64,000 nt of DNA, from assembly GCA_038087875.1 (NCBI GenBank), contig CM075993.1:2792001-2856000 (forward strand), written 5' to 3'. The notes below the pieces were generated by a model that did not search any database, was not told where the DNA came from, and saw nothing but the letters and a program-made list of their open reading frames with translations. Below are positions 1-64,000 of this stretch, one piece after another (within the stretch, counting starts at the first letter, position 1; the number at the start of each line of letters is the position of its first letter). A program made the translations under genes and the position numbers. The stretch comes from Malacoraja senta (taxonomy: Eukaryota).

Positions 1-119
1 GAATTAGCTGACGTTTTTCTAAACCCTGTTCCGCCACGGGATTTGTCCCAGCGTTGACCTTTACTTTAACAATTCACAAGACTTTGGATGTTTGAAAAGT
101 GAAAGCGTTTTGAAAAACT

Positions 120-360
120 CTTCGCCCCACCGTGTCCGCGCCGACCAGCGATCCCGGCACATTAACACTATCCTACACACACTAGGGACAATTTGCACAT
201 ACACCAAGCCAGTTAGCCGGCAAACCTGCACGTCTTTGGAGTGCGGGAGGAAACCGAAGATCTCGGAGAAAACCCACGCGGGTCACGGGGAGAACAGACA
301 AACTCCGTACAGACAGCACCCCGTAGTCGGGTTCGAACCCGGGTCTCCGGTGCTGCGCCA
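120..360 (-). mobile_element. HE1/V-SINE-like tRNA-derived SINE, partial
   Basis: Reverse complement matches the SINE body seen at 44847-45128 (B-box-like GGTTCGAACCC, TTTCCTCCC..ACTCCAAAGACG core, GGGATCGCTGGTCGGCGCGGAC). Confidence 0.8.
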
Positions 361-551
361 ACATGCTGCCCCTGGTACACCATGAAAACTGGCCCTTCGG
401 CCCACTTAATCCAGACCGACCATCGAACACCCGTTCACTCCAGCTCCATGTTATCCCATTTTCACATCCACTTCTACATATTTGGGGCAATTTTTACAGA
501 GAGACAATTAGCCAACAAACCTGCACGTCTTTGGGATGGGAGAGGTAACAT

Positions 552-579
552 CTGAAGACGGGACTCGACCCGAAACGTC
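552..579 (+). ncRNA. Minimal hammerhead ribozyme motif in PLE terminal repeat (variant)
   Basis: CTGAAGA-C-GGGACTCGACCC-GAAAC-GTC, followed by the PLE 3' repeat (CCATTCCTTCTCTCCAGAGATGCTGCC). Stem II has a mismatch. Confidence 0.5.
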
Positions 580-1149
580 AACCATTCCTTCTCTCCAGAG
601 ATGCTGCCTGTCCCGCTGAGTTACGCCAGCATTTTGTGTCTATCTTTGGCCGATTTCCTTTGCTGAACCAGCTGTGTTTTTACAATATGGGCGGCACGGT
701 GGCACAGTGGTGGACTTACTATCTTACAGCGCGAGAGATTCATCCAGAGATGCTGCCTGTCCCGCTGAGTTACTCCAGCATTTTGTGTCGATCACACCCA
801 CTCACACTTGTTCTATGTTCTCCCGCTTTCTCATCCACACCCTACACACTAGGGGGCAATTTACTGAGGCCAATTACCCTACAAACCCGCACGTCTTTGG
901 GATGTGGGAGCCCCCGTAGAAAACCCACCCAGTCACAGGGAGAACATGCAGACTCCACACAGACAGCACCCGAGGTCAGGTTCGAACCTGGGTCACTGGA
1001 GCCATGAGGCAGCGGCTCTGTCAGCTGTGCCTCTATGCTGTCCATTGGATAGAATGGACTGGTGGCGCAGTGGTAGAACCCCAGAGACCCAGGTTCGATC
1101 CCGACTACGGGTGCTGTCTGTATAGAGCTGATACATTCAGCTCTATACA

Positions 1150-1238
1150 GACTATTTTCTGTTGTGCTGAAGCAAAGCAAGAATTTCATTGTCCTACCAG
1201 GGACACATGACAATAAACTCACTTGACTTGACTTGACA
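1150..1238 (+). mobile_element. Rex1/Babar-like LINE 3' tail
   Basis: GAATTTCATTGT...CACATGACAATAAA followed by a (CTTGA)n tail; a similar tail is at 47685-47765. Confidence 0.55.
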
Positions 1239-1447
1239 TTCTCCTCGTGACTTGCGTGGGATTTCTCCGCGATATTCCCAAGATGGGAAGAATAGCCTCC
1301 TCCCGTGGGAACAACAAGAGAGTCACTGTAATGCTTTCCCTGTCTGGGACGTAGATATATTAGTTGAAGATAGGCATCAAATGCTGGAGTAACTCAGCGG
1401 GACTGGCAGCATCTGTGGAGAGAAGGAATGGGTGACGTTTTGGATCG

Positions 1448-1842
1448 AGAATTTAGAAGGATGAGATGGGATCTTTTTGAAACATATAAGATTATTAAGG
1501 GTTTGGACAAGTTAGAGGCCCGATGTTGGGGGAGTCCAGAACCGGGGGTCACAGTAAGGAGTAAGCCATTTAGAACGGAGACGAGGAAACACTTTTTCAC
1601 ACAGAGAGTTGTGAGTCTGTGGAATTCTCTGCCTCAGAGAATTCCACAGACTCACAACTCTCTGTGTGATAATTTTGCGAGAGAGCTAGATAGGGCTCTT
1701 AAAGATAGCAGAGTCAGGGGATATGGGGAGAAGGCAGGGACGGGGTACTGATTGTAGATGATCAGCCATGATCACATTGAATGGCGGTGCTGGCTCGAAG
1801 TCTGAATGGCCTACTCCTGCACCTATTGTCTATTGTCTATTG
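1448..1842 (+). mobile_element. CR1 (HER1-like) LINE 3' fragment with internal fold-back
   Basis: Encodes ORF2 C-terminus (RRMRWDLFETYKIIKG...FFTQRVVSLWNSLP...GYGEKAGTGY*), then the 3' UTR and (TATTGTC)n tail. Confidence 0.9.
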
Positions 1843-2571
1843 AGACTCTTCTTCAGACTGATGTCAGGGGAGGCACCTTCTGTCTGATGTCACCTTCTCT
1901 CCAGAGACGCTGCCTGTCCCGCTGAGTAACTCCAGCAATTTTGTGTCCATCTTCGATTCGAACCAGCATCTGCAGTTCCTTCCTTCACATCCGAGAAATA
2001 TTAGTTGTCTAGCCAAGATTTAATTGAATGGTGGAATTGGCATGAGGGGCCGAATGGCCTAATTTGGCTTCTACTCCTCACGATCTACGTTCTAGTATTG
2101 CCAAGAGTTTGTGAGGGTCATGAACCAGCCGTGGGCTTTGGGTACTGGTACAAAGCCTCTTTTAACAGCAGAAACCACTGGTGACCTGGGAACACATGTC
2201 ACATTTAATTAAGAGGCATATATTGTCAGGGTTAATTTCCACTGGGTTAGTTCTGTCAAAATCCACTTGCACCAGAGGATGTGGACAAGCTGTGAATAAG
2301 AGATTCAGTAGCAGAGGGTCGCAAAGGTTTGTGTTACATTATGAGGGGAAGGAAGCTCTCATATTTGGGAGTTCATCGGCTATATTTAAGAGGGAGTTAG
2401 ATGTGGCCCTTGTGGCTAAAGGGATCAGGGGGTATGGAGAGAAGGCAGGTACGGGATACTGAGTTGGATGATCAGCCATGATCATATTGAATGGCGGTGC
2501 AGGCTCGAAGGGCCGAATGGCCTACTCCTGCACCTATTGTCTATGTTTCTATATAAAATTAGCACATTTGG

Positions 2572-2840
2572 GCAGCGCCAGTGACCAGGGTTCAATCCCG
2601 ACTACGGGTGCTGTCTGTACGGAGTTTGTACGTTCTCCGCGTGCGTTTCCTCCGAGATCTTCGGTTTCCTCCCACACTCCAAAGACGTACAGGTTTGTCG
2701 GTTAACTGGCTTGGTGTAAATGTATAAATTGTCCCTCGTGTGTGTAGGGTAGTGTTAGTGTGCCGGGGATCGCTGGTCCGAAGGACTCGATGGGCCGAAG
2801 GGCCTGTTCCGGCGCTGTATCTCCAAACTAAACGAAACGA
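2572..2840 (+). mobile_element. HE1/V-SINE-like SINE, 5' truncated
   Basis: B-box GGTTCAATCCC, conserved core, CR1-derived tail GGGCCGAAGGGCCTGTT...CTGTATCTC and (AAACT/AAACG)n end. Confidence 0.85.
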
Positions 2841-2873
2841 AATTTTCCGCAATCACACATTTACAATCAGTTG

Positions 2874-3523
2874 TTTAAGAGGGAACTGCAGATGCTGCAA
2901 AAATCGAAGGTAGACAAAAATGCTGGAGAAACTCAGCGGGTGAGGCAGCATCTATGGAGCGAAGGAAATAGGCAACGTTTCGGGTCGAAACCCTGGAGGA
3001 AATAGGCAACGTTTCGGGTCGAAACCCTGGAGGAAATAGGCAACGTTTCGGGTCGAAACCCTGGAGGAAATAGGCAACGTTTCGGGTCGAAACCCTGGAG
3101 GAAATAGGCAACGTTTCGGGTCGAAACCCTGGAGGAAATAGGCAACGTTTCGGGTCGAAACCCTGGAGGAAATAGGCAACGTTTCGGGTCGAAACCCTGG
3201 AGGAAATAGGCAATGTTTCGGGTCGAAACCCTGGAGGAAATAGGCAACGTTTCGGGTCGAAACCCTGGAGGAAATAGGCAACGTTTCGGGTCGAAACCCT
3301 GGAGGAAATAGGCAACGTTTCGGGTCGAAACCCTGGAGGAAATAGGCAATGTTTCGGGTCGAAACCCTGGAGGAAATAGGCAACGTTTCGGGTCGAAACC
3401 CTGGAGGAAATAGGCAACGTTTCGGGTCGAAACCCTGAAGGGTTTCGACCCGAAACGTTGTCTATTTCCTTCACTCCATAGATGCTGCCTCACCTGCTGA
3501 GTTTCTCCAGCACTTTTGTCTAC
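2874..3523. mobile_element. Non-autonomous Penelope-like fold-back element with internal 34-bp tandem array
   Basis: Two inverted PLE 3'-repeat arms; 14-bp TSD TTTACAATCAGTTG at 2860-2873 and 3524-3537. Confidence 0.85.
2964..3436. repeat. Minisatellite, 14 x 34 bp
   Basis: Unit GGAAATAGGCAACGTTTCGGGTCGAAACCCTGGA; copies start at 2964, 2998 ... 3406. Confidence 0.95.
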
Positions 3524-3589
3524 TTTACAATCAGTTGAAAACTTTTGTTATCAGGGCTTACGAAGCACTGCTCAACTGGAGAGTTTTGC

Positions 3590-4078
3590 CACAAGGCAAC
3601 TAAAGGTCAAGACAAAGGAACAGAACCTCATATTTCGCTTGGGCAGCTTACACCCCAGCGGTACGAACATTGCCTTCTCTCACTTCAAGTCACCCATTGC
3701 TTTCCCTCTCTCTCCATCCCTCCCCCTTCCCAGTTCTCCCACCAGTCTGACCGTCTCCGACTACATTCTATCTCTGGTGGACAAAAGTGCTGGGGAAACT
3801 CAGCTGGGTGCGGCAGCGTCTATGGAGCGAAGGAAATAGGCAACGTTTCGGGCCGAAACCCTTCTTCATTATATCTCTGTTTGCTTTGTTGTCACCTTCT
3901 CCCAGCTAACAACGATCTCTTCCACAATGTCCTTGATCACCATTCCCTTTGCCCCGTCGTCACACCTTGCTCTTCCTTATCTATGTGCCTCCCTACCCCC
4001 TGACGGCCCGAAACGTCACCCATTCCTTCTCTCCAGAGATGCTGCCTGAGTTACTCCGACGTTTTGTGTCCATCTTCA
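3590..4078 (+). mobile_element. Penelope-like element 3' fragment with nested inverted PLE piece
   Basis: Encodes the degenerate C-terminus EQNLIFRLGSLHPSGTNIAFSHFK, matching the end of ORF 13272-13598. Nested piece ~3777-3867 is flanked by CATT(C/A)TATCTCTG. Confidence 0.8.
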
Positions 4079-4856
4079 GTTGTACGGTGTGGTATCCACG
4101 GACTTGATACATGATCTGGCTCCAGCCAGTACTCATTACCTGAAGGTTTACATGTTAGAGACAAACCTCCAGGTCTTTAGCTGTTGTAATGTTGGTTTGC
4201 AGTTAGATTTCTTCACCCCACTGTTCGTTGGGTACGATCATGGCTGGCACTCAAAGTGCCGACAACAGCAGAAGATTATGGGCTTACACTTTGCATTGAT
4301 ACCGAGCATATGGCTTGGAGTTTGGGAACTGCCAAGGCAGTGTCTGATAATTGTAGTGGGACCTGTGTGTTCTCAGTGGTACGTCTGATGGATGAAGGAA
4401 TCGCACTGATGAGTCATTTGAACACGGGCAATGACGGAGGAATGAGGAGGTGGTTGTTTGGGCAAGGGAAATATGCGATAGATGTTGGCTTTCATTATAT
4501 CCCCACTTTCCCACCCAGCTCAAGGGTTGCAATAGCTGTTATTTAGATTTCCATTACCACACAGGAGTCCATTTAGTTTGAAGATAGGCGCAAAACGCTG
4601 GAGTAACTCAGCGGGACAGGCAGCATCTCTGGCGAGAAGGAACGGGTGATGTTTCGTGTCGAGACCCTTCTTCAGATTTAATAGGAAGCTGAGGGGTAAC
4701 AACATTACACAATGGGTGTGATGAAAGGGCTGCTGGAGGAAGTAGTTGAGGCTGGGACTGTCCCAACACTGGGAGACGTTTAATATGTGGTCAGGCCATT
4801 TGTCGCGTTGGGTGGAGGTTCTGTTTCCCTGCTGCATAGCTGCACGACTCTATGGG

Positions 4857-5302
4857 GATTTACGAGGATGTTGCCAGGACTAGAGGGTGTGAGCTACAGG
4901 GAGTGGTTGAGCAGGCTGGGACTCTATTCCTTGGAGCGCAGAAGGATGAGGGGTGATCGTATAGAGGTGTACAAAATCACGAGAGGAATAGATCGGGTAA
5001 ACGCACAGAGTCTCTTGCCCAGAGTAGGGGAATCGAGGACCAGAGGACAAAGGATTAAAATGAAGGGGAAAAGATTTGATAGGAATCCGAGGGGTAGCTT
5101 TTTCACACAAATGGTGGTGGGTGTATGGAACGAGCTGCCAGAGGAGGTAGTTGAGGCTGGGACTATACCAACGTTTAAGTAAGGTACAGGTTTGGAGGGA
5201 TATGGACCAAGCGCAGGCAGGTGGGACTAGTGTAGCTGGGACGTGCTGGCCCGTGGGGGGCAAGTTGGGCCGAAGGGCCTGTTTCCACGCTGTATCACTC
5301 TA
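4857..5302 (+). mobile_element. CR1 LINE 3' fragment (subfamily sharing its tail with the SINE)
   Basis: [33 protein letters not shown]...WNELPEEVVEAGTI; 3' end GGGCCGAAGGGCCTGTTTCCACGCTGTATC is shared with the SINE tail. Confidence 0.9.
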
Positions 5303-6504
5303 TTTCCCTTGTCCCCCTCTCCCCATATCTCGGCACGATGCTCCCTTGTACAGGCTTCCACCGGGAAGTCCGGGCCTCTTGGCAACTGGTCGTCAAGTTT
5401 GATAGGAAAAGTCTGGGCCAAGTTTCTATTGGCGGCTCGGAGGAGGATATGACAGATTAGAAAAGAGTTTTAGAAAATTCCACAGACTCACCACTCCCTG
5501 TGAGAAAAAGTGAACTGAAGAAGTCTGAAGAAGGGGCTCGACCCGAAAAACGTCGCCCATTCCTGGCTTGAGATTTTTGCCGACAATCCCAGACGCCAGC
5601 ATTCTTCTCAGAAAAGTAATTGGACTAAAACCTCAGGTGTCTGAAGACCCTGGTGACATTCCATTGCAGAAATCCACCTTAGATGTGAGTGAGCGATAGC
5701 AGGAAATACGCCTTGACCTTCATCATAACAAGAATAAATGCTGTACAAAACTTCATCTATTGGCATCAGGCATCTTGCTGACAACTGCTGATGGAATCAG
5801 CTGGCAATCAAATAACCTTTGCAGCGGCAGAAGCACATTGAGGGGAAGAGACAAAGGGACGCAGACAAGTCCAAATGATATCATCGGAATGCAAATGAAA
5901 TTGCTGAAGGTAAGCTATATCAATGCAAATGCAAAAATCTCATCTCCATAAAAAGCGTCGCCACTTCTTCTGGCAGCTGACAATTTCAGCTCTAACCTTT
6001 TCCCATTTGACTGCCAGCAGTATTAAAAATGACTATTTCTGCTTTTTGCAACAAAAAAACAAACAGGGTTCTCTTGACCCTCTCTTGTCCATTTTTCAGT
6101 CAAGTGTTTAAGAGGGAACTGCAGATGCTGGAAAGTCGAAGGTAGACAAAAGTGCTGGAGAAACTCAGCGGGTGCAGCAGCATCTATGGAGCGAAGGAAA
6201 TAGGCAACGTTTCGGGACGAAACCCTTCTTCCGACATGGGGAGAAGGCAGGAACGGGGTAGTGATTGTGGATGATCAACCATGATCACAGTGAATGGCGG
6301 TGCTGGCTCGAAGGGTCGAATGGTCTACTCCTGCACCTATTGTCTATTGTCTATTTTTCCTACTCAAACTGCCGAATCTTTCCAGGAAAACGGCAGCAAC
6401 AGGCCAAAAGTAATGAAAGTAAACTCGATGATAAATCTCTGTTGCAAAAAGCAGGTGGGACCGTGTTTTTAAAAAATTCATGTCGTGGATGTGGCCATCG
6501 GTTC

Positions 6505-6683
6505 AGTTTCAGGCTAGTTTATTGTCACATGTACCGAGGTACGGTGAAAAGCTTTTGTCGTGGGCAAACCAGCCAGGGGGGGAAATACATGATTACGGTC
6601 GATCCATCCACAGTGTACAGACCAGACACATGATAAGGGAATAACCTTTAATGTAAGGTAAAGCCAGCAAGGTCCGATCAAAG
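6505..6683 (-). mobile_element. Rex1/Babar-like LINE 3' UTR
   Basis: Reverse complement of ...AAAAGCTTTTCACCGTACCTCGGTACATGTGACAATAAA; homologous to 39510-39790. Confidence 0.65.
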
Positions 6684-6981
6684 TGTTTAAGAAGGAACTG
6701 CAGATGCTGGAAAATCGAAGGTAGACAAAAATGCTGGAGAAACTCAGCGGGTGCAGCAGCATCTATGGAGCGAAGGAAATAGGCAACGTTTCGGGCCGAA
6801 ACCCTGAAGGAAATAGGCAACGTTTCGGGCCGAAACCCGGAAGGGTTTCGGCCCGAAACGTTGCCTATTTCCTTCGCTCCATAGATGCTGCTGCACCCGC
6901 TGAGTTTCTCCAAGGTAGACAAAATTGCTGCATCTATGGAGCGAAGGAAATAGGCAACGTTTCGGGCCGAAACCCTTCTTC
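6684..6981. mobile_element. Penelope-like fold-back terminal-repeat cluster
   Basis: Inverted arms centred on CCCGGAAGGG (~6836-6845), plus an extra partial arm. Confidence 0.8.
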
Positions 6982-6999
6982 AAACTTCTTCAGTTCACT

Positions 7000-7248
7000 T
7001 TTTCTCACACAGAGAGTGGTGAGTCTGTGGAATTCTCTGCCTCAGAGGGCGGTGGAGGCAGGTTCTCTGGATGCTTTCAAGAGAGAGCTAGATAGGGCTC
7101 TTAAAGATAGCGGAGTCAGGGGATATGGGGAGAAGGCAGGAACGGGGTACTGATTGGGGATGATCAGCCATGATCAAATTGAATGGCGGTGCTGGCTCGA
7201 AGGGCCGAATGGCCTACTCCTGCACCCGTTGTCTATTGTCTATTGTCT
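7000..7248 (+). mobile_element. CR1 LINE 3' fragment
   Basis: TQRVVSLWNSLPQRAVEAGSLDAFKRELD...GTGY*, 3' UTR and tail. Confidence 0.9.
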
Positions 7249-7726
7249 AAGAGTCTCGACCCGAAACGTCACCCATTCCTTCCATCCAGAGGTGCTGCCT
7301 GTCCCGTTGAGTTACTCCGACATTTGTGTGTCTATATCTGCTGAATAACCCCACTCCTTAATCAAAAGTTCAAGAACAAAGTGAATTCTTACCACGCGAA
7401 GGAACACGGCAGGAACCGAGGAACTGTTGGCAAGGTGCTGGCGGCGTTTGAGGTGACCTTCAGTTTAAAAGGAGCGGAAAAGATTGCGGGAAAGGTCAGA
7501 GCTCATGGGTTGTCACGGTAACCTCCCTTTGAAGGACAAATCCTCTGAGAGGCACGACAGTGCTTTGAAAGAATGATCTAAAGCTGGAGGAAGTGATTGA
7601 GATGTCTGCACTCGAATATTAAAAGGGTCCCAATGGTACATCGCTCAGCCAGACTCCAGGTGTCATTTGGCCTGTAGTTACGCTCTCCTTGGCATGAACT
7701 TCACCACTATTAGGCTGCCTTTCCAA

Positions 7727-8231
7727 CATATAAGATTATTAAGGGTTTGGACACGGTAGAGTCAGGGGATATGGGGAGAAGGCAGGAACGGGGTACTGAT
7801 TGGGGATGATCAGCCATGATCATATTGAATGGCGGTGCTGGCTCGAAGGGCCAAATGGCCTACTCCTGCACCTATTGTCTATTGTCTATAGAGGCAGGAA
7901 ACATGCTCCCGATGTTGGGGGAGTCCAGAACCAGGGGCCACAGTTTAAGAATAAGGGGTAAGCCATTCAGAACGGAGACAAGGAAACACTTTTGCTCACA
8001 GAGAGTGGTGAGTCTGTGGAATTCTCTGCGTCAGAGGGCGGTGGAGGCCGGTTTGGATACTTTCAAGAGAGAGCTAGATAGGGCTCTTAAAGATAGCGGA
8101 GTCAGGGGATATGGGGAGAAGGCAGGAACGGGGTACTGATCGGGGATGATCAGCCATGATCACATTGAATGGTGGTGCTGGCTCGAAGGGCTGAATGGCC
8201 TACTCCTGCACCTATTGTCTATTGTCTATTG
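7727..8231 (+). mobile_element. Two nested/tandem CR1 3' fragments
   Basis: Two copies of the GGGGATATGGGGAGAAGGCAGG...CCTATTGTCTATTGTC 3' end. Confidence 0.85.
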
Positions 8232-8250
8232 CTCCTACAATTAATGCTTG

Positions 8251-8853
8251 ATGCGCCGAGGAGTTCCCTGCAACCTGTTCCTCTCGCGGCTCACAGACTC
8301 GCCAGCCGCCTGCCACTATTTGCGGGCTGGAAGAGTCTGTGTTCCACGTGTATATGGAGTGCGTGAGGGCTGCAACCCCTGTTCCAATACCTAAAGGGGC
8401 TGCTCCTTGCCTGCTGGCGGGACCCCTCACCCGCCACCCTCATCTTTGGACACCCAGTGCGTAGGGGAGAGGGTAGGGTTGAAGGTGTCCCTGGTTGGGG
8501 CAGGCTCCTGGGCCTGGCCAAGCTCGCCATCCGCGAGTCACGGTGCCAGGCGGAAGAGAGCTCTGCCCGAGCCAGCTGCCTGCCCCTTTTTCCATGGTTA
8601 CGTCCGAGCCCAGGTGGCACTAGAAAGGGACTACGCGCTGTCCACAGGCACCCTGGGGGGTTTCCGGGACCGCTGGACACCGCGGGGGGTGGAATCCATC
8701 CTCAATAAGAATTGTATTATAGTTATTTGAAAATTTAATGTCTTGGATCATTTGATCATTTTGTACTATAGTAATGGTTATGTCACCACAGTTTTTTTTA
8801 TTGTGTTGCTTTGTATCGTAATTGAATAACTTATTTTTTATACCAAAAAAAAA
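8251..8853 (+). mobile_element. Tx1 (L1-group) non-LTR retrotransposon, 5'-truncated
   Basis: Frameshifted ORF2 C-terminus with CCHC-like knuckle (C..CGLEESVFHVYMEC) and LLGLAKLAI...YVRAQVALE...FRDRW; U-rich 3' UTR; poly(A); TSD TAATGCTTG at 8242-8250 and 8854-8862. Confidence 0.8.
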
Positions 8854-9416
8854 TAATGCTTGCTATGTCTTTTTTTCCGTTAAAAGTGGTTGGAAAAAAA
8901 AATGTGTTCACGCTGCGTCGGCAAGGCCAGCAGTGAAATCAGGGACCAGTCTCACCCCCGGACACTCCCTCTTCCATCAGCAGAGAGGTACAGAAGTAGA
9001 AAAACAAACACTTATGACCAAACGGTGCAGTAGACTCGATGGGCCGAATGGCCTCGTTCTGTCCTCCTCTGACTTGCGAACGTGTGAATGTATTTCAAAC
9101 GTCCACCCGTATTTTTGTGATGGGGGGAAGAATGTTCCGTAGAGAACATTAACGATCTCGACGCAAAGCTGCTGAGACCACAGACTCAATCGGAGATTCC
9201 AAAAGTGCCATTGATTTTTGCTATGTAAGGGCATTAAGCGATATCGAACCGGAGCGTGTAAATTTAGTTGGACACAGCTTAACCCTGGGCTAAAATGAGC
9301 GGAGGGGTCAGAACTGCAAGATCTGATCGTTCTCTGATGTGTTCAAGAGAGAGTTCAGGGCCTGTCCCACTTGGCCGTTCCTTCTCTCCAGAGATGCTGC
9401 CTGCCCCGCTGAGTTA

Positions 9417-10074
9417 AGGGCCTGTCCCACTTGCGTGTCCTTGGCACGCAAATTCCGCGAGCTCATCATCGCGTTGAGGCGCACGGGCATCGTGTGGCCG
9501 CGCGGGGCCGGTCCCACTGAGAAGCGCGGAGGTGTATGTAGTTGTGCGCGGTATCGCGCGGCGCTCCCGAAATTTTGTAGGGAACGAAATCTTCGCGTAA
9601 CTGACGGCCAAAGTGGGACAGGCCCAAGGCTCTGGCGCGACGCAACGGCTCACCTCCAACAGCAGCAGAAGGAGCAGGCAAACGATCGCCGAGCTCGGCC
9701 TGGGGCTCACGGCCGTTTGCGGTCCTGATCCGCCCCCCCACTTCTACTCCCAGAGCGGGGCCAAGAAAATTGAAGATGGACACAAAATGCTGGAGTAACT
9801 CAGCGGGACAGGCAGCATCTCTGGAGAGAAGGAATGGGGTCAAGACCCTTCTTTCAGACTGAAGAACAGTCTCGACCCGAAACGTCACCCATTGCTTCTC
9901 TCCAGAGATGCTTCCGGTCCCGGTGAGTTACTCCAGCATTTTGTGTCCATCTTCAAATGACGTCACGCGCTCCAGACGGCTGTGCGGGCGCATGAAATCG
10001 CGCGTGACCTTCGCGCCTCAACGCGACCACAAGGTCACGTAATTAGCGTGCCAAGGACACGTGGGACAGGGGCT
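9417..10074. mobile_element. PIF/Harbinger-type MITE with nested PLE palindrome
   Basis: TIRs AGGGCCTGTCCCACTTGCGTGTCCTTGGCACGC / GCGTGCCAAGGACACGTGGGACAGGGGCT; flanks TTA (9414-9416) and TGA (10075-10077). It splits a PLE repeat at GAGTTA|CTCC; a PLE inverted repeat is nested at ~9770-9956. Confidence 0.75.
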
Positions 10075-10709
10075 TGACTCCAGCATTTTGCGACTGCCTT
10101 CGATTTAAACCAGCGTCCGCAGTTTTTTCCTACTGAGTTACTCCAGCACTTTGTGTCTGTTTTAGTATTTGTTTTTAATGCTAGACACCGTCAATTTAAT
10201 TTATAGTTTTGAGGAGGAAACGGTTGCTATGCTTACTTTATTATTGACATCGGTGACTGATAGCCACCGATGTGCACTAATTCACCATTCTGTCAGGGAG
10301 AGTGAATTTCTGGAGCCTTATCTAAAGTCTGACAGTCAGGCCCTGCTTAATCAGTGTGAGCTCTGGCAACTGTGTCACCCTGTATGTGGTGGTTAATTAA
10401 GGAAAGTCTATTAACACCAGCACAGCATCAACGTAGAGAACCGTATTTAATGCTATCTCATTAAACTGCTGTTCCTCAAGGAAGTGTATATTTACTCTCT
10501 CCCTCACTGACAATGGATGCACTTTTATCCGTGCCCGCATACCCACCAGTGGCACGGTGGCGCAGCTGGTAGAGTTGCTGCGTCACAGCGCCGGAGACCC
10601 GGGTTCGATCCTGACCTCAGCTGCTGTCTGTGTGGAGTTCATACCTTCTTCCGGTGACCACGAGGGTTTTCTCTGGGTGCTCAGGTTTCCTCCCACGTCG
10701 CAAAGATGC

Positions 10710-11210
10710 GCAAACGGTCAAAACGAGGGACAAATTCCCGACGGCAGTTCGTCGACCGACTCGGCCGTGGCTGGGTGGGTGAATGACGAGTTGGCCCCGG
10801 GTGCTGGACTGCACACAAAGCCCAGCCGGCGGGCCAGCTGAGGAGTTTTGGCCCGGGCCGCGCGGCGTCGCGCGCTAAGTCCGGCCCCCCCCCATCCAAC
10901 TCATGAACCATGAGAAGGAGGGGGGGTGGTGGTGGTGTCGCCGGTAAGCGAAGGTCTGAAGGTCGGACAGCTGGCCGGGCTGCCGACCGACCGACGGGGC
11001 CACGGGCGAGGCGCTGCTGCTGCTGCACTCCACGGGCTGCACTACGTCGGGACGGGTGAGGCGGGGCCAGACGCGGCGCTCCGACCCGACAGCCCCCTCG
11101 ACCCGGGTAGTAGCAGTCAAATACGGGACAAGGGCGGTCCCGTATGGGACAAACCAATTTAGCCCAATATACGGGATGTCCCGGCTAATACGGGACAGTT
11201 GGCAAACCTA
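10710..11210 (-). mobile_element. hAT (Blackjack-like) non-autonomous DNA transposon, one end retained
   Basis: Minus-strand terminus TAGGTTTGCCAACTGTCCCGTATTAGCCGGGAC with repeated TCCCGTAT subterminal motifs; GC/CpG-rich body. Confidence 0.55.
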
Positions 11211-11500
11211 AGGGGTCGGCCACTTGGGACTGAGATGAGGAAACACTTTTTCACCCAGAGAGTTGTGAATTTGAGGAATTCTCTGCCACAGAAGGCAGTG
11301 GAGGCCAATTCACTGGATGTTTTCAAGAGAGAGTTATATTTAGCTCTTAGGGCTAACGGAATCAAGGGATATGGGGAGAAAGCAGGAACGGGGTACTGAT
11401 TTAGGATGATCAGCCATGATCGTATTGAATGGGGGTGCTGGCTCGAAGGGCCGAATGGCCTACTCCTGCGCCTTTTTTTCCACACATTTCCATGTTTCTA
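11211..11500 (+). mobile_element. CR1 LINE 3' fragment
   Basis: TEMRKHFFTQRVVNLRNSLPQKAVEANSLDVFKREL...GTGY*. Confidence 0.9.
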
Positions 11501-12622
11501 AATCCTGTTATCCCACAAATGATGGAAAAACGCTCCCAATAACCTGGCTCCCGTCGCTGAGCGGTTGTCATGGAGCTGTTTAAGTTTTGAACGGGGGAAT
11601 ATAGATGATGATCCCGTTGCCATGGAGGATTAGTCCAATCGGAGCAACACGACAATGAGAAAAGCTCTGGGCGTGAGTCCTGCAGAGAATTTCAATGAAC
11701 AATACACACCTTTCACATCTTGTGATCAGATTTCACATTATCCCGGTTAAAATTAATTCAACTAAACACAACTACAGACTGGTAACAATGTGTGAGGTTC
11801 GCCAATTTAAAAAAAAAATCGGGGATGTGTTGAAAATGCACCTTAGGGATAATTAGACTGCATCACATCATCCCCATTAGTTCCAGTCTGATTTAACTGC
11901 TGTAAGTATGCATTGAAGATGGCCACAACCACAGCAAAGTTCGGACGGCTGAGAGGTGATCTCGTTAAAAACGACATGATTCTGGGTGTGATGAAGGGTC
12001 TCGACCCGAAACATCGCCCATTCCTTCTCTCCAGAGATGCTGCCTGCCTGGCCCGCTGAGTTACTCCAGCATTTTTGCGTCTATTTTCAACTAATACTTC
12101 TACGTCCCTGAAGATAAAAGAGGCAGGCCATTGTTGGCTGTGGGCTCGGTGAAAACGGGTTGCACACAGTGAGACTCAGCGGGTCTGAAGAAGGGTCTTG
12201 ACACAAAAACGTCACCCATTCCTTCTCTCCAGAGATGCTGCCTGCCTGGCCCGCTGAGTTGCTCCAGCTTTTTGTGTCTATCTTCTGAGATTGTGAGCAG
12301 GATAAGCAAGAAAAAATCCTAATCTTGCCCACATCCGGTGATGAAACATTGAGTATTTCCAGCATTTATTCATTTTTTTAATCTCTGCTTTCAATTTAGG
12401 TGCCCAGCAATTATCTTTAGTTTCATCTTCATCAAGCAAGCTAACGCTTAATTATCGAGATCTGCTCAGGAAAGGTCTTGCTTGTGGAAGGGATGACTCA
12501 CCACACTTACTCGAGGGGGAATTAGAGACATTCCTGCCAATGCTCTGACCCCGTAAAATTAATATAACTCATAAAAAACCTTCTGTTACAAAATGCTGGA
12601 GTAACTCAGCGGGACAGGCAGT

Positions 12623-12650
12623 CTGAAGAAGGGTCTCGACCCGAAACGTC
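12623..12650 (+). ncRNA. Minimal type I hammerhead ribozyme motif (PLE)
   Basis: CTGAAGA A GGGT CTCG ACCC GAAAC GTC; predicted cleavage after GTC (12650). Confidence 0.7.
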
Positions 12651-12944
12651 ACCCATTCCTTTTCTCCAGAGATGCTGCCTGACCCGCTGAGTTACTCCAG
12701 CTTTTCATATGTGCCTACAACAGGATCTATTTTAACTTCCCGCGATGGGTGGTGAATTAGCAAGGCCTTCCCTGAGCTGTTTGCGTTAATTAAATGCCAG
12801 CTTGCTCTTAGCTTCTTTGGTGCATTTCATCGTTGTGTGTCCAAACCGTCCAAGAGTGGATTTAGCATTTGTCAAGGAAATTTAAGTGTTTATGGTTGAA
12901 TTTAAATAACAGCAATCCTTTAGAGCTGAGAGTAGGAATTTATT

Positions 12945-13811
12945 CCTCAATATCCCGCAGCTCCGTTCTTGCTCCCCCCCCCCTCGTAACAAGGACAGAG
13001 ACCCCCTTGTCCACACCTTCCACCCATCAGCCATCGTATACAGCATATAATCCTCCAATATTTTCGCCACCTCCAACGGGATCCCACTACTGGCCACATC
13101 TTCCCATCTCCACCCCTTTTTGCTTTCCGCAGAGACCGTTTCCTCCACAACTCCCTGGTCTACTCGTCCCTTCCCACCCAAACCACCCCCTCCCCAGGTA
13201 CTTTCCCCTGCAACACCTGTCCCTTTACCTCCCCCATCGACTCCATCCAAGGACCCCGACAGTCTTTCCAGGTGAGGCAGAGGCTCACTTACACCTCCTC
13301 CAACCTCATCTACTCTATCCGCTGTTCCAGGTGTCAACTTCAGTACATCGGCGAGACCAAGCGCAGGCTCGGCGATCGTTTCGCTGAACACCTCCGCTCA
13401 GTCCGCCTTAACCTACCTGATCTCCCGGTGGCCCAACACTTCAACTCCCCCTCCCATTCCCAATCTGACCTTTCTGTCCTGGGCCTCCCCCGTTGTCAGA
13501 GTGAGGCCCAGCGCAAATTGGAGGAACAGCACCTCATATTTTGCTTGGGCAGCTTACACCCCAGCGGTATGAACATTGACTTCTATAACTTCAAGTAACC
13601 CTTGCTTTCTCTCTCTCTCCATCCCCTCCCCCTTCCCAGTTCTCCCACCAGTCTCACTGTCTCCAACTAGATTGTATCTCTGTCTGAACATCAGTCTGAA
13701 GAAGGGTCTCGACCCAAAACTTCTCCAGAGAAGCTGCCTGTCCCGCTGAGTTACTCCAGCATTTTGTGTCTACCTTTGATATGAACCAGCATCTGCAGTT
13801 CTTTCCTACAC
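12945..13811 (+). mobile_element. Penelope-like retroelement, 5'-truncated, with GIY-YIG endonuclease region
   Basis: ORF remnant (below) plus 3' repeat with degenerate hammerhead; 14-bp TSD AGTAGGAATTTATT at 12931-12944 and 13812-13825. Confidence 0.9.
13272..13598 (+). pseudogene. GIY-YIG endonuclease domain of a Penelope-like polyprotein (fragment)
   Basis: NLIYSIRCSRCQLQYIGETKRRLGDRFAEH...VAQHFN...RKLEEQHLIFCLGSLHPSGMNIDF contains the xIY-YIG motif with CxxC and the conserved R, H, E and N residues. Confidence 0.85.
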
Positions 13812-14364
13812 AGTAGGAATTTATTTATATAATATATAACATAGAGCAGAGGAAAAAATCAGACATTCGGGAAGTTTGAAATATATTGATCAAAGATAAA
13901 AAGTGATATCTTTAATGTCAACAATCAAACTATGGTATCCTGGTCACAAACTTTCAGAAGGAAATTTTCCTCCTTGTTTCTTCTGATCAACGTCTCACGA
14001 AACCCATCAAAGTGATTGACTTTTAAATGCCTTCTCAGTTCAAGAGTAAAGAGTCAAGAGTCAGCAACAAAATTCTTACTTGCAGGAGTAAACACAACCC
14101 ACTTGGCTAATATGCAATAAACTCTATGGCTCAATGAGAGTGGGCCTGTACTCGCTGGAGTTTAGAAGGATGAGTGGGCACCTCATTGAAACTGACCGAA
14201 CAGTGAAAGACCCGGATGGAGTGGATGTGGAGAGGATGTTTCCACTAGTGGGAGAGTCTAGGACCAGAGGTCACAGCCTCAGAATAAATGGACGTACCTT
14301 TAGAAAGGAGATGAGGAGAAATTTATTTAGTCAGAGGGTGGGCCGAAGTGTCTTTTTGCACCAA

Positions 14365-14715
14365 AGATAGACACAAAATGCTGGGGTAACTCAGCGGGCC
14401 AGGCAGCATCTCTGGAGAGAAGGAATGGGTGACGTTTTGGGTCGGGACCCTTCTTCAGACTGATGTCAGGGGTGAGAGAGATACGTAGATAAGAAAGTGT
14501 AAGGTGTGAACATGGGACCAAGGGAATGGAGATCAAGGAAAATTTAGAGTAGATCATTGTTAGCTGGGAGTAGATGGTGAAGGCGTGGTCGTAGCTTCGA
14601 AGAGTAGGAGGAATCACAGAGAGGGAGAAGCGAGAGAGGATGTTGAAGAACTCTCGTCGGAGAGAGGAGGAGAACTTCTTCAAAGTTGACATATCTTGAG
14701 GAGATTTCGCAGTGT
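14365..14715 (-). mobile_element. Penelope-like fragment (internally deleted)
   Basis: PLE 3' repeat on the minus strand joined to GAGAGAGGAGGAGAACTTCTTCAA...GAGGAGATTTCGCAGTG, also seen at ~53200-53256. Confidence 0.65.
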
Positions 14716-14749
14716 ATCTCCACGGTCTAGTGGATGTTAGTACCTGCAC

Positions 14750-14827
14750 TGATGTAAAGCACTTTGGTCAACGAGAGTTGTTTTTAAATGTGCTATAGAA
14801 ATAAAATTGATTTGATTTGACTTGACT
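14750..14827 (+). mobile_element. L2-type 3' tail
   Basis: TGTAAAGCACTTTG...AAATGTGCTATAGAAATAAA followed by (TTGAT/TTGAC)n. Confidence 0.55.
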
Positions 14828-15004
14828 AGTGTCCTACTGCACATGTTCATATGTAGAAAATAGGAACTGCAGATGCTGGTTTACACAAAAAGACAGAAAG
14901 TGCTGGAGTAACTCAGTGAGTCAAGCAGCATCGCTGGAAAACGTGGGTAGGTGACGTTTCAGGATGGAAGAAGGATCTCGACCCAAAATGTCACATTCCT
15001 TCAT

Positions 15005-15430
15005 ATTGTCACCTTGTCGTGGTGGAGAAGCTTGTGTGGTCCTGAGATCCTGAGAGCGATGCCGTCTGGGGCGATGCTCCTGGTAGGGCCACCCATGGCG
15101 GTAAGGACGAGGGGGAGGTCTGGTCTCTGACAAAGAGCAATCCAACCAAGACCTCAACGGTGGAACATGGGGAGGACGATGGCTGACCTTAGTGGAGCGT
15201 CACAACCGCTTGGAAGGCGGGTGAAGGCTGCAGCAGAAAAGGGTCTCCGGTGGTCTTGGACTCCATGCCACTGGATCCTGACCCAGATCTGTCAAGGACC
15301 GTGGGGTGGCTGTCTGTCTCAGTCTCCCTACGTTAAACAAAGTCACGCACATGCGTCCTCCATAGAGGGAATAGCACCCTGGAGACACCCATGGTCAGCC
15401 ATGATCGAAGGGGGGCCTAAGAAAGATTGA
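15005..15430 (+). mobile_element. RTE-clade 5'-UTR-derived non-autonomous element
   Basis: Starts with the RTE-type head CACCTTGTCGTGGTGGAGAAGCTTG...GGGCCACCCATGGC...GACAAAGAGC; a second copy of near-equal extent is at 54356-54786 (-). Confidence 0.7.
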
Positions 15431-15606
15431 ATCCGTCATATATATATATATATAGCAAAGTAAATATGGGCACTACATACAACATAGAACAGTGCGGCAT
15501 TACTCTTACAGGCCTTCGCAAACTGAATGTGGTGATTGTGTTTCACTTAGTTGAGGAGTCTAGAACAAGAAGTGACACTCTCAAAACCAAGGCAAGGTTA
15601 TTTAGA

Positions 15607-15933
15607 AGGTACACAAAAATGCTGGAGAAACTCAGCGGGTGCAGCAGCATCTATGGAGCGAAGGAAATAGGCAACGTTTCGGCCCGAAACCCTTCTTCTA
15701 TGGAGCAAAGGAAATAGGCAACGTTTCGGCCCGAAACCCTTCTTCTATGGAGCAAAGGAAATAGGCAACGTTTCGGCCCGAAACCCTTCTTCTATGGAGC
15801 GAAGGAAATAGGCAACGTTTCGTCCCGAAACGTTGCCTATTTCCTTCGCTCCATAGATGCTGCTGCACCCGCTGAGTTTCTCCAGCATTTTTGTGTACCT
15901 TCGATTTTCCAGCATCTGCAGTTCCTTCTCAAA
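15607..15933. mobile_element. Penelope-like fold-back element with tandem sub-repeats
   Basis: Inverted arms with four GGAAATAGGCAACGTTTCG units; 14-bp TSD CAAGGTTATTTAGA at 15593-15606 and 15934-15947; inserted in an old CR1 fragment. Confidence 0.85.
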
Positions 15934-16647
15934 CAAGGTTATTTAGAGCTGAGATGAGGAGAAATCTGCTCACTCAGAGGGTGGTAAAGTTTTGGAATTT
16001 TCTACCACATGGGGTTCTCCTTGAATACATTTAAAACAGAGATCAAAGGAATCAATGGGCATGGGAGCACAGCTGGAAATTGGCATTGAGTGGAAGATTA
16101 GCTATGACCTTGTCACAAGGTGGACCGTGACCCTGGAGGTCCACTCCTGGAGTACTTTGCCCATTCTTATGCTCATTCTTTTGCCTTCAGTTGCCTTTGT
16201 AACACAAGGATGTGTCACACTACTCTGATGTCTTGTAACGCATGCATATATATATATATATATATGGTACTGTACAATGCGGATCTTCAGAAGACCACCA
16301 CAGATTAATATAATTCCAGACTGCTCTGAAAGCAAAGCACAGCGGGGATGTCCTTGAATGAGAGAATGAATATTAACTTAGCAATGGGAATCTGTATCTT
16401 GTTCCACCAAACACTCTGTATTTTCTGCCTTCCCACCCCCCCCCCCAAATCAAACCTGTCATAGAGCCATAGGGTCACGAAGAAAGGAAGCAGGCCCTTC
16501 GGCCCAACTTGCCCACGCTGACCGACTGTGTTCCGAAAAGCATTATGTTAAAAAAAAATGGATGCAGTCCCCATGTGAAATTGTGCAGTTCAATATTTGA
16601 AAGGAGTAGATTGGGTAAATTTACACAGCTGATCAAGGGGTGGTATA

Positions 16648-17048
16648 ATAGGATGAGGGGGGATCTTATAGAAACATATAAAATTATAAAAGGACTGGAC
16701 AAGCTAGATGCAGGAAAAATTTTCCCAATGTCGGGCAGGTCCAGAACCAGGGGCCACAGTCTTAGAATAAAGGGGAGGTCATTTAGGACTGAGGTGAGAA
16801 AAAACTTTTTGACCCAGAGAGTTGTGAATTTGTGGAATTCCCTGCCACAGAGGGCAGTGGAGGCCAAATCACTGGATGGATTTAAGAGAGAGTTAGATAG
16901 AGCTCTAGGGGCTAGTGGAATCAAGGGATATGGGGAGAAGGCAGGCACGGGGTACTGATTGGGGACGATCAGCCATGATCACAATGAATGGCGGTGCTGT
17001 CTCGAAGGGCCGAATGGCCTCCTCCAGCACCTATTTTCTGTTTCTATG
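16648..17048 (+). mobile_element. CR1 LINE 3' fragment
   Basis: RMRGDLIETYKIIKGLDKLDAGKIFP...GTGY*. Confidence 0.9.
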
Positions 17049-18773
17049 CAACCTCCAATACAATCACTTCAACAAAGCTTGGGATTATATGGTAAAAAAA
17101 GGAGAGCGGGCTGTAATTTAGAATTTTCATTTATTCCTGGGTAAAGATAAGAAATTGAAAAGAAATCATTTCGCCACTGACACTATCTTTTCATTTTGCT
17201 CCATGGCCTTCTCTCTCTGACAGTGAATCCCAGGACCAGGCATTGGAGGTGTGAGAGTCTTGTATCTCCCTGCGTCCGGAAGGCCCACAATGGTTCATTG
17301 ATCGACCCACACGAAGCCATGGTCAACAAACACTTTCACGGTTCATTCATTGCTAATGCACAAGTGGAGCGCAGAAATGAAATGGCCCGTCATTATAAAT
17401 GTCAGCGGTGTCTTCTATGGAATGAGATATTAAGCCGTGGCAGAGAGGACTGACGACCAGAGACCCGTGCTGAGAGGTCGATGCAAACTGTACCACGTCA
17501 GTTTTTAAAGAGCAAAGGTTAAATGCGCAGTAGGGAACTGCAGATGCTGATTTAAACCGAAGACAGACACAAAAATAATAGCAGTGTGAATGACCGGGCT
17601 GTGTGTATGTGGCTGGTCTTGGTATAATATCACTAAAGAGGATGGTTTCGAAGATAGACACAAAAAAAGCTGGAGTAACTCAGCAGGCCAGGCAGCATCT
17701 CTGGAGAGAAGGAATGGGTGACGTTTCAGGCCGATGCTTCTTTGAATAAATGTGCTTTAGATTTGAGATACAGCGTGGAAACAGGCCCTTCGGCCCATCG
17801 GGTCCACGGCGACAAGCAATCTCCCATACGCTAGTCCTCTGCTGGGAACAATTTACAGAAGCCAGCTTGTCTGTGGAATTCTCTGCCTCTGAGGGCGGTG
17901 GAGGCCACTTCTCTGGATGCTTTCAAGAGAGAGTTAGATAGGGGTCTTAAAGATAGCGGAGTCAGGGGATATGGGGAGAAGGCAGGAACGGGGTACTAAT
18001 TGGGGATGATCTGCCGTGATCACATTGAATGGCGGTGCTGGCTCGAAGGGCCAAATGGCCTACTCCTGCATCTATTGTCTATTGTCTATTGTCTTTGGAG
18101 TGTGGGAGGAAACCGGAGCACCCATAGAAAATCCACGCAGGTCACGGGGAGGACGTACAAACTCCGTACAGACAAGCACCCGTGGTCAGGATCGAACCCG
18201 GGTCTCTGGCGCTGCGAGGCAGCAACTCTACCGGTACGCCACCGTGCCGCCCACAGTGAGCCCAAGAGACTCCGTGGTGTCCAGGCCAATAGTCAACCTT
18301 CAACCTGCGCGACTGAGGAGACTACTCCCAACGACCACGGGCGAACGTGTGCCGACCAACTAGTCCCCTGTAGTTGCCTAAAAAAAAATCGCCTAAGTGG
18401 GACAGGCCCGTTACATTCACTTACTACTTCACAGGAAAGTACCAGGAATAATACAACGTTCCGCAAACACCGGGCTGCAGCCTCTCTTACTCACAGTTAT
18501 GAGTCTGGGAGACCACTGCTGCTCTTCACAATAATAAATCTCCGTTGCCATGACAAACTCCAATTACGATAAAGAAACACTGAGATCTTGGCAGCGGGAA
18601 TTTTTTTTTTTTTTTTTTCTAAATTGCCATAAACAATAGACAAGTTAGTGATATCTGCTGCCACCAAACTGCCCCTCAATAGTAATGCCTCCTTATCTTG
18701 CTCCCTGCTGTTATTCTGGCTGATGACACCGATGTACAAACACAGAGAGTGAATGTCAGTTGAGACAGGGCGA

Positions 18774-19435
18774 TAGAAACACAGAAACACAGAAAATAGG
18801 CGCAGGAGTAGGCCATTTGGCCCTTCGAGCCAGCACCGCCATTCAATACGATCATGGCCGATCATCCAAATCGTTCCTGCTTTCTCCCCATATCCCTTGA
18901 TTTTGTTAGCCCTAAGAGCTATACCTCATCGGCCTGTCCCACTTAGGCGATATTTTGGGCGAGTACAGGCGACTGGCGCAAGATTTTCAACATGTTGACA
19001 ATTTTTGCTGTTGTAGGTGAATTCCATTAAAACTAGTCCCTGGCAGTTGCCTGAAGAGTCACCTAAGTGGGACTGGCCCATCACTCTCTTATGAAAACAT
19101 CCAGTCAATTGGCCTCCACTGCCTTCTGTGGCAGAAAATTCCACAGATTCACAACTCCCTGGGTGAAAAAGTTTTTCCTCATCTCAGTCCTAAATGGCCT
19201 ACTCCTTATTCTTAAACTGGGACCCCTGGTTCTGGACTCCTCCAACATAGGGAACATATTTTCTGCATCTAGCCTGCCCAATCCCTTATGATTTTTATAT
19301 GTTTCTATAAGATCCCATCTCATCTAAATTCCAGTGATTATAAGCCCAATGGATCCATTCTTTCATCTTATGTCAGTCCCGCCATCCTGGGAATTAACCC
19401 AGTGAACCTACGCTGCACTCCCACAATAGCAAGAA
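18774..19435 (-). mobile_element. CR1 LINE 3' fragment interrupted by a MITE
   Basis: Minus-strand MRWDLIETYK...FFTQGVVNLWNFLPQKAVEAN and 3' UTR. Confidence 0.85.
18929..19080. mobile_element. PIF/Harbinger-type MITE (152 bp)
   Basis: TIRs TCGGCCTGTCCCACTTAGGCGA / TCACCTAAGTGGGACTGGCCCA; TSD TCA at 18926-18928 and 19081-19083. A related right end stops at 18410, followed by TTA. Confidence 0.75.
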
Positions 19436-20214
19436 TATTGAGCTATCTGAGAGGATTGTGACAAAGATTACTACCTTGTCTTTATCAAACTGCAATTCAA
19501 GGGGATTTGACAAACACAAGATAGACACAAAATGCTGGAGTAACTCAGCGGGACAGGCAGCATCTCTGGAGAGAAGGAATGGGTGACGTTTCGGGTCGAG
19601 ACCTTATTTCACATATTGGATAGCTGTGTTTTAGTTTAAATGATGGAAGATTCTTTGCAAAAATCCTTCATTGGCTGTGAAGCGCTTGGGAAAGGGGATG
19701 GGAAAGGCGCTACAGAAATGCAATGCTTCATTTATGTTTTCGAATATATTGGAATTTTGACCCTGGTTTCTTTTGAGTAGGACTGACCGATCAGTCGTGC
19801 CGTCCTTGCAGGTTATATATTCTCTTTACACATGAGTGCTATTGAATAGAGTTGTAACTCCTGCTTCATCAGCTAGCGGCTGATGCCATTTGTCAATTTT
19901 TTTTATTTTAATAAAGAGAGCATTGAAAAATATTTGGTGCCACTAAATTAAATCAGAGCCCTGCGCCTAAAAGTGTTTCCTCACGATTTTTGTTCTCTGT
20001 TCTAAATGTCTCAATGATTGGTCTTATAATATAGAGAGCTGTGTTTTTAACAGTCGAATACATTAAAGGCTGCAATAACATTTCAACAGATTGATATGTA
20101 ATTACTGCACTAGCCTCGTTAGAGCGCACTCTGATTCATTCCTTACTGCCTCTTCATTTGTACGGCAACGAGACTGAGCACACTCTCCCTGTGACATGTC
20201 TCATCCTCATCTGA

Positions 20215-20660
20215 TAAAATCATGAGAGGAATAGATCGGGTAGATGCACAGAGTCTCTTGCCCAGAGTAGGGGAATCGAGGACCAGAGGACATAGGATTA
20301 AGGTGAAGGGGAAAAGATTTAATAGGAACCTTTTCACACAGAGGGTGGTGGGTGAATGGAACGAGCTGCCAGAGGAGGTGGTTCAGGCTGGGACTATCCC
20401 AACGTTTAAGAAACAGTTTGACAGGTACATGGTAGGTAGACAAAAATGCTGGAGAAACTCAGCGGGTGAAGCAGCATCTATGGAGCGAAGGAAATAGGCA
20501 ACGTTTCGGGCCGAAACCCTTCTTCAGACAGGTACATGGATAGGACAGGTTTGGAGGGATAAGGACCAAACGCGGGCAAGTGGGATTAGTGTAGCTGGGA
20601 CATGTTGGCCGGTGTGGGCGAGTTGGGCCTGTTTCCACACTGTATCACTCTATGACTGTG
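20215..20660 (+). mobile_element. CR1 3' fragment with nested PLE piece (20433-20526)
   Basis: MRGIDRVDAQSLLPRVGESRTRGH...; nested PLE flanked by 13-bp TSD GACAGGTACATGG at 20420-20432 and 20527-20539. Confidence 0.85.
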
Positions 20661-20924
20661 TGGGTTTTCTCTGGGTGCTCAGGTTTCCTCCCACACTCTA
20701 AACACATCCAGGTTTGTAGGTTTGTTGGCTTCTGTAAATTGCAGGCTGTTTGACTTTGGTAAAATTATAAATTGTCCCTAGTGTATAGGATAGTGTTAGT
20801 GTCGGCACGGACTCGGTGGGCCGAAGGGCCTGTTTCCACACTGTATCTACCTACCATGTACCTGTCAAGTAAAACTAAAAGTCATGTCTTCTGAACAAGA
20901 GTTGGGTTAGTCATTGAGTTATGC

Positions 20925-21372
20925 CGCATGGAAACAGGCCCTTCGGCCCATCTAGCCCTTGCTGACCAAATGCCCCAACTACACTAGTCCCACCTGCCAG
21001 AGTTTAGCCCATATCACTCCAGACATTTATTTTGCATGTACCTGTCCAAGTGTCTTTTAAATGTTGTTACAGTACTTGGCTCAACTATCTCCCCTGGCCC
21101 TTTGTTGCATTTACCCACCACCCTCTGCTTGATAAAGTTGTCCTTCATGTTTGTATTCAATCTGTCCACTCTTACCTTAAACCTCTGTCCCCTGGTTCTT
21201 GATTCCCCTACTCTGGGTAAAAGATTCAGTGCATTCTCCCTAGCTATTCCCCTTATGATTCTATACGCCTCTATAAAATCACCCCTTCATCCTCCTACGC
21301 TCCAAGGAATAAAGTTGTAAGCTGCCCAACCTCTCCCTGTAGTTCAGGCCCTTGAGTCCTGGCAACATCCTC
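20925..21372 (-). mobile_element. CR1 LINE 3' fragment (diverged)
   Basis: Reverse-complement homology to 4857-5302. Confidence 0.75.
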
Positions 21373-21404
21373 ATTAATTGATTCATGAACAACTCAGTCA
21401 CATT

Positions 21405-21830
21405 CAGCGCAACTTGGAGGAACAGCAACTCACCTTTCGCTTGGGCAGCTTACACCCCAGCGGTATGAACATTGACTTCTCCAACTTCAAGTAACCCTTG
21501 CTTTCCCTCTCTCTCCATCCCTCGCCCTTCCCAGTTCTCCGACCAGTCTGACTGTCCATGACTACATTTTATCTCTGTTCGCTTTGTGGTCACCTTAGTG
21601 ATCTCTTCTACATCCTCCTTGAACTTCATCCCTTTTGATGTCTTGTTTTCACACCTTACCCTTCCTTATCTCGTGTGTCTCCCTCTCCCCTGACCCTCAG
21701 TCTGAAGAAGGGTCTCGACCCGAAACGTCACCCGTTCCTTCTCTCCAAGGATGCTGCCCGTCCCGCTGAGTTACTCCAGCATTTTGTGTCTGTCTTTGGT
21801 TTAAACCAGCATCTGCAGTTCCCTCCTACA
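21405..21830 (+). mobile_element. Penelope-like 3' end
   Basis: QRNLEEQQLTFRLGSLHPSGMNIDFSNFK* followed by the terminal repeat. Confidence 0.85.
21702..21729 (+). ncRNA. Minimal type I hammerhead ribozyme motif (PLE)
   Basis: CTGAAGA A GGGT CTCG ACCC GAAAC GTC, about 210 nt downstream of the PLE ORF stop. Confidence 0.7.
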
Positions 21831-22127
21831 GAGACTCATTGGACAGGAACGGCCACAAGCTAAGGTCTAAATTACTTGAATTTGCTTTGATATTTTCAAT
21901 TGCTTTAAAGCATTTTTACTACTCATATTTTAAAATATTAACTTTAATTTTCATTAATCATAAGATGTGTTTGTACTTTAATTAGCTATAAATTATCCAT
22001 CGTGTCGGTGGGTGGGAGGTGAATCATGGGGCACTTAAGAGGCATGTGTTAGAGGGAGGAAAATGGGGGAATAGGACTAGTTGGATTGTTCTTTGGGCTG
22101 GCACTGACTTGATCAGCAGAATTGCCT

Positions 22128-22442
22128 TGTTTAGAGATACAGCGCGGAAACAGGCCCTTCGGCCCACCGGGTCCGCGCCGACCAGCGATCCCCACACACA
22201 CTAACACTATCCTACACACACTAGGGACAATTTACACTTATACCGAGCCAATTAACCCATAAACCTGCACATCTTTGGGGTGTGGGAGGAAACCAAAGAT
22301 CTCGGAGAAAACCCACACAGATCACGGGGAGAACGTACCAACTCCGTATAGACAAGCACCTGCAGTTGGGATCGAACCTGCGTCTCTGGCGCTCCAAGCG
22401 CTGTAAGGCAGCAACTCTACCGCTGCGCCACTATGCCGCCCT
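22128..22442 (-). mobile_element. HE1/V-SINE-like SINE, near full length
   Basis: Minus strand has A-box TGGCGCAGCGG, B-box GGTTCGATCCC, core and CR1-type tail. Confidence 0.85.
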
Positions 22443-22833
22443 TTTGTGTATCATCGCACGGGCATAAATAAGGTGAATAATGACTCTCTTGTCACCAGCA
22501 TAGGGGAACCGAGGGGTCTGTTTCCACACTGTGTCTCTCAACTCAACCAAACGAAACTAAAAATAAAACCTCGCTTATAACCTAACTTATAGTCTCCTGG
22601 GGTCTTCTTTACCAAGTTACTTTCCTAGTTTATTTCTGCCATGAGAACATTTGACAATGAATGAAAAATATGCAAATAAGTAATGATGATAAAGGCGAAA
22701 GGCCAATGTTAGCTGTGGGCTCGGTGAAAACGAGTCATAGACAATGAGACTCAACGTCGGAAGAAGGGTCTTGACACAAAACGTCACCCATTCCTTCTCT
22801 CCAGAGATGCTGCCTGGCCCGCTGAGTTACTCA

Positions 22834-23556
22834 TGAGATGCAACGAGACACCTGTCATTAATAGTAGTCATGCAGGTGCAGCAGGAAGTGAAGAAAGCGA
22901 ATGGTATGTTAGCATTCATAGCAAAAGGATTTGAGTATAAGAGCAGGGAGATTCTACTGCAGTTGTACAGGGTCTTGGTGAGACCACACCTGGAGTATTG
23001 CGTACAGTTTTGGTCACCTAATCTGAGGAAAGACATTCTTGCCACAGAGGGAGTACAGAGGAGGTTCACCAGATTGATTCCTGGGATGTCAGGACTTTCA
23101 TATGAAGAAAGACTGGATAGACTCGGCTTGTACTCGCTAGAATTTAGGAGATTGAGAGGGGATCTTATAGAAACGTACAAAATTCTTAAGGGGTTGGACA
23201 GGCTAGATGCAGGAAGATTGTTCCCGATGTTGGGGAAGTCCAGAACAAGGGGTCACAGTTTAAGGATAAGGGGGAAATCTTTTAGGACCGAGATGAGGAA
23301 AACATTTTTCACACAGAGAGTGGTGAATCTGTGGAACTCTCTGCCACAGAAGGAAGTTGAGGCCAGTTCATTGGCTATATTTAAGAGGGAGTTAGATGTG
23401 GTCCTTGTGGCTAAAGGGATCAGAGGGTATGGAGAGAAGGCAGGTACAGGATACTGAGTTGGATGATCAGCCATGATCATATTGAATGGTGGTGCAGGCT
23501 CGAAGGGCCGAATGGCCTACTCCTGCACCTATTGTCTATGTTTCTATGTTTCTATG
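22834..23556 (+). mobile_element. CR1 LINE ORF2 3' fragment
   Basis: KKANGMLAFI...[19 protein letters not shown]...GTGY*, 3' UTR and (TATGTTTC)n tail; duplicate at 31433-32172. Confidence 0.92.
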
Positions 23557-24224
23557 TTACTCCATCTTTTTTCTGTGTCTATCTTGGAACCATCCTCTTT
23601 AGTGATATGATACCAAGGCCAGCCACACACACACACACACAGCCCGATCATTCACACTGCTATAATGCCTGCTCTCCTCACATGTAAGCTCACTCATAAT
23701 AGATATTTTATTGTCTCAGTAATCTCACTTCACGCAAAAGCAAGTGGAATTGTTCAATCTTCCATGAAAATATCCCACGTACATTCCTCCCACACGGAGG
23801 GACTTATTTTTAGATTTATCTGTGGCATCTCCTCGGGAAATTATTGTGCATTTAAAGGTTATTTCTTATTACATGCTATTAGGGGGGCAGAGTATTTATC
23901 TGCATCACCACATAATCGAAAGGGGTGACAAAGGAGGTTTCGCTAATGCATGAAATCCAGTCCCGTCACCCTTGTGTCACCAGCTTGGCATGGTTAAGTA
24001 GAGAAAACTCATCCGGGGCACATTATGGAAGTTTAGTTTATGTTTAGTTGAGAGATACAGCGCGGAAACAGGCCCTTCGGCCCACCGAGTCCGCCCGACC
24101 AGCGATCCCCGCACACTAACACTATCTTACATATTCGGGACAATTTGCACATACACCAGGCAGACCTGCACGTCTTTGGAGTGTGGGAGGATACCGAAGA
24201 TCTCGGAGAGAGCAAACGCAGGTC

Positions 24225-24601
24225 AATAGACAATAGACAATAGGTGCAGGAGTGGGCCATTCGGCCCTTCGAGCCAGCACCGCCATTCAATGTGATCATG
24301 GCGGATCGTCCCCAATCAGTACCCCGTTCCCGCCTTCTCCCCATATCCCCTGACTCCGCTATCTTTAAGAGCCCTATCTAGCTCTCTCTTGAAAGCATCC
24401 AGAGAACCTGCCTCCACCGCCCTCTGAGGCAGAGAATTCCACAGACTCACCACTCTCTGTGAGAAAAAGTGTTTCCTCGTCTCCGTTCTAAATGGCCGAC
24501 CCCTTATTCTTAAACTGTGGCCCCTGCTTCTGGACTCCCCCAACATCGGGAACATGTTTCCTGCCTCTAGCGTGTCCAAGCCCTTAACAATCTTATATGT
24601 T
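24225..24601 (-). mobile_element. CR1 3' fragment inserted into a SINE
   Basis: Interrupts the SINE at CGCAGGTCA|CGGGGAGAACG; minus-strand ORF2 C-terminus. Confidence 0.85.
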
Positions 24602-24904
24602 TACAGGTCACGGGGAGAACGGACAAACTCCAGCCAGCACTCCACAACGGAGACATCAATAGGTGTTTTATTGGAAAACCATGAGTGTTTGATTAAATCT
24701 AGTTTGAATCACACCCCTGTAATTACCAAATGCTACCTTTTTATTAGCCAGCTATAACTCAAAATGGACACTGTACTTTAATGGCTTGTTGCCTTGTCTT
24801 TAACAATAATATGACCATCAGATGATGATATTATTCACAGCGATGGGTTTTCATAGATGCTCCATAATGAATAATGCCGCAGTATTAATCAGAAATAATA
24901 TTTA

Positions 24905-25200
24905 AGGTACATAAAAATGCTGGAGAAACTCAGCGGGTGCAGCAGCATCTATGGAGCGAAGGAAATAGGCAACGTTTCGGGCCGAAACCCTGAAGGAAAT
25001 AGGCAACGTTTCGGGACGAAACCCGGAAGGGTTTCGGGCCGAAACGTTGCCTATTTCCTTCGCTCCATAGATGCTGCTGCACCCGCTGAGTTTCTCCAGC
25101 AGGTACACAAAAATGCTGGAGAAACTCAGCGGGTGCAGCAGCATCTATGGAGCGAAGGAAATAGGCAACGGTTCGGGCCGAAACCCTTCTTCAGACTGAT
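24905..25200. mobile_element. Penelope-like fold-back cluster
   Basis: Same architecture as 6684-6981. Confidence 0.8.
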
Positions 25201-25311
25201 GGGGGGGAGAAAATAAATGATATTTAGTTAGCAATCGTAGCAACACCGTTTCTCATGAGCACCGTGGTGCATTCTTCACGACGTGAGCCCTTTTAATCCG
25301 AGGCTGTTTAC

Positions 25312-26700
25312 ATAGATACATAGAAACATAGAAAATAGGTGCAGGAGTAGGCCATTCGGCCCTTCGAGCCTGCACCGCCATTCAATATGATCATGGCTGA
25401 TCATCCAACTCAGTATCCCGTACCTGCCTTCTCTCCATACCCACTGATCCCTTTAGCCACAAGGGCCACATCTAACTCCCTCTTAAATATAGCCAATGAA
25501 CTGGCCTCAACTACCCTCTGTGGCAGAGAGTTCCAGAGATTCACCACTCTCTGTGTGAAAAATGTTTTTCCTCATCTCGGTCTTAAAGGATTTCCCCCTT
25601 ATCCTTAAGCTGTGAGCCCTTGTCCTGGACTTCCCCAACATCGGGAACAATCTTCCTGCATCTAGCCTGTCCAACCCCATAAGAATTTTGTACGTTTCTA
25701 TAAGATCCCCTCTCAATCTCCTAAATTCTAGCTTACAACCTGAAATGTTTTTAGTTTCGGAAGGAACTGCAGATGCCGGTTTAACACTGAAGGTGGACAC
25801 AAAATGCTGGAGTAACTCAGCGGGTCAGGCATTATCTCTGGAAAAAAATGTATAGGTGACGTTTCGGGTCGGGTCCCTTCTTCAGACTGATTACAAAGGC
25901 TTCTAAGCAGTGAGCGGGTAGGGGTTTAGATTGGATAGAACTTTATCAGCTTGCACGACAATAGAAAAAATAGAAACATAGAAATATAGGTGCAGGAGTA
26001 GGCTATTCGGCCCTTCAAGCCAGCACCGCCATTCAATTATGATCATGGCTGATCACCTAAAATCAGTAGCCCGTTCCTGCTTTCTCCCCACATCCCTTGA
26101 TTCCGTTAGCCCTAAGAGCTAAATCGAACTCTCTCTTGAAAACATCCAGTGAATCGGTCCCCACTGCCTTCTGTGGCAGAGAATTCCACAGATTCACAAC
26201 TCTCAGGGTGAAATATTTGATTCTCATCTAAGTCCTAAATGGCCTACCCCTTATTCTTAAACTTTGACCCCTGGTTCTGGACTCCCCCAACACGGGGAAC
26301 ATTTTTCCTGCATCTAGGGTGAGGCAGGTGATCAATGATGGGCCAAATGGCCTAATTCCAACCCCGTGACTTATTTAATGCTTGTAATATCATAGAAACA
26401 TAGAAACATATAAAATAGGTGCAGGAGGAGGCCGTTCTGCCCTTCGAGCCAGCACCGCCATTCATTGTGATCATGGCTGATCGTCCCCAATCAATAACCC
26501 GTGCCTGCCTTCTCCCCATATCCCTTGATTCCACTAGCCCCTAGAGCTCTATCTAACTCTCTCTTAAATCCATCCAGTGATTTGGCCTCTGTGGCAGGGA
26601 ATTCCACAAATTCACAACTCTCTGGGTGAAAAAGTGTGCTCTCACCTCAGGCTTAAATGGCCTCCCCTTTATTCTAAGACTGTGCGGCCCCTGGTTCTGG
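25312..26700 (-). mobile_element. Cluster of three CR1 3' fragments (25312-25732, 25962-26318, 26391-26700) with a PLE piece
   Basis: Each begins with a (CATAGAAA)n tail on the + strand and continues into reverse-complement ORF2. Confidence 0.85.
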
Positions 26701-27365
26701 CTCGGAGGGGGTCGGGTAACTATGTGGGTCCACAAACTGCCAGCGCCTGATGACAAAGCACACATCACGTACAGGCCAGGCTCAGCTCTGCTGCCTTTTA
26801 CACAGCGACTTTGATATGTCCACTAGGGCAGGTGCTGCCTTTCATGTCGGCTGTTAAGGAAATCAGGGGAAATTGACTGCTGCTTGATGGAAGATGGTCG
26901 AGTTTTATAGGCAGAAATAGTCTTTTGATGTCAAGCCCTTGAGCTGCAACAGCATGGGGCAACCTTTACAAATCTACTTCATTTAGAGTGCCTTGGACTC
27001 ATAACAAGGTGCATTTTGTCCCTGTAAGATAAAGGGAATTGTTGCCCGTGATTCCGTTCCCCTTAATAGAGATAAATTGCAGCAATATTTATTGCGACAC
27101 AAAGCAGATAAATAGAACCAATAATTATCATAACATAAATTATTTACCAATAACTTTGGCATGTTTATGACCTCTTGTTCCTGACTGGTTCAAACCAAAG
27201 GCACCTATTTGATTCCTGCACTAAATCACGCGCTTGTCAATACTACCCAACATGTCTGTGGAATTCTCTGCCTCAGAGGGCGGTGGAGGCAGGTTCTCTG
27301 GATGCTTTCAAGAGAGAGCTAGATAGGGCTCTTAAAAATGGCGGAGTCAGGGGATATGGGGAGAA

Positions 27366-27678
27366 ACATAGAAACATAGAAAATAGGTGCAGGAGTAGGC
27401 CATTCGGCCCTTCGAGCCTGCACCGCCATTCAATATGATCATGGCTGATCATCCAACTCAGTATCCTGTACCTGCCTTCTCTCCATACCCCCTGATCCTT
27501 TTAGCCACAAGGGCCACATTCTAACTCCCTCTTAAATATAGCCTATGAACTGGCCTCAACTACCTTCTGTGGCAGAGAATTCCACAAATAAAGGTAGACA
27601 AAAGTGGAGAAACTCAGCGGGTGCAGCAACATCTATGGAGCGAAGGAAATAGGCAACGTTTCGGGCCGAAACCCTTCT
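27366..27678 (-). mobile_element. Chimeric PLE + CR1 insertion present only in duplicate copy A
   Basis: 19-bp direct repeat TCAGGGGATATGGGGAGAA at 27347-27365 and 27679-27697; empty site at 35782-35800. Confidence 0.85.
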
Positions 27679-29244
27679 TCAGGGGATATGGGGAGAAGGC
27701 AGGAACGGGGTACTGATTGGGGATGATCAGCCACGATCACATTGAATGGCGGTGCTGGCTCGAAGGGCCGAATGGCCTACTCCTGCACCTATTGTCTATT
27801 GTTTGGGATTTTTGTTTTTGCTCTGGAGGTAAGGCAGTGGTTCCATTTCTCTGGTGGTTTCATTTAAAGACATTGACAAGACTCTGATCAGAATGAAATA
27901 GGTCATTTCACGAGAATGCGTTACACCGGACAAACAGGCTCGGGTAATAATGAAACGGCGTGGCGGCCTTGAGATGTAATATCAGCCCTCGGCTGCACAG
28001 CTGAAATGGAGAATAATGGATATCTCTGAGCGCTTACACGATAAAAAAAAAATGTAATCGTGGGGTTCAGATAATATAAACAAGGCCAGCAAAATGTCGA
28101 TGCTTTCCACATGTTTCACAAGCTGCATTGCTGGAAAATCCCTCTGTGTTATTATATATTAAGGAGGAAATAAATTTGCCGCAAAATATTAACCAGCCCT
28201 AAACGTGAGAGAACATTGCACTCTGCCTCCAAGTTTGATGTTCAATGTGGACGCAAGGAACCGCAGATGCTGGTTTACAGATAAAAGATACTAGGTGCTG
28301 GAGTACCTGGTGGTGGTAGACTGGTGGTGGCCCAGCGGTAGAGATACTGCCTCACGGTGCCAGAGCTCCGGGTTCGATTCTGACTAGTGTAGCTGGGGCA
28401 TGTTGGCTGGCGTGGGCAAGTTGGGCCTGTTTCCACACTGTATCACTCTACTAGAATGACACTTTCTCTGGCAGCTTGTCCCATGTACGTGTACTGCCTT
28501 CTGTGTGAAAACGTAGCCCCTCGAGTTCCCATTCAATCTGTCCCCTCTCACTTGAAACCTGTGCTGCCAGAAGAGGTAGTTGAAGCCGGGACTATCCCGA
28601 CATTGACGAAACAGTTGGGCAGGTACGCGAATAGGACAGATTTGGAGGGATATGGGCAGTTGGGGCAGGCAGCATCTCTGGGGAGGAGGAATGGGTGATG
28701 TTTCGGGTCAAGACCCTCCTTCAGTATGAAACGTCACCCATTCCTTCTCTCCAGAGATGCTGCCCGTCCCCGCTGAGTTACTCCAGCTTTTTGTGTCTGT
28801 CTTCGGTTTAAACCAGCATCTGCCAGTTCCTTCTTACACAGATGAGACTAGTGTAGCGGGGACATGTTGTCCGGTGTGGGGCAAGATGGGCCGAAGGCCT
28901 GTTTCCACGCTGTATCACTCTATCACTCACTGTCACAGCAATGCCGTGAAACAATTTGCCTCTTCAAAGGGCAACACACTATTGCTGCCAGCGTATGAAC
29001 CACAAGACAATGACGTGCAGGAACAAGTCTGGCAGTGGCAATAAGATTAAAACTGTTAAACAAGAAAAAAACAGAATGACATTATAATTTATTGGTCTGC
29101 TTTCTTACATTATACAAAAATGTCAATCTTGTCACAAACGTTTCACAACGATGATGGAGGAAGACATGTTTAATACTGCAGTAATAAGCCTCTGCTCACC
29201 GGCTGCTCTCTGATCTGCAGCAGGCTCGATCATCCCTTCAACTG

Positions 29245-29446
29245 AGTGTGTGTAAGTGTGTGTGTGTACGTGTAAGGTGTGTAGTGTAAGTGTGTGGGTA
29301 AGTGTGTGTGTAAGTGTGTGTGTAAGTGTGTGTGTAAGAGAGTGTGTGTGAGTGTGTGTGTGTGTGTGGTGTGTGTATGTGTGTGTGTGGGTATGTGCAT
29401 GTGTGTGTGTAGGTGTGTGTGTAATAGAGTGTGTGTGTGTGTGGTG

Positions 29447-29477
<31 letters not shown>

Positions 29478-29554
29478 TGTGGTGTGTGTGTGTAGGTGTG
29501 TGTGTGTGGTGTGTGTGTGTGTGTGTAGGTGTGTGTGTGTGGTGTGTGTGTGGT

Positions 29555-29594
<40 letters not shown>

Positions 29595-29729
29595 TGTGTG
29601 TGTGTAGGTGTGTGTGTGTGGTGTGTGTGTGTGTGGTGGTGTGTGTGGTGTGTGTGTGTGTGCGGTGTGTGTGTGTGTGTGTGTGTGTGTGTTGTGGTGT
29701 GTGTGTGTGTGCGGTGTGTGTGTGTGTGC

Positions 29730-29774
<45 letters not shown>

Positions 29775-29805
29775 TGTGTGCGGTGTGTGTGTGTGTGTGT
29801 GTAGG

Positions 29806-29836
<31 letters not shown>

Positions 29837-29958
29837 TGTGTGTGGTGTGTGTGTGGTATGTGTATGAGTGTGTGTGTGGTGTGTGTGTGGTGGGTGTGTG
29901 TGTGTGGTGTGTGTGTGTAGGTGTGTGTGTGTGTGTGTAGGTGTGTGTATGTGGTGTG

Positions 29959-29989
<31 letters not shown>

Positions 29990-30090
29990 TGTGTGTGCGG
30001 GTTGTGTGTGTGTGTGGTGTGTGTGTGTGTGTGTGTGTTGTGCGGTGTGTGTGTGTGTGTGTAGGTGTGTGTGTGTGGTGTGTGTGTGTG

Positions 30091-30121
<31 letters not shown>

Positions 30122-30422
30122 GTGTGTGTGTGTGTGTGGTATGTGTATGAGAGTGTGTGTGGTGTGTGTGTGGTGGTGTGTGTGTGTAGTGTGTGTGTGT
30201 AGTGTGTGTGTGTGTGTGTGGTGTGTGTATGTGGTGTGTGTGTGTGGTGTGTGTGTGTGGTGTGTGTGTGTGTGCGGTGTGTGTGTGTGTGTGTATGTGT
30301 ATGAGTGTGTGTGTGTGTGTGATGTGTGGTGGGTGTGTGTGTGTGGTGTGTGTGTGTAGGTGTGTGTGTGGTGTGTGTGTGTTGTGTGTGGTGTGTGTGT
30401 GTGTGTTAGGTGTGTGTATGTG

Positions 30423-30453
<31 letters not shown>

Positions 30454-30883
30454 TGTGTGTGTGTGTGTGTGCGGTGTGTGTGTGTGTGTGTAGGTGTGTG
30501 TGTGTGGTGTGTGTGTGTGGTGTGTGTGTGTGGTGTGTGTGTGTGTGCGGTGTGTGTGTGTGTGTGGTATGTGTATGAGAGTGTGTGTGGTGTGTGTGTG
30601 GTGGGTGGTGTGTGTGTGGTGTGTGTGTGTAGGTGTGTGTGTGTGTGTAGGTGTGTGTATGTGTGTGTGTGTGTGGTGTGTGTGTGTGGTGTGTGTGTGT
30701 GCGGTGTGTGTGTGTGTGTGGTATGTGTATGAGTGTGTGTGTGGTGTGTGTGTGGTGGGTGTGTGTGTGTGGTGTGTGTGTGTGTGTGTGTGTGTGTGAT
30801 GTGTGTAGTGGGTGTGTGTGTGTGGTGTGTGTGTGTGTGTTGGTGTTGTGTATGTGGGTGTGTGTTGTGTGGTTGATCGTGTG
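29245..30883. repeat. Imperfect (GT)n microsatellite, at least 1.6 kb
   Basis: GT runs with GG, TAGG and GCGG interruptions; quality decays toward the gap. Confidence 0.98.
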
Positions 30884-31083
30884 NNNNNNNNNNNNNNNNN
30901 NNNNNNNNNNNNNNNNNNNNNNNNNNNNNNNNNNNNNNNNNNNNNNNNNNNNNNNNNNNNNNNNNNNNNNNNNNNNNNNNNNNNNNNNNNNNNNNNNNNN
31001 NNNNNNNNNNNNNNNNNNNNNNNNNNNNNNNNNNNNNNNNNNNNNNNNNNNNNNNNNNNNNNNNNNNNNNNNNNNNNNNNNNN
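30884..31083. other. Assembly gap (200 N)
   Basis: Run of N. Confidence 1.
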
Positions 31084-34000
31084 TGACTCTCTTGTCACCA
31101 GCGTAGGGGAACCGAGGGGTCTGTTTCCACACTGTGTCTCTCAACTCAACCAAACGAAACCAAAATTAAAACCTCGCTATACTAACTTATAGTCTCCTGG
31201 GGTCTTCTTTACCAAGTTACTTTCCTAGTTTATTTCTGCCATGAGAACATTTGACAATGAATGAAAAATATGCAAATAAGTAACGATGATAAAGGAGACA
31301 GGCCAATGTTAGCTGTGGGCTCGGTGAAAACGAGTCATAGACAATGAGACTCAACGTCGGAAGAAGGGTCTCGACACAAAACGTCACCCATTCCTTCTCT
31401 CCAGAGATGCTGCCTGGCCCGCTGAGTTACTCATGAGATGCAACGAGACCTGGGTGTCATGGTACACCAGTCATTAATAGTAGGCATGCAGGTGCAGCAG
31501 GCAGTGAAGAAAGCGAATGGTGTGTTAGCATTCATAGCAAAAGGATTTGAGTATAAGAGCAGGGAGGTTCTACTGCAGTTGTATAGGGTCTTGGTGAGAC
31601 CACACCTGGAGTATTGCGTACAGTTTTGGTCACCTAATCTGAGGAAAGACATTCTTGCCATCGAGGGAGTACAGAGAAGGTTCACCAGACTGATTCCTGG
31701 GATGTCAGGACTTTCATATGAAGAAAGACTGGATAGACTCGGCTTGTACTCGCTAGAATTTAGAAGATTGAGGGGGGATCTTATAGAAACGTACAAAATT
31801 CTTAAGGGGTTGGACAGGCTAGATGCGGGAAGATTGTTCCCGATGTTGGGGAAGTCCAGAACAAGGGGTCACAGTTTAAGGATAAGGGGAAATCTTTTAG
31901 GACCGAGATGAGGAAAACATTTTTCACACAGAGAGTGGTGAATCTCTGGAACTCTCTGCCACAGAAGGTAGTTGAGGCCAGTTCATTGCCTATATTTAAG
32001 AGGGAGTTAGATGTGGTCCTTGTGGCTAAATGGATCAGGGGGTATGGAGAGAAGGCAGGTACAGGATACTGAGTTGGATGATCAGCCATGATCATATTGA
32101 ATGGTGGTGCAGGCTCGAAGGGCCGAATGGCCTACTCCTGCACCTATTGTCTATGTTTCTATGTTTCTATGTTACTCCATCTTTTTTCTGTGTCTATCTT
32201 GGAACCATCCTCTTTAGTGATATGATACCAAGGCCCAGCCACACACACACACACACAGCCCGATCATTCACACTGCTATTATGCCTGCTCTCCTCACATG
32301 TAAGCTCACTCATAATAGATATTTATTGTCTCAGTAATCTCACTTCACGCAAAAGCAAGTGGATTTGTTCAATCTTCCATGAAAATATCCCACGTACATT
32401 CCTCCCACACGGAGGGACTTATTTTTAGATTTATCTGTGGCATCTCCTCGGGAAATTATTGTGCATTTAAAGGTTATTTCTTATTACATGCTATTAGGGG
32501 GGCAGAGTATTTATCTGCATCACCACATAATCAAAAGGGGTGACAAAGGAGGTTTCGCTAATGCATGAAATCCAGTCCCGTCACCCTTGTGTCACCAGCT
32601 TGGCATGGTTAAGTAGAGAAAACTCATCCGGGCACATTATGGAAGTTTAGTTTATGTTTAGTTGAGAGATACAGCGCGGAAACAGGCCCTTCGGCCCACC
32701 GAGTCCGCCCGACCAGCGATCCCCGCACACTAACACTATCTTACATATTCGGGACAATTTGCACATACACCAGGCAGACCTGCACGTCTTTGGAGTGTGG
32801 GAGGATACCGAAGATCTCGGAGAGAGCAAACGCAGGCCAATAGACAATAGACAATAGGTGCAGGAGTAGGCCATTCGGCCCTTCGAGCCAGCACCGCCAT
32901 TCAATGTGATCATGGCTGATCATCCCCAATCAGTACTCCGCTTCCCGCCTTCTCCCCATATCCCCTGACTCCGCAATTTTTAAGAGCCCTATCGAGCTCT
33001 CTCTGAAAGCATCCAGAGAACCTGCCTCCACCGCCCTCTGAGGCAGAGAATTCCACAGACTCACCACTCTCTGTGAGAAAAAGTGTTTCCTCGTCTCCGT
33101 TCTAAATGGCCGACCCTTATTCTTAAACTGTGGCCCCTGCTTCTGGACTCCCCCAACATCGGGAACATGTTTCCTGCCTCTAGCGTGTCCAAGCCCTTAA
33201 CAATCTTATATGTTTACAGGTCACGGGGAGAACGGACAAACTCCAGCCAGCACTCCACAACGGAGACATCAATAGGTGTTTTATTGGAAAACCATGAGTG
33301 TTTGATTAAATCTAGTTTGAATCACACCCCTGTAATTACCAAATGCTACCTTTTTATTAGCCAGCTATAACTCAAAATGGACACTGTACTTTAATGGCTT
33401 GTTGCCTTGTCTTTAACAATAATATGACCATCAGATGATGATATTATTCACAGCGATGGGTTTTCATAGATGCTCCATAATGAATAATGCCGCAGTATTA
33501 ATCAGAAATAATATTTAAGGTACATAAAAATGCTGGAGAAACTCAGCGGGTGCAGCAGCATCTATGGAGCGAAGGAAATAGGCAACGTTTCGGGCCGAAA
33601 CCCTGAAGGAAATAGGCAACGTTTCGGGACGAAACCCGGAAGGGTTTCGGGCCGAAACGTTGCCTATTTCCTTCGCTCCATAGATGCTGCTGCACCCGCT
33701 GAGTTTCTCCAGCAGGTACACAAAAATGCTGGAGAAACTCAGCGGGTGCAGCAGCATCTATGGAGCAAAGGAGGTGCAGGAGTAGGCCATTCGGCCCTTT
33801 CGAGCCTGCACCGCCATTCAATATGATCATGGCTGATCATCCAACTCAGTATCCCGTACCTGCCTTCTCTCCATACCCACTGATCCCTTTAGCCACAAGG
33901 GCCACATCTAACTCCCTCTTAAATATAGCCAATGAACTGGCCTCAACTGCCCTCTGTGGCAGAGAATTCCAGAGATTCACCACTCTCTGTGTGAAAAAAT

Positions 34001-37000
34001 GTTTTTCCTCATCTCGGTCTTAAAGGATTTCCCCCTTATCCTTAAGCTGTGACGCTTGTCCTGGACTTCCCCAACATCGGGAACAATCTTCCTGCATCTA
34101 GCCTGTCCAACCCCATAAGAATTTTGTACGTTTCTATAAGATCCCCTCTCAATCTCCTAAATTCTAGCTTACAACCTGAAATGTTTTTAGTTTCGGAAGG
34201 AACTGCAGATGCCGGTTTAACACCGAAGGTGGACACAAAATGCTGGAGTAACTCAGCGGGTCAGGCATCATCTCTGGAAAAAAATGTATAGGTGACGTTT
34301 CGGGTCGGGTCCCTTCTTCAGACTGATTACAAAGGCTTCTAAGCAGTGAGCGGGTAGGGGTTTAGATTGGATAGAACTTTATCAGCTTGCACGACAATAG
34401 AAAAAATAGAAACATAGAAATATAGGTGCAGGAGTAGGCTATTCGGCCCTTCAAGCCAGCACCGCCATTCAATTATGATCATGGCTGATCACCTAAAATC
34501 AGTAGCCCGTTCCTGCTTTCTCCCCACATCCCTTGATTCCGTTAGCCCTAAGAGCTAAATCGAACTCTCTCTTGAAAACATCCAGTGAATCGGCCTCCAC
34601 TGCCTTCTGTGGCAGAGAATTCCACAGATTCACAACTCTCAGGGTGAAATATTTGATTCTCATCTAAGTCTTAAATGGCCTACCCCTTATTCTTAAACTT
34701 TGACCCCTGGTTCTGGACTCCCCCAACACGGGGAACATTTTTCCTGCATCTATGGTGAGGCAGGTGATCAATGATGGGCCAAATGGCCTAATTCCAACCC
34801 CGTGACTTATTTAATGCTTGTAATATCATAGAAACATAGAAACATATAAAATAGGTGCAGGAGGAGGCCGTTCTGCCCTTCGAGCCAGCACCGCCATTCA
34901 TTGTGATCATGGCTGATCGTCCCCAATCAATAACCCATGCCTGCCTTCTCCCCATATCGCTTGATTCCACTAGCCCCTAGAGCTCTATCTAACTCTCTCT
35001 TAAATCCATCCAGTGATTTGGTCTCTGTGGCAGGGAATTCCACAAATTCACAACTCTCTGGGTGAAAAAGTTTGCTCTCACCTCAGGCTTAAATGGCCTC
35101 CCCTTTATTCTAAGACTGTGCGGCCCCTGGTTCTGGCTCGGAGGGGGTCGGGTAACTATGTGGGTCCACAAACTGCCAGCGCCTGATGACAAAGCACACA
35201 TCACGTACAGGCAGGCTCAGCTCTGCTGCCTTTTACACAGCGACTTTGATATGTCCACTAGGGCAGGTGCTGCCTTTCATGTCGGCCGTTGAGGAAATCA
35301 GGGGAAATTGACTGCTGCTTGATGGAAGATGGTCGAGTTTTATAGGCAGAAATAGTCTTTTGATGTCAAGCCCTTGAGCTGCAACAGCATGGGGCAACCT
35401 TTACAAATCTACTTCATTTAGAGTGCCTTGGACTCATAACAAGGTGCATTTTGTCCCTGTAAGATAAAGGGAATTGTTGCCCGTGATTCCGTTCCCCTTA
35501 ATAGAGATAAATTGCAGCAATATTTATTGAGACACAAAGCAGATAAATAGAACCAATAATTATCATAACATAAATTATTTACCAATAACTTTGGCATGTT
35601 TATGACCTCTTGTTCCTGACTGGTTCAAACCAAAGGCACCTATTTGATTCCTGCACTAAATCACGCGCTTGTCAATACTACCCAACATGTCTGTGCAATT
35701 CTCTGCCTCAGAGGGCGGTGGAGGCAGGTTCTCTGGATGCTTTCAAGAGAGAGCTAGATAGGGCTCTTAAAAATGGCGGAGTCAGGGGATATGGGGAGAA
35801 GGCAGGAACGGGGTACTGATTGGGGATGATCAGCCATGGTCACATTGAATGGCGGTGCTGGCTCGAAGGGCCGAATGGCCTACTCCTGCACCTATTGTCT
35901 ATTGTTTGGGATTTTTGTTTTTGCTCTGGAGGTAAGGCAGTGGTTCCATTTCTCTGGTGGTTTCATTTAAAGACATTGACAAGACTCTGATCAGAATGAA
36001 ATAGGTCATTTCACGAGAATGCGTTACACCGGACAAACAGGCTCGGGTAATAATGAAACGGCGTGGCGGCCTTGAGATGTAATATCAGCCCTCGGCTGCA
36101 CAGCTGAAATGGAGAATAATGGATATCTCTGAGCGCTTACACGATAAAAAAAAAATGTAATCGTGGGGTTCAGATAATATAAACAAGGCCAGCAAAATGT
36201 CGATGCTTTCCACATGTTTCACAAGCTGCATTGCTGGAAAATCCCTCTGTGTTATTATATATTAAGGAGGAAATAAATTTGCCGCAAAATATTAACCAGC
36301 CCTAAACGTGAGAGAACATTGCACTCTGCCTCCAAGTTTGATGTTCAATGTGGACGCAAGGAACCGCAGATGCTGGTTTACAGATAAAAGATACTAGGTG
36401 CTGGAGTACCTGGTGGTGGTAGACTGGTGGTGGCCCAGCGGTAGAGATACTGCCTCACGGTGCCAGAGCTCCGGGTTCGATTCTGACTAGTGTACTGGGG
36501 CATGTTGGCTGGCGTGGGAAAGTTGGGCCTGTTTCCACACTGTATCACTCTACTAGAATGACACTTTCTCTGGCAGCTTGTCCCATGTACGTGTACTGCC
36601 TTCTGTGTGAAAACGTAGCCCCTCGAGTTCCCATTCAATCTGTCCCCTCTCACTTGAAACCTGTGCTGCCAGAAGAGGTAGTTGAAGCCGGGACTATCCC
36701 GACATTGACAAAACAGTTGGGCAGGTACGCGAATAGGACAGATTTGGAGGGATATGGGCAGTTGGGGCAGGCAGCATCTCTGGGGAGGAGGAATGGGTGA
36801 TGTTTCGGGTCAAGACCCTCCTTCAGTCTGAAACGTCACCCATTCCTTCTCTCCAGAGACGTTGCCTGTCCCGCTGAGTTACTCCAGCTTTTTGTGTCTG
36901 TCTTCGGTTTAAACCAGCATCTGCAGTTCCTTCTTACACAGATGAGACTAGTGTAGCGGGGACATGTTGTCCGGTGTGGGGCAAGATGGGCCGAAGGGCC

Positions 37001-37425
37001 TGTTTCCACGCTGTATCACTCTATCACTCACTGTCACAGCAATGCCGTGAAACAATTTGCCTCTTCAAAGGGCAACACACTATTGCTGCCAGCGTATTAA
37101 CCACAAGACAATGACGTGCAGGAACAAGTCTGGCAGTGGCAATAAGATTAAAACTGTTAAACAAGAAAAAAACAGAATGACATTATAATTTATTGGTCTG
37201 CTTTCTCAAATTATACAAAAATGTCAATCTTGTCACAAACGTTTCACAACGATGATGGAGGAAGACATGTTTAATACTGCAGTAACAAGCCTCTGCTCAC
37301 CGGCTGCTCTCTGATCTGCAGCAGGCTCGATCATCCCTTCAACTGAAAACAGTGATTAAAGTGTGTGTAAGTGTGTGTGTGTGTACGTGTAAGTGTGTGT
37401 AGGTGTGTGTGTGGTGTGTGTGTGT

Positions 37426-37462
<37 letters not shown>

Positions 37463-37509
37463 GTGTGTGTGTGTGGTGTGTGTGTGTGGTGTGTGTGTGT
37501 GTGTGTGTG

Positions 37510-37562
<53 letters not shown>

Positions 37563-37578
37563 TGTGTGTGTGTGTGTG

Positions 37579-37627
<49 letters not shown>

Positions 37628-37630
37628 GTG

Positions 37631-37664
<34 letters not shown>

Positions 37665-37665
37665 C

Positions 37666-37701
<36 letters not shown>

Positions 37702-37834
37702 GTGTGTGTGTGTGTGTGTGTGTATGGTGTGTGTGTGTAGGTGTGTGTGTGTGGTGTGTGTGTGTGTGTGTGTGTGTGTGTAGGTGTGTGTGTGTGGTGT
37801 GTGTGTGTGTGTGTGGTGTGTGTGTGTGTGTGTG

Positions 37835-37866
<32 letters not shown>

Positions 37867-37867
37867 C

Positions 37868-37938
<71 letters not shown>

Positions 37939-37976
37939 TGTGTGTGTAGGTGTGTGTGTAATAGAGTGTGTATGTG

Positions 37977-38040
<64 letters not shown>

Positions 38041-38095
38041 TGTGTGTGTAGGTGTGTGTGTAATAGAGTGTGTATGTGGTGTGTGTGTGTGTGCG

Positions 38096-38128
<33 letters not shown>

Positions 38129-38256
38129 TGTGTGTGTAGGTGTGGTGTAATAGAGTGTGTATGTGGTGTGTGTGTGTGTGTGTGTGTGTGCGGTGTGTGT
38201 GTGCGGTGTGTGTGTGTGTGTGCGGTGTGTGTGTGTGTGTGTGTATGATGTGTGTG

Positions 38257-38299
<43 letters not shown>

Positions 38300-38560
38300 T
38301 GTGTGTGTGTGTGTAATAGAGTGTGTATGTGGTGTGTGTGTGTGTGTGTGTGCGGGTGTGTGTGCGGTGTGTGTGTGTGCGGTGGGTGTGTGGTGTGTGT
38401 GAGTGTGTGTGTGTGTGTGTGTGTGGTGTGTGTGTGTGTGTGTGTGTAATAGAGTGTGTATGTGGTGGTGTGTGTGTGTGTGTGTGTGGTGTGCGGTGTG
38501 TGTGTGCGGTGTGTGTGTGTGTGTGCGTGTGTGTGTGTGTGTGTATGAGTGTGTGTGTAG

Positions 38561-38598
<38 letters not shown>

Positions 38599-38609
38599 TG
38601 TGTGTGTGG

Positions 38610-38649
<40 letters not shown>

Positions 38650-38690
38650 TGTGTGTGTGGGTATGCGCATGTGTGTGTGTGTGTGGTGTG
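31084..38690 (+). repeat. Large tandem duplication, copy B
   Basis: Starts at the first base after the gap (TGACTCTCTTGTCACCAGC = 22481). Confidence 0.95.
37361..38690. repeat. Imperfect (GT)n microsatellite, ~1.3 kb
   Basis: Counterpart of 29245-30883. Confidence 0.98.
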
Positions 38691-38825
38691 TGAGCACGTG
38701 TTGTCAGTGTGACTGCGCTAGTGAGAGTGCGCATGAGACAAATATCCACCCTGCAAATTCCACTCGCTTTCCCCAGTCAAGATCAAACACAATTGTGATA
38801 TTAAAACACCTTGAGGCTACAACAG

Positions 38826-39140
38826 ACGGCCACGGTGGGGCAGCGGTAGAGTCGCTGCCTTACAGCGCTTGCTGCGCCAGAGACCCGGGTTCGATCCCTG
38901 GCGCTGTCTGTACGGAGTTTGCACGTTCTCCCCGTGACCTGCGTGGGTTTTCTCCGAGATTTTCGGTTTCCTCCCACACTCCAAAGACGTACAGGTTTGC
39001 AGGTTAATTGGCCTGGTGTAAATGTAAATGTGTGTAGGATAGTGTTAATGTGCGGGGGGGGGGGGGGGGTCGCTGGTCAGCATGGACTCGGTGGGCCGAA
39101 GGGCCTGTTTCCGCGCTGTATCGCTGAACTAAAGTAAACT
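38826..39140 (+). mobile_element. HE1/V-SINE-like SINE, near full length
   Basis: tRNA-like head with A and B boxes, core and CR1-type tail. Confidence 0.85.
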
Positions 39141-39509
39141 AATTGGAGCTGGAGAAAGCAAGTATTCCGTGTGGCCCCACAGTTGGTTTACAACCCTGAC
39201 TCTGCCGTGACAACCATGACAATTAATGATAATATTTGCAAATGTTAGATGCAGAGTTTTCAATTGGAAGGAAATGTCAGAAGAAGCGGGCTTGTTTCTA
39301 AATGTCACCGTGGGCACCTTTAAGTGAAGGCCAGAAGATAACAGGCAGGAATTATAAAGCTTTGGATTTTTTTCCCCCCAAATACCATTTCATTCCTCTT
39401 ACGACTTTATTCCTTGGAGCGCCGGAGGCTAAGGGGTGATCTTATAGAGGTGTATAACATCATGAGGGGGATTGATGCGGTAAATGTCTTTTCCTCTGCT
39501 TGTGATGGG

Positions 39510-39790
39510 ATGATTCAGTTGCCCCAGCTGTTATCAGGCAACTGAATCAACCTACCACAACCTTAGAGCAGAGCTGAACTACTATCTACCTCTTTGGTGA
39601 CCCTCGGACTATCCTTGATCAGACTTTGCTGGCTTTACCTGTCACTAAACATTCTTCCTTTATCTTGTACAGTATCTATACACTGTGAATGGCTCGATTG
39701 TAATCATGTATTGTCTTTCCCCTGACTGGATAGCACGCAACAAAAGCTTTTCACTGTACCTCGGTACACGTGACAATAATCTAAACTGAG
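39510..39790 (+). mobile_element. Rex1/Babar-like LINE 3' end
   Basis: PAVIRQLN-encoding end and tail AAAAGCTTTTCACTGTACCTCGGTACACGTGACAATAA; inserted in a CR1 fragment. Confidence 0.65.
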
Positions 39791-40052
39791 GTGAGTATGG
39801 CAGTCAAGACCAGAGGACAAAGGTTAAAGGTGAGAGGGGAAAGATTTAATAGAAACCTGAGGGGCAACGTTTTCACATAGTGTGGAACGAGCTGTCAGTG
39901 TCCTTTATCAACGTTACTTTTTTGCATAACTTTCATTCATTTGTTCTACACCTCTCCATATCACCGTCTATATCTCTTGTTTCCCTTTCCCCTGACTCTC
40001 AGTCTGAAGAAGGGCCGCGACCCCGAAAGGTCCCAGCTACACTGGTCCCACC

Positions 40053-41093
40053 CAAAGATCCTATAGCGGAGCAAGATGGATCCCTCGACGAAAAAGACGT
40101 AGTACGGTCACGGGCAGATTCGTTTTCGGCCCCATTTCCGGAACCGGCTTCCGTCACCGCACCGAAGATCCGTAGCGGAGCAAAGATAACTAGTGGGGAG
40201 ACGGAAGCCGGTTACGGAAACATCCTCGTAAAAATAAAGGTTGTTTGGGATATCAGAATTATAATTTATTAACACTTTATAGCTTTCATAGCAAAAGGAT
40301 TTGAGTATAGGAGCAGGGAGGTTCTACTGCAGTTGTACAGGGTCTTGGTAAGACCACACCTGGAGTATTGCGTACAGTTTTGGTCTCCAAATCTGAGGAA
40401 GGACATTATAGCCATAGAGGGAGTGCAGAGAAGGTTCACCAGACTGATTCCTGGGATGTCAGGACTTTCATATGAAGAAAGACTGGATAGACTTGGCTTA
40501 TACTCGCTAGAATTTAGGAGGTTGAGAGGGGATCTTATAGAAATGTACAAAATTCTTATGGGGTTGGACAGGCTAGATGCAGGAAGATTGTTCCCGATGT
40601 TGGGGAAGTCCAGGACAAGGGGTCACAGCTTAAGGATAAGGGGGAAATCCTTTAAGACCAAGATGAGGAAAAACTTTTTCACACAGAGAGTGGTGAATCT
40701 CTGGAACTCTCTGCCACAGAGGGTAGTTGAGGCCAGTTCATTGGCTATATTTAAGAGGGAGTTAGATGTGGCCCTTGTGGCTGAAGGGATCAGGGGGTAT
40801 GGAGAGAAGGCAGGTACGGGATACTGAGTTGGATGATCAGCCATGATCATATTGAATGGCGGTGCAGGCTCGAAGGGCCGAATGGCCTACTCCTGCACCT
40901 ATTTTCTATGTATCTATGTATCTATGTATCTAACACAAACTGTTCCCCGCAACGTTGATTACACTGCGAGTCGGGTCGGGTCGGGTTACTGAAATGGATG
41001 AAAAAAAGGTCCACGTTCTGCTCCGTTGCGTACTACACGTCAGCCCATTGCATTTAGAAGGAGTGGTCTATCTTGCTTGCTATAGGATCTTTG
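40053..41093. mobile_element. Non-autonomous DNA transposon with 8-bp TSD (P-element-like or hAT)
   Basis: TIRs CAAAGATCCTATAGCGGAGCAAGAT / ATCTTGCTTGCTATAGGATCTTTG; TSD GTCCCACC at 40045-40052 and 41094-41101; interrupted by a CR1. Confidence 0.8.
40283..40930 (+). mobile_element. CR1 LINE ORF2 3' fragment nested in the DNA transposon
   Basis: [18 protein letters not shown]...GTGY*; (TATGTATC)n tail; TAACAC at 40270-40275 and 40931-40936 may be a TSD. Confidence 0.92.
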
Positions 41094-41917
41094 GTCCCAC
41101 CTGCCTGCGTTTGGTCCATATCCCTCTAAACCTGTCCTATCCATGAACCTGTTTTCTTAAACGTTTGCGATAGTCCCCTGCCACAACTGCCTCCTCCGGC
41201 AGCTCGTTCCATACGCCCACCACCCTTCATTTTGCTTTTCAGCTTTAATAATTACACATATAACTGGATTGTGGATGAAATGCATTTGACAAATAACTTA
41301 AGGTGACTTTTCAGTTGCCAACTCTGGTGAATGGTACTTCATCAATCGGATTGTTGAACCGGTGATCTGAAACAATACCCTGGGCATTTCATACATATAC
41401 ATCCATAAAAATAAATACCTACCACGTTCGAACCATGTATGGGGGAATGAAATTCTCGGGGTAAGGTCAGAAAGATGAAACAAAACCATGATTGCATTCC
41501 GTGATTTGACTTGAAATAATTTGAACTTTCAACGAATGGAGTACGCATTATTGGATGAGAACACTCATAAGGTCCGACATTTTTTTCTTTTTCCCCCCGG
41601 AGTATCCTCAAGTCTTTCTCTCGACTTTCGAACTGTGAGGTCGAGCATCAAAGTAGATTGGAAGAGGAAAGCCAGATAGAGCCTCTCAAATTGAAAGGAG
41701 ACTCACACTTGGTCTTTGTGCATTTTGCAGGCTGCCCCCAAACAAGTAGGCAAAACCCACTGCGCATCGACTCTGTCTGAAGACCAGCTCCTACCCAAAG
41801 AGAGATGGACATGCCACATAGTCAAGTCAAGTCAAGTTATTTATTCACTTGCACATAAAGTGCTGTGAAATGAATTTGCCAGCAGTGGTACAATAAAAGA
41901 ACAACACATACACAATA

Positions 41918-42241
41918 AACATAGAAACATAGAAAATAGGAGCAGGAGGAGGCCATTCGGCCCTTCGAGCCTGCACCGCCATTCAATATGATCATGGCTG
42001 ATCATCCAACTCAGTATCCTGTACCTGCCTTCTCCTTACCCCCTGATTTTAGCCCACAAGGGGCCACATCTAATTCCCTCTTAAATATAGCCAATGAACT
42101 GGCCTTCAACTATCTTCTGTGGTCTTCTGTGGCAGAGAATTCCACAGATTCACCACTCTCTGTGTGAAAAATGTTTTTCTCATCTCGGTCCTAAAAGACT
42201 TCCCCCTTATCCTTAAACTGTGACCCCTTGTCCTGGACTTT
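41918..42241 (-). mobile_element. CR1 3' fragment inside a Rex1-like tail element
   Basis: Reverse-complement CR1 end; host begins with (TCAAG)n TTTATT at ~41820. Confidence 0.75.
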
Positions 42242-43914
42242 AACACAAACACTCACCACAGCATTCATCACTGTGGTGGAAGGCACAACATTTGGTCAGT
42301 CCTCCTCCATTTCCCCCCGTGGTCGGGACCACAACCCTCCGCAGTCGCCACTGCGGGAGTCCAGATGTTCAGACAAGGTAAGTCCTGAATCGGTGCCTCC
42401 CCACCGGAGACCACGGCTTCAAGATGACGTTCCTTCCTCAGATAGACATTTGAGGAAGGAACTGCAGATGCTGGTAGAAACCGAAGATAGACGCAAAGTG
42501 CTGGAGTAACTCAGCGGGACAGGCAGGCAGCATCTCTGGAGAGAAGGAATGGGTGACGTTTCGGGTCGAGGCCCTTCTTCAGATATCTATCTACTTTCCT
42601 TTGGAGTGGTGGAACTGTGCAATGTACTCCCGAAATGACACAAGTGCTGGAGTAACTCAGCGGGTCAGGTAGCATCTCTGGCGAACATGCATAGGTAAAT
42701 GTTTCTGGTCGGGACCCTTCCTCCGTCTGAAGAAGAGTCCCGACCCGACCGATGCAAATTAAATAACCTAAACTAAAGCAAGAGTCACAACCACTCAGCT
42801 CAAGACAGGTACAAATTGCTGGAGTAACTCAGCGGGACAGGAAGACATGGACTGTCCAGGGATGTTTCGTGCCGTCCAGCGATCCCCGCACACTAGCACT
42901 ATCCTACACACAGGGGGACAATTTACAATTCTCACCGAAGCCAATTCACCTACAAACATGTACGGCTTTGGAATGTGGGAGGAATGGATACGTTTTATTG
43001 GCCAAGTATTCACATACAAGGAATTTGCCTTGGTGCTCCGCACGCAAGTGACAACATGACATACAGTGACTGGAGCTCCTGGAGAAAACCCACGCAGGCC
43101 ACGGGGAAAACGTACAAACACTTCACGCACACCAGCCGCATTCAGGATCGAACCCAGGTCTCTGGCGCTGCAAGGCAGCAAATCTACCGCTGCTCCACCG
43201 TGTTGCCTTAAGTTTTTGGCTCGCTCAGAATAAAAGGACGTACCTTTAGAATGGAGATGAGAGGGAATTTCTTCAGCCAGAGGGTGATTAATCTGTGGAA
43301 TTCATTCCATGGCCTCCACAGCCTTCTGCGGCAAAGAATTCCACAGATTCACCACCCTCTGAATAAAGAAATTCCTCTCCATTTTTTCACCCTAATTGAA
43401 TGTCCTTTAATTCTGAGGCTGTGACCTCTAGTCCTGGACTCTCCCACCGGTGGAAACATCCTCTCCACATCCACTCTATCCGAGCCTTTCACTATTCCGT
43501 ACGTTTCAATGTGGGGTCCCCACCCCCACCCACCATTCTTCTAAACTCCAGAGAGTACAGGCCTGGGGCCATCAAAGTGCTCATTCACAGGCACTTCATG
43601 CCGATATTTACATGGACTGGGTCATTTCTGCCACATGAGCATTTCCGTAGCGTCCACAATTGCAAAATGGAGGCCTTTTAACGTTCAATTTTTTTTCCGT
43701 TCCCGTCGGATTTAAACTTCAAATTGAGTTCAAGATGTTTCGCAAGAAGTGACATTGAAGAGGAACATATTCAAAGGACAATTCTCATCAAGCAAATTGT
43801 CTTACAGTCTTGTTTATTAGGTTAGTGAAATAAAGCGAAGTGCAATGATGCAATCAATAATACCGATCAGGTCTAAGGCCGTCGCAAACACTTTGTATAT
43901 CAACGTCGTTGTGT

Positions 43915-44672
43915 GTCGGAAGGAACTGCAGATGCTGGTTTAAACCGAAGATAGACACAAAATGCTGGAGTAACTCAGGCAGCTTCTCTGGAGAGAAGGA
44001 TTGGGTGACGTTTCGGGTCGAGATCCTTCTTCAGGCTGAAATTCACAGGGAAGGGAAACGAGAGATATAGGCAACGATGTAGAGAGATATAGAATAAATG
44101 ATTGACTAATGAGAGGACATAGGCTTAAGGTGAAGAGGACATAGGTTTAATAGGAATCTGATGGGTAACGTATTTGCACATATGGTAGTGTTTGTATGGA
44201 ACAAGCTGCCAGAGGAGGTAGTTGAGGCAAGGACTTATGAAACAGTTAGACGGGTACATGGATAGGATGGGTTTTGGAGGTATATGGTCCAAATGCAGGC
44301 AATGTGGGACTAGTGTAGCTGGGGCATGTTGGCCGGAGTGGGCAAGTTGGGCCGAAGGGCCTGTTTCCACGTTGTATCACTCTGTGACTCTATGAATGAA
44401 AGATATGCAAAAAAAAGTTACAATGATGAAGGAAACAGGCCATTGTTAGCTGTTTGTTGGGTGAGAACGAGAAGCTGGTGCGACTTGGGTGGGGGAGGGA
44501 TGGAGAGAGAGGGAATGCCGGGGCTACCTGAAGTTAGAGAAATCAATATTCATACCACTGGGCTGGAAGCTGCCCAAGCGAAATATGAGATGCTGTTCCT
44601 CCAATTTGTGTTTAGCCTCACTCTGACAATGGAGGAGACCCAGGACCAAAGACTGATGGCAGTGTGGGAGTG
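43915..44672 (-). mobile_element. Penelope-like 3' end interrupted by CR1 (~44105-44395, +)
   Basis: Minus-strand VLGLLHCQSEAKHKLEEQHLIFRLGSFQPSGMNIDFSNFR*. Confidence 0.8.
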
Positions 44673-44846
44673 ACGGAGCGAGTCTGATGGACCCATCGGG
44701 CTGGAGGCTTCTCTTTGAAGCATCTGTGACGATCATCGAAACGGTTCCTCTCCTTCAAGTGTGACAATAGTCGAGTTTACAAATCGGTCCAAGCATGAAA
44801 GCAAAACGTTGATAAGCTCATGAACGAATAAACAGAAAAAGAGTAT

Positions 44847-45128
44847 GGGCAGCACGGTGGCGCAGCGGTGGAGTTGCTGCCTCACAGCGCCAGAGGCCCG
44901 GGTTCGATCCCGACTACGGGTGCTGTCTGTACGGAGTTTGTACGTGACCTGCGTGGGTTTTGTCCGAGATCTCCGGTTTCCTCCCACACTCCAAAGACGT
45001 ACAGGTTTGGCTCGGTATAAGTGTAAATTGTCCCTCAGTGTGTGTAGGATAGTGTTGGTGTGCGGGGATCGCTGGCTGGCGCGGACCCGGTGGGCCGAAG
45101 GGCCTGTTTCCGCGCTGTATCTCTAAAA
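44847..45128 (+). mobile_element. HE1/V-SINE-like SINE, full length
   Basis: A-box TGGCGCAGCGG at 44858-44868, B-box GGTTCGATCCC at 44901-44911, tail GGGCCGAAGGGCCTGTTTCCGCGCTGTATCTCTAAA. Confidence 0.9.
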
Positions 45129-45905
45129 TCTAGTCATATTGTTTGAACTTTGGTGAGGCTGCCGTTGGAGTGTGTTGTGCAGTTCCAGTTGTCCCATTAA
45201 TGACAGAATGTGAATGCTTGTGAGAAGCTGCAGAATAGGTTTACCAGGTTGCTGCCTGGATGAGAGAGTATTAACTACAGGGAAAGATTGGACAAACTGG
45301 GTTGTTTTCTCTGGAGCGTCGGAACCTGAGGGGAGACCAGATATAAGTATGTAAAATTATGCACGCCATATATTGAGACTGAGAACCGGACAAGAGTCCC
45401 GACTCGAAACGTCGCTGAACTGTGTGTTCCCAGAGATGCTGCCCGACCCGCTGAGTTACTCCAGCACTTTGTGTCTTTTTTTTTGTGTGTAAGCCAGCAC
45501 TTGCAGTTCCTTTTGTCTGCAACTCGTTTACAGCAGCGGGCAAATGATGCAAAGGGAAATGTGCAGAAAAACCTTACACGCACAAAGTGGTAGAAATATC
45601 ACCCTCGGGCAAGTGGAAACTATATCCATCGGTGTCTTTGCAAGGGAATTGGATAGGTACTTGCGAGAAAATAATAACTGGGCTAAAACGAACATCTGGC
45701 AGATGTTAACTGAGTAGATTGCTCCATAAAGAGATGGCATGGACTCTGTAGCAGCTGTTTAGTTTCTCCAGCAATTTTGTCTCCAATTTCAGGTAGTCCC
45801 TGCTTTCTCCTTCATTCCCCTCCCCTTCCCAGCTCTCCCTCAGCCCACTGTCTCCGCCTCTTCCTTTCTCCTTCCCGTCCCCCCCCCCCCCACCCTCGTA
45901 TCAGT

Positions 45906-45933
45906 CTGAAGAAGGGTCTCGACCCGAAACGTC
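45906..45933 (+). ncRNA. Minimal type I hammerhead ribozyme motif (PLE)
   Basis: CTGAAGA A GGGT CTCG ACCC GAAAC GTC. Confidence 0.7.
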
Positions 45934-46593
45934 GCCTATTTCCTTCGCTCCATAGATGCTGCCTCTACCTTCGATTTTTCCAGCATCCGCAGTTCTTTCT
46001 TAAACTATTAATCAAGAGACTGTGTTTGGAAGATTCATCTTTTGATGGCATTGAATGTCTCGTGGAGAGCTCGTGAGCGCGTATCGATTATCTTCTGATC
46101 CCCTGTCTTCAATTGAAGATCCCCTGTCTTCAATTAATTCAAGGAATTAAAGGACTAATTCCTTGAAACGGTGTAAAAATCTGTCACCACAGACTGAAAG
46201 GGCTGAACGGCCTTCATCATATTCACCGTGATAATACAATGATTCAGGATGTTTGCCTTCAGTACTGCTACGCATTGTGTAATGCACCAGTGAATCGCAG
46301 AGAGACCTTGCACATGTCTCCTCTCAACCTTCTTTCTCCCAAGGAGAACTCCAGCTTCTCCTGCCTAACCTTGGAGCTGAGATTGCTCATCTCTGGAACA
46401 ATTCCAATGAATCTTTTCCACGCCCACCTTGCGTGACCTTCACATCCTTTCGAAGGTTCCGCAACCAGACTTGAATGCAGCACTCAATTACAGCTGAACC
46501 AGTGTTAGCGGGTGCCTGAAAACTCACTTAACGACTTTGCAATCTGTTCTCTGAAACTTTCTCTCACTAAACGATCAGTCAACTTCTCCAAAC

Positions 46594-47059
46594 AGTTCCT
46601 TGCGTCTGCAACTCGCTTACAGCAGCGGGCAAATGGTGCAAAGGGAAATGTGCAGAAAATCCTTCCATGCACAAAGTGGTAGAAATATCACCCTCGGGCA
46701 AGTGGAAACTAAATCCATCGGTGTCTTTGCAAGGGAATTGGATAGGTACTTGCGAGAAATTAATAACTAGGCAGAAACGAACATCTGGCAGATGTTAACT
46801 GAGTAGATTGCTCCATAAAGAGATGGCATGGTCTCTGTAGCAGCCATTTAGTTTCTCCAGCATTTTTGTCTCCAGTTTCAGGTAGTCCCTGCTTTCTCCT
46901 TCTTTCCCCTCCCCTTCCCAGCTCTCCCTCAGCCCACTGACTCTGCCTCTTCCTTTCTTTTCCCCTTCCCCGACATCAGTCTGAAGAAGGGTCTCGACCC
47001 GAAACGTCGCCTATTTCCTTCGCTCCATAGATGCTGCCTCACCCGCTGAGTTTCTCCAG
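46594..47059 (+). mobile_element. TSD-flanked copy of 45505-45965 (non-PLE flank plus PLE 3' end)
   Basis: 14-bp direct repeat CAACTTCTCCAAAC at 46580-46593 and 47060-47073; hammerhead motif at 46981-47008. Confidence 0.85.
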
Positions 47060-47099
47060 CAACTTCTCCAAACTGCAGAACATTGATTTTTTAAAAAAC

Positions 47100-47385
47100 T
47101 GTGGTGGCGCAGTGGTAGAGTTGCTGCCTTACAGCGCCAGAGACCTGGGTTCGATCCCGACTACCGCCGCTGTCTGTACGGAGTTTTTTACGTTCTCCCC
47201 ATGACCTGCGTGGGTTTTCTCCGAGATCTTCGGTTTCCTCCCACACTCCAAAGACATGCAGGTTTGTAGGTTAATTGGCTTGGTGTAAGTGCAAATTGTC
47301 CCTAGTGTGAGTAGGGTAGTGTTAGTGTGCAGGGATCGCTGGTCGGTGCGGACTGAAGGGCCTGTTTCTGTGCTCTATGACTCTA
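47100..47385 (+). mobile_element. HE1/V-SINE-like SINE
   Basis: A and B boxes, core and tail. Confidence 0.85.
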
Positions 47386-48147
47386 TGCATCGGCAGGCAT
47401 TTCCTTCTGGTGTCCGGGTCTGCATTATTTAATCATGTTCCCTTGGAGTGATTGTCTAATTACTAGGCATCCAGCATAATCATCAGTGGCCGTCTGGTCT
47501 CTGCTTGCAGCTCCCATGATTAAAAAGTAGTGAAAGGAGAAATGGTTTAAGTTCTAATTTAAAGGCGGCTTGTCGAAATCGCTCCTTCAATATCGCGCAG
47601 CGGGATTCCTTTAGTGGTTGCCAATGGAACATATTTGGTTCTCTGGATACTTTCAAGAGAGAGCTAGATAGGGCTCTTAAAGATAGCAAGAATTTCAGCA
47701 AGCAAGAATTACATTGTCCTATCTTGGACACATGACAATAAACTCTCTTGACTTAACTTGACTTGAAGATAGCGGAGTCAGGGGACATGGGGAGAAGGCA
47801 GGAACGGGGTACTGATTGGGGATGATCAGCCATGATCACATTGAATGGCGGTGCTGGCTCGAAGGGCCAAATGGCCTACTCCTGCACCTATTGTCTATTG
47901 TCTATTGTCTATATTTGATTTGCTAAACGCAAAACCACGAGGCCCCTTCTTCAGAGTGCCAACCTGAAACTCAGCCTCTCCACTCCATCCGCAGATGCTG
48001 CCTGACCCGCTGAGTTACTCCAGCACTTTTGTGTTTGTGCCATCATCAGTGGGCCATGTTTCCAACCACCCTTTTCATATCAGGGAGACACTAAAAGCCG
48101 GAGTAACTCAGCAGGACGGGCAGCGTCTCTGGAGAGAAGGAATGGGT

Positions 48148-48175
48148 GACGTTTCGGGTCGAGACCCTTCTTCAG
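48148..48175 (-). ncRNA. Minimal type I hammerhead ribozyme motif (PLE)
   Basis: Reverse complement is CTGAAGAAGGGTCTCGACCCGAAACGTC. Confidence 0.7.
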
Positions 48176-48439
48176 ACTGAGAGTCAGGGGAGAGGGAGAC
48201 ACAGAGATAAGGAAGGGTAGGGCGTGAAAACAAGACATCAAAAGAGAGGAAAATGTGGAATAGATTAATGTAAGCTGGGAGAAGGTGACAACATCTCATC
48301 TCTGCCGTGATGTCTCCTCTTCACACCTTACCCTTCCTTATCTCTGTGTCTCCCTTTCCCCAGGCTGTTGGAGCTGTGAGACAGCAACTCTAGTGGCTGT
48401 GCCACTGTGCCAAGTACCTGGGCTTCTGTTTAGTAGTTT

Positions 48440-48775
48440 AGTTTAGTATAGTTTAGAGATACAGCACAGAAACAGGCCCTTCGGCCCACCGAGTCCCCTT
48501 CGGCCCACCGAGTCCCCCCCGACCAGCGATCCCTACACACTATCCTACACACACTAGGGCTAATTTTACACTTATACCGAGCCAATTAACCTACAAACCT
48601 GCACGTCTTTGGAGTGTGGGAGGAAACCGAAGACCTCGGAGAAAACTCTCGCAGGTCACAGGGAGAACGTACCAACTCTGTACAGACAGCGCCCGTAGTC
48701 GGGATCGAACCCAGGTCTCTGGCGCTTAAAGAGATGAAAGGCAGCAACTCTACCGCTACGCCACCGTGCCGCCCT
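48440..48775 (-). mobile_element. HE1/V-SINE-like SINE, full length
   Basis: (TTTAG)n tail, core, and head GGGCGGCACGGTGGCGTAGCGG on the minus strand. Confidence 0.88.
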
Positions 48776-49009
48776 TTAAAATCTGTTATTAATATGGACG
48801 ACGAAGTTACAGTCTGGTGTTGACAAAGAAAACCATTCCCGTTATGTATCGACAGGTGATCTATGCGCTCGCGTACACTCATCGTTTTATATCACTCAGT
48901 GTGATGCATTCATTTACAGTCATACAGACAAAAGATATTTATTCACTAGTAAAGGTTATACTACTCGTTAATTTTCCAGGATGCAGTTACTGTGGATAGG
49001 TGAGCGAAA

Positions 49010-49790
49010 ACACAGAGTGCTGGAGTAACTCAGCGGGTCAGGCAGCATCTGTGGAGAACATGGATAGGTGACGTTTCACAGAGGTGCTGGAGTAACTCAG
49101 CGGGTCAGGCAGCATCTGTGGAGAACATGGATAGGTGACGTTTCACAGAGTGCTGGAGTAACTCAGCGGGTCAGGCAGCATCTGTGGAGCGAAGGAAATG
49201 GGCAACCTTTCGGGCCGAAACCCTGAAGGAAATAGGCAACGTTTCGGGCCGAAACCCGGAAGGGTTTCAGGCCGAAACGTTGCCTATTTCCTTCGCTCCA
49301 TAGATGCTGCCGGAACATGGATAGGTGACGTTTCACAGAGTGCTGGAGTAACTCAACGGGTCAGGCAGCATCTGTGGAGAACATGGATAGGTGACGTTTC
49401 ACAGAGTGCTGGAGTAACTCAGCGGGTCAGGCAGCATCTGTGGAGCGAAGGAAATGGGCAACCTTTCGGGCCGAAACCCTGAAGGAAATAGGCAACGTTT
49501 CGGGCCGAAACCCGGAAGGGTTTTGGGCCGAAACGTTGCCTATTTCCTTCGCTCCATAGATGCTGCCGCACCCGCTGAGTTTCTCCAGCATTTTGGTCTA
49601 CCTTATCATTTATAGTGTGGTTCCGTATAGCTTACAAAGCACAGAAGTACACTGTGCCAGAGTAACTCAGCGGGTCAGGCAGCATCTGTGGAGCACATGG
49701 ATAGGTGACGTTTCACAGAGTGCTGGAGTAACTCAGCGTGTCAGGCAGCATCTGTGGAGGACATGGATAGGTGACGTTTCGGATGAGGAT
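49010..49790. repeat. 66-bp PLE-derived tandem array with nested fold-backs
   Basis: Unit CACAGAGTGCTGGAGTAACTCAGCGGGTCAGGCAGCATCTGTGGAGAACATGGATAGGTGACGTTT; sister array at 55033-55422. Confidence 0.9.
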
Positions 49791-50776
49791 TCTTCTTCGG
49801 GCTGATTGGATTTCCTGACCCGCTGAGTTCCTTGAGGATTTTGTAAGTTGTATATTGTGCCCAGTAGTAGGTACGGAGTTTGCACGTTCTCCCTGTGACC
49901 TCGTGGGTTTTTCTCCGGGCGCTCTGGTTTCCTCCACACTCCAAAGACGCGTAGGTTTGTAAGTTAATTGGCTTTGGTAAGTTGTAAAATTGTCCCTAGT
50001 GTGTAGGATAGAGTTCATGTACGGGGTGAACACTGGTCGGCGCGGACTCAGTGGGCTGAAGGGCCCTCTCAGAGAGTTGTAAATCTGTGGAATTCTCTGC
50101 CTCAGAGGGCGGTGGAGGCCAGTTCTCTGGATACTTTCAAGCGAGAGCTAGATAGGGCTCTTAAAGATAGCGGAGTCAGGGGATATGGGGAGAAGGCAGG
50201 AACGGGGTACTGATTGGAGATGATTAGCCATGATCACATTGAATGGCGGTGCTGGCTCGAAGGGCTGAGTGGCCTACTCCTGCACCTATTGTCTATTGTC
50301 TATTTCCACGCTGTATCTCTAAACTAAACTAAACTAAACTAAACTAAACACTCCTCAGGATACATACACAGCCTGCAGAACCTCCTGCGTGCGTGAGCGA
50401 GCATGTACGATTTGTTTTATTCCAGAGCTTAAACTAATACAAAGGGAAGCACTGTAACCCTTTAGTAAAGATTGCAGAACATAGAACTCAGCAAGGGTCA
50501 ACGCCTGAAGCCAGTTCCCTCCTTAGATGTGATGGTGCCGATCTATTTTACTGCAGGCTCGATTTGAGAAGGGTTGCACCTGGTATTGTCTACTGATGAG
50601 TGCTGATTACTGACTATGGTGGCTTTCTTTGTACCTGCCCATTGCTGGCTGCTGCAGTCGATATCCACCCAGCTGTGATTTCTTGCAGCCTGGCGGAAAC
50701 AATGATGGTCTAACTGTGCAACGAAGGCAAAAGGCCATGTAATCCCTCAGTGAAGAGAGGGTTTGTTGTTCTGGAG

Positions 50777-51137
50777 CAGAGCCGGATTTACCATTAGGCT
50801 TCATAGGCTGAAGCCCAGGGCCTCGAAATCTAGGTGTATAATATTTTTGACACTGTCATAGGCCTTTCTTACCTATGCTGTCACAATGCACTGTAGTCTC
50901 TAAACAACCCTTCAGTAATTTTCCTTGCCCTCCATTTCAGAATAGTAGTGTTTTAAGCCGATAACTCGACACTAGCACTGGCAATAAATAAATAAATAAA
51001 CGAAAAGCACAGTTTTACAGCCCCTTATCTCTTTGGCCATGCACGGCTGCAAATCGGTGTCAATCTGGTGGACCATCTTCCTCTAGTCGTGGGGGTGGGG
51101 GATTGGGAGGGGCCTCACAAGTGGAACAGCCTAGGGC
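50777..51137 (+). mobile_element. hAT (Tip100-like) non-autonomous element, right end truncated
   Basis: Terminus CAGAGCCGGATTTA followed by TAGGCTGAAGCCCAGGGCCTC; GGGGCCTC...AGCCTAGGGC near the other end. Confidence 0.5.
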
Positions 51138-51435
51138 GGTGGAGGCTGGTTCTCTGGATACTTTCAAGAAAGAGCTAGATATGGCTCTTAAAGATAGCAG
51201 AGTCAGGGGATATGGGGAGAAGGCAGGAACGGAGTACTGATTGTGGATGATCACCCATTGAATGGCGGTGCTGGCTTGAGGGGCCGAATGGCCTACTCCT
51301 GCACCTATTGTCTGACTACGGACGTTGTCTGTACAGAGTTTGTATGTGACCTGCATGGAATTTCCCCGGGTGCTCCGGTTTCCTCCCACACTCCAAAGAC
51401 GTACATGTTTGTAGGTTAATTGGCTTCGGTAATAA

Positions 51436-51940
51436 AAAATTGTAAATTCCTCCTCATCTCCTTCCTAAAGGAACGTCCTTTAATTCTGAGGCTGTGCCCT
51501 CTGTTCCTTGACTCTCCCACTAGTGGAAACATCCTCTCCACATCCACTCTATCCGGGCCTTTCACTATTTGGTAAAGTTTCAATGAGGTTATCCACTTTG
51601 GTGGCAAAAACGGGAAGGCAAATTATTATCTAAATGGAGTCAGGTTGGGAAAAGGGGGAAGTACAACGGGATCTGGGGGTCCTTGTACATCAGTCAATGA
51701 AAGTAAGCATGCAGTTACAGCAGGCAGTGAAGAAAGCAAATGGCGTGTTGGCCTTCATAACAAGAGGAGCTGAGTATAGGAGCAAAGAGGTCCTTCTGCA
51801 GTTTTAGCGGAGTCAAGGGATATGGGGAGAAGGCAGGAACAGGGTACTGATTGTGGATGATCAGCCATGATCACATTGAATGGCGGTGCTGGCTCGAAGG
51901 GCCGAATAGCCTACTCCTGCACCTATTGCCTATTGTCTAG
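51436..51940. mobile_element. Adjacent CR1 fragments (- then +)
   Basis: DRVDVERMFPLVGESRNRGHSL on the minus strand; QRDLGVLVHQSMKVSMQLQQAVKKANG on the plus strand, joined to a 3' UTR. Confidence 0.8.
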
Positions 51941-52269
51941 TGAGAAGGGCGATCGATGGTTGGTGTGGACTCGTTGGGAAGAAGGGCCTGCTTCCAATCT
52001 GTATCTCTAAACTAAACTAATCTGGGACATCTCCAAAAGTGAACAATTCATTGCAAGATTACACCAAGGCCAGAAATAGAAGCTCGCACTTCAGTAGCTG
52101 ACTCAGTACAAGGTTCTATCTTTGTTAAGCAGTATTAGTCGTGCCAATTACAACAGTGAGAAGACGGATAAGTGTTGCTGAGACTGGAAGCATCCCCTCA
52201 TGCAACATATGGTTTTTTTTCCCACTTGGAATCTGTGTGATCTTCAGTTGCAATGTAACAGCGCAGAAG

Positions 52270-52935
52270 GTTTAAGAAGGAACGGCAGATGCTGGAAAAA
52301 TCAAAGGGAGACAAAAATGCTGGAGAAACTCAGCGGGTGAGGCAGCATCTACGGAGCGAAGGAATAGGCGACGTTTCGTGTCGAGACCCTTCTTCAGGCT
52401 GATGTGGGGGTGGGGGGGGGGATTAAGAAGAAAGGAAGAGGCGGTGACAGTGGGCTGTGGGAGAGCTGGGAAGGGGAGGGGAAGGAGGGAGAAAGCAGGG
52501 ACTACCTGAAATTGGAGAAGTCAATGTTCATACCGCTGGGGTGTAAACCACCCAAGCGAAATATGAGGTGCTGCTCCTCCAATTTACGGTGGGCCTCACT
52601 CTGTCCATGGAGGAGGCCCAGGACAGAAAGGTCGGATTCGGAATGGGAGGGGGAGTTGAAGGGCTGAGCACCGGGAGATCGGGTTGGTTATTGCGAGCCA
52701 CATGAGTGGCAAGGGTGGGGGAATAAATTTGTGATTTGAGGAAACTGTATTGAATGTATGTATGTATGTATAGCCTCCGAGAATGTCGGATGGAGTTTTG
52801 TATAGATCATGCATTGTATATATTTATTTCTCAAAATAAAGTCTATTTTGAAATAATTTAAAAAACATATTTTTTTTAACTGAGCGGAGGTGTTGGGTGA
52901 AGCGATCGCCAAGCCTGCGCCTTGTGGAAGGTGAA
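52270..52935 (-). mobile_element. Penelope-like 3' end interrupted by a probable Tx1-type tail (~52700-52880, +)
   Basis: Minus-strand GIY-YIG C-terminus; the insert has AATAAAGTCTATTTTG and an A-rich end. Confidence 0.7.
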
Positions 52936-53734
52936 GCCTGATGCTGTGCAGTTCGATATGGAGCCACAATATATTACTGTGTAAGAAAGAACTGCAGATG
53001 CTGGTTTAAATCGAAGGTAGACACAAAATGCTGGAGTAACTCAGCGGGTGAGGCGGCATCTTTGGAGAGAAGGAATTGGCGACGTTTCTGGTCGAGACCC
53101 TGCTTCAGACTGATGTTGGGGGTGGGGGGGGGCGGAGACAGTAGGACCAGTGGGCAGAGGGGCAGGAGGAATCACAGGGGGGGGGGCTAAACTCTCGTCT
53201 GAGAGAGGAGGAGAACATCTTCAATGTAGATACACCTTGAGGAGATTTCGCAGTGGAGCCTACAAAATGTTTAAGAAAGAACTGCAGATGCTGGTTAAAT
53301 CGACGGTAGACACAAAATGCCGGAGTAACTCAGCGAACATATTAACTTTGGTAATCCTTGCGTCACTAACGCAAATCAAACATAACGTGAACAGCCAAGG
53401 GTGCAGGTGGCTACAGCAGCGGGGTGGACATTGACCTGGAACGTCACAGCTACTGACCTCCACACCATCAAAGAGTTTAGTTTAGAGATATAGCGTGGAA
53501 ACAAGCCCTTCAGCCCATCGAGTCCATGCCGACCATCGAGCAGCCAACAGCTAGTTCACTGTTATCCCATTTTCACATCTTACACACTAGGGACAAGCCT
53601 ATTCAAGTCTCCCGGCAACGCTGCCCGACCTGCATGGTTACTCCAGCACTTTGTCTTTTGCTCATATTGTTTCATTGGGTAGATGACTTATTTCCCAATA
53701 ACTATGTGAGTAGCTTGGAGAAAAGGCTACACAG

Positions 53735-54290
53735 AGTCACAGAGTGATACAGTGTGGAAACAGGCCCTTCGGCCCAACTTGCCCACACCGGCCAACATGT
53801 CCCAGCTACACAAGTCCCACCTGCCCGCATTTGGTCCATATCCCTCCAAACCTGTCCTATCCATGTACCTGTCTATCTGTTTCTTAAACGTTGGGATAGT
53901 CCCTGCCTCTGGCAGCTTGTTCCATACACCCACCACCCTTTGTGTGAAAATGTTACCCCTCAGATTCCAATAAAAAAATATTTTCCCCTTCGCCTTAAAC
54001 CTATGTCCTCTGATTCTTGATTCACCGACTCTGGGCAAGAGACTCTGTGCATCTACCCGATCTATTCCTCTCAGGGTCATATACACCTCTCTAAGATCAC
54101 CCCTCGCCCTCCTTGGAATAGAGTCCCAGCCTACTCAACCTCTGCCAAGAGCTCAGACCCTCTAGCCCTGGCAACATCCTTGTAAATCTTCTCTGCACCC
54201 TTTCCAGCTTGACAGCATCTTTCCTAAAACACGGTGCCCAGAACTGAACACAATACTCTAAATGCGGCCTCACCAACGTCTTATACAACC
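53735..54290 (-). mobile_element. CR1 LINE ORF2 3' fragment
   Basis: [41 protein letters not shown]... Confidence 0.9.
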
Positions 54291-54355
54291 TCCAAACATC
54301 TACACTCATGAATATACAGATGTATCTGCATAGACTCTGGAAGAGACAGAGAGCA

Positions 54356-54786
54356 CATCTGATCTTCAGGCCCCCTTTGGGTCGTGGCTGCCCATGGGTG
54401 TCTCCAGGGTGCTATTCCCTCTATGGAGGACGCCTGTGCGTGACTTTGTTTAACGTGGGGAGACTGGTGCACAGACAGCCACCCCACGGTCCTTGACAGA
54501 TCTGGGTCAGGATCCAGTGGCATGGAGTCCAAGACGACTGGAGACCCTTTTCTGCCGCAGCCTTCATCCGCCTTCCCAGCCGTTGTGACGCTCCACTAAG
54601 GTCAGCCATCGTCCTCCGCCTGTTCCACCGTTGAGGTCTTGGTTGGATTGCTCTTTGTCAGAGACCAGACCTCCCCCTCGACCGTACCGCCATGGGTGGC
54701 CCTACCAGGAGCATGGCTCCAGACGGCATCGCTCTCAGGATCTCAGGACCACACAAGCTTCTCCACCACGACAAGGTGACGATCCA
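54356..54786 (-). mobile_element. RTE-clade 5'-UTR-derived element, second copy
   Basis: Reverse-complement homologue of 15005-15430. Confidence 0.7.
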
Positions 54787-55032
54787 CGGACAATCCACAT
54801 CTGTGCCACCACAACAAATGGGACTGAGCGACTGCCATTTCGTGCTGGCTTCTTCGGTTCCAGGGTTAGAAAATCCATCAGCAAACCTCATCACTGACAA
54901 CAATTAACCTCCAATCGGCCTCACCATGTTTACAGCTATGAGATTGTGCAAGTGTAAAGTGGCAAGTGAGATTAAATTCAATGCCGTGAATAACAACACA
55001 TTTGTAATGTATACTGATTACACTCAAGATAG

Positions 55033-55422
55033 ACACAGAGTGCTGGAGTAACTCAGCGGGTCAGGCAGCATCTGTGGAGAACATGGATAGGTGACGTTTC
55101 ACACAGTGCTGGAGTAACTCAGCGGGTCAGGCAGCATCTGTGGAGCGAAGGAAATGGGCAACCTTTCGGGCCGAAACCCTGAAGGAAATAGGCAACGTTT
55201 TGGGCCGAAACCCGGAAGGGTTTCGGACCAAAACGTTGCCTATTTCCTTCGCTCTATAGATGCTGCTGGAACATGGATAGGTGACGTTTCACAGAGTGCT
55301 GGAGTAACTCAGCGGGTCAGGCAGCATCTGTGGAGAACATGGATAGGTGACGTTTCCCAGAGTGCTGGAGTAACTCAGCGGGTCAGGCAGCATCTGTGGA
55401 GAACATGGATAGGTGACGTTTC
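55033..55422. repeat. 66-bp PLE-derived tandem array with nested fold-back
   Basis: Same composite as ~49077-49400. Confidence 0.9.
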
Positions 55423-56538
55423 CTAGGATAATGTCAACGTGCAGGGATCGCTGGTCGGTGCGGACTCGGTGGGCCGAAGGGCCCGTTTCCGCGCTGTATC
55501 TCTAATCTAAACCTGGAATGTTTCGCAGGCTCGTTTGATAAGTCTTCAATCAGTTCTAACTTGGCCTGTCTGTTCCAAGGTCACCCAAGGTCATGCTCAA
55601 TGCCAGAGGTGTCTTTCATCACATCTAGCGTGTGATGAATCATCCTCCAAGGATCAAAATCAATCAGTACATTCAGCATCCAGTCAATGCAGACTCCCGC
55701 ACCCTCCTCCTTCACCATTCTAAGGTATGGATTAGTAACAGCTCTTCTTTAAAAGGGATCTACTTTTCCTTTGTGTACGTTCAGTTGCGCTTATTAACCC
55801 GGACACAAACACCTAACAATGGACCAGTTGTGAAAGTTGGTAAAACAGTGCAACAGCTAAACAAGGAAAGGACTTTGTTTCGTTTAGTTCAGTTTAGTTC
55901 AGTTATAGACAATAGACAATAGACAATAGGTGCAGGAGTAGGCCATTTGGCCCTTCGAGCCTGCAGTACCATTCAATGTGATCATGGCTGATCATCCCCA
56001 ATCAGTACCCCGTTCCTGCCTTCTCCCCATATCCCCTATCTTTAAGAGCCCTATCTAGCTCTCTCTGGAAAGCATCCAGAGAACCTGCCTCCACCGCCCT
56101 CTGAGGCAGAGAATTCCAGTTTAGAGATACAGTGTGGAAACAGGCCCACAAAGTCCCTGCCGACCAGCGATCACCCGTACACCGACCCACTACACACACC
56201 AGGGACAATTTTACAACTTACCAAAGGCAATTCACCTCTAAACCCGCACGTCTTTGGAGAGTGGGAGGAAACCTGAGCACCGGGAGAAAACGCAGGCGGT
56301 CACGGGGAAAACGTACAAACCCCGGCCAGACAGAGCCCGTAGTCAGGATCGAACCCAGTGGTGGAAGGCAGCAACTCCACCGTTGCGCCACTGTGCTGCC
56401 ACTAGACTTCATAAGTTCTCGGAGCAGAATTAGGCCATTCGGCCCATCAAGTCTACTCTGCCATTCAATCATGGGTGATCTATCTTTCCTTCTCAACCCC
56501 ATTCTCCTGCCGTCTTCCCATAACCCCTGACACCTTTA

Positions 56539-57045
56539 AGGGGCTGTCCCACTTGGGCGACCTAATTGGCGAGTTTAGAAGAGTATGAAAAAATGACATG
56601 TTGAAGACCTCTTTCCACTATGTTGAAGACCAGCTACGACTAGCTACGACTAACTTCGGGAAAATTGGACACCGAATAGTGGAGAGTGAAGACGACCTCC
56701 TTCGATCTCCTTCGACCTCCCTTCGACTATGATGAAGACTATCTACGACTACCTTCGACTACCCTCGATTAACTATGACTAACATGCCGACCTACTACAA
56801 CCTACTTCGACTAAACCTACGAGTAAAAAAAGGTATCGATTTTTTCCATGGCGACATTTTTTTACTCGCGGGCATTTTTCAGCATGCTGAAAAATACGCC
56901 GCGACCTAGCTGAGGCCTCGAGTACGCGGGGACCACTCTCGAGCATGAAGGAGAGTTACAGAGACCTCCTAGGACCTCGTGTCGACCTCGCGGATTAGGA
57001 ACTCGCGGAACTCGCGGATTAGGTCGCCCAAGTGGGACAGCCACT
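56539..57045. mobile_element. PIF/Harbinger-type MITE with internal CGACTA/CGACCT repeats
   Basis: TIRs AGGGGCTGTCCCACTTGGGCGACCTAAT / ATTAGGTCGCCCAAGTGGGACAGCC; left flank TTA; right tip slightly damaged. Confidence 0.75.
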
Positions 57046-57062
57046 AATCAAACTCAAAGGAT

Positions 57063-57172
57063 ATTTAAGAAGGAACTGCAGATGCTGGAAAATCGAAGGT
57101 AGACAAAAGTGCTGGAGAAACTCAGCGGGTGCGGCAGCACCTGCTGAGTTTCTCCATCACTTTTGTCTACCT
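57063..57172. mobile_element. Minimal PLE fold-back (110 bp, hammerhead deleted)
   Basis: 13-bp TSD AAACTCAAAGGAT at 57050-57062 and 57173-57185. Confidence 0.8.
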
Positions 57173-57185
57173 AAACTCAAAGGAT

Positions 57186-57370
57186 GGTTCAGTTGCCTGA
57201 TAACAGCTGGGAAGAAACTGTCCCCGAATCTGGAGGTGTGTGTTTTCACACTTCTGTACCTCTTGCCTGTTGGGAGAGGGAGTGATCGGTGTGAAACTCA
57301 TCCTTCATAATGCTGGTGGCCTTGCCGAGGCAGCGTGAGGCCTAAATGGAGGCAATGGGAGGGAGGTTGG
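57186..57370 (-). mobile_element. Rex1/Babar-like ORF 3' fragment
   Basis: Minus strand encodes GKRYRSVKTHTSRFGDSFFPAVIRQLN. Confidence 0.7.
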
Positions 57371-57594
57371 TTTCCTCCGGGTGCTCCAGTTTCCTCCCAC
57401 ATTCTGAAGACGTGCAGGCTTGTCGGTTAATCGGGGAGGGAGTGGAGGGGAAAGTGGGACAACGTAGAAACGGTGTGTGATCGATGGTCAGCATGGACCT
57501 GCTGGGCTGAAGGGCCTGTTCCCATGTGCAGGAAGGAACTACAGGTGCTGTTTTGTTTTTTTAAATATATTTTTATTTATTGGTGTAGCAGGAA

Positions 57595-57995
57595 GTGGGG
57601 GACCGCGCGTGGACCACTAGGGGACCGTGCGTGGCCCGCGAGGTCGGTCCCACGCAGATCGCCATAACCGTATGTAGTTGGTCCCGACACTGCGCGGTGC
57701 TCAGAAAAACTGACACTGTCCAAAAATCTCGGCCTGCCGCCCCGCTGCCACCTCTTCGCCGCGAGTACCGCCTGTACTCCGTAGCGCCTTGCGTTGCGCG
57801 ATGACGTCATCACCCGACGCCGTGCTCGCCTGTCATTCGCATGCTCGTGGGACCGGCCGTACGGTAAACACTCGGCAACCGCTTCCGGTTAGGTTGCTCT
57901 TGCCGCATGCTCGTGGGACAGGGCCTTAAAAAGCGCTTCCGGGGACGCCGCGCGCGCTTCACCGCCTGTTACCGCCTGCCCGTGGGACAGGGCCT
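57595..57995. mobile_element. Harbinger-type MITE remnant with two right termini
   Basis: GTGGGACAGGGCCT-TAA at 57913-57929 and 57982-57998; shares GGTCCCAC...GTATGTAGTTG with ~9510-9544. Confidence 0.6.
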
Positions 57996-58099
57996 TAAAT
58001 GTACAGGTTCAATTTTTAACTTTTTTAGCTTTGAATTAGAAGAGAAGAAAAGAGAAAGAGCAAGGAAGAGAAAAAGTGGGAGGTGCAAAGATGGGACCC

Positions 58100-58299
58100 N
58101 NNNNNNNNNNNNNNNNNNNNNNNNNNNNNNNNNNNNNNNNNNNNNNNNNNNNNNNNNNNNNNNNNNNNNNNNNNNNNNNNNNNNNNNNNNNNNNNNNNNN
58201 NNNNNNNNNNNNNNNNNNNNNNNNNNNNNNNNNNNNNNNNNNNNNNNNNNNNNNNNNNNNNNNNNNNNNNNNNNNNNNNNNNNNNNNNNNNNNNNNNNN
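58100..58299. other. Assembly gap (200 N)
   Basis: Run of N. Confidence 1.
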
Positions 58300-58748
58300 A
58301 GAAAGACTGGATAGACTTGGTTTATACTCTCTAGAATTTAGGAGATTGAGAGGGGATCTTATAGAAACGTACAAAATTCTTATGGGGTTGGACAGGCTAG
58401 ATGCAGGAAGATTGCTCCCGATGTTGGGGAAGTCCAGGACAAGGGGTCACAGCTTAAGGATAAGGGGGAAATCCTTTAAAACCGAGATGAGAAGAACTTT
58501 TTTCACACAGAGAGTGGTGAATCTCTGGAACTCTCTGCCACAGAGGGTAGTCGAGGCCAGTTCATTGGCTATATTTAAGAGGGAGTTAGATGTGGCCCTT
58601 GTGGCTAAAGGGATCAGGGGGTATGGAGAGAAGGCAGGTACGGGATACTGAGTTGGATGATCAGCCATGATCATATTGAATGGCAGTGCAGGCTCGAAGG
58701 GCCGAATGGCCTACTCCTGCACCTAATTTCTATGTTTCTATGTTTCTA
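58300..58748 (+). mobile_element. CR1 LINE 3' end (5' part lost in the gap)
   Basis: ERLDRLGLYSLEFRRLRGDLIETYK...GTGY* and tail. Confidence 0.92.
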
Positions 58749-60294
58749 GGCTGTGTAAATTTGTTGTAAAATCAACTTCTATTTCAAGATTTGGAAACGG
58801 TGGGTCGTCTAAGAAATGAGAGAACAAAGAAGGGAAGAGATTGAACTTTTTTTTCGCCTTCCATCACAGTGGGGAATGTGGAGGAGTCACTGTGGTGGAT
58901 GTTTATGTTAAAATGTGTTTTGTGTGTTCTGTTGCTTTTTATTTGTGTGACTGACTCGGCAAAAGAAGTTCTGTGTATGTTGCAAAACGTACTTGGCTAA
59001 TAAAGCATTATTGTATTGCATTCGAGTTCCCCTGGTTTCAAACGCGAATGTGAACTCGCGTGAGTGGATGAACAGCATGGACACAAAGGGGCCGAAGGGC
59101 CTGCTTCCACGTTGTCTCTTTCAATCAGTCGACGTGGGCCATTTCTGGTCCCAGTGCAGAATCCGTAGCACTCCGTAAACATTTGGAATTTGCTACTCTG
59201 GAGAGCTGTGAATGGAGCTACTAAGTATATTCAAGGATTGAATTGATTCTTGGACCACAGGGAAATGAAGGGTTGTGCTCTGTGCTAATTGTGTTTCCTA
59301 CATTGTTCCCTGTAGTCATCGTATCAATGGAGTAAATGCTATCTCTGCACAGAAAGCTCCCATGAGCAGCAACATGATAATAACCAACTAATCTAATCTT
59401 TTATGATACAAAGCCAAGGATGAATATCAATGATTCAATGATTCGAAGATATTCTATTCTCACATGCACCTTTAGTTTAGAGATACAGCATGGAAACAGG
59501 CCCTTCGGCCCACCGAGCGCGCGCTGACCAGCGATCCCTGCACGCTAGCACTATCCTGCACACACCAGGGACAATTTACAATTTTATCAAGCCAATTAGT
59601 CTATGACCTTGTGAGGCAGCATCTATGGAGAGAAGGAATGGGCGATGTTTCGGGTCGAGATCCTTCTTCAGACCCAAAACGTCGCCCATTCCTTCTCTCC
59701 ATAGATGCTGCCTCACCCGCGGAGTTACTCCAACATTTTGTGTCTACCTTCGATTTTACCAGCATCTGCAGTTCTTTCTTCCAGCATTTTACCAGCATCT
59801 ACACCCTGTAATCCTGTATGTCTTTGGTAGTACTCCAGGTGCAGTGAAATGCTTTCTTCTGCATACAATCCGGTAAAATCACACTGCAGTAGACACAATC
59901 ACCTAGGCAGTAGACACAAAATGCCGGAGTAACTCAGCGGGACAGGCAGCATCTCCGGAGAGAAGGAATGGGTGACGTTTCGGGTTCTCTCCAGAGGTGC
60001 TGCCTGCCCTGCTGAGTTATAAACAAAACTAAACTCGTTCCCATCTGCTTACTGCAGCCCGACACTGTTTCTGTCTTGCAGCTCTCTTTGGACTGTAGTC
60101 TTTAGATGTACAGCGCGGAAACAGACCCTTTGGTCCGCCGGGTCCGTGCCGACCAGCGGCACTTACACTATCCTACACACACGAGGGACAATTTACAATT
60201 TTACCCAAGCCTAATTTACCTACAAACCTGCACATGTTTGGAGCGTAGGAGGAAACCGGAGCACCCGGAGGAAACCCACGCGGTCACAGGGAGA

Positions 60295-61262
60295 ATTAGA
60301 TTAGATTTAGATTAAATACTTTATTGATCCCCTCAGGGAAATTCAGATGTGTTAAAGAAGGAACTGCAGATGCTGGAAGATCGAAGAATGCTGGAGAAAC
60401 TCAGCGGGTGCAGCAGCATCTGTGGAGCGAAGGAAATAGGCAACGTTTCGGGCCGAAACCCTGAAGGAAATAGGCAACGTTTCGGGACGAAACCCGGAAG
60501 GAAATAGGCAACGTTTCGGGCCGAAACCCTGAAGGAAATATGGAACGTATCGGGCCGAAACCCTGAAGGAAATAGGCAACGTTTCGGGCCGAAACCCTGA
60601 TGGAAATAGGCAACGTTTCGGGACGAAACCCGGAAGGAAATAGGCAACGTTTCGGGACGAAACCCGGAAGGGTTTCGGCCCGAAACGTTGCCTATTTCCT
60701 TCGCTCCATAGATGCTGCTGCACCCGCTGAGTTTCTCCAGCATTTTTGTCCACCTTCGATTTTCCAGCATCCGCAGTTCCTTCTTAAACAACCTATATAT
60801 CAGTCCCATTTCAGAATTCCCTTCTCGGAGCGAAACGTTGCCTATTTCCTTCAGGGTTTCGGCCCGAAACGTTGCCTATTTCCTTCGCTCCATAGATGCT
60901 GCTGCACCCGCTGAGTTTCTCCAGCATTTTTGTGTACCTAGGGAAATTCAGATGTCCAGAAGCCAACAGCCAACAAACCCACACATTCAGAACGAAAGCA
61001 GACAAAATATACATAAATACAATATGGACAGCACCTGAAAGCAATAAATACTTAAAAAGACCCAACAATTAACAATTAAAAATGCAAAGCATCCCCATAC
61101 AGCCCAGCGGTCCGTATTATAAAATCTAATGGCTGCAGGGGTGAAGGTTCTCCCGAACCGATCCGTTCTACAGGGCAGGGGAGAGGAGCCGGTTGTTGTT
61201 CCGTGTGCTCTTTTGCCCCATCCAGAGTTTCATGGAGGGGGTGCCCGGAGTTGTCGAGGATG
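60295..61262 (-). mobile_element. Rex1/Babar-like LINE 3' fragment hosting a PLE insertion
   Basis: Minus-strand ILDNSGHPLHETL...TPAAIRFYN; (TAGAT)n tail and TTTATTGATCCCC at the left end. Confidence 0.7.
60351..60939. mobile_element. Penelope-like fold-back with 34-bp array and captured spacer
   Basis: 16-bp TSD AGGGAAATTCAGATGT at 60335-60350 and 60940-60955. Confidence 0.85.
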
Positions 61263-62512
61263 ACCGTACAAACTCCGTACAGACAGCACTGTACATAGTC
61301 AGGATCGAACCGGGGTCTCTGGCACTGAAAGTGCCGCTGAAGATAGTCTGTGTGAAGGAATGTACTCATCCTGGGATCTGCATGGTGGAAAGTGAAACTG
61401 AGAGCTTGGGGACAGTGACTGATTTAATTCAAGCGAAGTTCCTAGTTTTTTCTATATCACCAACGCAGTCGCAGGGGGGAACGTACAAACTCCGTGCAGC
61501 CAGCACCAGAGGTCAGGATCGAACCCGGGTCTCTGGCACCACGAGGCACCGACTCTACCGGTGTGCCACCGTTTGTACGGAGTTCGTACGTTCTCCCTGT
61601 GACCGTGTGGGTTTTCTCCGAGTGCTGTAGCAGTGGTTAAGTTGATCACAACTGTTCAACCGTGAATCTGACTCGAGTTGGAAGGAACTGCAGATGCTGG
61701 TTTAAACCGTAGACACAAAGTGCTGGAGTAACTCAACGGGACAGGCAGCATCTCTGGAGAGAAGGAACGGTTGACGTTTCGGGTCGAGGCCCTTCTTCAG
61801 ATGTCTATCTACTTTCCTTTGGAGTGGTGGAACTGTGCAATGTACTGCCGAAATGACACCAAGTGCTGGAGTAACTCAGCGGGTCAGGCGTCATCTTTGG
61901 CGAACAACCATAGGCAAACGTGGTCGGGACCCGTAGGCCTCTGGTCGGGACCCTTCCTCAGTCTGAAGAAGGGTTCCGACCTGAAAGGTCACCGCGGCAG
62001 AGGCAGACACAAAAAGCTGGAGTAACTCATCGGAAAGCTGGAGTAACTCAGCAGGAATCTCACTCCCTCTGTCAAGCAAGAGTCCCAGACTTCCCAGCCA
62101 AGTTTACCTGGATATCCCGCAATTACGTTCAACTCCATAAAAGCTTCCAGCTGTCTCTTGAATTACGTGTGTTGTTCACTTATGATGGCCTCTCCCTGGT
62201 AACAAACAGTACCTCGTTCATCTTCACATTAGAAGCTTCTATTTGACCTGCCAGCTTGAGCAATACTTTTCATCTGAATAACATCAATGTGACTTGATTT
62301 GAATCAATGGAATACATCCATTTCAAATCACTTCCTAAGTGCTCATGTATAAAAATAAATGTTTTGAACATAATCATAGAAAAATAATATGAATGGTTGA
62401 ATTTGCATTTGTCCATTTATATGGCTTCTATTTCAATACTTTAATGAAGCCCTTTGCAACGGGTTTGATATATTTTCCGACATCGCTTTCTTCTCTTAGT
62501 TTAGTTTAGTTA

Positions 62513-62842
62513 AACCCCTGTCCCACGGTACGAGTTCATTCCAAGAGCTCTCCCGAGTTTGCCCCGATTCGAACTGGGAGATTTACGGTAATGGCCGCTC
62601 GTCGGTACTCGGGGCTCTCGTGGACATTTTTCAACGTGTTGAAAAATCTTCACGAGTCTTCCCGTGCTTACCTGCCGTTAGCGAGTCTTCCCGAGTACCT
62701 GCCGTCAGCGTTACGAGCCGCTAAGAGACATCCCCGAGCTCCGACGTACCCGCTACGTTCATTCTCCGTGCTTACCACGAGTTCGATTTTTTTTAAACTC
62801 GGGAGAGCTCTTGGAATGAACTCGTACAGTGGGACAGGGCTA
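62513..62842. mobile_element. PIF/Harbinger-type MITE (330 bp)
   Basis: ~48-bp TIRs AACCCCTGTCCCACGGTACGAGTTCATTCCAAGAGCTCTCCCGAGTTT; TSD TTA at 62510-62512 and 62843-62845, inside a SINE (TTTAG)n tail. Confidence 0.8.
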
Positions 62843-62969
62843 TTAGTTTAGTGAAACGGCGCGGAAACACCAAGACTGCACCGACCAGCGATCCCAGCAT
62901 ATTAACACTGTCCTCCACACACTAGGGACAATTTTATATTTACACCATGCCAATTAAACTACAAACCTA

Positions 62970-63502
62970 CACAAGGAAATGGCAGACGAGTTGAACAGGT
63001 ACGTTGGATCCATCTTCACTAAGGAGGACACAAACAATCTTCCTGATGTACTAGTGGCCAGAATATCTGGGGTGACGGAGGAACTGAAGGAAATCCACAT
63101 TAGGGAGGAAATGGTGTTGGGTAGACTGATGGGATTGAAGGCTCTTAAATCCTCAGGGCCTGATGGTTTGCATCCCAGGGTACTTAAGGAAGTGGCTCTA
63201 GAAATTGTGGATGCATAGGTGATCATTTTCCAATGTTCTATAGATTCAGGATCAGTTCCTGTGGATTAGAGGGCAGCTAATGCTATCTCACTTTTTAAGA
63301 AAGGCGGGAGAGAGAAAACAGGGAATTATAGACCAGTTAGCCTGACATCGGTGGTGGGGAAGATGCTGGAGTCAATCATAAAAGATGAAATAGCGACACG
63401 TTTGGATAGCAGTAACAGGATCGGTCCGAGTCAGCATGGATTTACGAAGGGGAAATCATGCTCGACTAATCTTCTGGAATTTTTTGAGGATGTAACTAGG
63501 AA
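62970..63502 (+). pseudogene. CR1 ORF2 internal fragment (start of the reverse transcriptase domain) with in-frame stops
   Basis: KSSGPDGLHPRVLKE...NYRPVSLTSVVGKMLESII...[22 protein letters not shown] at 63216-63218. Confidence 0.9.
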
Positions 63503-64000
63503 ACACACACACGCACACACACACGCACATGCACGCACACACACGCACGCACACACATGCACGCACACACGCACACACACGCACACACGCACACACACAC
63601 ACGCACACACACGCACACACACGCACGCACACACATGCACGCACACACGCACACACACGCACACACACACATGCACACACACACACACACACACGCACAC
63701 ACGCACACGCACACACGCACACACACACGCGCACACACACACACACACACGCGCACACACGCACACACATGCACGCACACACGCACACACACGCATGCAC
63801 ACACGCACACACACACATGCACACACGCACACACACACGCACACACACACACACACGCACACACATGCACGCACACACGCACACACACACATGCACACAC
63901 GCACACACACACATGCACACACGCACACACACACGCACACACACACACACACACGCACACATATGCACGCACACACGCACACACACGCATGCACACACAC
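63503..64000. repeat. Imperfect (CA)n/(CACG)n microsatellite
   Basis: CA runs with CG and TG interruptions to the end of the window. Confidence 0.97.

What the first reader, a model, noticed from the sequence alone, without database searches (positions are those of the whole stretch)
2860..3537. ORF-less, hammerhead-centred fold-back mini-elements insert as single units with 13-16 bp TSDs
Seen: inverted-arm PLE structures, each bounded by one TSD, at 2874-3523 (14 bp), 15607-15933 (14 bp), 57063-57172 (13 bp) and 60351-60939 (16 bp). The same TSD size flanks the coding PLE 12945-13811 (14 bp) and a single arm 20433-20526 (13 bp). In the copies that retain it, the inversion point lies in or beside the hammerhead motif (CCCGGAAGGG or CCCTGAAGGG), and the same two-unit fold-back core recurs at 6684, 24905, 49190 and 55146. 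Inference: this is a non-autonomous family whose master copy is itself a hairpin RNA, mobilised in trans by the PLE RT/GIY-YIG enzyme, resembling a retrozyme or MITE rather than independent truncations.
Basis: partly seen in the sequence, partly recalled or inferred. Interest (0 to 1): 0.75.

Follow-up and report, generated by a model that had tools for sequence, protein, structure and literature searches.

The report
Hairpin-shaped Penelope insertions, one inherited core
These short hairpin-shaped insertions in a shark-or-ray genome are mostly the ordinary two-armed leftovers of Penelope jumping genes, but one hairpin turn, with its ribozyme destroyed, seems to have been copied again and again from one ancestor.

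Summary
All six named target-site duplications (TSDs) are exact at the stated coordinates. The elements are 3' ends of an elasmobranch Penelope-like element (PLE), laid head-to-head, with the 34-35 nt 'tail' on one TSD-adjacent end only. That layout is published for PLEs, and this scan noted it before in two other genomes. The four named elements are not one family. Two have private turns (15607, 57063), and 16 turns in the window fall on about nine axes, which fits independent joining of two cDNAs primed at the two target nicks (inferred). One core does recur. The CCC-NGAA-GGG turn sits in 6 of 12 young-subfamily loci. It has no microhomology, and five of the six share an untemplated G after the same 34-bp unit. 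That points to descent and re-copying of a hairpin-bearing template. Arm lengths differ in every copy, so it is a passenger core, not a fixed mini-element. The turn deletes part of the hammerhead's catalytic box, so it is not a retrozyme, nor a MITE. RNA reads from a related organism showed no dominant hairpin junction. No whole genome was available. Verdict: known architecture plus a probable inherited variant.

The parts
2874..3523 (.). Two-armed insertion: tailed arm 2874-2994, 13 further 34-bp units 2995-3436, turn CCC-TGAA-GGG at 3433-3442, tail-less arm 3437-3523
2860..2873 (+). Left TSD (14 bp); right copy 3524-3537
15607..15933 (.). Two-armed insertion: tail-less arm with 47-bp repeats, private turn in the stem II/III quasi-palindrome (15817-15831), tailed arm; exact 14-bp TSD
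57063..57172 (.). Two-armed insertion: tailed arm, private turn at 57130-57148 short of the hammerhead, tail-less arm; exact 13-bp TSD
60351..60939 (.). Tailed arm, 7 units in all, turn CCC-GGAA-GGG (60663-60672), tailed arm to 60792, 38-nt spacer 60793-60830, third arm 60831-60939 starting at the short site and carrying the 34-bp go-back junction; exact 16-bp TSD
6684..6981 (.). Three-armed G-core copy: tailed arm, second unit, turn at 6836-6845, arm stopping at arm position 52, third arm from the short site; no TSD found
24905..25214 (.). Three-armed G-core copy from the short site; third arm runs into the start of the 3' UTR; candidate 12-bp TSD with 1 mismatch (24893-24904, 25215-25226)
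33518..33772 (.). Copy of 24905 inside a segmental duplication (not independent)
49149..49604 (.). Two G-cores (256 bp apart) pasted into a 66-bp tandem array of an older PLE subfamily
55105..55268 (.). G-core in the same 66-bp array context; 97% identical to 49077-49445 over 369 bp, immediate flanks unrelated
20433..20526 (-). Single tail-less arm ending at the hammerhead box; exact 13-bp TSD; descriptor intact
3777..3866 (-). Single tail-less arm inserted in an older PLE 3' UTR; 13-bp TSD with 1 mismatch
6105..6231 (-). Single tailed arm (reference for the read lay); abuts a CR1-like 3' fragment (family label recalled); no TSD found
27592..27680 (-). Single tail-less arm; descriptor intact; no TSD found
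12945..13811 (+). 5'-truncated coding PLE fragment of another subfamily (frame 12990-13598); exact 14-bp TSD
52269..52680 (-). Nearest ORF-bearing relative of the young arms: same tail and short ends, 3' UTR and ORF end
1367..1993 (.). Older-subfamily two-armed insertion (tail-less left, tailed right) with a nested CR1-like fragment; candidate 14-bp TSD with 1 mismatch; private turn

Best explanation
Two layers. (1) The class. The PLE enzyme nicks both target strands 12-16 nt apart and extends both 3' ends, one from the distal RNA start site (giving the tail) and one from the site about 35 nt further in. Both cDNAs tend to stop around the hammerhead region and are joined by short matches or snap-back. 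Each event gives a TSD-bounded head-to-head hairpin with its own turn. Shown: TSDs, ends, turns. Inferred: the priming and joining steps. (2) The core. One such turn (CCC-NGAA-GGG) put a second GAAGG 34 nt after the first. Slippage between the two made the 34-bp unit, the loop base changed to G, and transcripts carrying this arm-unit-turn block were reverse-transcribed again in trans. The block rides inside PLE-end RNAs of variable extent and is sometimes spliced into other templates by template switching. Shown: shared derived features. Inferred: descent and the RNA route. The ribozyme is dead in the core.
For: Each of 5 of 5 TSD-bounded two-armed inserts has one tailed and one tail-less end at its TSDs (4 exact TSDs; 1 candidate). 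The two ends match the main loose-end positions in two organisms' DNA and in RNA (6104-6105 and 6138-6141; the DNA runs' top rows show the short end, the RNA runs' rows both). At the four young tailed ends the TSD's last 1-2 bases equal the element's first (T or TG). A purified PLE cuts and extends both strands and starts at two internal sites that bracket the tail (PMC11167929). 10 of 16 turns are off the shared axis, 9 of those 10 with overlapping arms. For descent: 6 turns share one axis with 0 overlap; 5 carry a G found on neither strand, against 31 substitutions in 1355 aligned arm bases. The same five have a T-type unit first and a G-type unit last. 49190 and 55146 share chimeric junctions and private bases but not flanks. 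The third arm of 60351 starts at the short site beside the TSD and itself holds the go-back junction. In organism E the G-type go-back junction is the top row of those shown (depth 985; 12 of 174 rows shown). Regular-arm sequence explains at most 41% of the 31-mers of 60340-60960, yet 14 DNA runs hold 56-60% of 43 sampled words.
Against: Only one 64-kb window could be counted (no genome). The five G copies are at most four lineages. An axis can recur without descent: two older loci share one axis and two others share another. 2874 has the shared axis but other subfamily markers in both arms and all units, so the axis arose twice or the arms were converted. In RNA of organism E no strand-change joint at the axis is among the 15 of 95 joints shown, and go-back-34 joints total 20 reads where about 4800 cover the site. 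No exact CCCT|GAAGG joint row is among those shown either. 5 of 5 tail asymmetry has chance about 0.03 if each end is tailed half the time. The word-share argument rests on 43 sampled words.
Confidence: 0.6

Rival explanations
1. One reading: one ORF-less family with a fixed hairpin master RNA accounts for the TSD-bounded fold-backs, in the manner of a retrozyme or MITE.
For: Shared G-core in 5 loci; TSD-bounded units without ORF; very stable RNA hairpin (-156.5 kcal/mol, z -22.8, as expected of any long inverted repeat).
Against: The four named elements have three different turn positions. Right arms of core copies end at six different places (arm positions about 1, 35, 38, 50, 52, 72-75). 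Catalytic box absent. No dominant hairpin joint among the RNA rows shown.
Confidence: 0.12
2. No inheritance: the CCC-NGAA-GGG turn is a sequence-determined hot spot remade at each insertion, for example snap-back of a cDNA stalled at CTTCAG on a 2-bp match, a 3-nt slip, then GAAGG slippage.
For: Same axis in two subfamilies (2874 against the rest). Two other axes recur in older copies. Many single arms end at CTTCA(G). A and G variants of the go-back junction occur in organism E. Left and third arms agree at the G/C marker within 6684 and within 24905.
Against: Does not explain the same untemplated G in the last unit of five loci, the T-then-G unit order, or the shared chimeric junctions of 49190 and 55146.
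Confidence: 0.12
3. The core is inherited but spreads at DNA level, by ectopic gene conversion or repair template switching among neighbouring PLE ends, with no hairpin RNA intermediate.
For: The core is pasted into another subfamily's array at points of homology (49190, 55146). Arm extents vary. All core copies here point the same way. The core looks much commoner in this window than in organism E's RNA reads.
Against: Four core copies begin exactly at an RT start site; two have exact TSDs and one a candidate. The short-site arm of 60351 carries the go-back junction next to its TSD.
Confidence: 0.13
4. Assembly or sequencing artefact at hairpins.
For: Long perfect hairpins and near-identical 34-bp arrays are hard to sequence (own knowledge). 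The unit number at 2874 may be unreliable. No listed run holds more than 60% of the words.
Against: Exact TSDs; arms and units carry distinct substitutions; the go-back junction is in independent DNA and RNA runs.
Confidence: 0.03

Closest known systems
Tandem/inverted insertions of endonuclease-bearing PLEs (Pen2a_Av and others: PMC3846280, passages and whole Discussion read; PMC8557442, passages read)
   Same: Inverted 5'-truncated pLTR inside one TSD; 30-40 nt tail on one end only; palindromes at the inverted junction; pLTRs suffice for mobilisation in trans.
   Different: Here the insert is reduced to two arms of 40-130 nt, TSDs are 13-16 bp (8-10 in the rotifer examples read), and one turn carries shared derived bases across loci.
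PAc Poseidon element in vitro (PMC11167929, parts 1-2 of 4 read)
   Same: Two internal RT start sites delimiting the tail; both target strands cut and extended; hammerhead cleavage not needed for insertion.
   Different: The parts read do not derive two-armed inserts from one priming per strand; that link is my inference. The clade of the present element was not determined.
Animal non-LTR retrozymes (PMC7229834, passages read; bioRxiv 10.64898/2026.07.22.740005, parts 1-3 of 5 read)
   Same: ORF-less, PLE pLTR-derived, tandem units, presumed PLE mobilisation, TSDs longer than 4 bp.
   Different: Retrozymes are direct repeats with an intact type I hammerhead in each unit. Here the units are 34 bp, lack the catalytic box and end in an inversion.
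Non-autonomous Chlamys PLEs such as MRC1 (PMC8557442, passage read)
   Same: Non-autonomous PLE derivatives sharing the 3' end of an autonomous family.
   Different: Described as pLTR-forming, head-to-tail; no inherited fold-back in the passage read.
MITEs (PMC8969392, passage read)
   Same: Short, ORF-less, inverted ends, TSD.
   Different: Unequal ends at RT start sites, variable TSD length, sequence derived from a retroelement.

Membership tests
Penelope-like element (endonuclease-bearing), truncated/inverted insertion | Ends homologous to the 3' end of an ORF with C-terminal GIY-YIG whose full-length relatives carry RT | tested here: met
   Arms have 110 identities over 122 nt to the ORF-linked copy at 52269. 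The frame at 12990 has a weak PF01541 hit. Of 19 longer relatives, the top five are elasmobranch and one bears both RT and GIY-YIG Pfam domains.
Penelope-like element (endonuclease-bearing), truncated/inverted insertion | Minimal type I hammerhead in the pLTR | tested here: met
   17 matches to my own descriptor after PMC4209133, including young single arms at 20527 and 27682. Rfam gives no hammerhead hit. Cleavage not tested.
Penelope-like element (endonuclease-bearing), truncated/inverted insertion | 30-40 nt tail at one end only; inverted arm inside one TSD | tested here: met
   5 of 5 TSD-bounded two-armed inserts.
Penelope-like element (endonuclease-bearing), truncated/inverted insertion | Clade assignment by RT phylogeny; an intact autonomous partner | not testable with these tools
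   No RT-coding PLE copy found in the window and no genome held.
Non-LTR retrozyme | At least two tandem direct units, each with an intact type I hammerhead | tested here: not met
   No descriptor match in any core copy or 34-bp array.
Non-LTR retrozyme | Monomer of about 150-450 bp (51-972 in the 2026 preprint) | tested here: not met
   Units are 34 bp and 47 bp.
Non-LTR retrozyme | Abundant circular RNA | tested here: inconclusive
   One lay on RNA of a related organism: go-back joints in 20 of about 4800 covering reads; one run is oligo-dT and neither is suited to circles.
MITE | Equal terminal inverted repeats shared with a DNA transposon and fixed short TSD | tested here: not met
   Ends differ by the tail; TSD 13-16 bp; arms are PLE sequence.
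Non-autonomous retroelement family with one master | Shared derived junction across independent loci | tested here: met
   For the G-core only: 5 loci. Not for 15607 or 57063.
Non-autonomous retroelement family with one master | Common ends and length among copies | tested here: not met
   Six different right-arm ends among core copies.
Non-autonomous retroelement family with one master | Already catalogued in Dfam or Repbase | not testable with these tools

The most novel reading that the evidence does not exclude
The G-core is a true non-autonomous PLE lineage whose RNA is a long hairpin that has lost ribozyme function. Its inverted arm stops just short of the RT start sites (arm positions 50-52 in 24905 and 6684), leaving them single-stranded. 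The sense arm that the first cDNA acquires then serves as a ready landing site for the cDNA primed at the second nick. The hairpin would thus be a selected device for resolving two-nick PLE integration, and a dispersed source of dsRNA in elasmobranch genomes.
Probability: 0.25. Interest if true: 0.68.

Novelty: new variant of a known kind. Interest (0 to 1): 0.42.

Why it matters
How PLEs build their tandem and inverted inserts is called undefined in the papers read (PMC8557442, PMC3846280). A young, very abundant family (65,508 and 74,315 contigs laid in two organisms) with clean TSDs is a natural record of the reaction. One tailed and one tail-less primed end per insert would tie the in vitro two-strand, two-start-site result to genomic structure, and it is testable by counting. 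If the core is re-copied as RNA, then hairpin by-products can found lineages without a working ribozyme, unlike retrozymes. Otherwise this is routine repeat anatomy.

Tried and rejected
No whole genome was held, so the genome-wide census could not be run. Exact-pattern scans for the junction or the young arm found nothing in viral contigs or metagenome contigs. An 18-mer gave 86 and 84 matches in metagenome and prokaryote contigs; the best of 170 loci aligned over only 22-29 nt, so all were treated as chance. Rfam: nothing at gathering score; E-value scans gave only generic hairpin or lncRNA matches. Idea rejected: the 34-bp unit reflects two RTs spaced by the tail length. The arms do not end 34 nt apart, the unit occurs in both tailed and tail-less arms, and GAAGG slippage explains it. 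Idea rejected: PLE arm plus adjacent CR1-like fragment as one co-primed insert; no TSD bounds 6105, 6684 or 27592. The turn is not at the hammerhead cleavage site; the shared axis is at the box/stem II border. The 60351 spacer has no other copy in the window. One-mismatch TSD search: 3 hits in 23 loci. Background was 2 of 300 for a 40-bp window, and 33 and 40 of 300 for 700 and 1300 bp. So 24905 and 1367 rest on lying at the element ends and remain candidates. No structure or complex prediction was run; it does not bear on the claim.

Full report
Observation. The six named TSDs are exact and adjoin the stated ends. Random boundary pairs give such a repeat in 29 of 4591 cases outside the CA arrays. 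The stretch 2874-3523 is a 121-nt arm, 13 more 34-bp units, a turn and an 87-nt inverted arm. A blast with four natural reference copies grouped the window's related fragments into 65 loci, so the background is dense and of several ages.

What the arms are. Read on the coding strand, the repeat is the 3' end of a Penelope-like element: ORF end, pyrimidine-rich UTR, CTGAAGA box, stem II, GAAAC-GT(C/T), then about 85 nt to a short end and a further 34-35 nt to a long end. The frame at 12990 has a weak GIY-YIG hit. Of 19 longer relatives found among 515 candidates, the top five are from rays and sharks, and one bears both RT and GIY-YIG domains. The host is therefore taken to be an elasmobranch. 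The young arms are closer to the ORF-linked copy at 52269 (110 identities) than to 12945-13811 (90), so the named coding copy is a cousin, not the parent. A descriptor that I wrote after PMC4209133 (parts 1-2 of 4 read) finds 17 minimal hammerheads in the window, none in a copy with the shared turn. Rfam does not detect these motifs.

Two ends. Each of the four named two-armed inserts has the long end at one TSD and the short end at the other. So does a fifth, older insert at 1367-1993 with a one-mismatch candidate TSD. Laying four public runs on a single arm gave 65,508 and 74,315 contigs (organisms A and E) and 13,735 and 13,213 RNA reads (organism E). The top loose ends lie at the long end (6104-6105, RNA rows) and the short end (6138-6142, all four runs). 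At the four young long ends the last one or two TSD bases equal the element's first bases. This is the PLE tail, described as present on one end only, beside an inverted truncated copy within one TSD (PMC8557442 passages; PMC3846280 passages and Discussion; PMC8969392 passage). A purified PLE cuts and extends both target strands and starts at two sites that bracket the tail (PMC11167929, parts 1-2 of 4). My inference is that each nick primes one cDNA, one per start site, and the two are joined. Snap-back of one cDNA with later endonuclease resolution, as those papers suggest, is not excluded. Arms disagree at common polymorphic sites in 60351 (position 41) and 2874 (position 49), which favours two templates. 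They agree in 15607 and 57063.

Turn census. After dropping four duplicated or near-duplicate copies (33518, 36764, 49446, 61940), 16 head-to-head turns were mapped on one coordinate. Six share one axis. The other ten fall on eight values, two of them twice, and nine of the ten have overlapping arms. 15607 and 57063 are among these private turns. So the class is made by independent events, and an axis can recur where a quasi-palindrome lies.

The core. The six turns on the shared axis have no overlap between arms. Five (6684, 24905, 49190, 55146, 60351) carry a G at the loop that neither strand templates, against 2.3% arm divergence (31 of 1355 bases). All five have a T-type unit first and a G-type unit last. 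The turn places a second GAAGG 34 nt after the first, which explains the unit by slippage (inference). 49190 and 55146 share entry and exit points in an older 66-bp array and private bases, are 97% identical over 369 bp, and have unrelated flanks. They count as one lineage copied twice. In 60351 the arm that starts at the short site beside the right TSD also carries the go-back junction. The core is in 6 of the 12 independent young-subfamily loci that I count in the window. Outside the window, organism E's contigs hold the G-type go-back junction as the best-supported of 12 rows shown out of 174, with an A-type next (that run was not fully counted). Fourteen DNA runs of five organisms hold 56-60% of 43 sampled words of 60340-60960, whereas regular-arm sequence within three mismatches covers 41% of its 31-mers. 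Both are indirect.

Against a fixed hairpin family. Right arms of core copies end at six different places, and left arms start at either site. 2874 has the axis with T, and older markers in both arms and all units, so the axis arose twice or was converted. Among 15 of 95 joints shown in the lay, the four strand changes are scattered and none is at the axis. Go-back-34 joints are 20 reads of about 4800 in the bulk RNA run. Caveats: organism E need not be the window's species, short-read contigs cannot cross long hairpins, and hairpin cDNAs are under-sequenced (own knowledge).

Comparison. It works like a PLE inverted insertion and meets the three PLE features I could test. It fails the retrozyme definition of tandem units each with an intact hammerhead (PMC7229834 passages; bioRxiv 10.64898/2026.07.22.740005 parts 1-3 of 5) and the MITE definition. 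Searches listed no paper whose title or abstract start describes an inherited fold-back PLE derivative or this elasmobranch family. The library lacks most subscription papers, Dfam and Repbase could not be checked, and no supplements were read; those of PMC11167929 and of the 2026 preprint may show similar copies. Earlier notes of this scan report the same class in two other genomes. They were leads only.

Verdict. Real and correctly located. The class is known PLE anatomy. The probable descent of one ribozyme-dead hairpin core is the new element, shown only within one window. Interest 0.42.

Noticed in passing
run X21 laid on window:6095-6245, place 6138: The loose-end consensus before the short start site looks like a template-switch adapter (recognised from memory; 690 reads, agreement 0.47), and reads run about 3:1 on the strand antisense to the ORF. 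This may mark RNA 5' ends at the short site: an antisense promoter, or exonuclease stalling at hairpin bases.
   Followed up: no
older arms, e.g. window 14360-14455 and 48086-48175 (+ strand): The strand antisense to the ORF has motifs one mismatch from the Pol III A box and B box, about 43 nt apart (consensus recalled, judged by eye). The young subfamily has drifted further from both.
   Followed up: no
window-wide, young subfamily: All four single arms and the unit-bearing side of all core copies lie on the same strand, while older subfamilies lie both ways (7 against 8 for one marker). This suggests a strand bias at this locus.
   Followed up: partly
window 6900-6930 and 25090-25115: A second, 3'-to-3' turn: the sense arm stops at arm position 52 or 50 and a new arm starts at the short site, as expected from self-priming or re-initiation. 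The two junctions differ by 2 nt.
   Followed up: partly
window 49010-49844 and 55018-55422: 66-bp tandem arrays made from an older PLE end, into which the young core is spliced at points of homology.
   Followed up: partly
window 6232, 6982 and 27681: Three young arms are directly followed by CR1-like 3' fragments (family label recalled); no TSD bounds the pairs.
   Followed up: partly
window 22481-30600 versus 31084-38692; 42454-42748 versus 61680-61984; 45504-45985 versus 46593-47061: Segmental or local duplications (about 8.6 kb period for the first, 93-99% identical, with N gaps and long CA arrays); could include assembly duplication.
   Followed up: partly
window 8000-11500: GC- and CpG-rich stretch (up to 64% GC, 45 CpG per 500 bp), possibly a promoter island; host gene not identified.
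   Followed up: no
window 60793-60830: The spacer resembles, with gaps, the reverse complement of the 60351 TSD; chance, sloppy copying of the target, or flank carried from a donor locus.
   Followed up: partly

What the first reader, a model, noticed from the sequence alone, without database searches (positions are those of the whole stretch)
45505..47073. Apparent Penelope-mediated 5' transduction: a local 466-bp copy with its own TSD
Seen: 46594-47059 duplicates 45505-45965, i.e. about 270 bp of non-PLE upstream sequence plus a PLE 3' end with hammerhead. It is flanked by a 14-bp direct repeat CAACTTCTCCAAAC of PLE-type length and sits about 1.1 kb downstream in the same orientation, not in tandem. 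The copy retains ACCCGCTGAGTTTCTCCAGC, which is deleted in the donor. Inference: a read-in transcript ending in the PLE repeat was retrotransposed next to its source, moving host DNA.
Basis: partly seen in the sequence, partly recalled or inferred. Interest (0 to 1): 0.7.

Follow-up and report, generated by a model that had tools for sequence, protein, structure and literature searches.

The report
Old local copy with Penelope-type scar
A 466-base piece of decayed jumping-gene DNA was copied once, long ago, to a spot 0.6 kb past its source, leaving the same 14-base scar that Penelope-like retroelements leave here, which hints but does not prove that these elements can copy neighbouring DNA on the spot.

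Summary
The duplication is real. Copy B (46594-47059) repeats donor A (45505-45965; 25 mismatches in 448 columns) in the same orientation, inside an exact 14-bp direct repeat. Six other Penelope-like (PLE) insertions in the window have 13-16-bp repeats; 0 of 11 SINEs have one of 12 bp or more. The middle is low-copy in 4 of 4 related genomes, so it is no element consensus. It is about 235 bp of decayed LINE 3' end, not unique host DNA, and B begins inside another PLE tail. All 4 relatives carry B's 5' junction, so no empty site was seen. B stops about 13 nt short of the family's nearer usual 3' end. A free RNP would land this close about twice in a million times. Best reading (0.55): a PLE enzyme cut the site and copied a template held in cis. 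Main rival (0.3): host template-switch repair. PLE transport of flanking DNA within a TSD is published (rotifer), and this scan noted it in another genome (e1-8033579). I found no local case. One old event with junk cargo.

The parts
45147..45370 (+). Decayed LINE ORF2 3' relic upstream of the donor (CR1/L2-type label recalled)
   Evidence: tblastn E 5e-11 with the window ORF at 22837; nhmmer profile positions 65-278, E 1e-23
45392..45521 (+). Upstream PLE end ('tail 1', a different subfamily, degenerate hammerhead) that interrupts the LINE relic; the copied segment starts about 17 nt before its end
   Evidence: blastn to many window copies; tail listing; no intact hammerhead core found
45505..45965 (+). 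Donor segment A; continuous with its flanks at both ends
   Evidence: no TSD found for A's own 3' end or for tail 1 with up to 2 mismatches
45521..45755 (+). Cargo in the donor: continuation of the LINE relic (ORF end and 3' UTR)
   Evidence: local alignment score 223 against the window's LINE 3' fragments, 0 of 300 shuffles reach it; tblastn E 0.013; nhmmer only E 0.2, positions 401-501, collinear with the upstream relic
45755..46005 (+). PLE 3' end in the donor: tail stub, last codons and stop of the GIY-YIG ORF, pyrimidine tract, hammerhead core (45906-45933), tail with a 29-nt deletion after 45965
   Evidence: alignment with ORF-bearing copies; that ORF gives GIY-YIG E 8e-4, below the curated cut-off, and GIY-YIG clusters in the atlas
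46317..46590 (-). Minus-strand LINE relic that reaches into the left target repeat
   Evidence: nhmmer E 2e-9 for 46317-46487; local alignment to 46590, 0 of 200 shuffles reach it, only narrowly
46580..46593 (+). Left copy of the 14-bp target-site duplication; its last base is shared with the donor
   Evidence: junction bridged by one contig in each of X1, X6, X9, X10
46594..47059 (+). Copy B, 466 nt: end of tail 1, LINE relic, tail stub, PLE 3' end with hammerhead core (46981-47008), ending inside the tail
47060..47073 (+). Right copy of the 14-bp duplication; its first 2 bases also fit the PLE tail
   Evidence: not resolved in relatives because of repeat pile-up
47103..47390 (+). Unrelated high-copy SINE next to the right repeat

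Best explanation
B is one old insertion made by the enzyme of this genome's GIY-YIG Penelope-like family, using a template held at the locus and not a free RNA. The endonuclease made its usual ~14-nt staggered cut 0.6 kb downstream of A (inferred from the repeat length). The nicked strand primed on a 2-nt CA match in the PLE tail, at a non-usual position. Synthesis ran back through A's PLE end and the LINE relic and stopped in the upstream tail with a 1-nt overlap. Fill-in made the 14-bp repeat. A lost 29 nt later (inferred). The likelier template is a nascent read-through RNA across A (about 0.3). The other option is a PLE cDNA begun on another RNA that switched to neighbouring A by homology, like L1 templated insertions (about 0.25). 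Shown: anatomy, donor and copy, repeat length, low copy number, presence in relatives. Inferred: the enzyme, the template and the order of steps.
For: B's repeat is 14 bp. The six other PLE insertions with a clear repeat, picked by eye from the 28 rows with paired rows counted once, have 14, 14, 14, 13, 13 and 16. SINE control: 0 of 11 heads with 12 bp or more. B ends in a PLE tail in sense orientation; tails cover only 8.3% of the window. Overlaps of 1-2 nt between tail and repeat also occur at other insertions (read). The middle has depth of 1-2 times the single-copy flank, against 1e5-1e7 in PLE and SINE parts, in 4 of 4 runs, so A is the only plausible source. PLE enzymes cut both strands and start reverse transcription inside the RNA without homology to the cut DNA (PMC11167929). 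They move unrelated DNA within a TSD (PMC3846280).
Against: B ends at offset 0 after the tail core. All 10 termini of the six other insertions end at +11 to +14 or +38 to +50, and 56 of 76 tail cores end in those two bins. There is no inverted arm, which 4 of the 6 have. No empty site in 4 of 4 relatives, and the 3' junction is unresolved there. No intron, poly(A) or RNA data show an RNA step. Both ends have short overlaps, as in repair events. It is a single case; no genome was held for a search for others. The six-case TSD set is biased to repeats of 10 bp or more by the search itself.
Confidence: 0.55

Rival explanations
1. Host DNA repair or replication template switching without PLE enzymes: a fork or break end at the target jumped back to A, copied 466 nt and returned 14 nt early (local two-jump or SDSA type).
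For: Explains the proximity and same orientation directly. It explains the non-usual 3' end and the 1-2-nt overlaps. Local copy-and-paste of genomic templates is described in cancer genomes (PMC7025897, passages). The target weakly resembles the PLE tail: 23 of 2000 shuffles but 40 of 548 local 22-mers score as high, so this is inconclusive.
Against: It must hit by chance both the modal PLE repeat length and a 3' end in a sense PLE tail (tails cover 8.3% of the window on both strands).
Confidence: 0.3
2. Classic 5' transduction as first proposed, by a free RNP: a read-in transcript ending in the PLE tail was exported, packaged and landed near its source by chance.
For: Same anatomy: upstream sequence plus PLE end within a PLE-length repeat.
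Against: Landing within about 1.2 kb in a genome of a gigabase or more has a chance near 2e-6 (my arithmetic; genome size not measured, runs hold 1.7-2.6 Gb of contigs). The 3' end is non-usual.
Confidence: 0.03
3. Tandem duplication of a larger unit followed by deletions, with no insertion event.
For: Same orientation; large tandem duplications exist in the window.
Against: The 14-mer sits exactly on both sides of B and not beside A. The spacer 46000-46600 is single-copy in the window. Two exact deletions would be needed.
Confidence: 0.04
4. Retrozyme-like circle: a transcript cut at the hammerheads of tail 1 and A was circularised and copied round the circle, giving a permuted monomer that starts and ends in a tail.
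For: Both ends of B lie in PLE tails; tandem hammerheads can act as dimers (PMC4209133, part 1).
Against: The model predicts tail-1 sequence after B's hammerhead. B instead is identical to A for 66 nt across and beyond the hammerhead and has the A-subfamily tail. Tail 1 has no intact core.
Confidence: 0.01

Closest known systems
Penelope-mediated mobilisation of host DNA in Adineta vaga (PMC3846280; parts 1-4 of 5 read, whole main text)
   Same: Non-element DNA carried with PLE terminal repeats inside a TSD; non-coding cases are mentioned there too; host DNA capture beside a 3' pLTR in Pen1.
   Different: There the cargo lies between whole pLTRs (two direct, one inverted), the TSD is 8 bp, the copy went to a new chromosomal location and an empty allele was shown. 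Here only ~17 nt of an upstream tail is inside the repeat, there is no inverted arm, the copy sits 0.6 kb from its source and no empty allele was found.
Endonuclease-positive PLE insertions with two reverse-transcription start sites and a 30-40-nt tail (PMC11167929, parts 1-2 of 4 read; PMC8557442, passages)
   Same: The window's PLE copies show two end clusters about 35 nt apart and 13-16-bp repeats; B has the same repeat length and a hammerhead-bearing 3' end.
   Different: B ends at neither cluster and is mostly non-PLE sequence.
L1 templated insertions (bioRxiv 10.1101/2024.08.27.596794, passages)
   Same: A retroelement integration that also duplicates a nearby genomic segment, proposed to arise when the cDNA pairs with nearby homologous DNA.
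   Different: Reported for L1 in tumours, templates mostly under 250 bp and within 15 bp of the site. Here it is a germline event, a PLE end, 466 bp, 0.6-1.1 kb away.
Local n-jump copy-and-paste rearrangements (PMC7025897, passages)
   Same: Extra copy of a local template inserted in one event.
   Different: No link to retroelement ends or to a fixed repeat length is described in the passages seen.

Membership tests
EN+ PLE-made insertion | 3' part derives from a GIY-YIG PLE end, in sense orientation | tested here: met
   aligns with the ORF end and 3' region of copies at 52336, 13743, 21763; the ORF at 12990 hits GIY-YIG below the Pfam cut-off and GIY-YIG atlas clusters at 0.96-0.97
EN+ PLE-made insertion | TSD of the family's length | tested here: met
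   14 bp against 14, 14, 14, 13, 13, 16; 0 of 11 SINEs with 12 bp or more
EN+ PLE-made insertion | 3' terminus at one of the two usual start sites | tested here: not met
   offset 0 against +11 to +14 or +38 to +50 at 10 of 10 termini; 56 of 76 cores end in those bins
EN+ PLE-made insertion | Minimal hammerhead in the terminal repeat | tested here: met
   core motif at 46981-47008 and 45906-45933 (motif recalled); no Rfam hammerhead hit; cleavage not tested
EN+ PLE-made insertion | Empty orthologous site with one copy of the repeat | tested here: inconclusive
   4 of 4 relatives laid have the filled 5' junction; only 4 of 24 listed runs could be laid; right-flank continuity of the target LINE relic was not significant
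EN+ PLE-made insertion | RNA intermediate | not testable with these tools
   no intron or other RNA mark in the segment; PLE copies here have no poly(A)
pLTR-framed cargo (A. vaga type) | Cargo between two whole pLTRs inside the TSD | tested here: not met
   only ~17 nt of the upstream tail lies inside the repeat
Classic 5' transduction | Upstream flank of a source element copied with the element's 3' end | tested here: met
   middle low-copy in 4 of 4 relatives
Classic 5' transduction | Dispersed landing of a free RNP product | tested here: not met
   target 614 nt from the donor's end; about two copies by depth
Classic 5' transduction | Read-in transcript from an upstream promoter | not tested
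Non-LTR retrozyme circle | Copy is a hammerhead-to-hammerhead monomer, possibly permuted | tested here: not met
   B is collinear with A beyond the hammerhead

The most novel reading that the evidence does not exclude
PLE enzymes can act co-transcriptionally in cis. They grab any nascent RNA that runs through an old PLE tail, cut the chromosome just downstream and paste a copy of the upstream sequence there. With about one tail per kb (76 cores in 64 kb), every transcribed region of such a genome could yield short local duplications with 13-16-bp scars, and the same step could build the family's partial tandems.
Probability: 0.2. Interest if true: 0.65.

Novelty: new variant of a known kind. 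Interest (0 to 1): 0.3.

Why it matters
The locus itself has no evident function: both copies are transposon relics. It matters as a clue to how PLEs choose a template. A copy 0.6 kb from its source cannot come from a freely diffusing RNP, so if a PLE enzyme made it, the enzyme used a tethered RNA or switched onto neighbouring DNA. How PLEs build tandem and inverted insertions is still called undefined in PMC8557442 (passages). The case gives a concrete genome-wide test. If it is host repair, it is an ordinary templated insertion that happens to end in an abundant repeat.

Tried and rejected
No whole genome is held, so the proposed genome-wide BLAST was replaced by contig depth in relatives. 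Rfam found no hammerhead; its hits were palindromes matching miRNA models below threshold. A profile built from 19 window LINE fragments gave only E 0.2 for the middle and nothing in the shuffle run; the pairwise test with shuffles was clearer. Pfam and the atlas did not name the LINE ORF, so 'CR1/L2-type' is recalled. No TSD was found for A's own PLE end or for tail 1. Continuity of the target LINE relic across the site: right flank 8 of 200 shuffles reached the score and alignments were poor; not used. Target-to-tail resemblance: inconclusive. A foreign 3' part in B: no sign, as the last 66 nt are identical to A, but the C-rich tract differs; an offset slip was corrected. The inverted 421-bp pair 15005/54783 was checked as a second case; it has no PLE tail end or evident repeat at its borders by eye. 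The joints table was swamped by repeat-derived rows (15 shown, 2289 not shown); no skip over B was among those shown, and the tool did not count all joints. Paper searches for a local PLE-made copy listed none; the library lacks most subscription journals, and no supplements were read. Earlier-finding look-ups by sequence, by place and by three word sets returned nothing.

Full report
Observation. The duplication is as described. A (45504-45803) and B (46593-46892) match at 94% without gaps at an offset of 1089. Over the whole segment there are 423 matches, 25 mismatches and 15 gap columns. The 14-mer lies at 46580-46593 and 47060-47073 and nowhere else in the window; chance is about 2e-7, or 1e-5 without the three bases that overlap the donor. 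The insert is 466 nt and starts 614 nt past the end of the donor segment. B keeps 21 nt of tail that A lacks; A has a 29-nt deletion relative to the copy at 6750. A is the donor: its sequence runs on into its flanks at both ends, while B is bounded by the repeat.

What the segment is made of. The PLE label holds. The 3' part aligns with the ORF end and 3' region of other window copies. The longest such ORF hits GIY-YIG, below Pfam's cut-off, and GIY-YIG clusters in the atlas. A minimal hammerhead core is intact in both copies (motif recalled; Rfam has no hit). The 'non-PLE' part is shorter than stated and is not unique DNA. The first ~17 nt are the end of an upstream PLE tail of another subfamily. 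Positions 45521-45755 align to the window's LINE 3' fragments with a score that 0 of 300 shuffles reach, for both copies. The profile search was weak (E 0.2) but collinear with the clear relic at 45148-45360. So the donor is an old LINE relic interrupted by one PLE end and followed by another. The name CR1/L2 is recalled; Pfam and the atlas gave none. The target lies at the edge of a second, minus-strand LINE relic.

Is the repeat of PLE type? I searched 76 tail cores for flanking repeats. From the 28 rows I took six independent insertions with a clear repeat, counting paired arms once and dropping rows that were SINE, LINE or A/B matches or 10-12-bp matches away from element borders. Their lengths are 14, 14, 14, 13, 13 and 16. 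None of 11 SINE heads had a match of 12 bp or more (a rough control). B's 14 bp is therefore the family's mode. But all 10 termini of those six insertions lie at +11 to +14 or +38 to +50 after the core, two clusters that fit the two reverse-transcription starts and the 30-40-nt tail of PMC11167929 (parts 1-2 read). B ends at 0. Of 76 cores, 56 end in the two usual bins; most of the rest are array or inversion junctions, and about four, B among them, are odd flank junctions. Four of the six have an inverted arm; B has none.

Relatives. No genome is held. The run search listed 24 runs; I laid four, from four different organisms, on B and its flanks. In 4 of 4, one contig crosses B's 5' junction with well over 31 letters on each side (46087-46772, 46085-46648, 46278-46896, 46278-46896). 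The site is filled in all; no empty allele was seen. The 3' junction is buried under repeat contigs. Depth over the middle is one to two times the single-copy flank, against 1e5-1e7 over the PLE end and SINE, so the middle is not a high-copy consensus. X1 has a second contig that starts exactly at 46593 with 42 loose letters, as an orthologue of A should, and X6 has two contigs over the middle. These contigs differ from the window by 5.5-7.6%, and A differs from B by 5.6% (95% interval 3.2-9.1%). At 9 of 15 A/B differences in 46594-46860 the relatives' contigs carry A's letter (only 40 of 283 rows were shown, so the other six are unknown). Most of the A/B divergence thus arose after these lineages split, and the copy was made shortly before (inference). 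An empty site would need more distant species. Contigs may mix A and B inside the repeat; the junction itself is safe.

Mechanism. A hammerhead-to-hammerhead circle is excluded, since B is identical to A for 66 nt across and past the hammerhead instead of switching to tail 1. Two readings remain. In the first (0.55), the PLE enzyme made its 14-nt staggered cut, primed on a 2-nt match in a tail and copied a template held at the locus: a nascent read-through RNA (about 0.3) or neighbouring DNA reached by a cDNA switch (about 0.25), as proposed for L1 templated insertions (10.1101/2024.08.27.596794, passages). It explains the repeat length and the sense-tail end, which tails' 8.3% share of the window makes unlikely by chance. 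It does not explain the odd end. In the second (0.3), host template switching made a local two-jump (PMC7025897, passages). It explains proximity and the odd end but needs two coincidences. A weak likeness of the target to the PLE tail could have guided either and is not significant against local sequence (40 of 548). No step of either mechanism is shown directly.

Comparison with what is known. PLE transport of unrelated DNA within a TSD, with an empty allele, is published for Adineta vaga, including non-coding cases (PMC3846280, main text read). This scan noted a PLE insertion with copied host DNA in a 14-bp repeat in another genome (e1-8033579; an unchecked note). B works like such an event but fails two membership features: the usual 3' end and framing by whole pLTRs. 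I found no report of a PLE-made copy next to its source; that library misses most subscription journals and I read no supplements.

Verdict. A real, old, single local insertion with a PLE-length repeat and relic cargo. The transduction idea is partly supported, and only in a cis form. It is a variant of a known kind; interest 0.3. The bolder reading, co-transcriptional local copying by PLEs as a general process, has probability 0.2 and can be tested with one genome-wide catalogue.

Noticed in passing
window:42380-42720 (-) and 61680-61930 (-): Two sites 19 kb apart share the same ~45-nt spacer between two same-sense PLE ends with different outer flanks; this may be a tail-spacer-tail unit that moved as one.
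   Followed up: partly
window:15005-15422 and 54363-54783: A 421-bp segment occurs twice, inverted, 94% alike, otherwise low-copy in the window; probably a dispersed repeat family; no PLE end or evident flanking repeat.
   Followed up: partly
window:22481-30598 and 31084-38692: A tandem block of about 8.6 kb at 92-99% identity beside a run of N; it may be a recent duplication or two haplotypes assembled in series.
   Followed up: no
window:2870-3530, 15590-15940, 57050-57180, 60350-60940: Four back-to-back PLE insertions, each in one 13-16-bp repeat with one short and one long end; two hold tandem arrays of ~34-bp hammerhead-region units.
   Followed up: partly
window:46753 and its counterpart in A: Both copies have C at this CpG here, while contigs of all four relatives show T; parallel CpG decay or conversion between the copies.
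   Followed up: no
window:47045-47060: B's 3' end coincides with the base of a small predicted hairpin in the tail.
   Followed up: no
window:46018-46241: The spacer holds a 19-bp tandem repeat and a 30-bp imperfect palindrome, and depth rises there in all four relatives, suggesting a middle-copy repeat.
   Followed up: no
window:49000-49830 and 55030-55410: Arrays of ~66-bp PLE tail units with internal inversions and a 256-bp tandem duplication.
   Followed up: no
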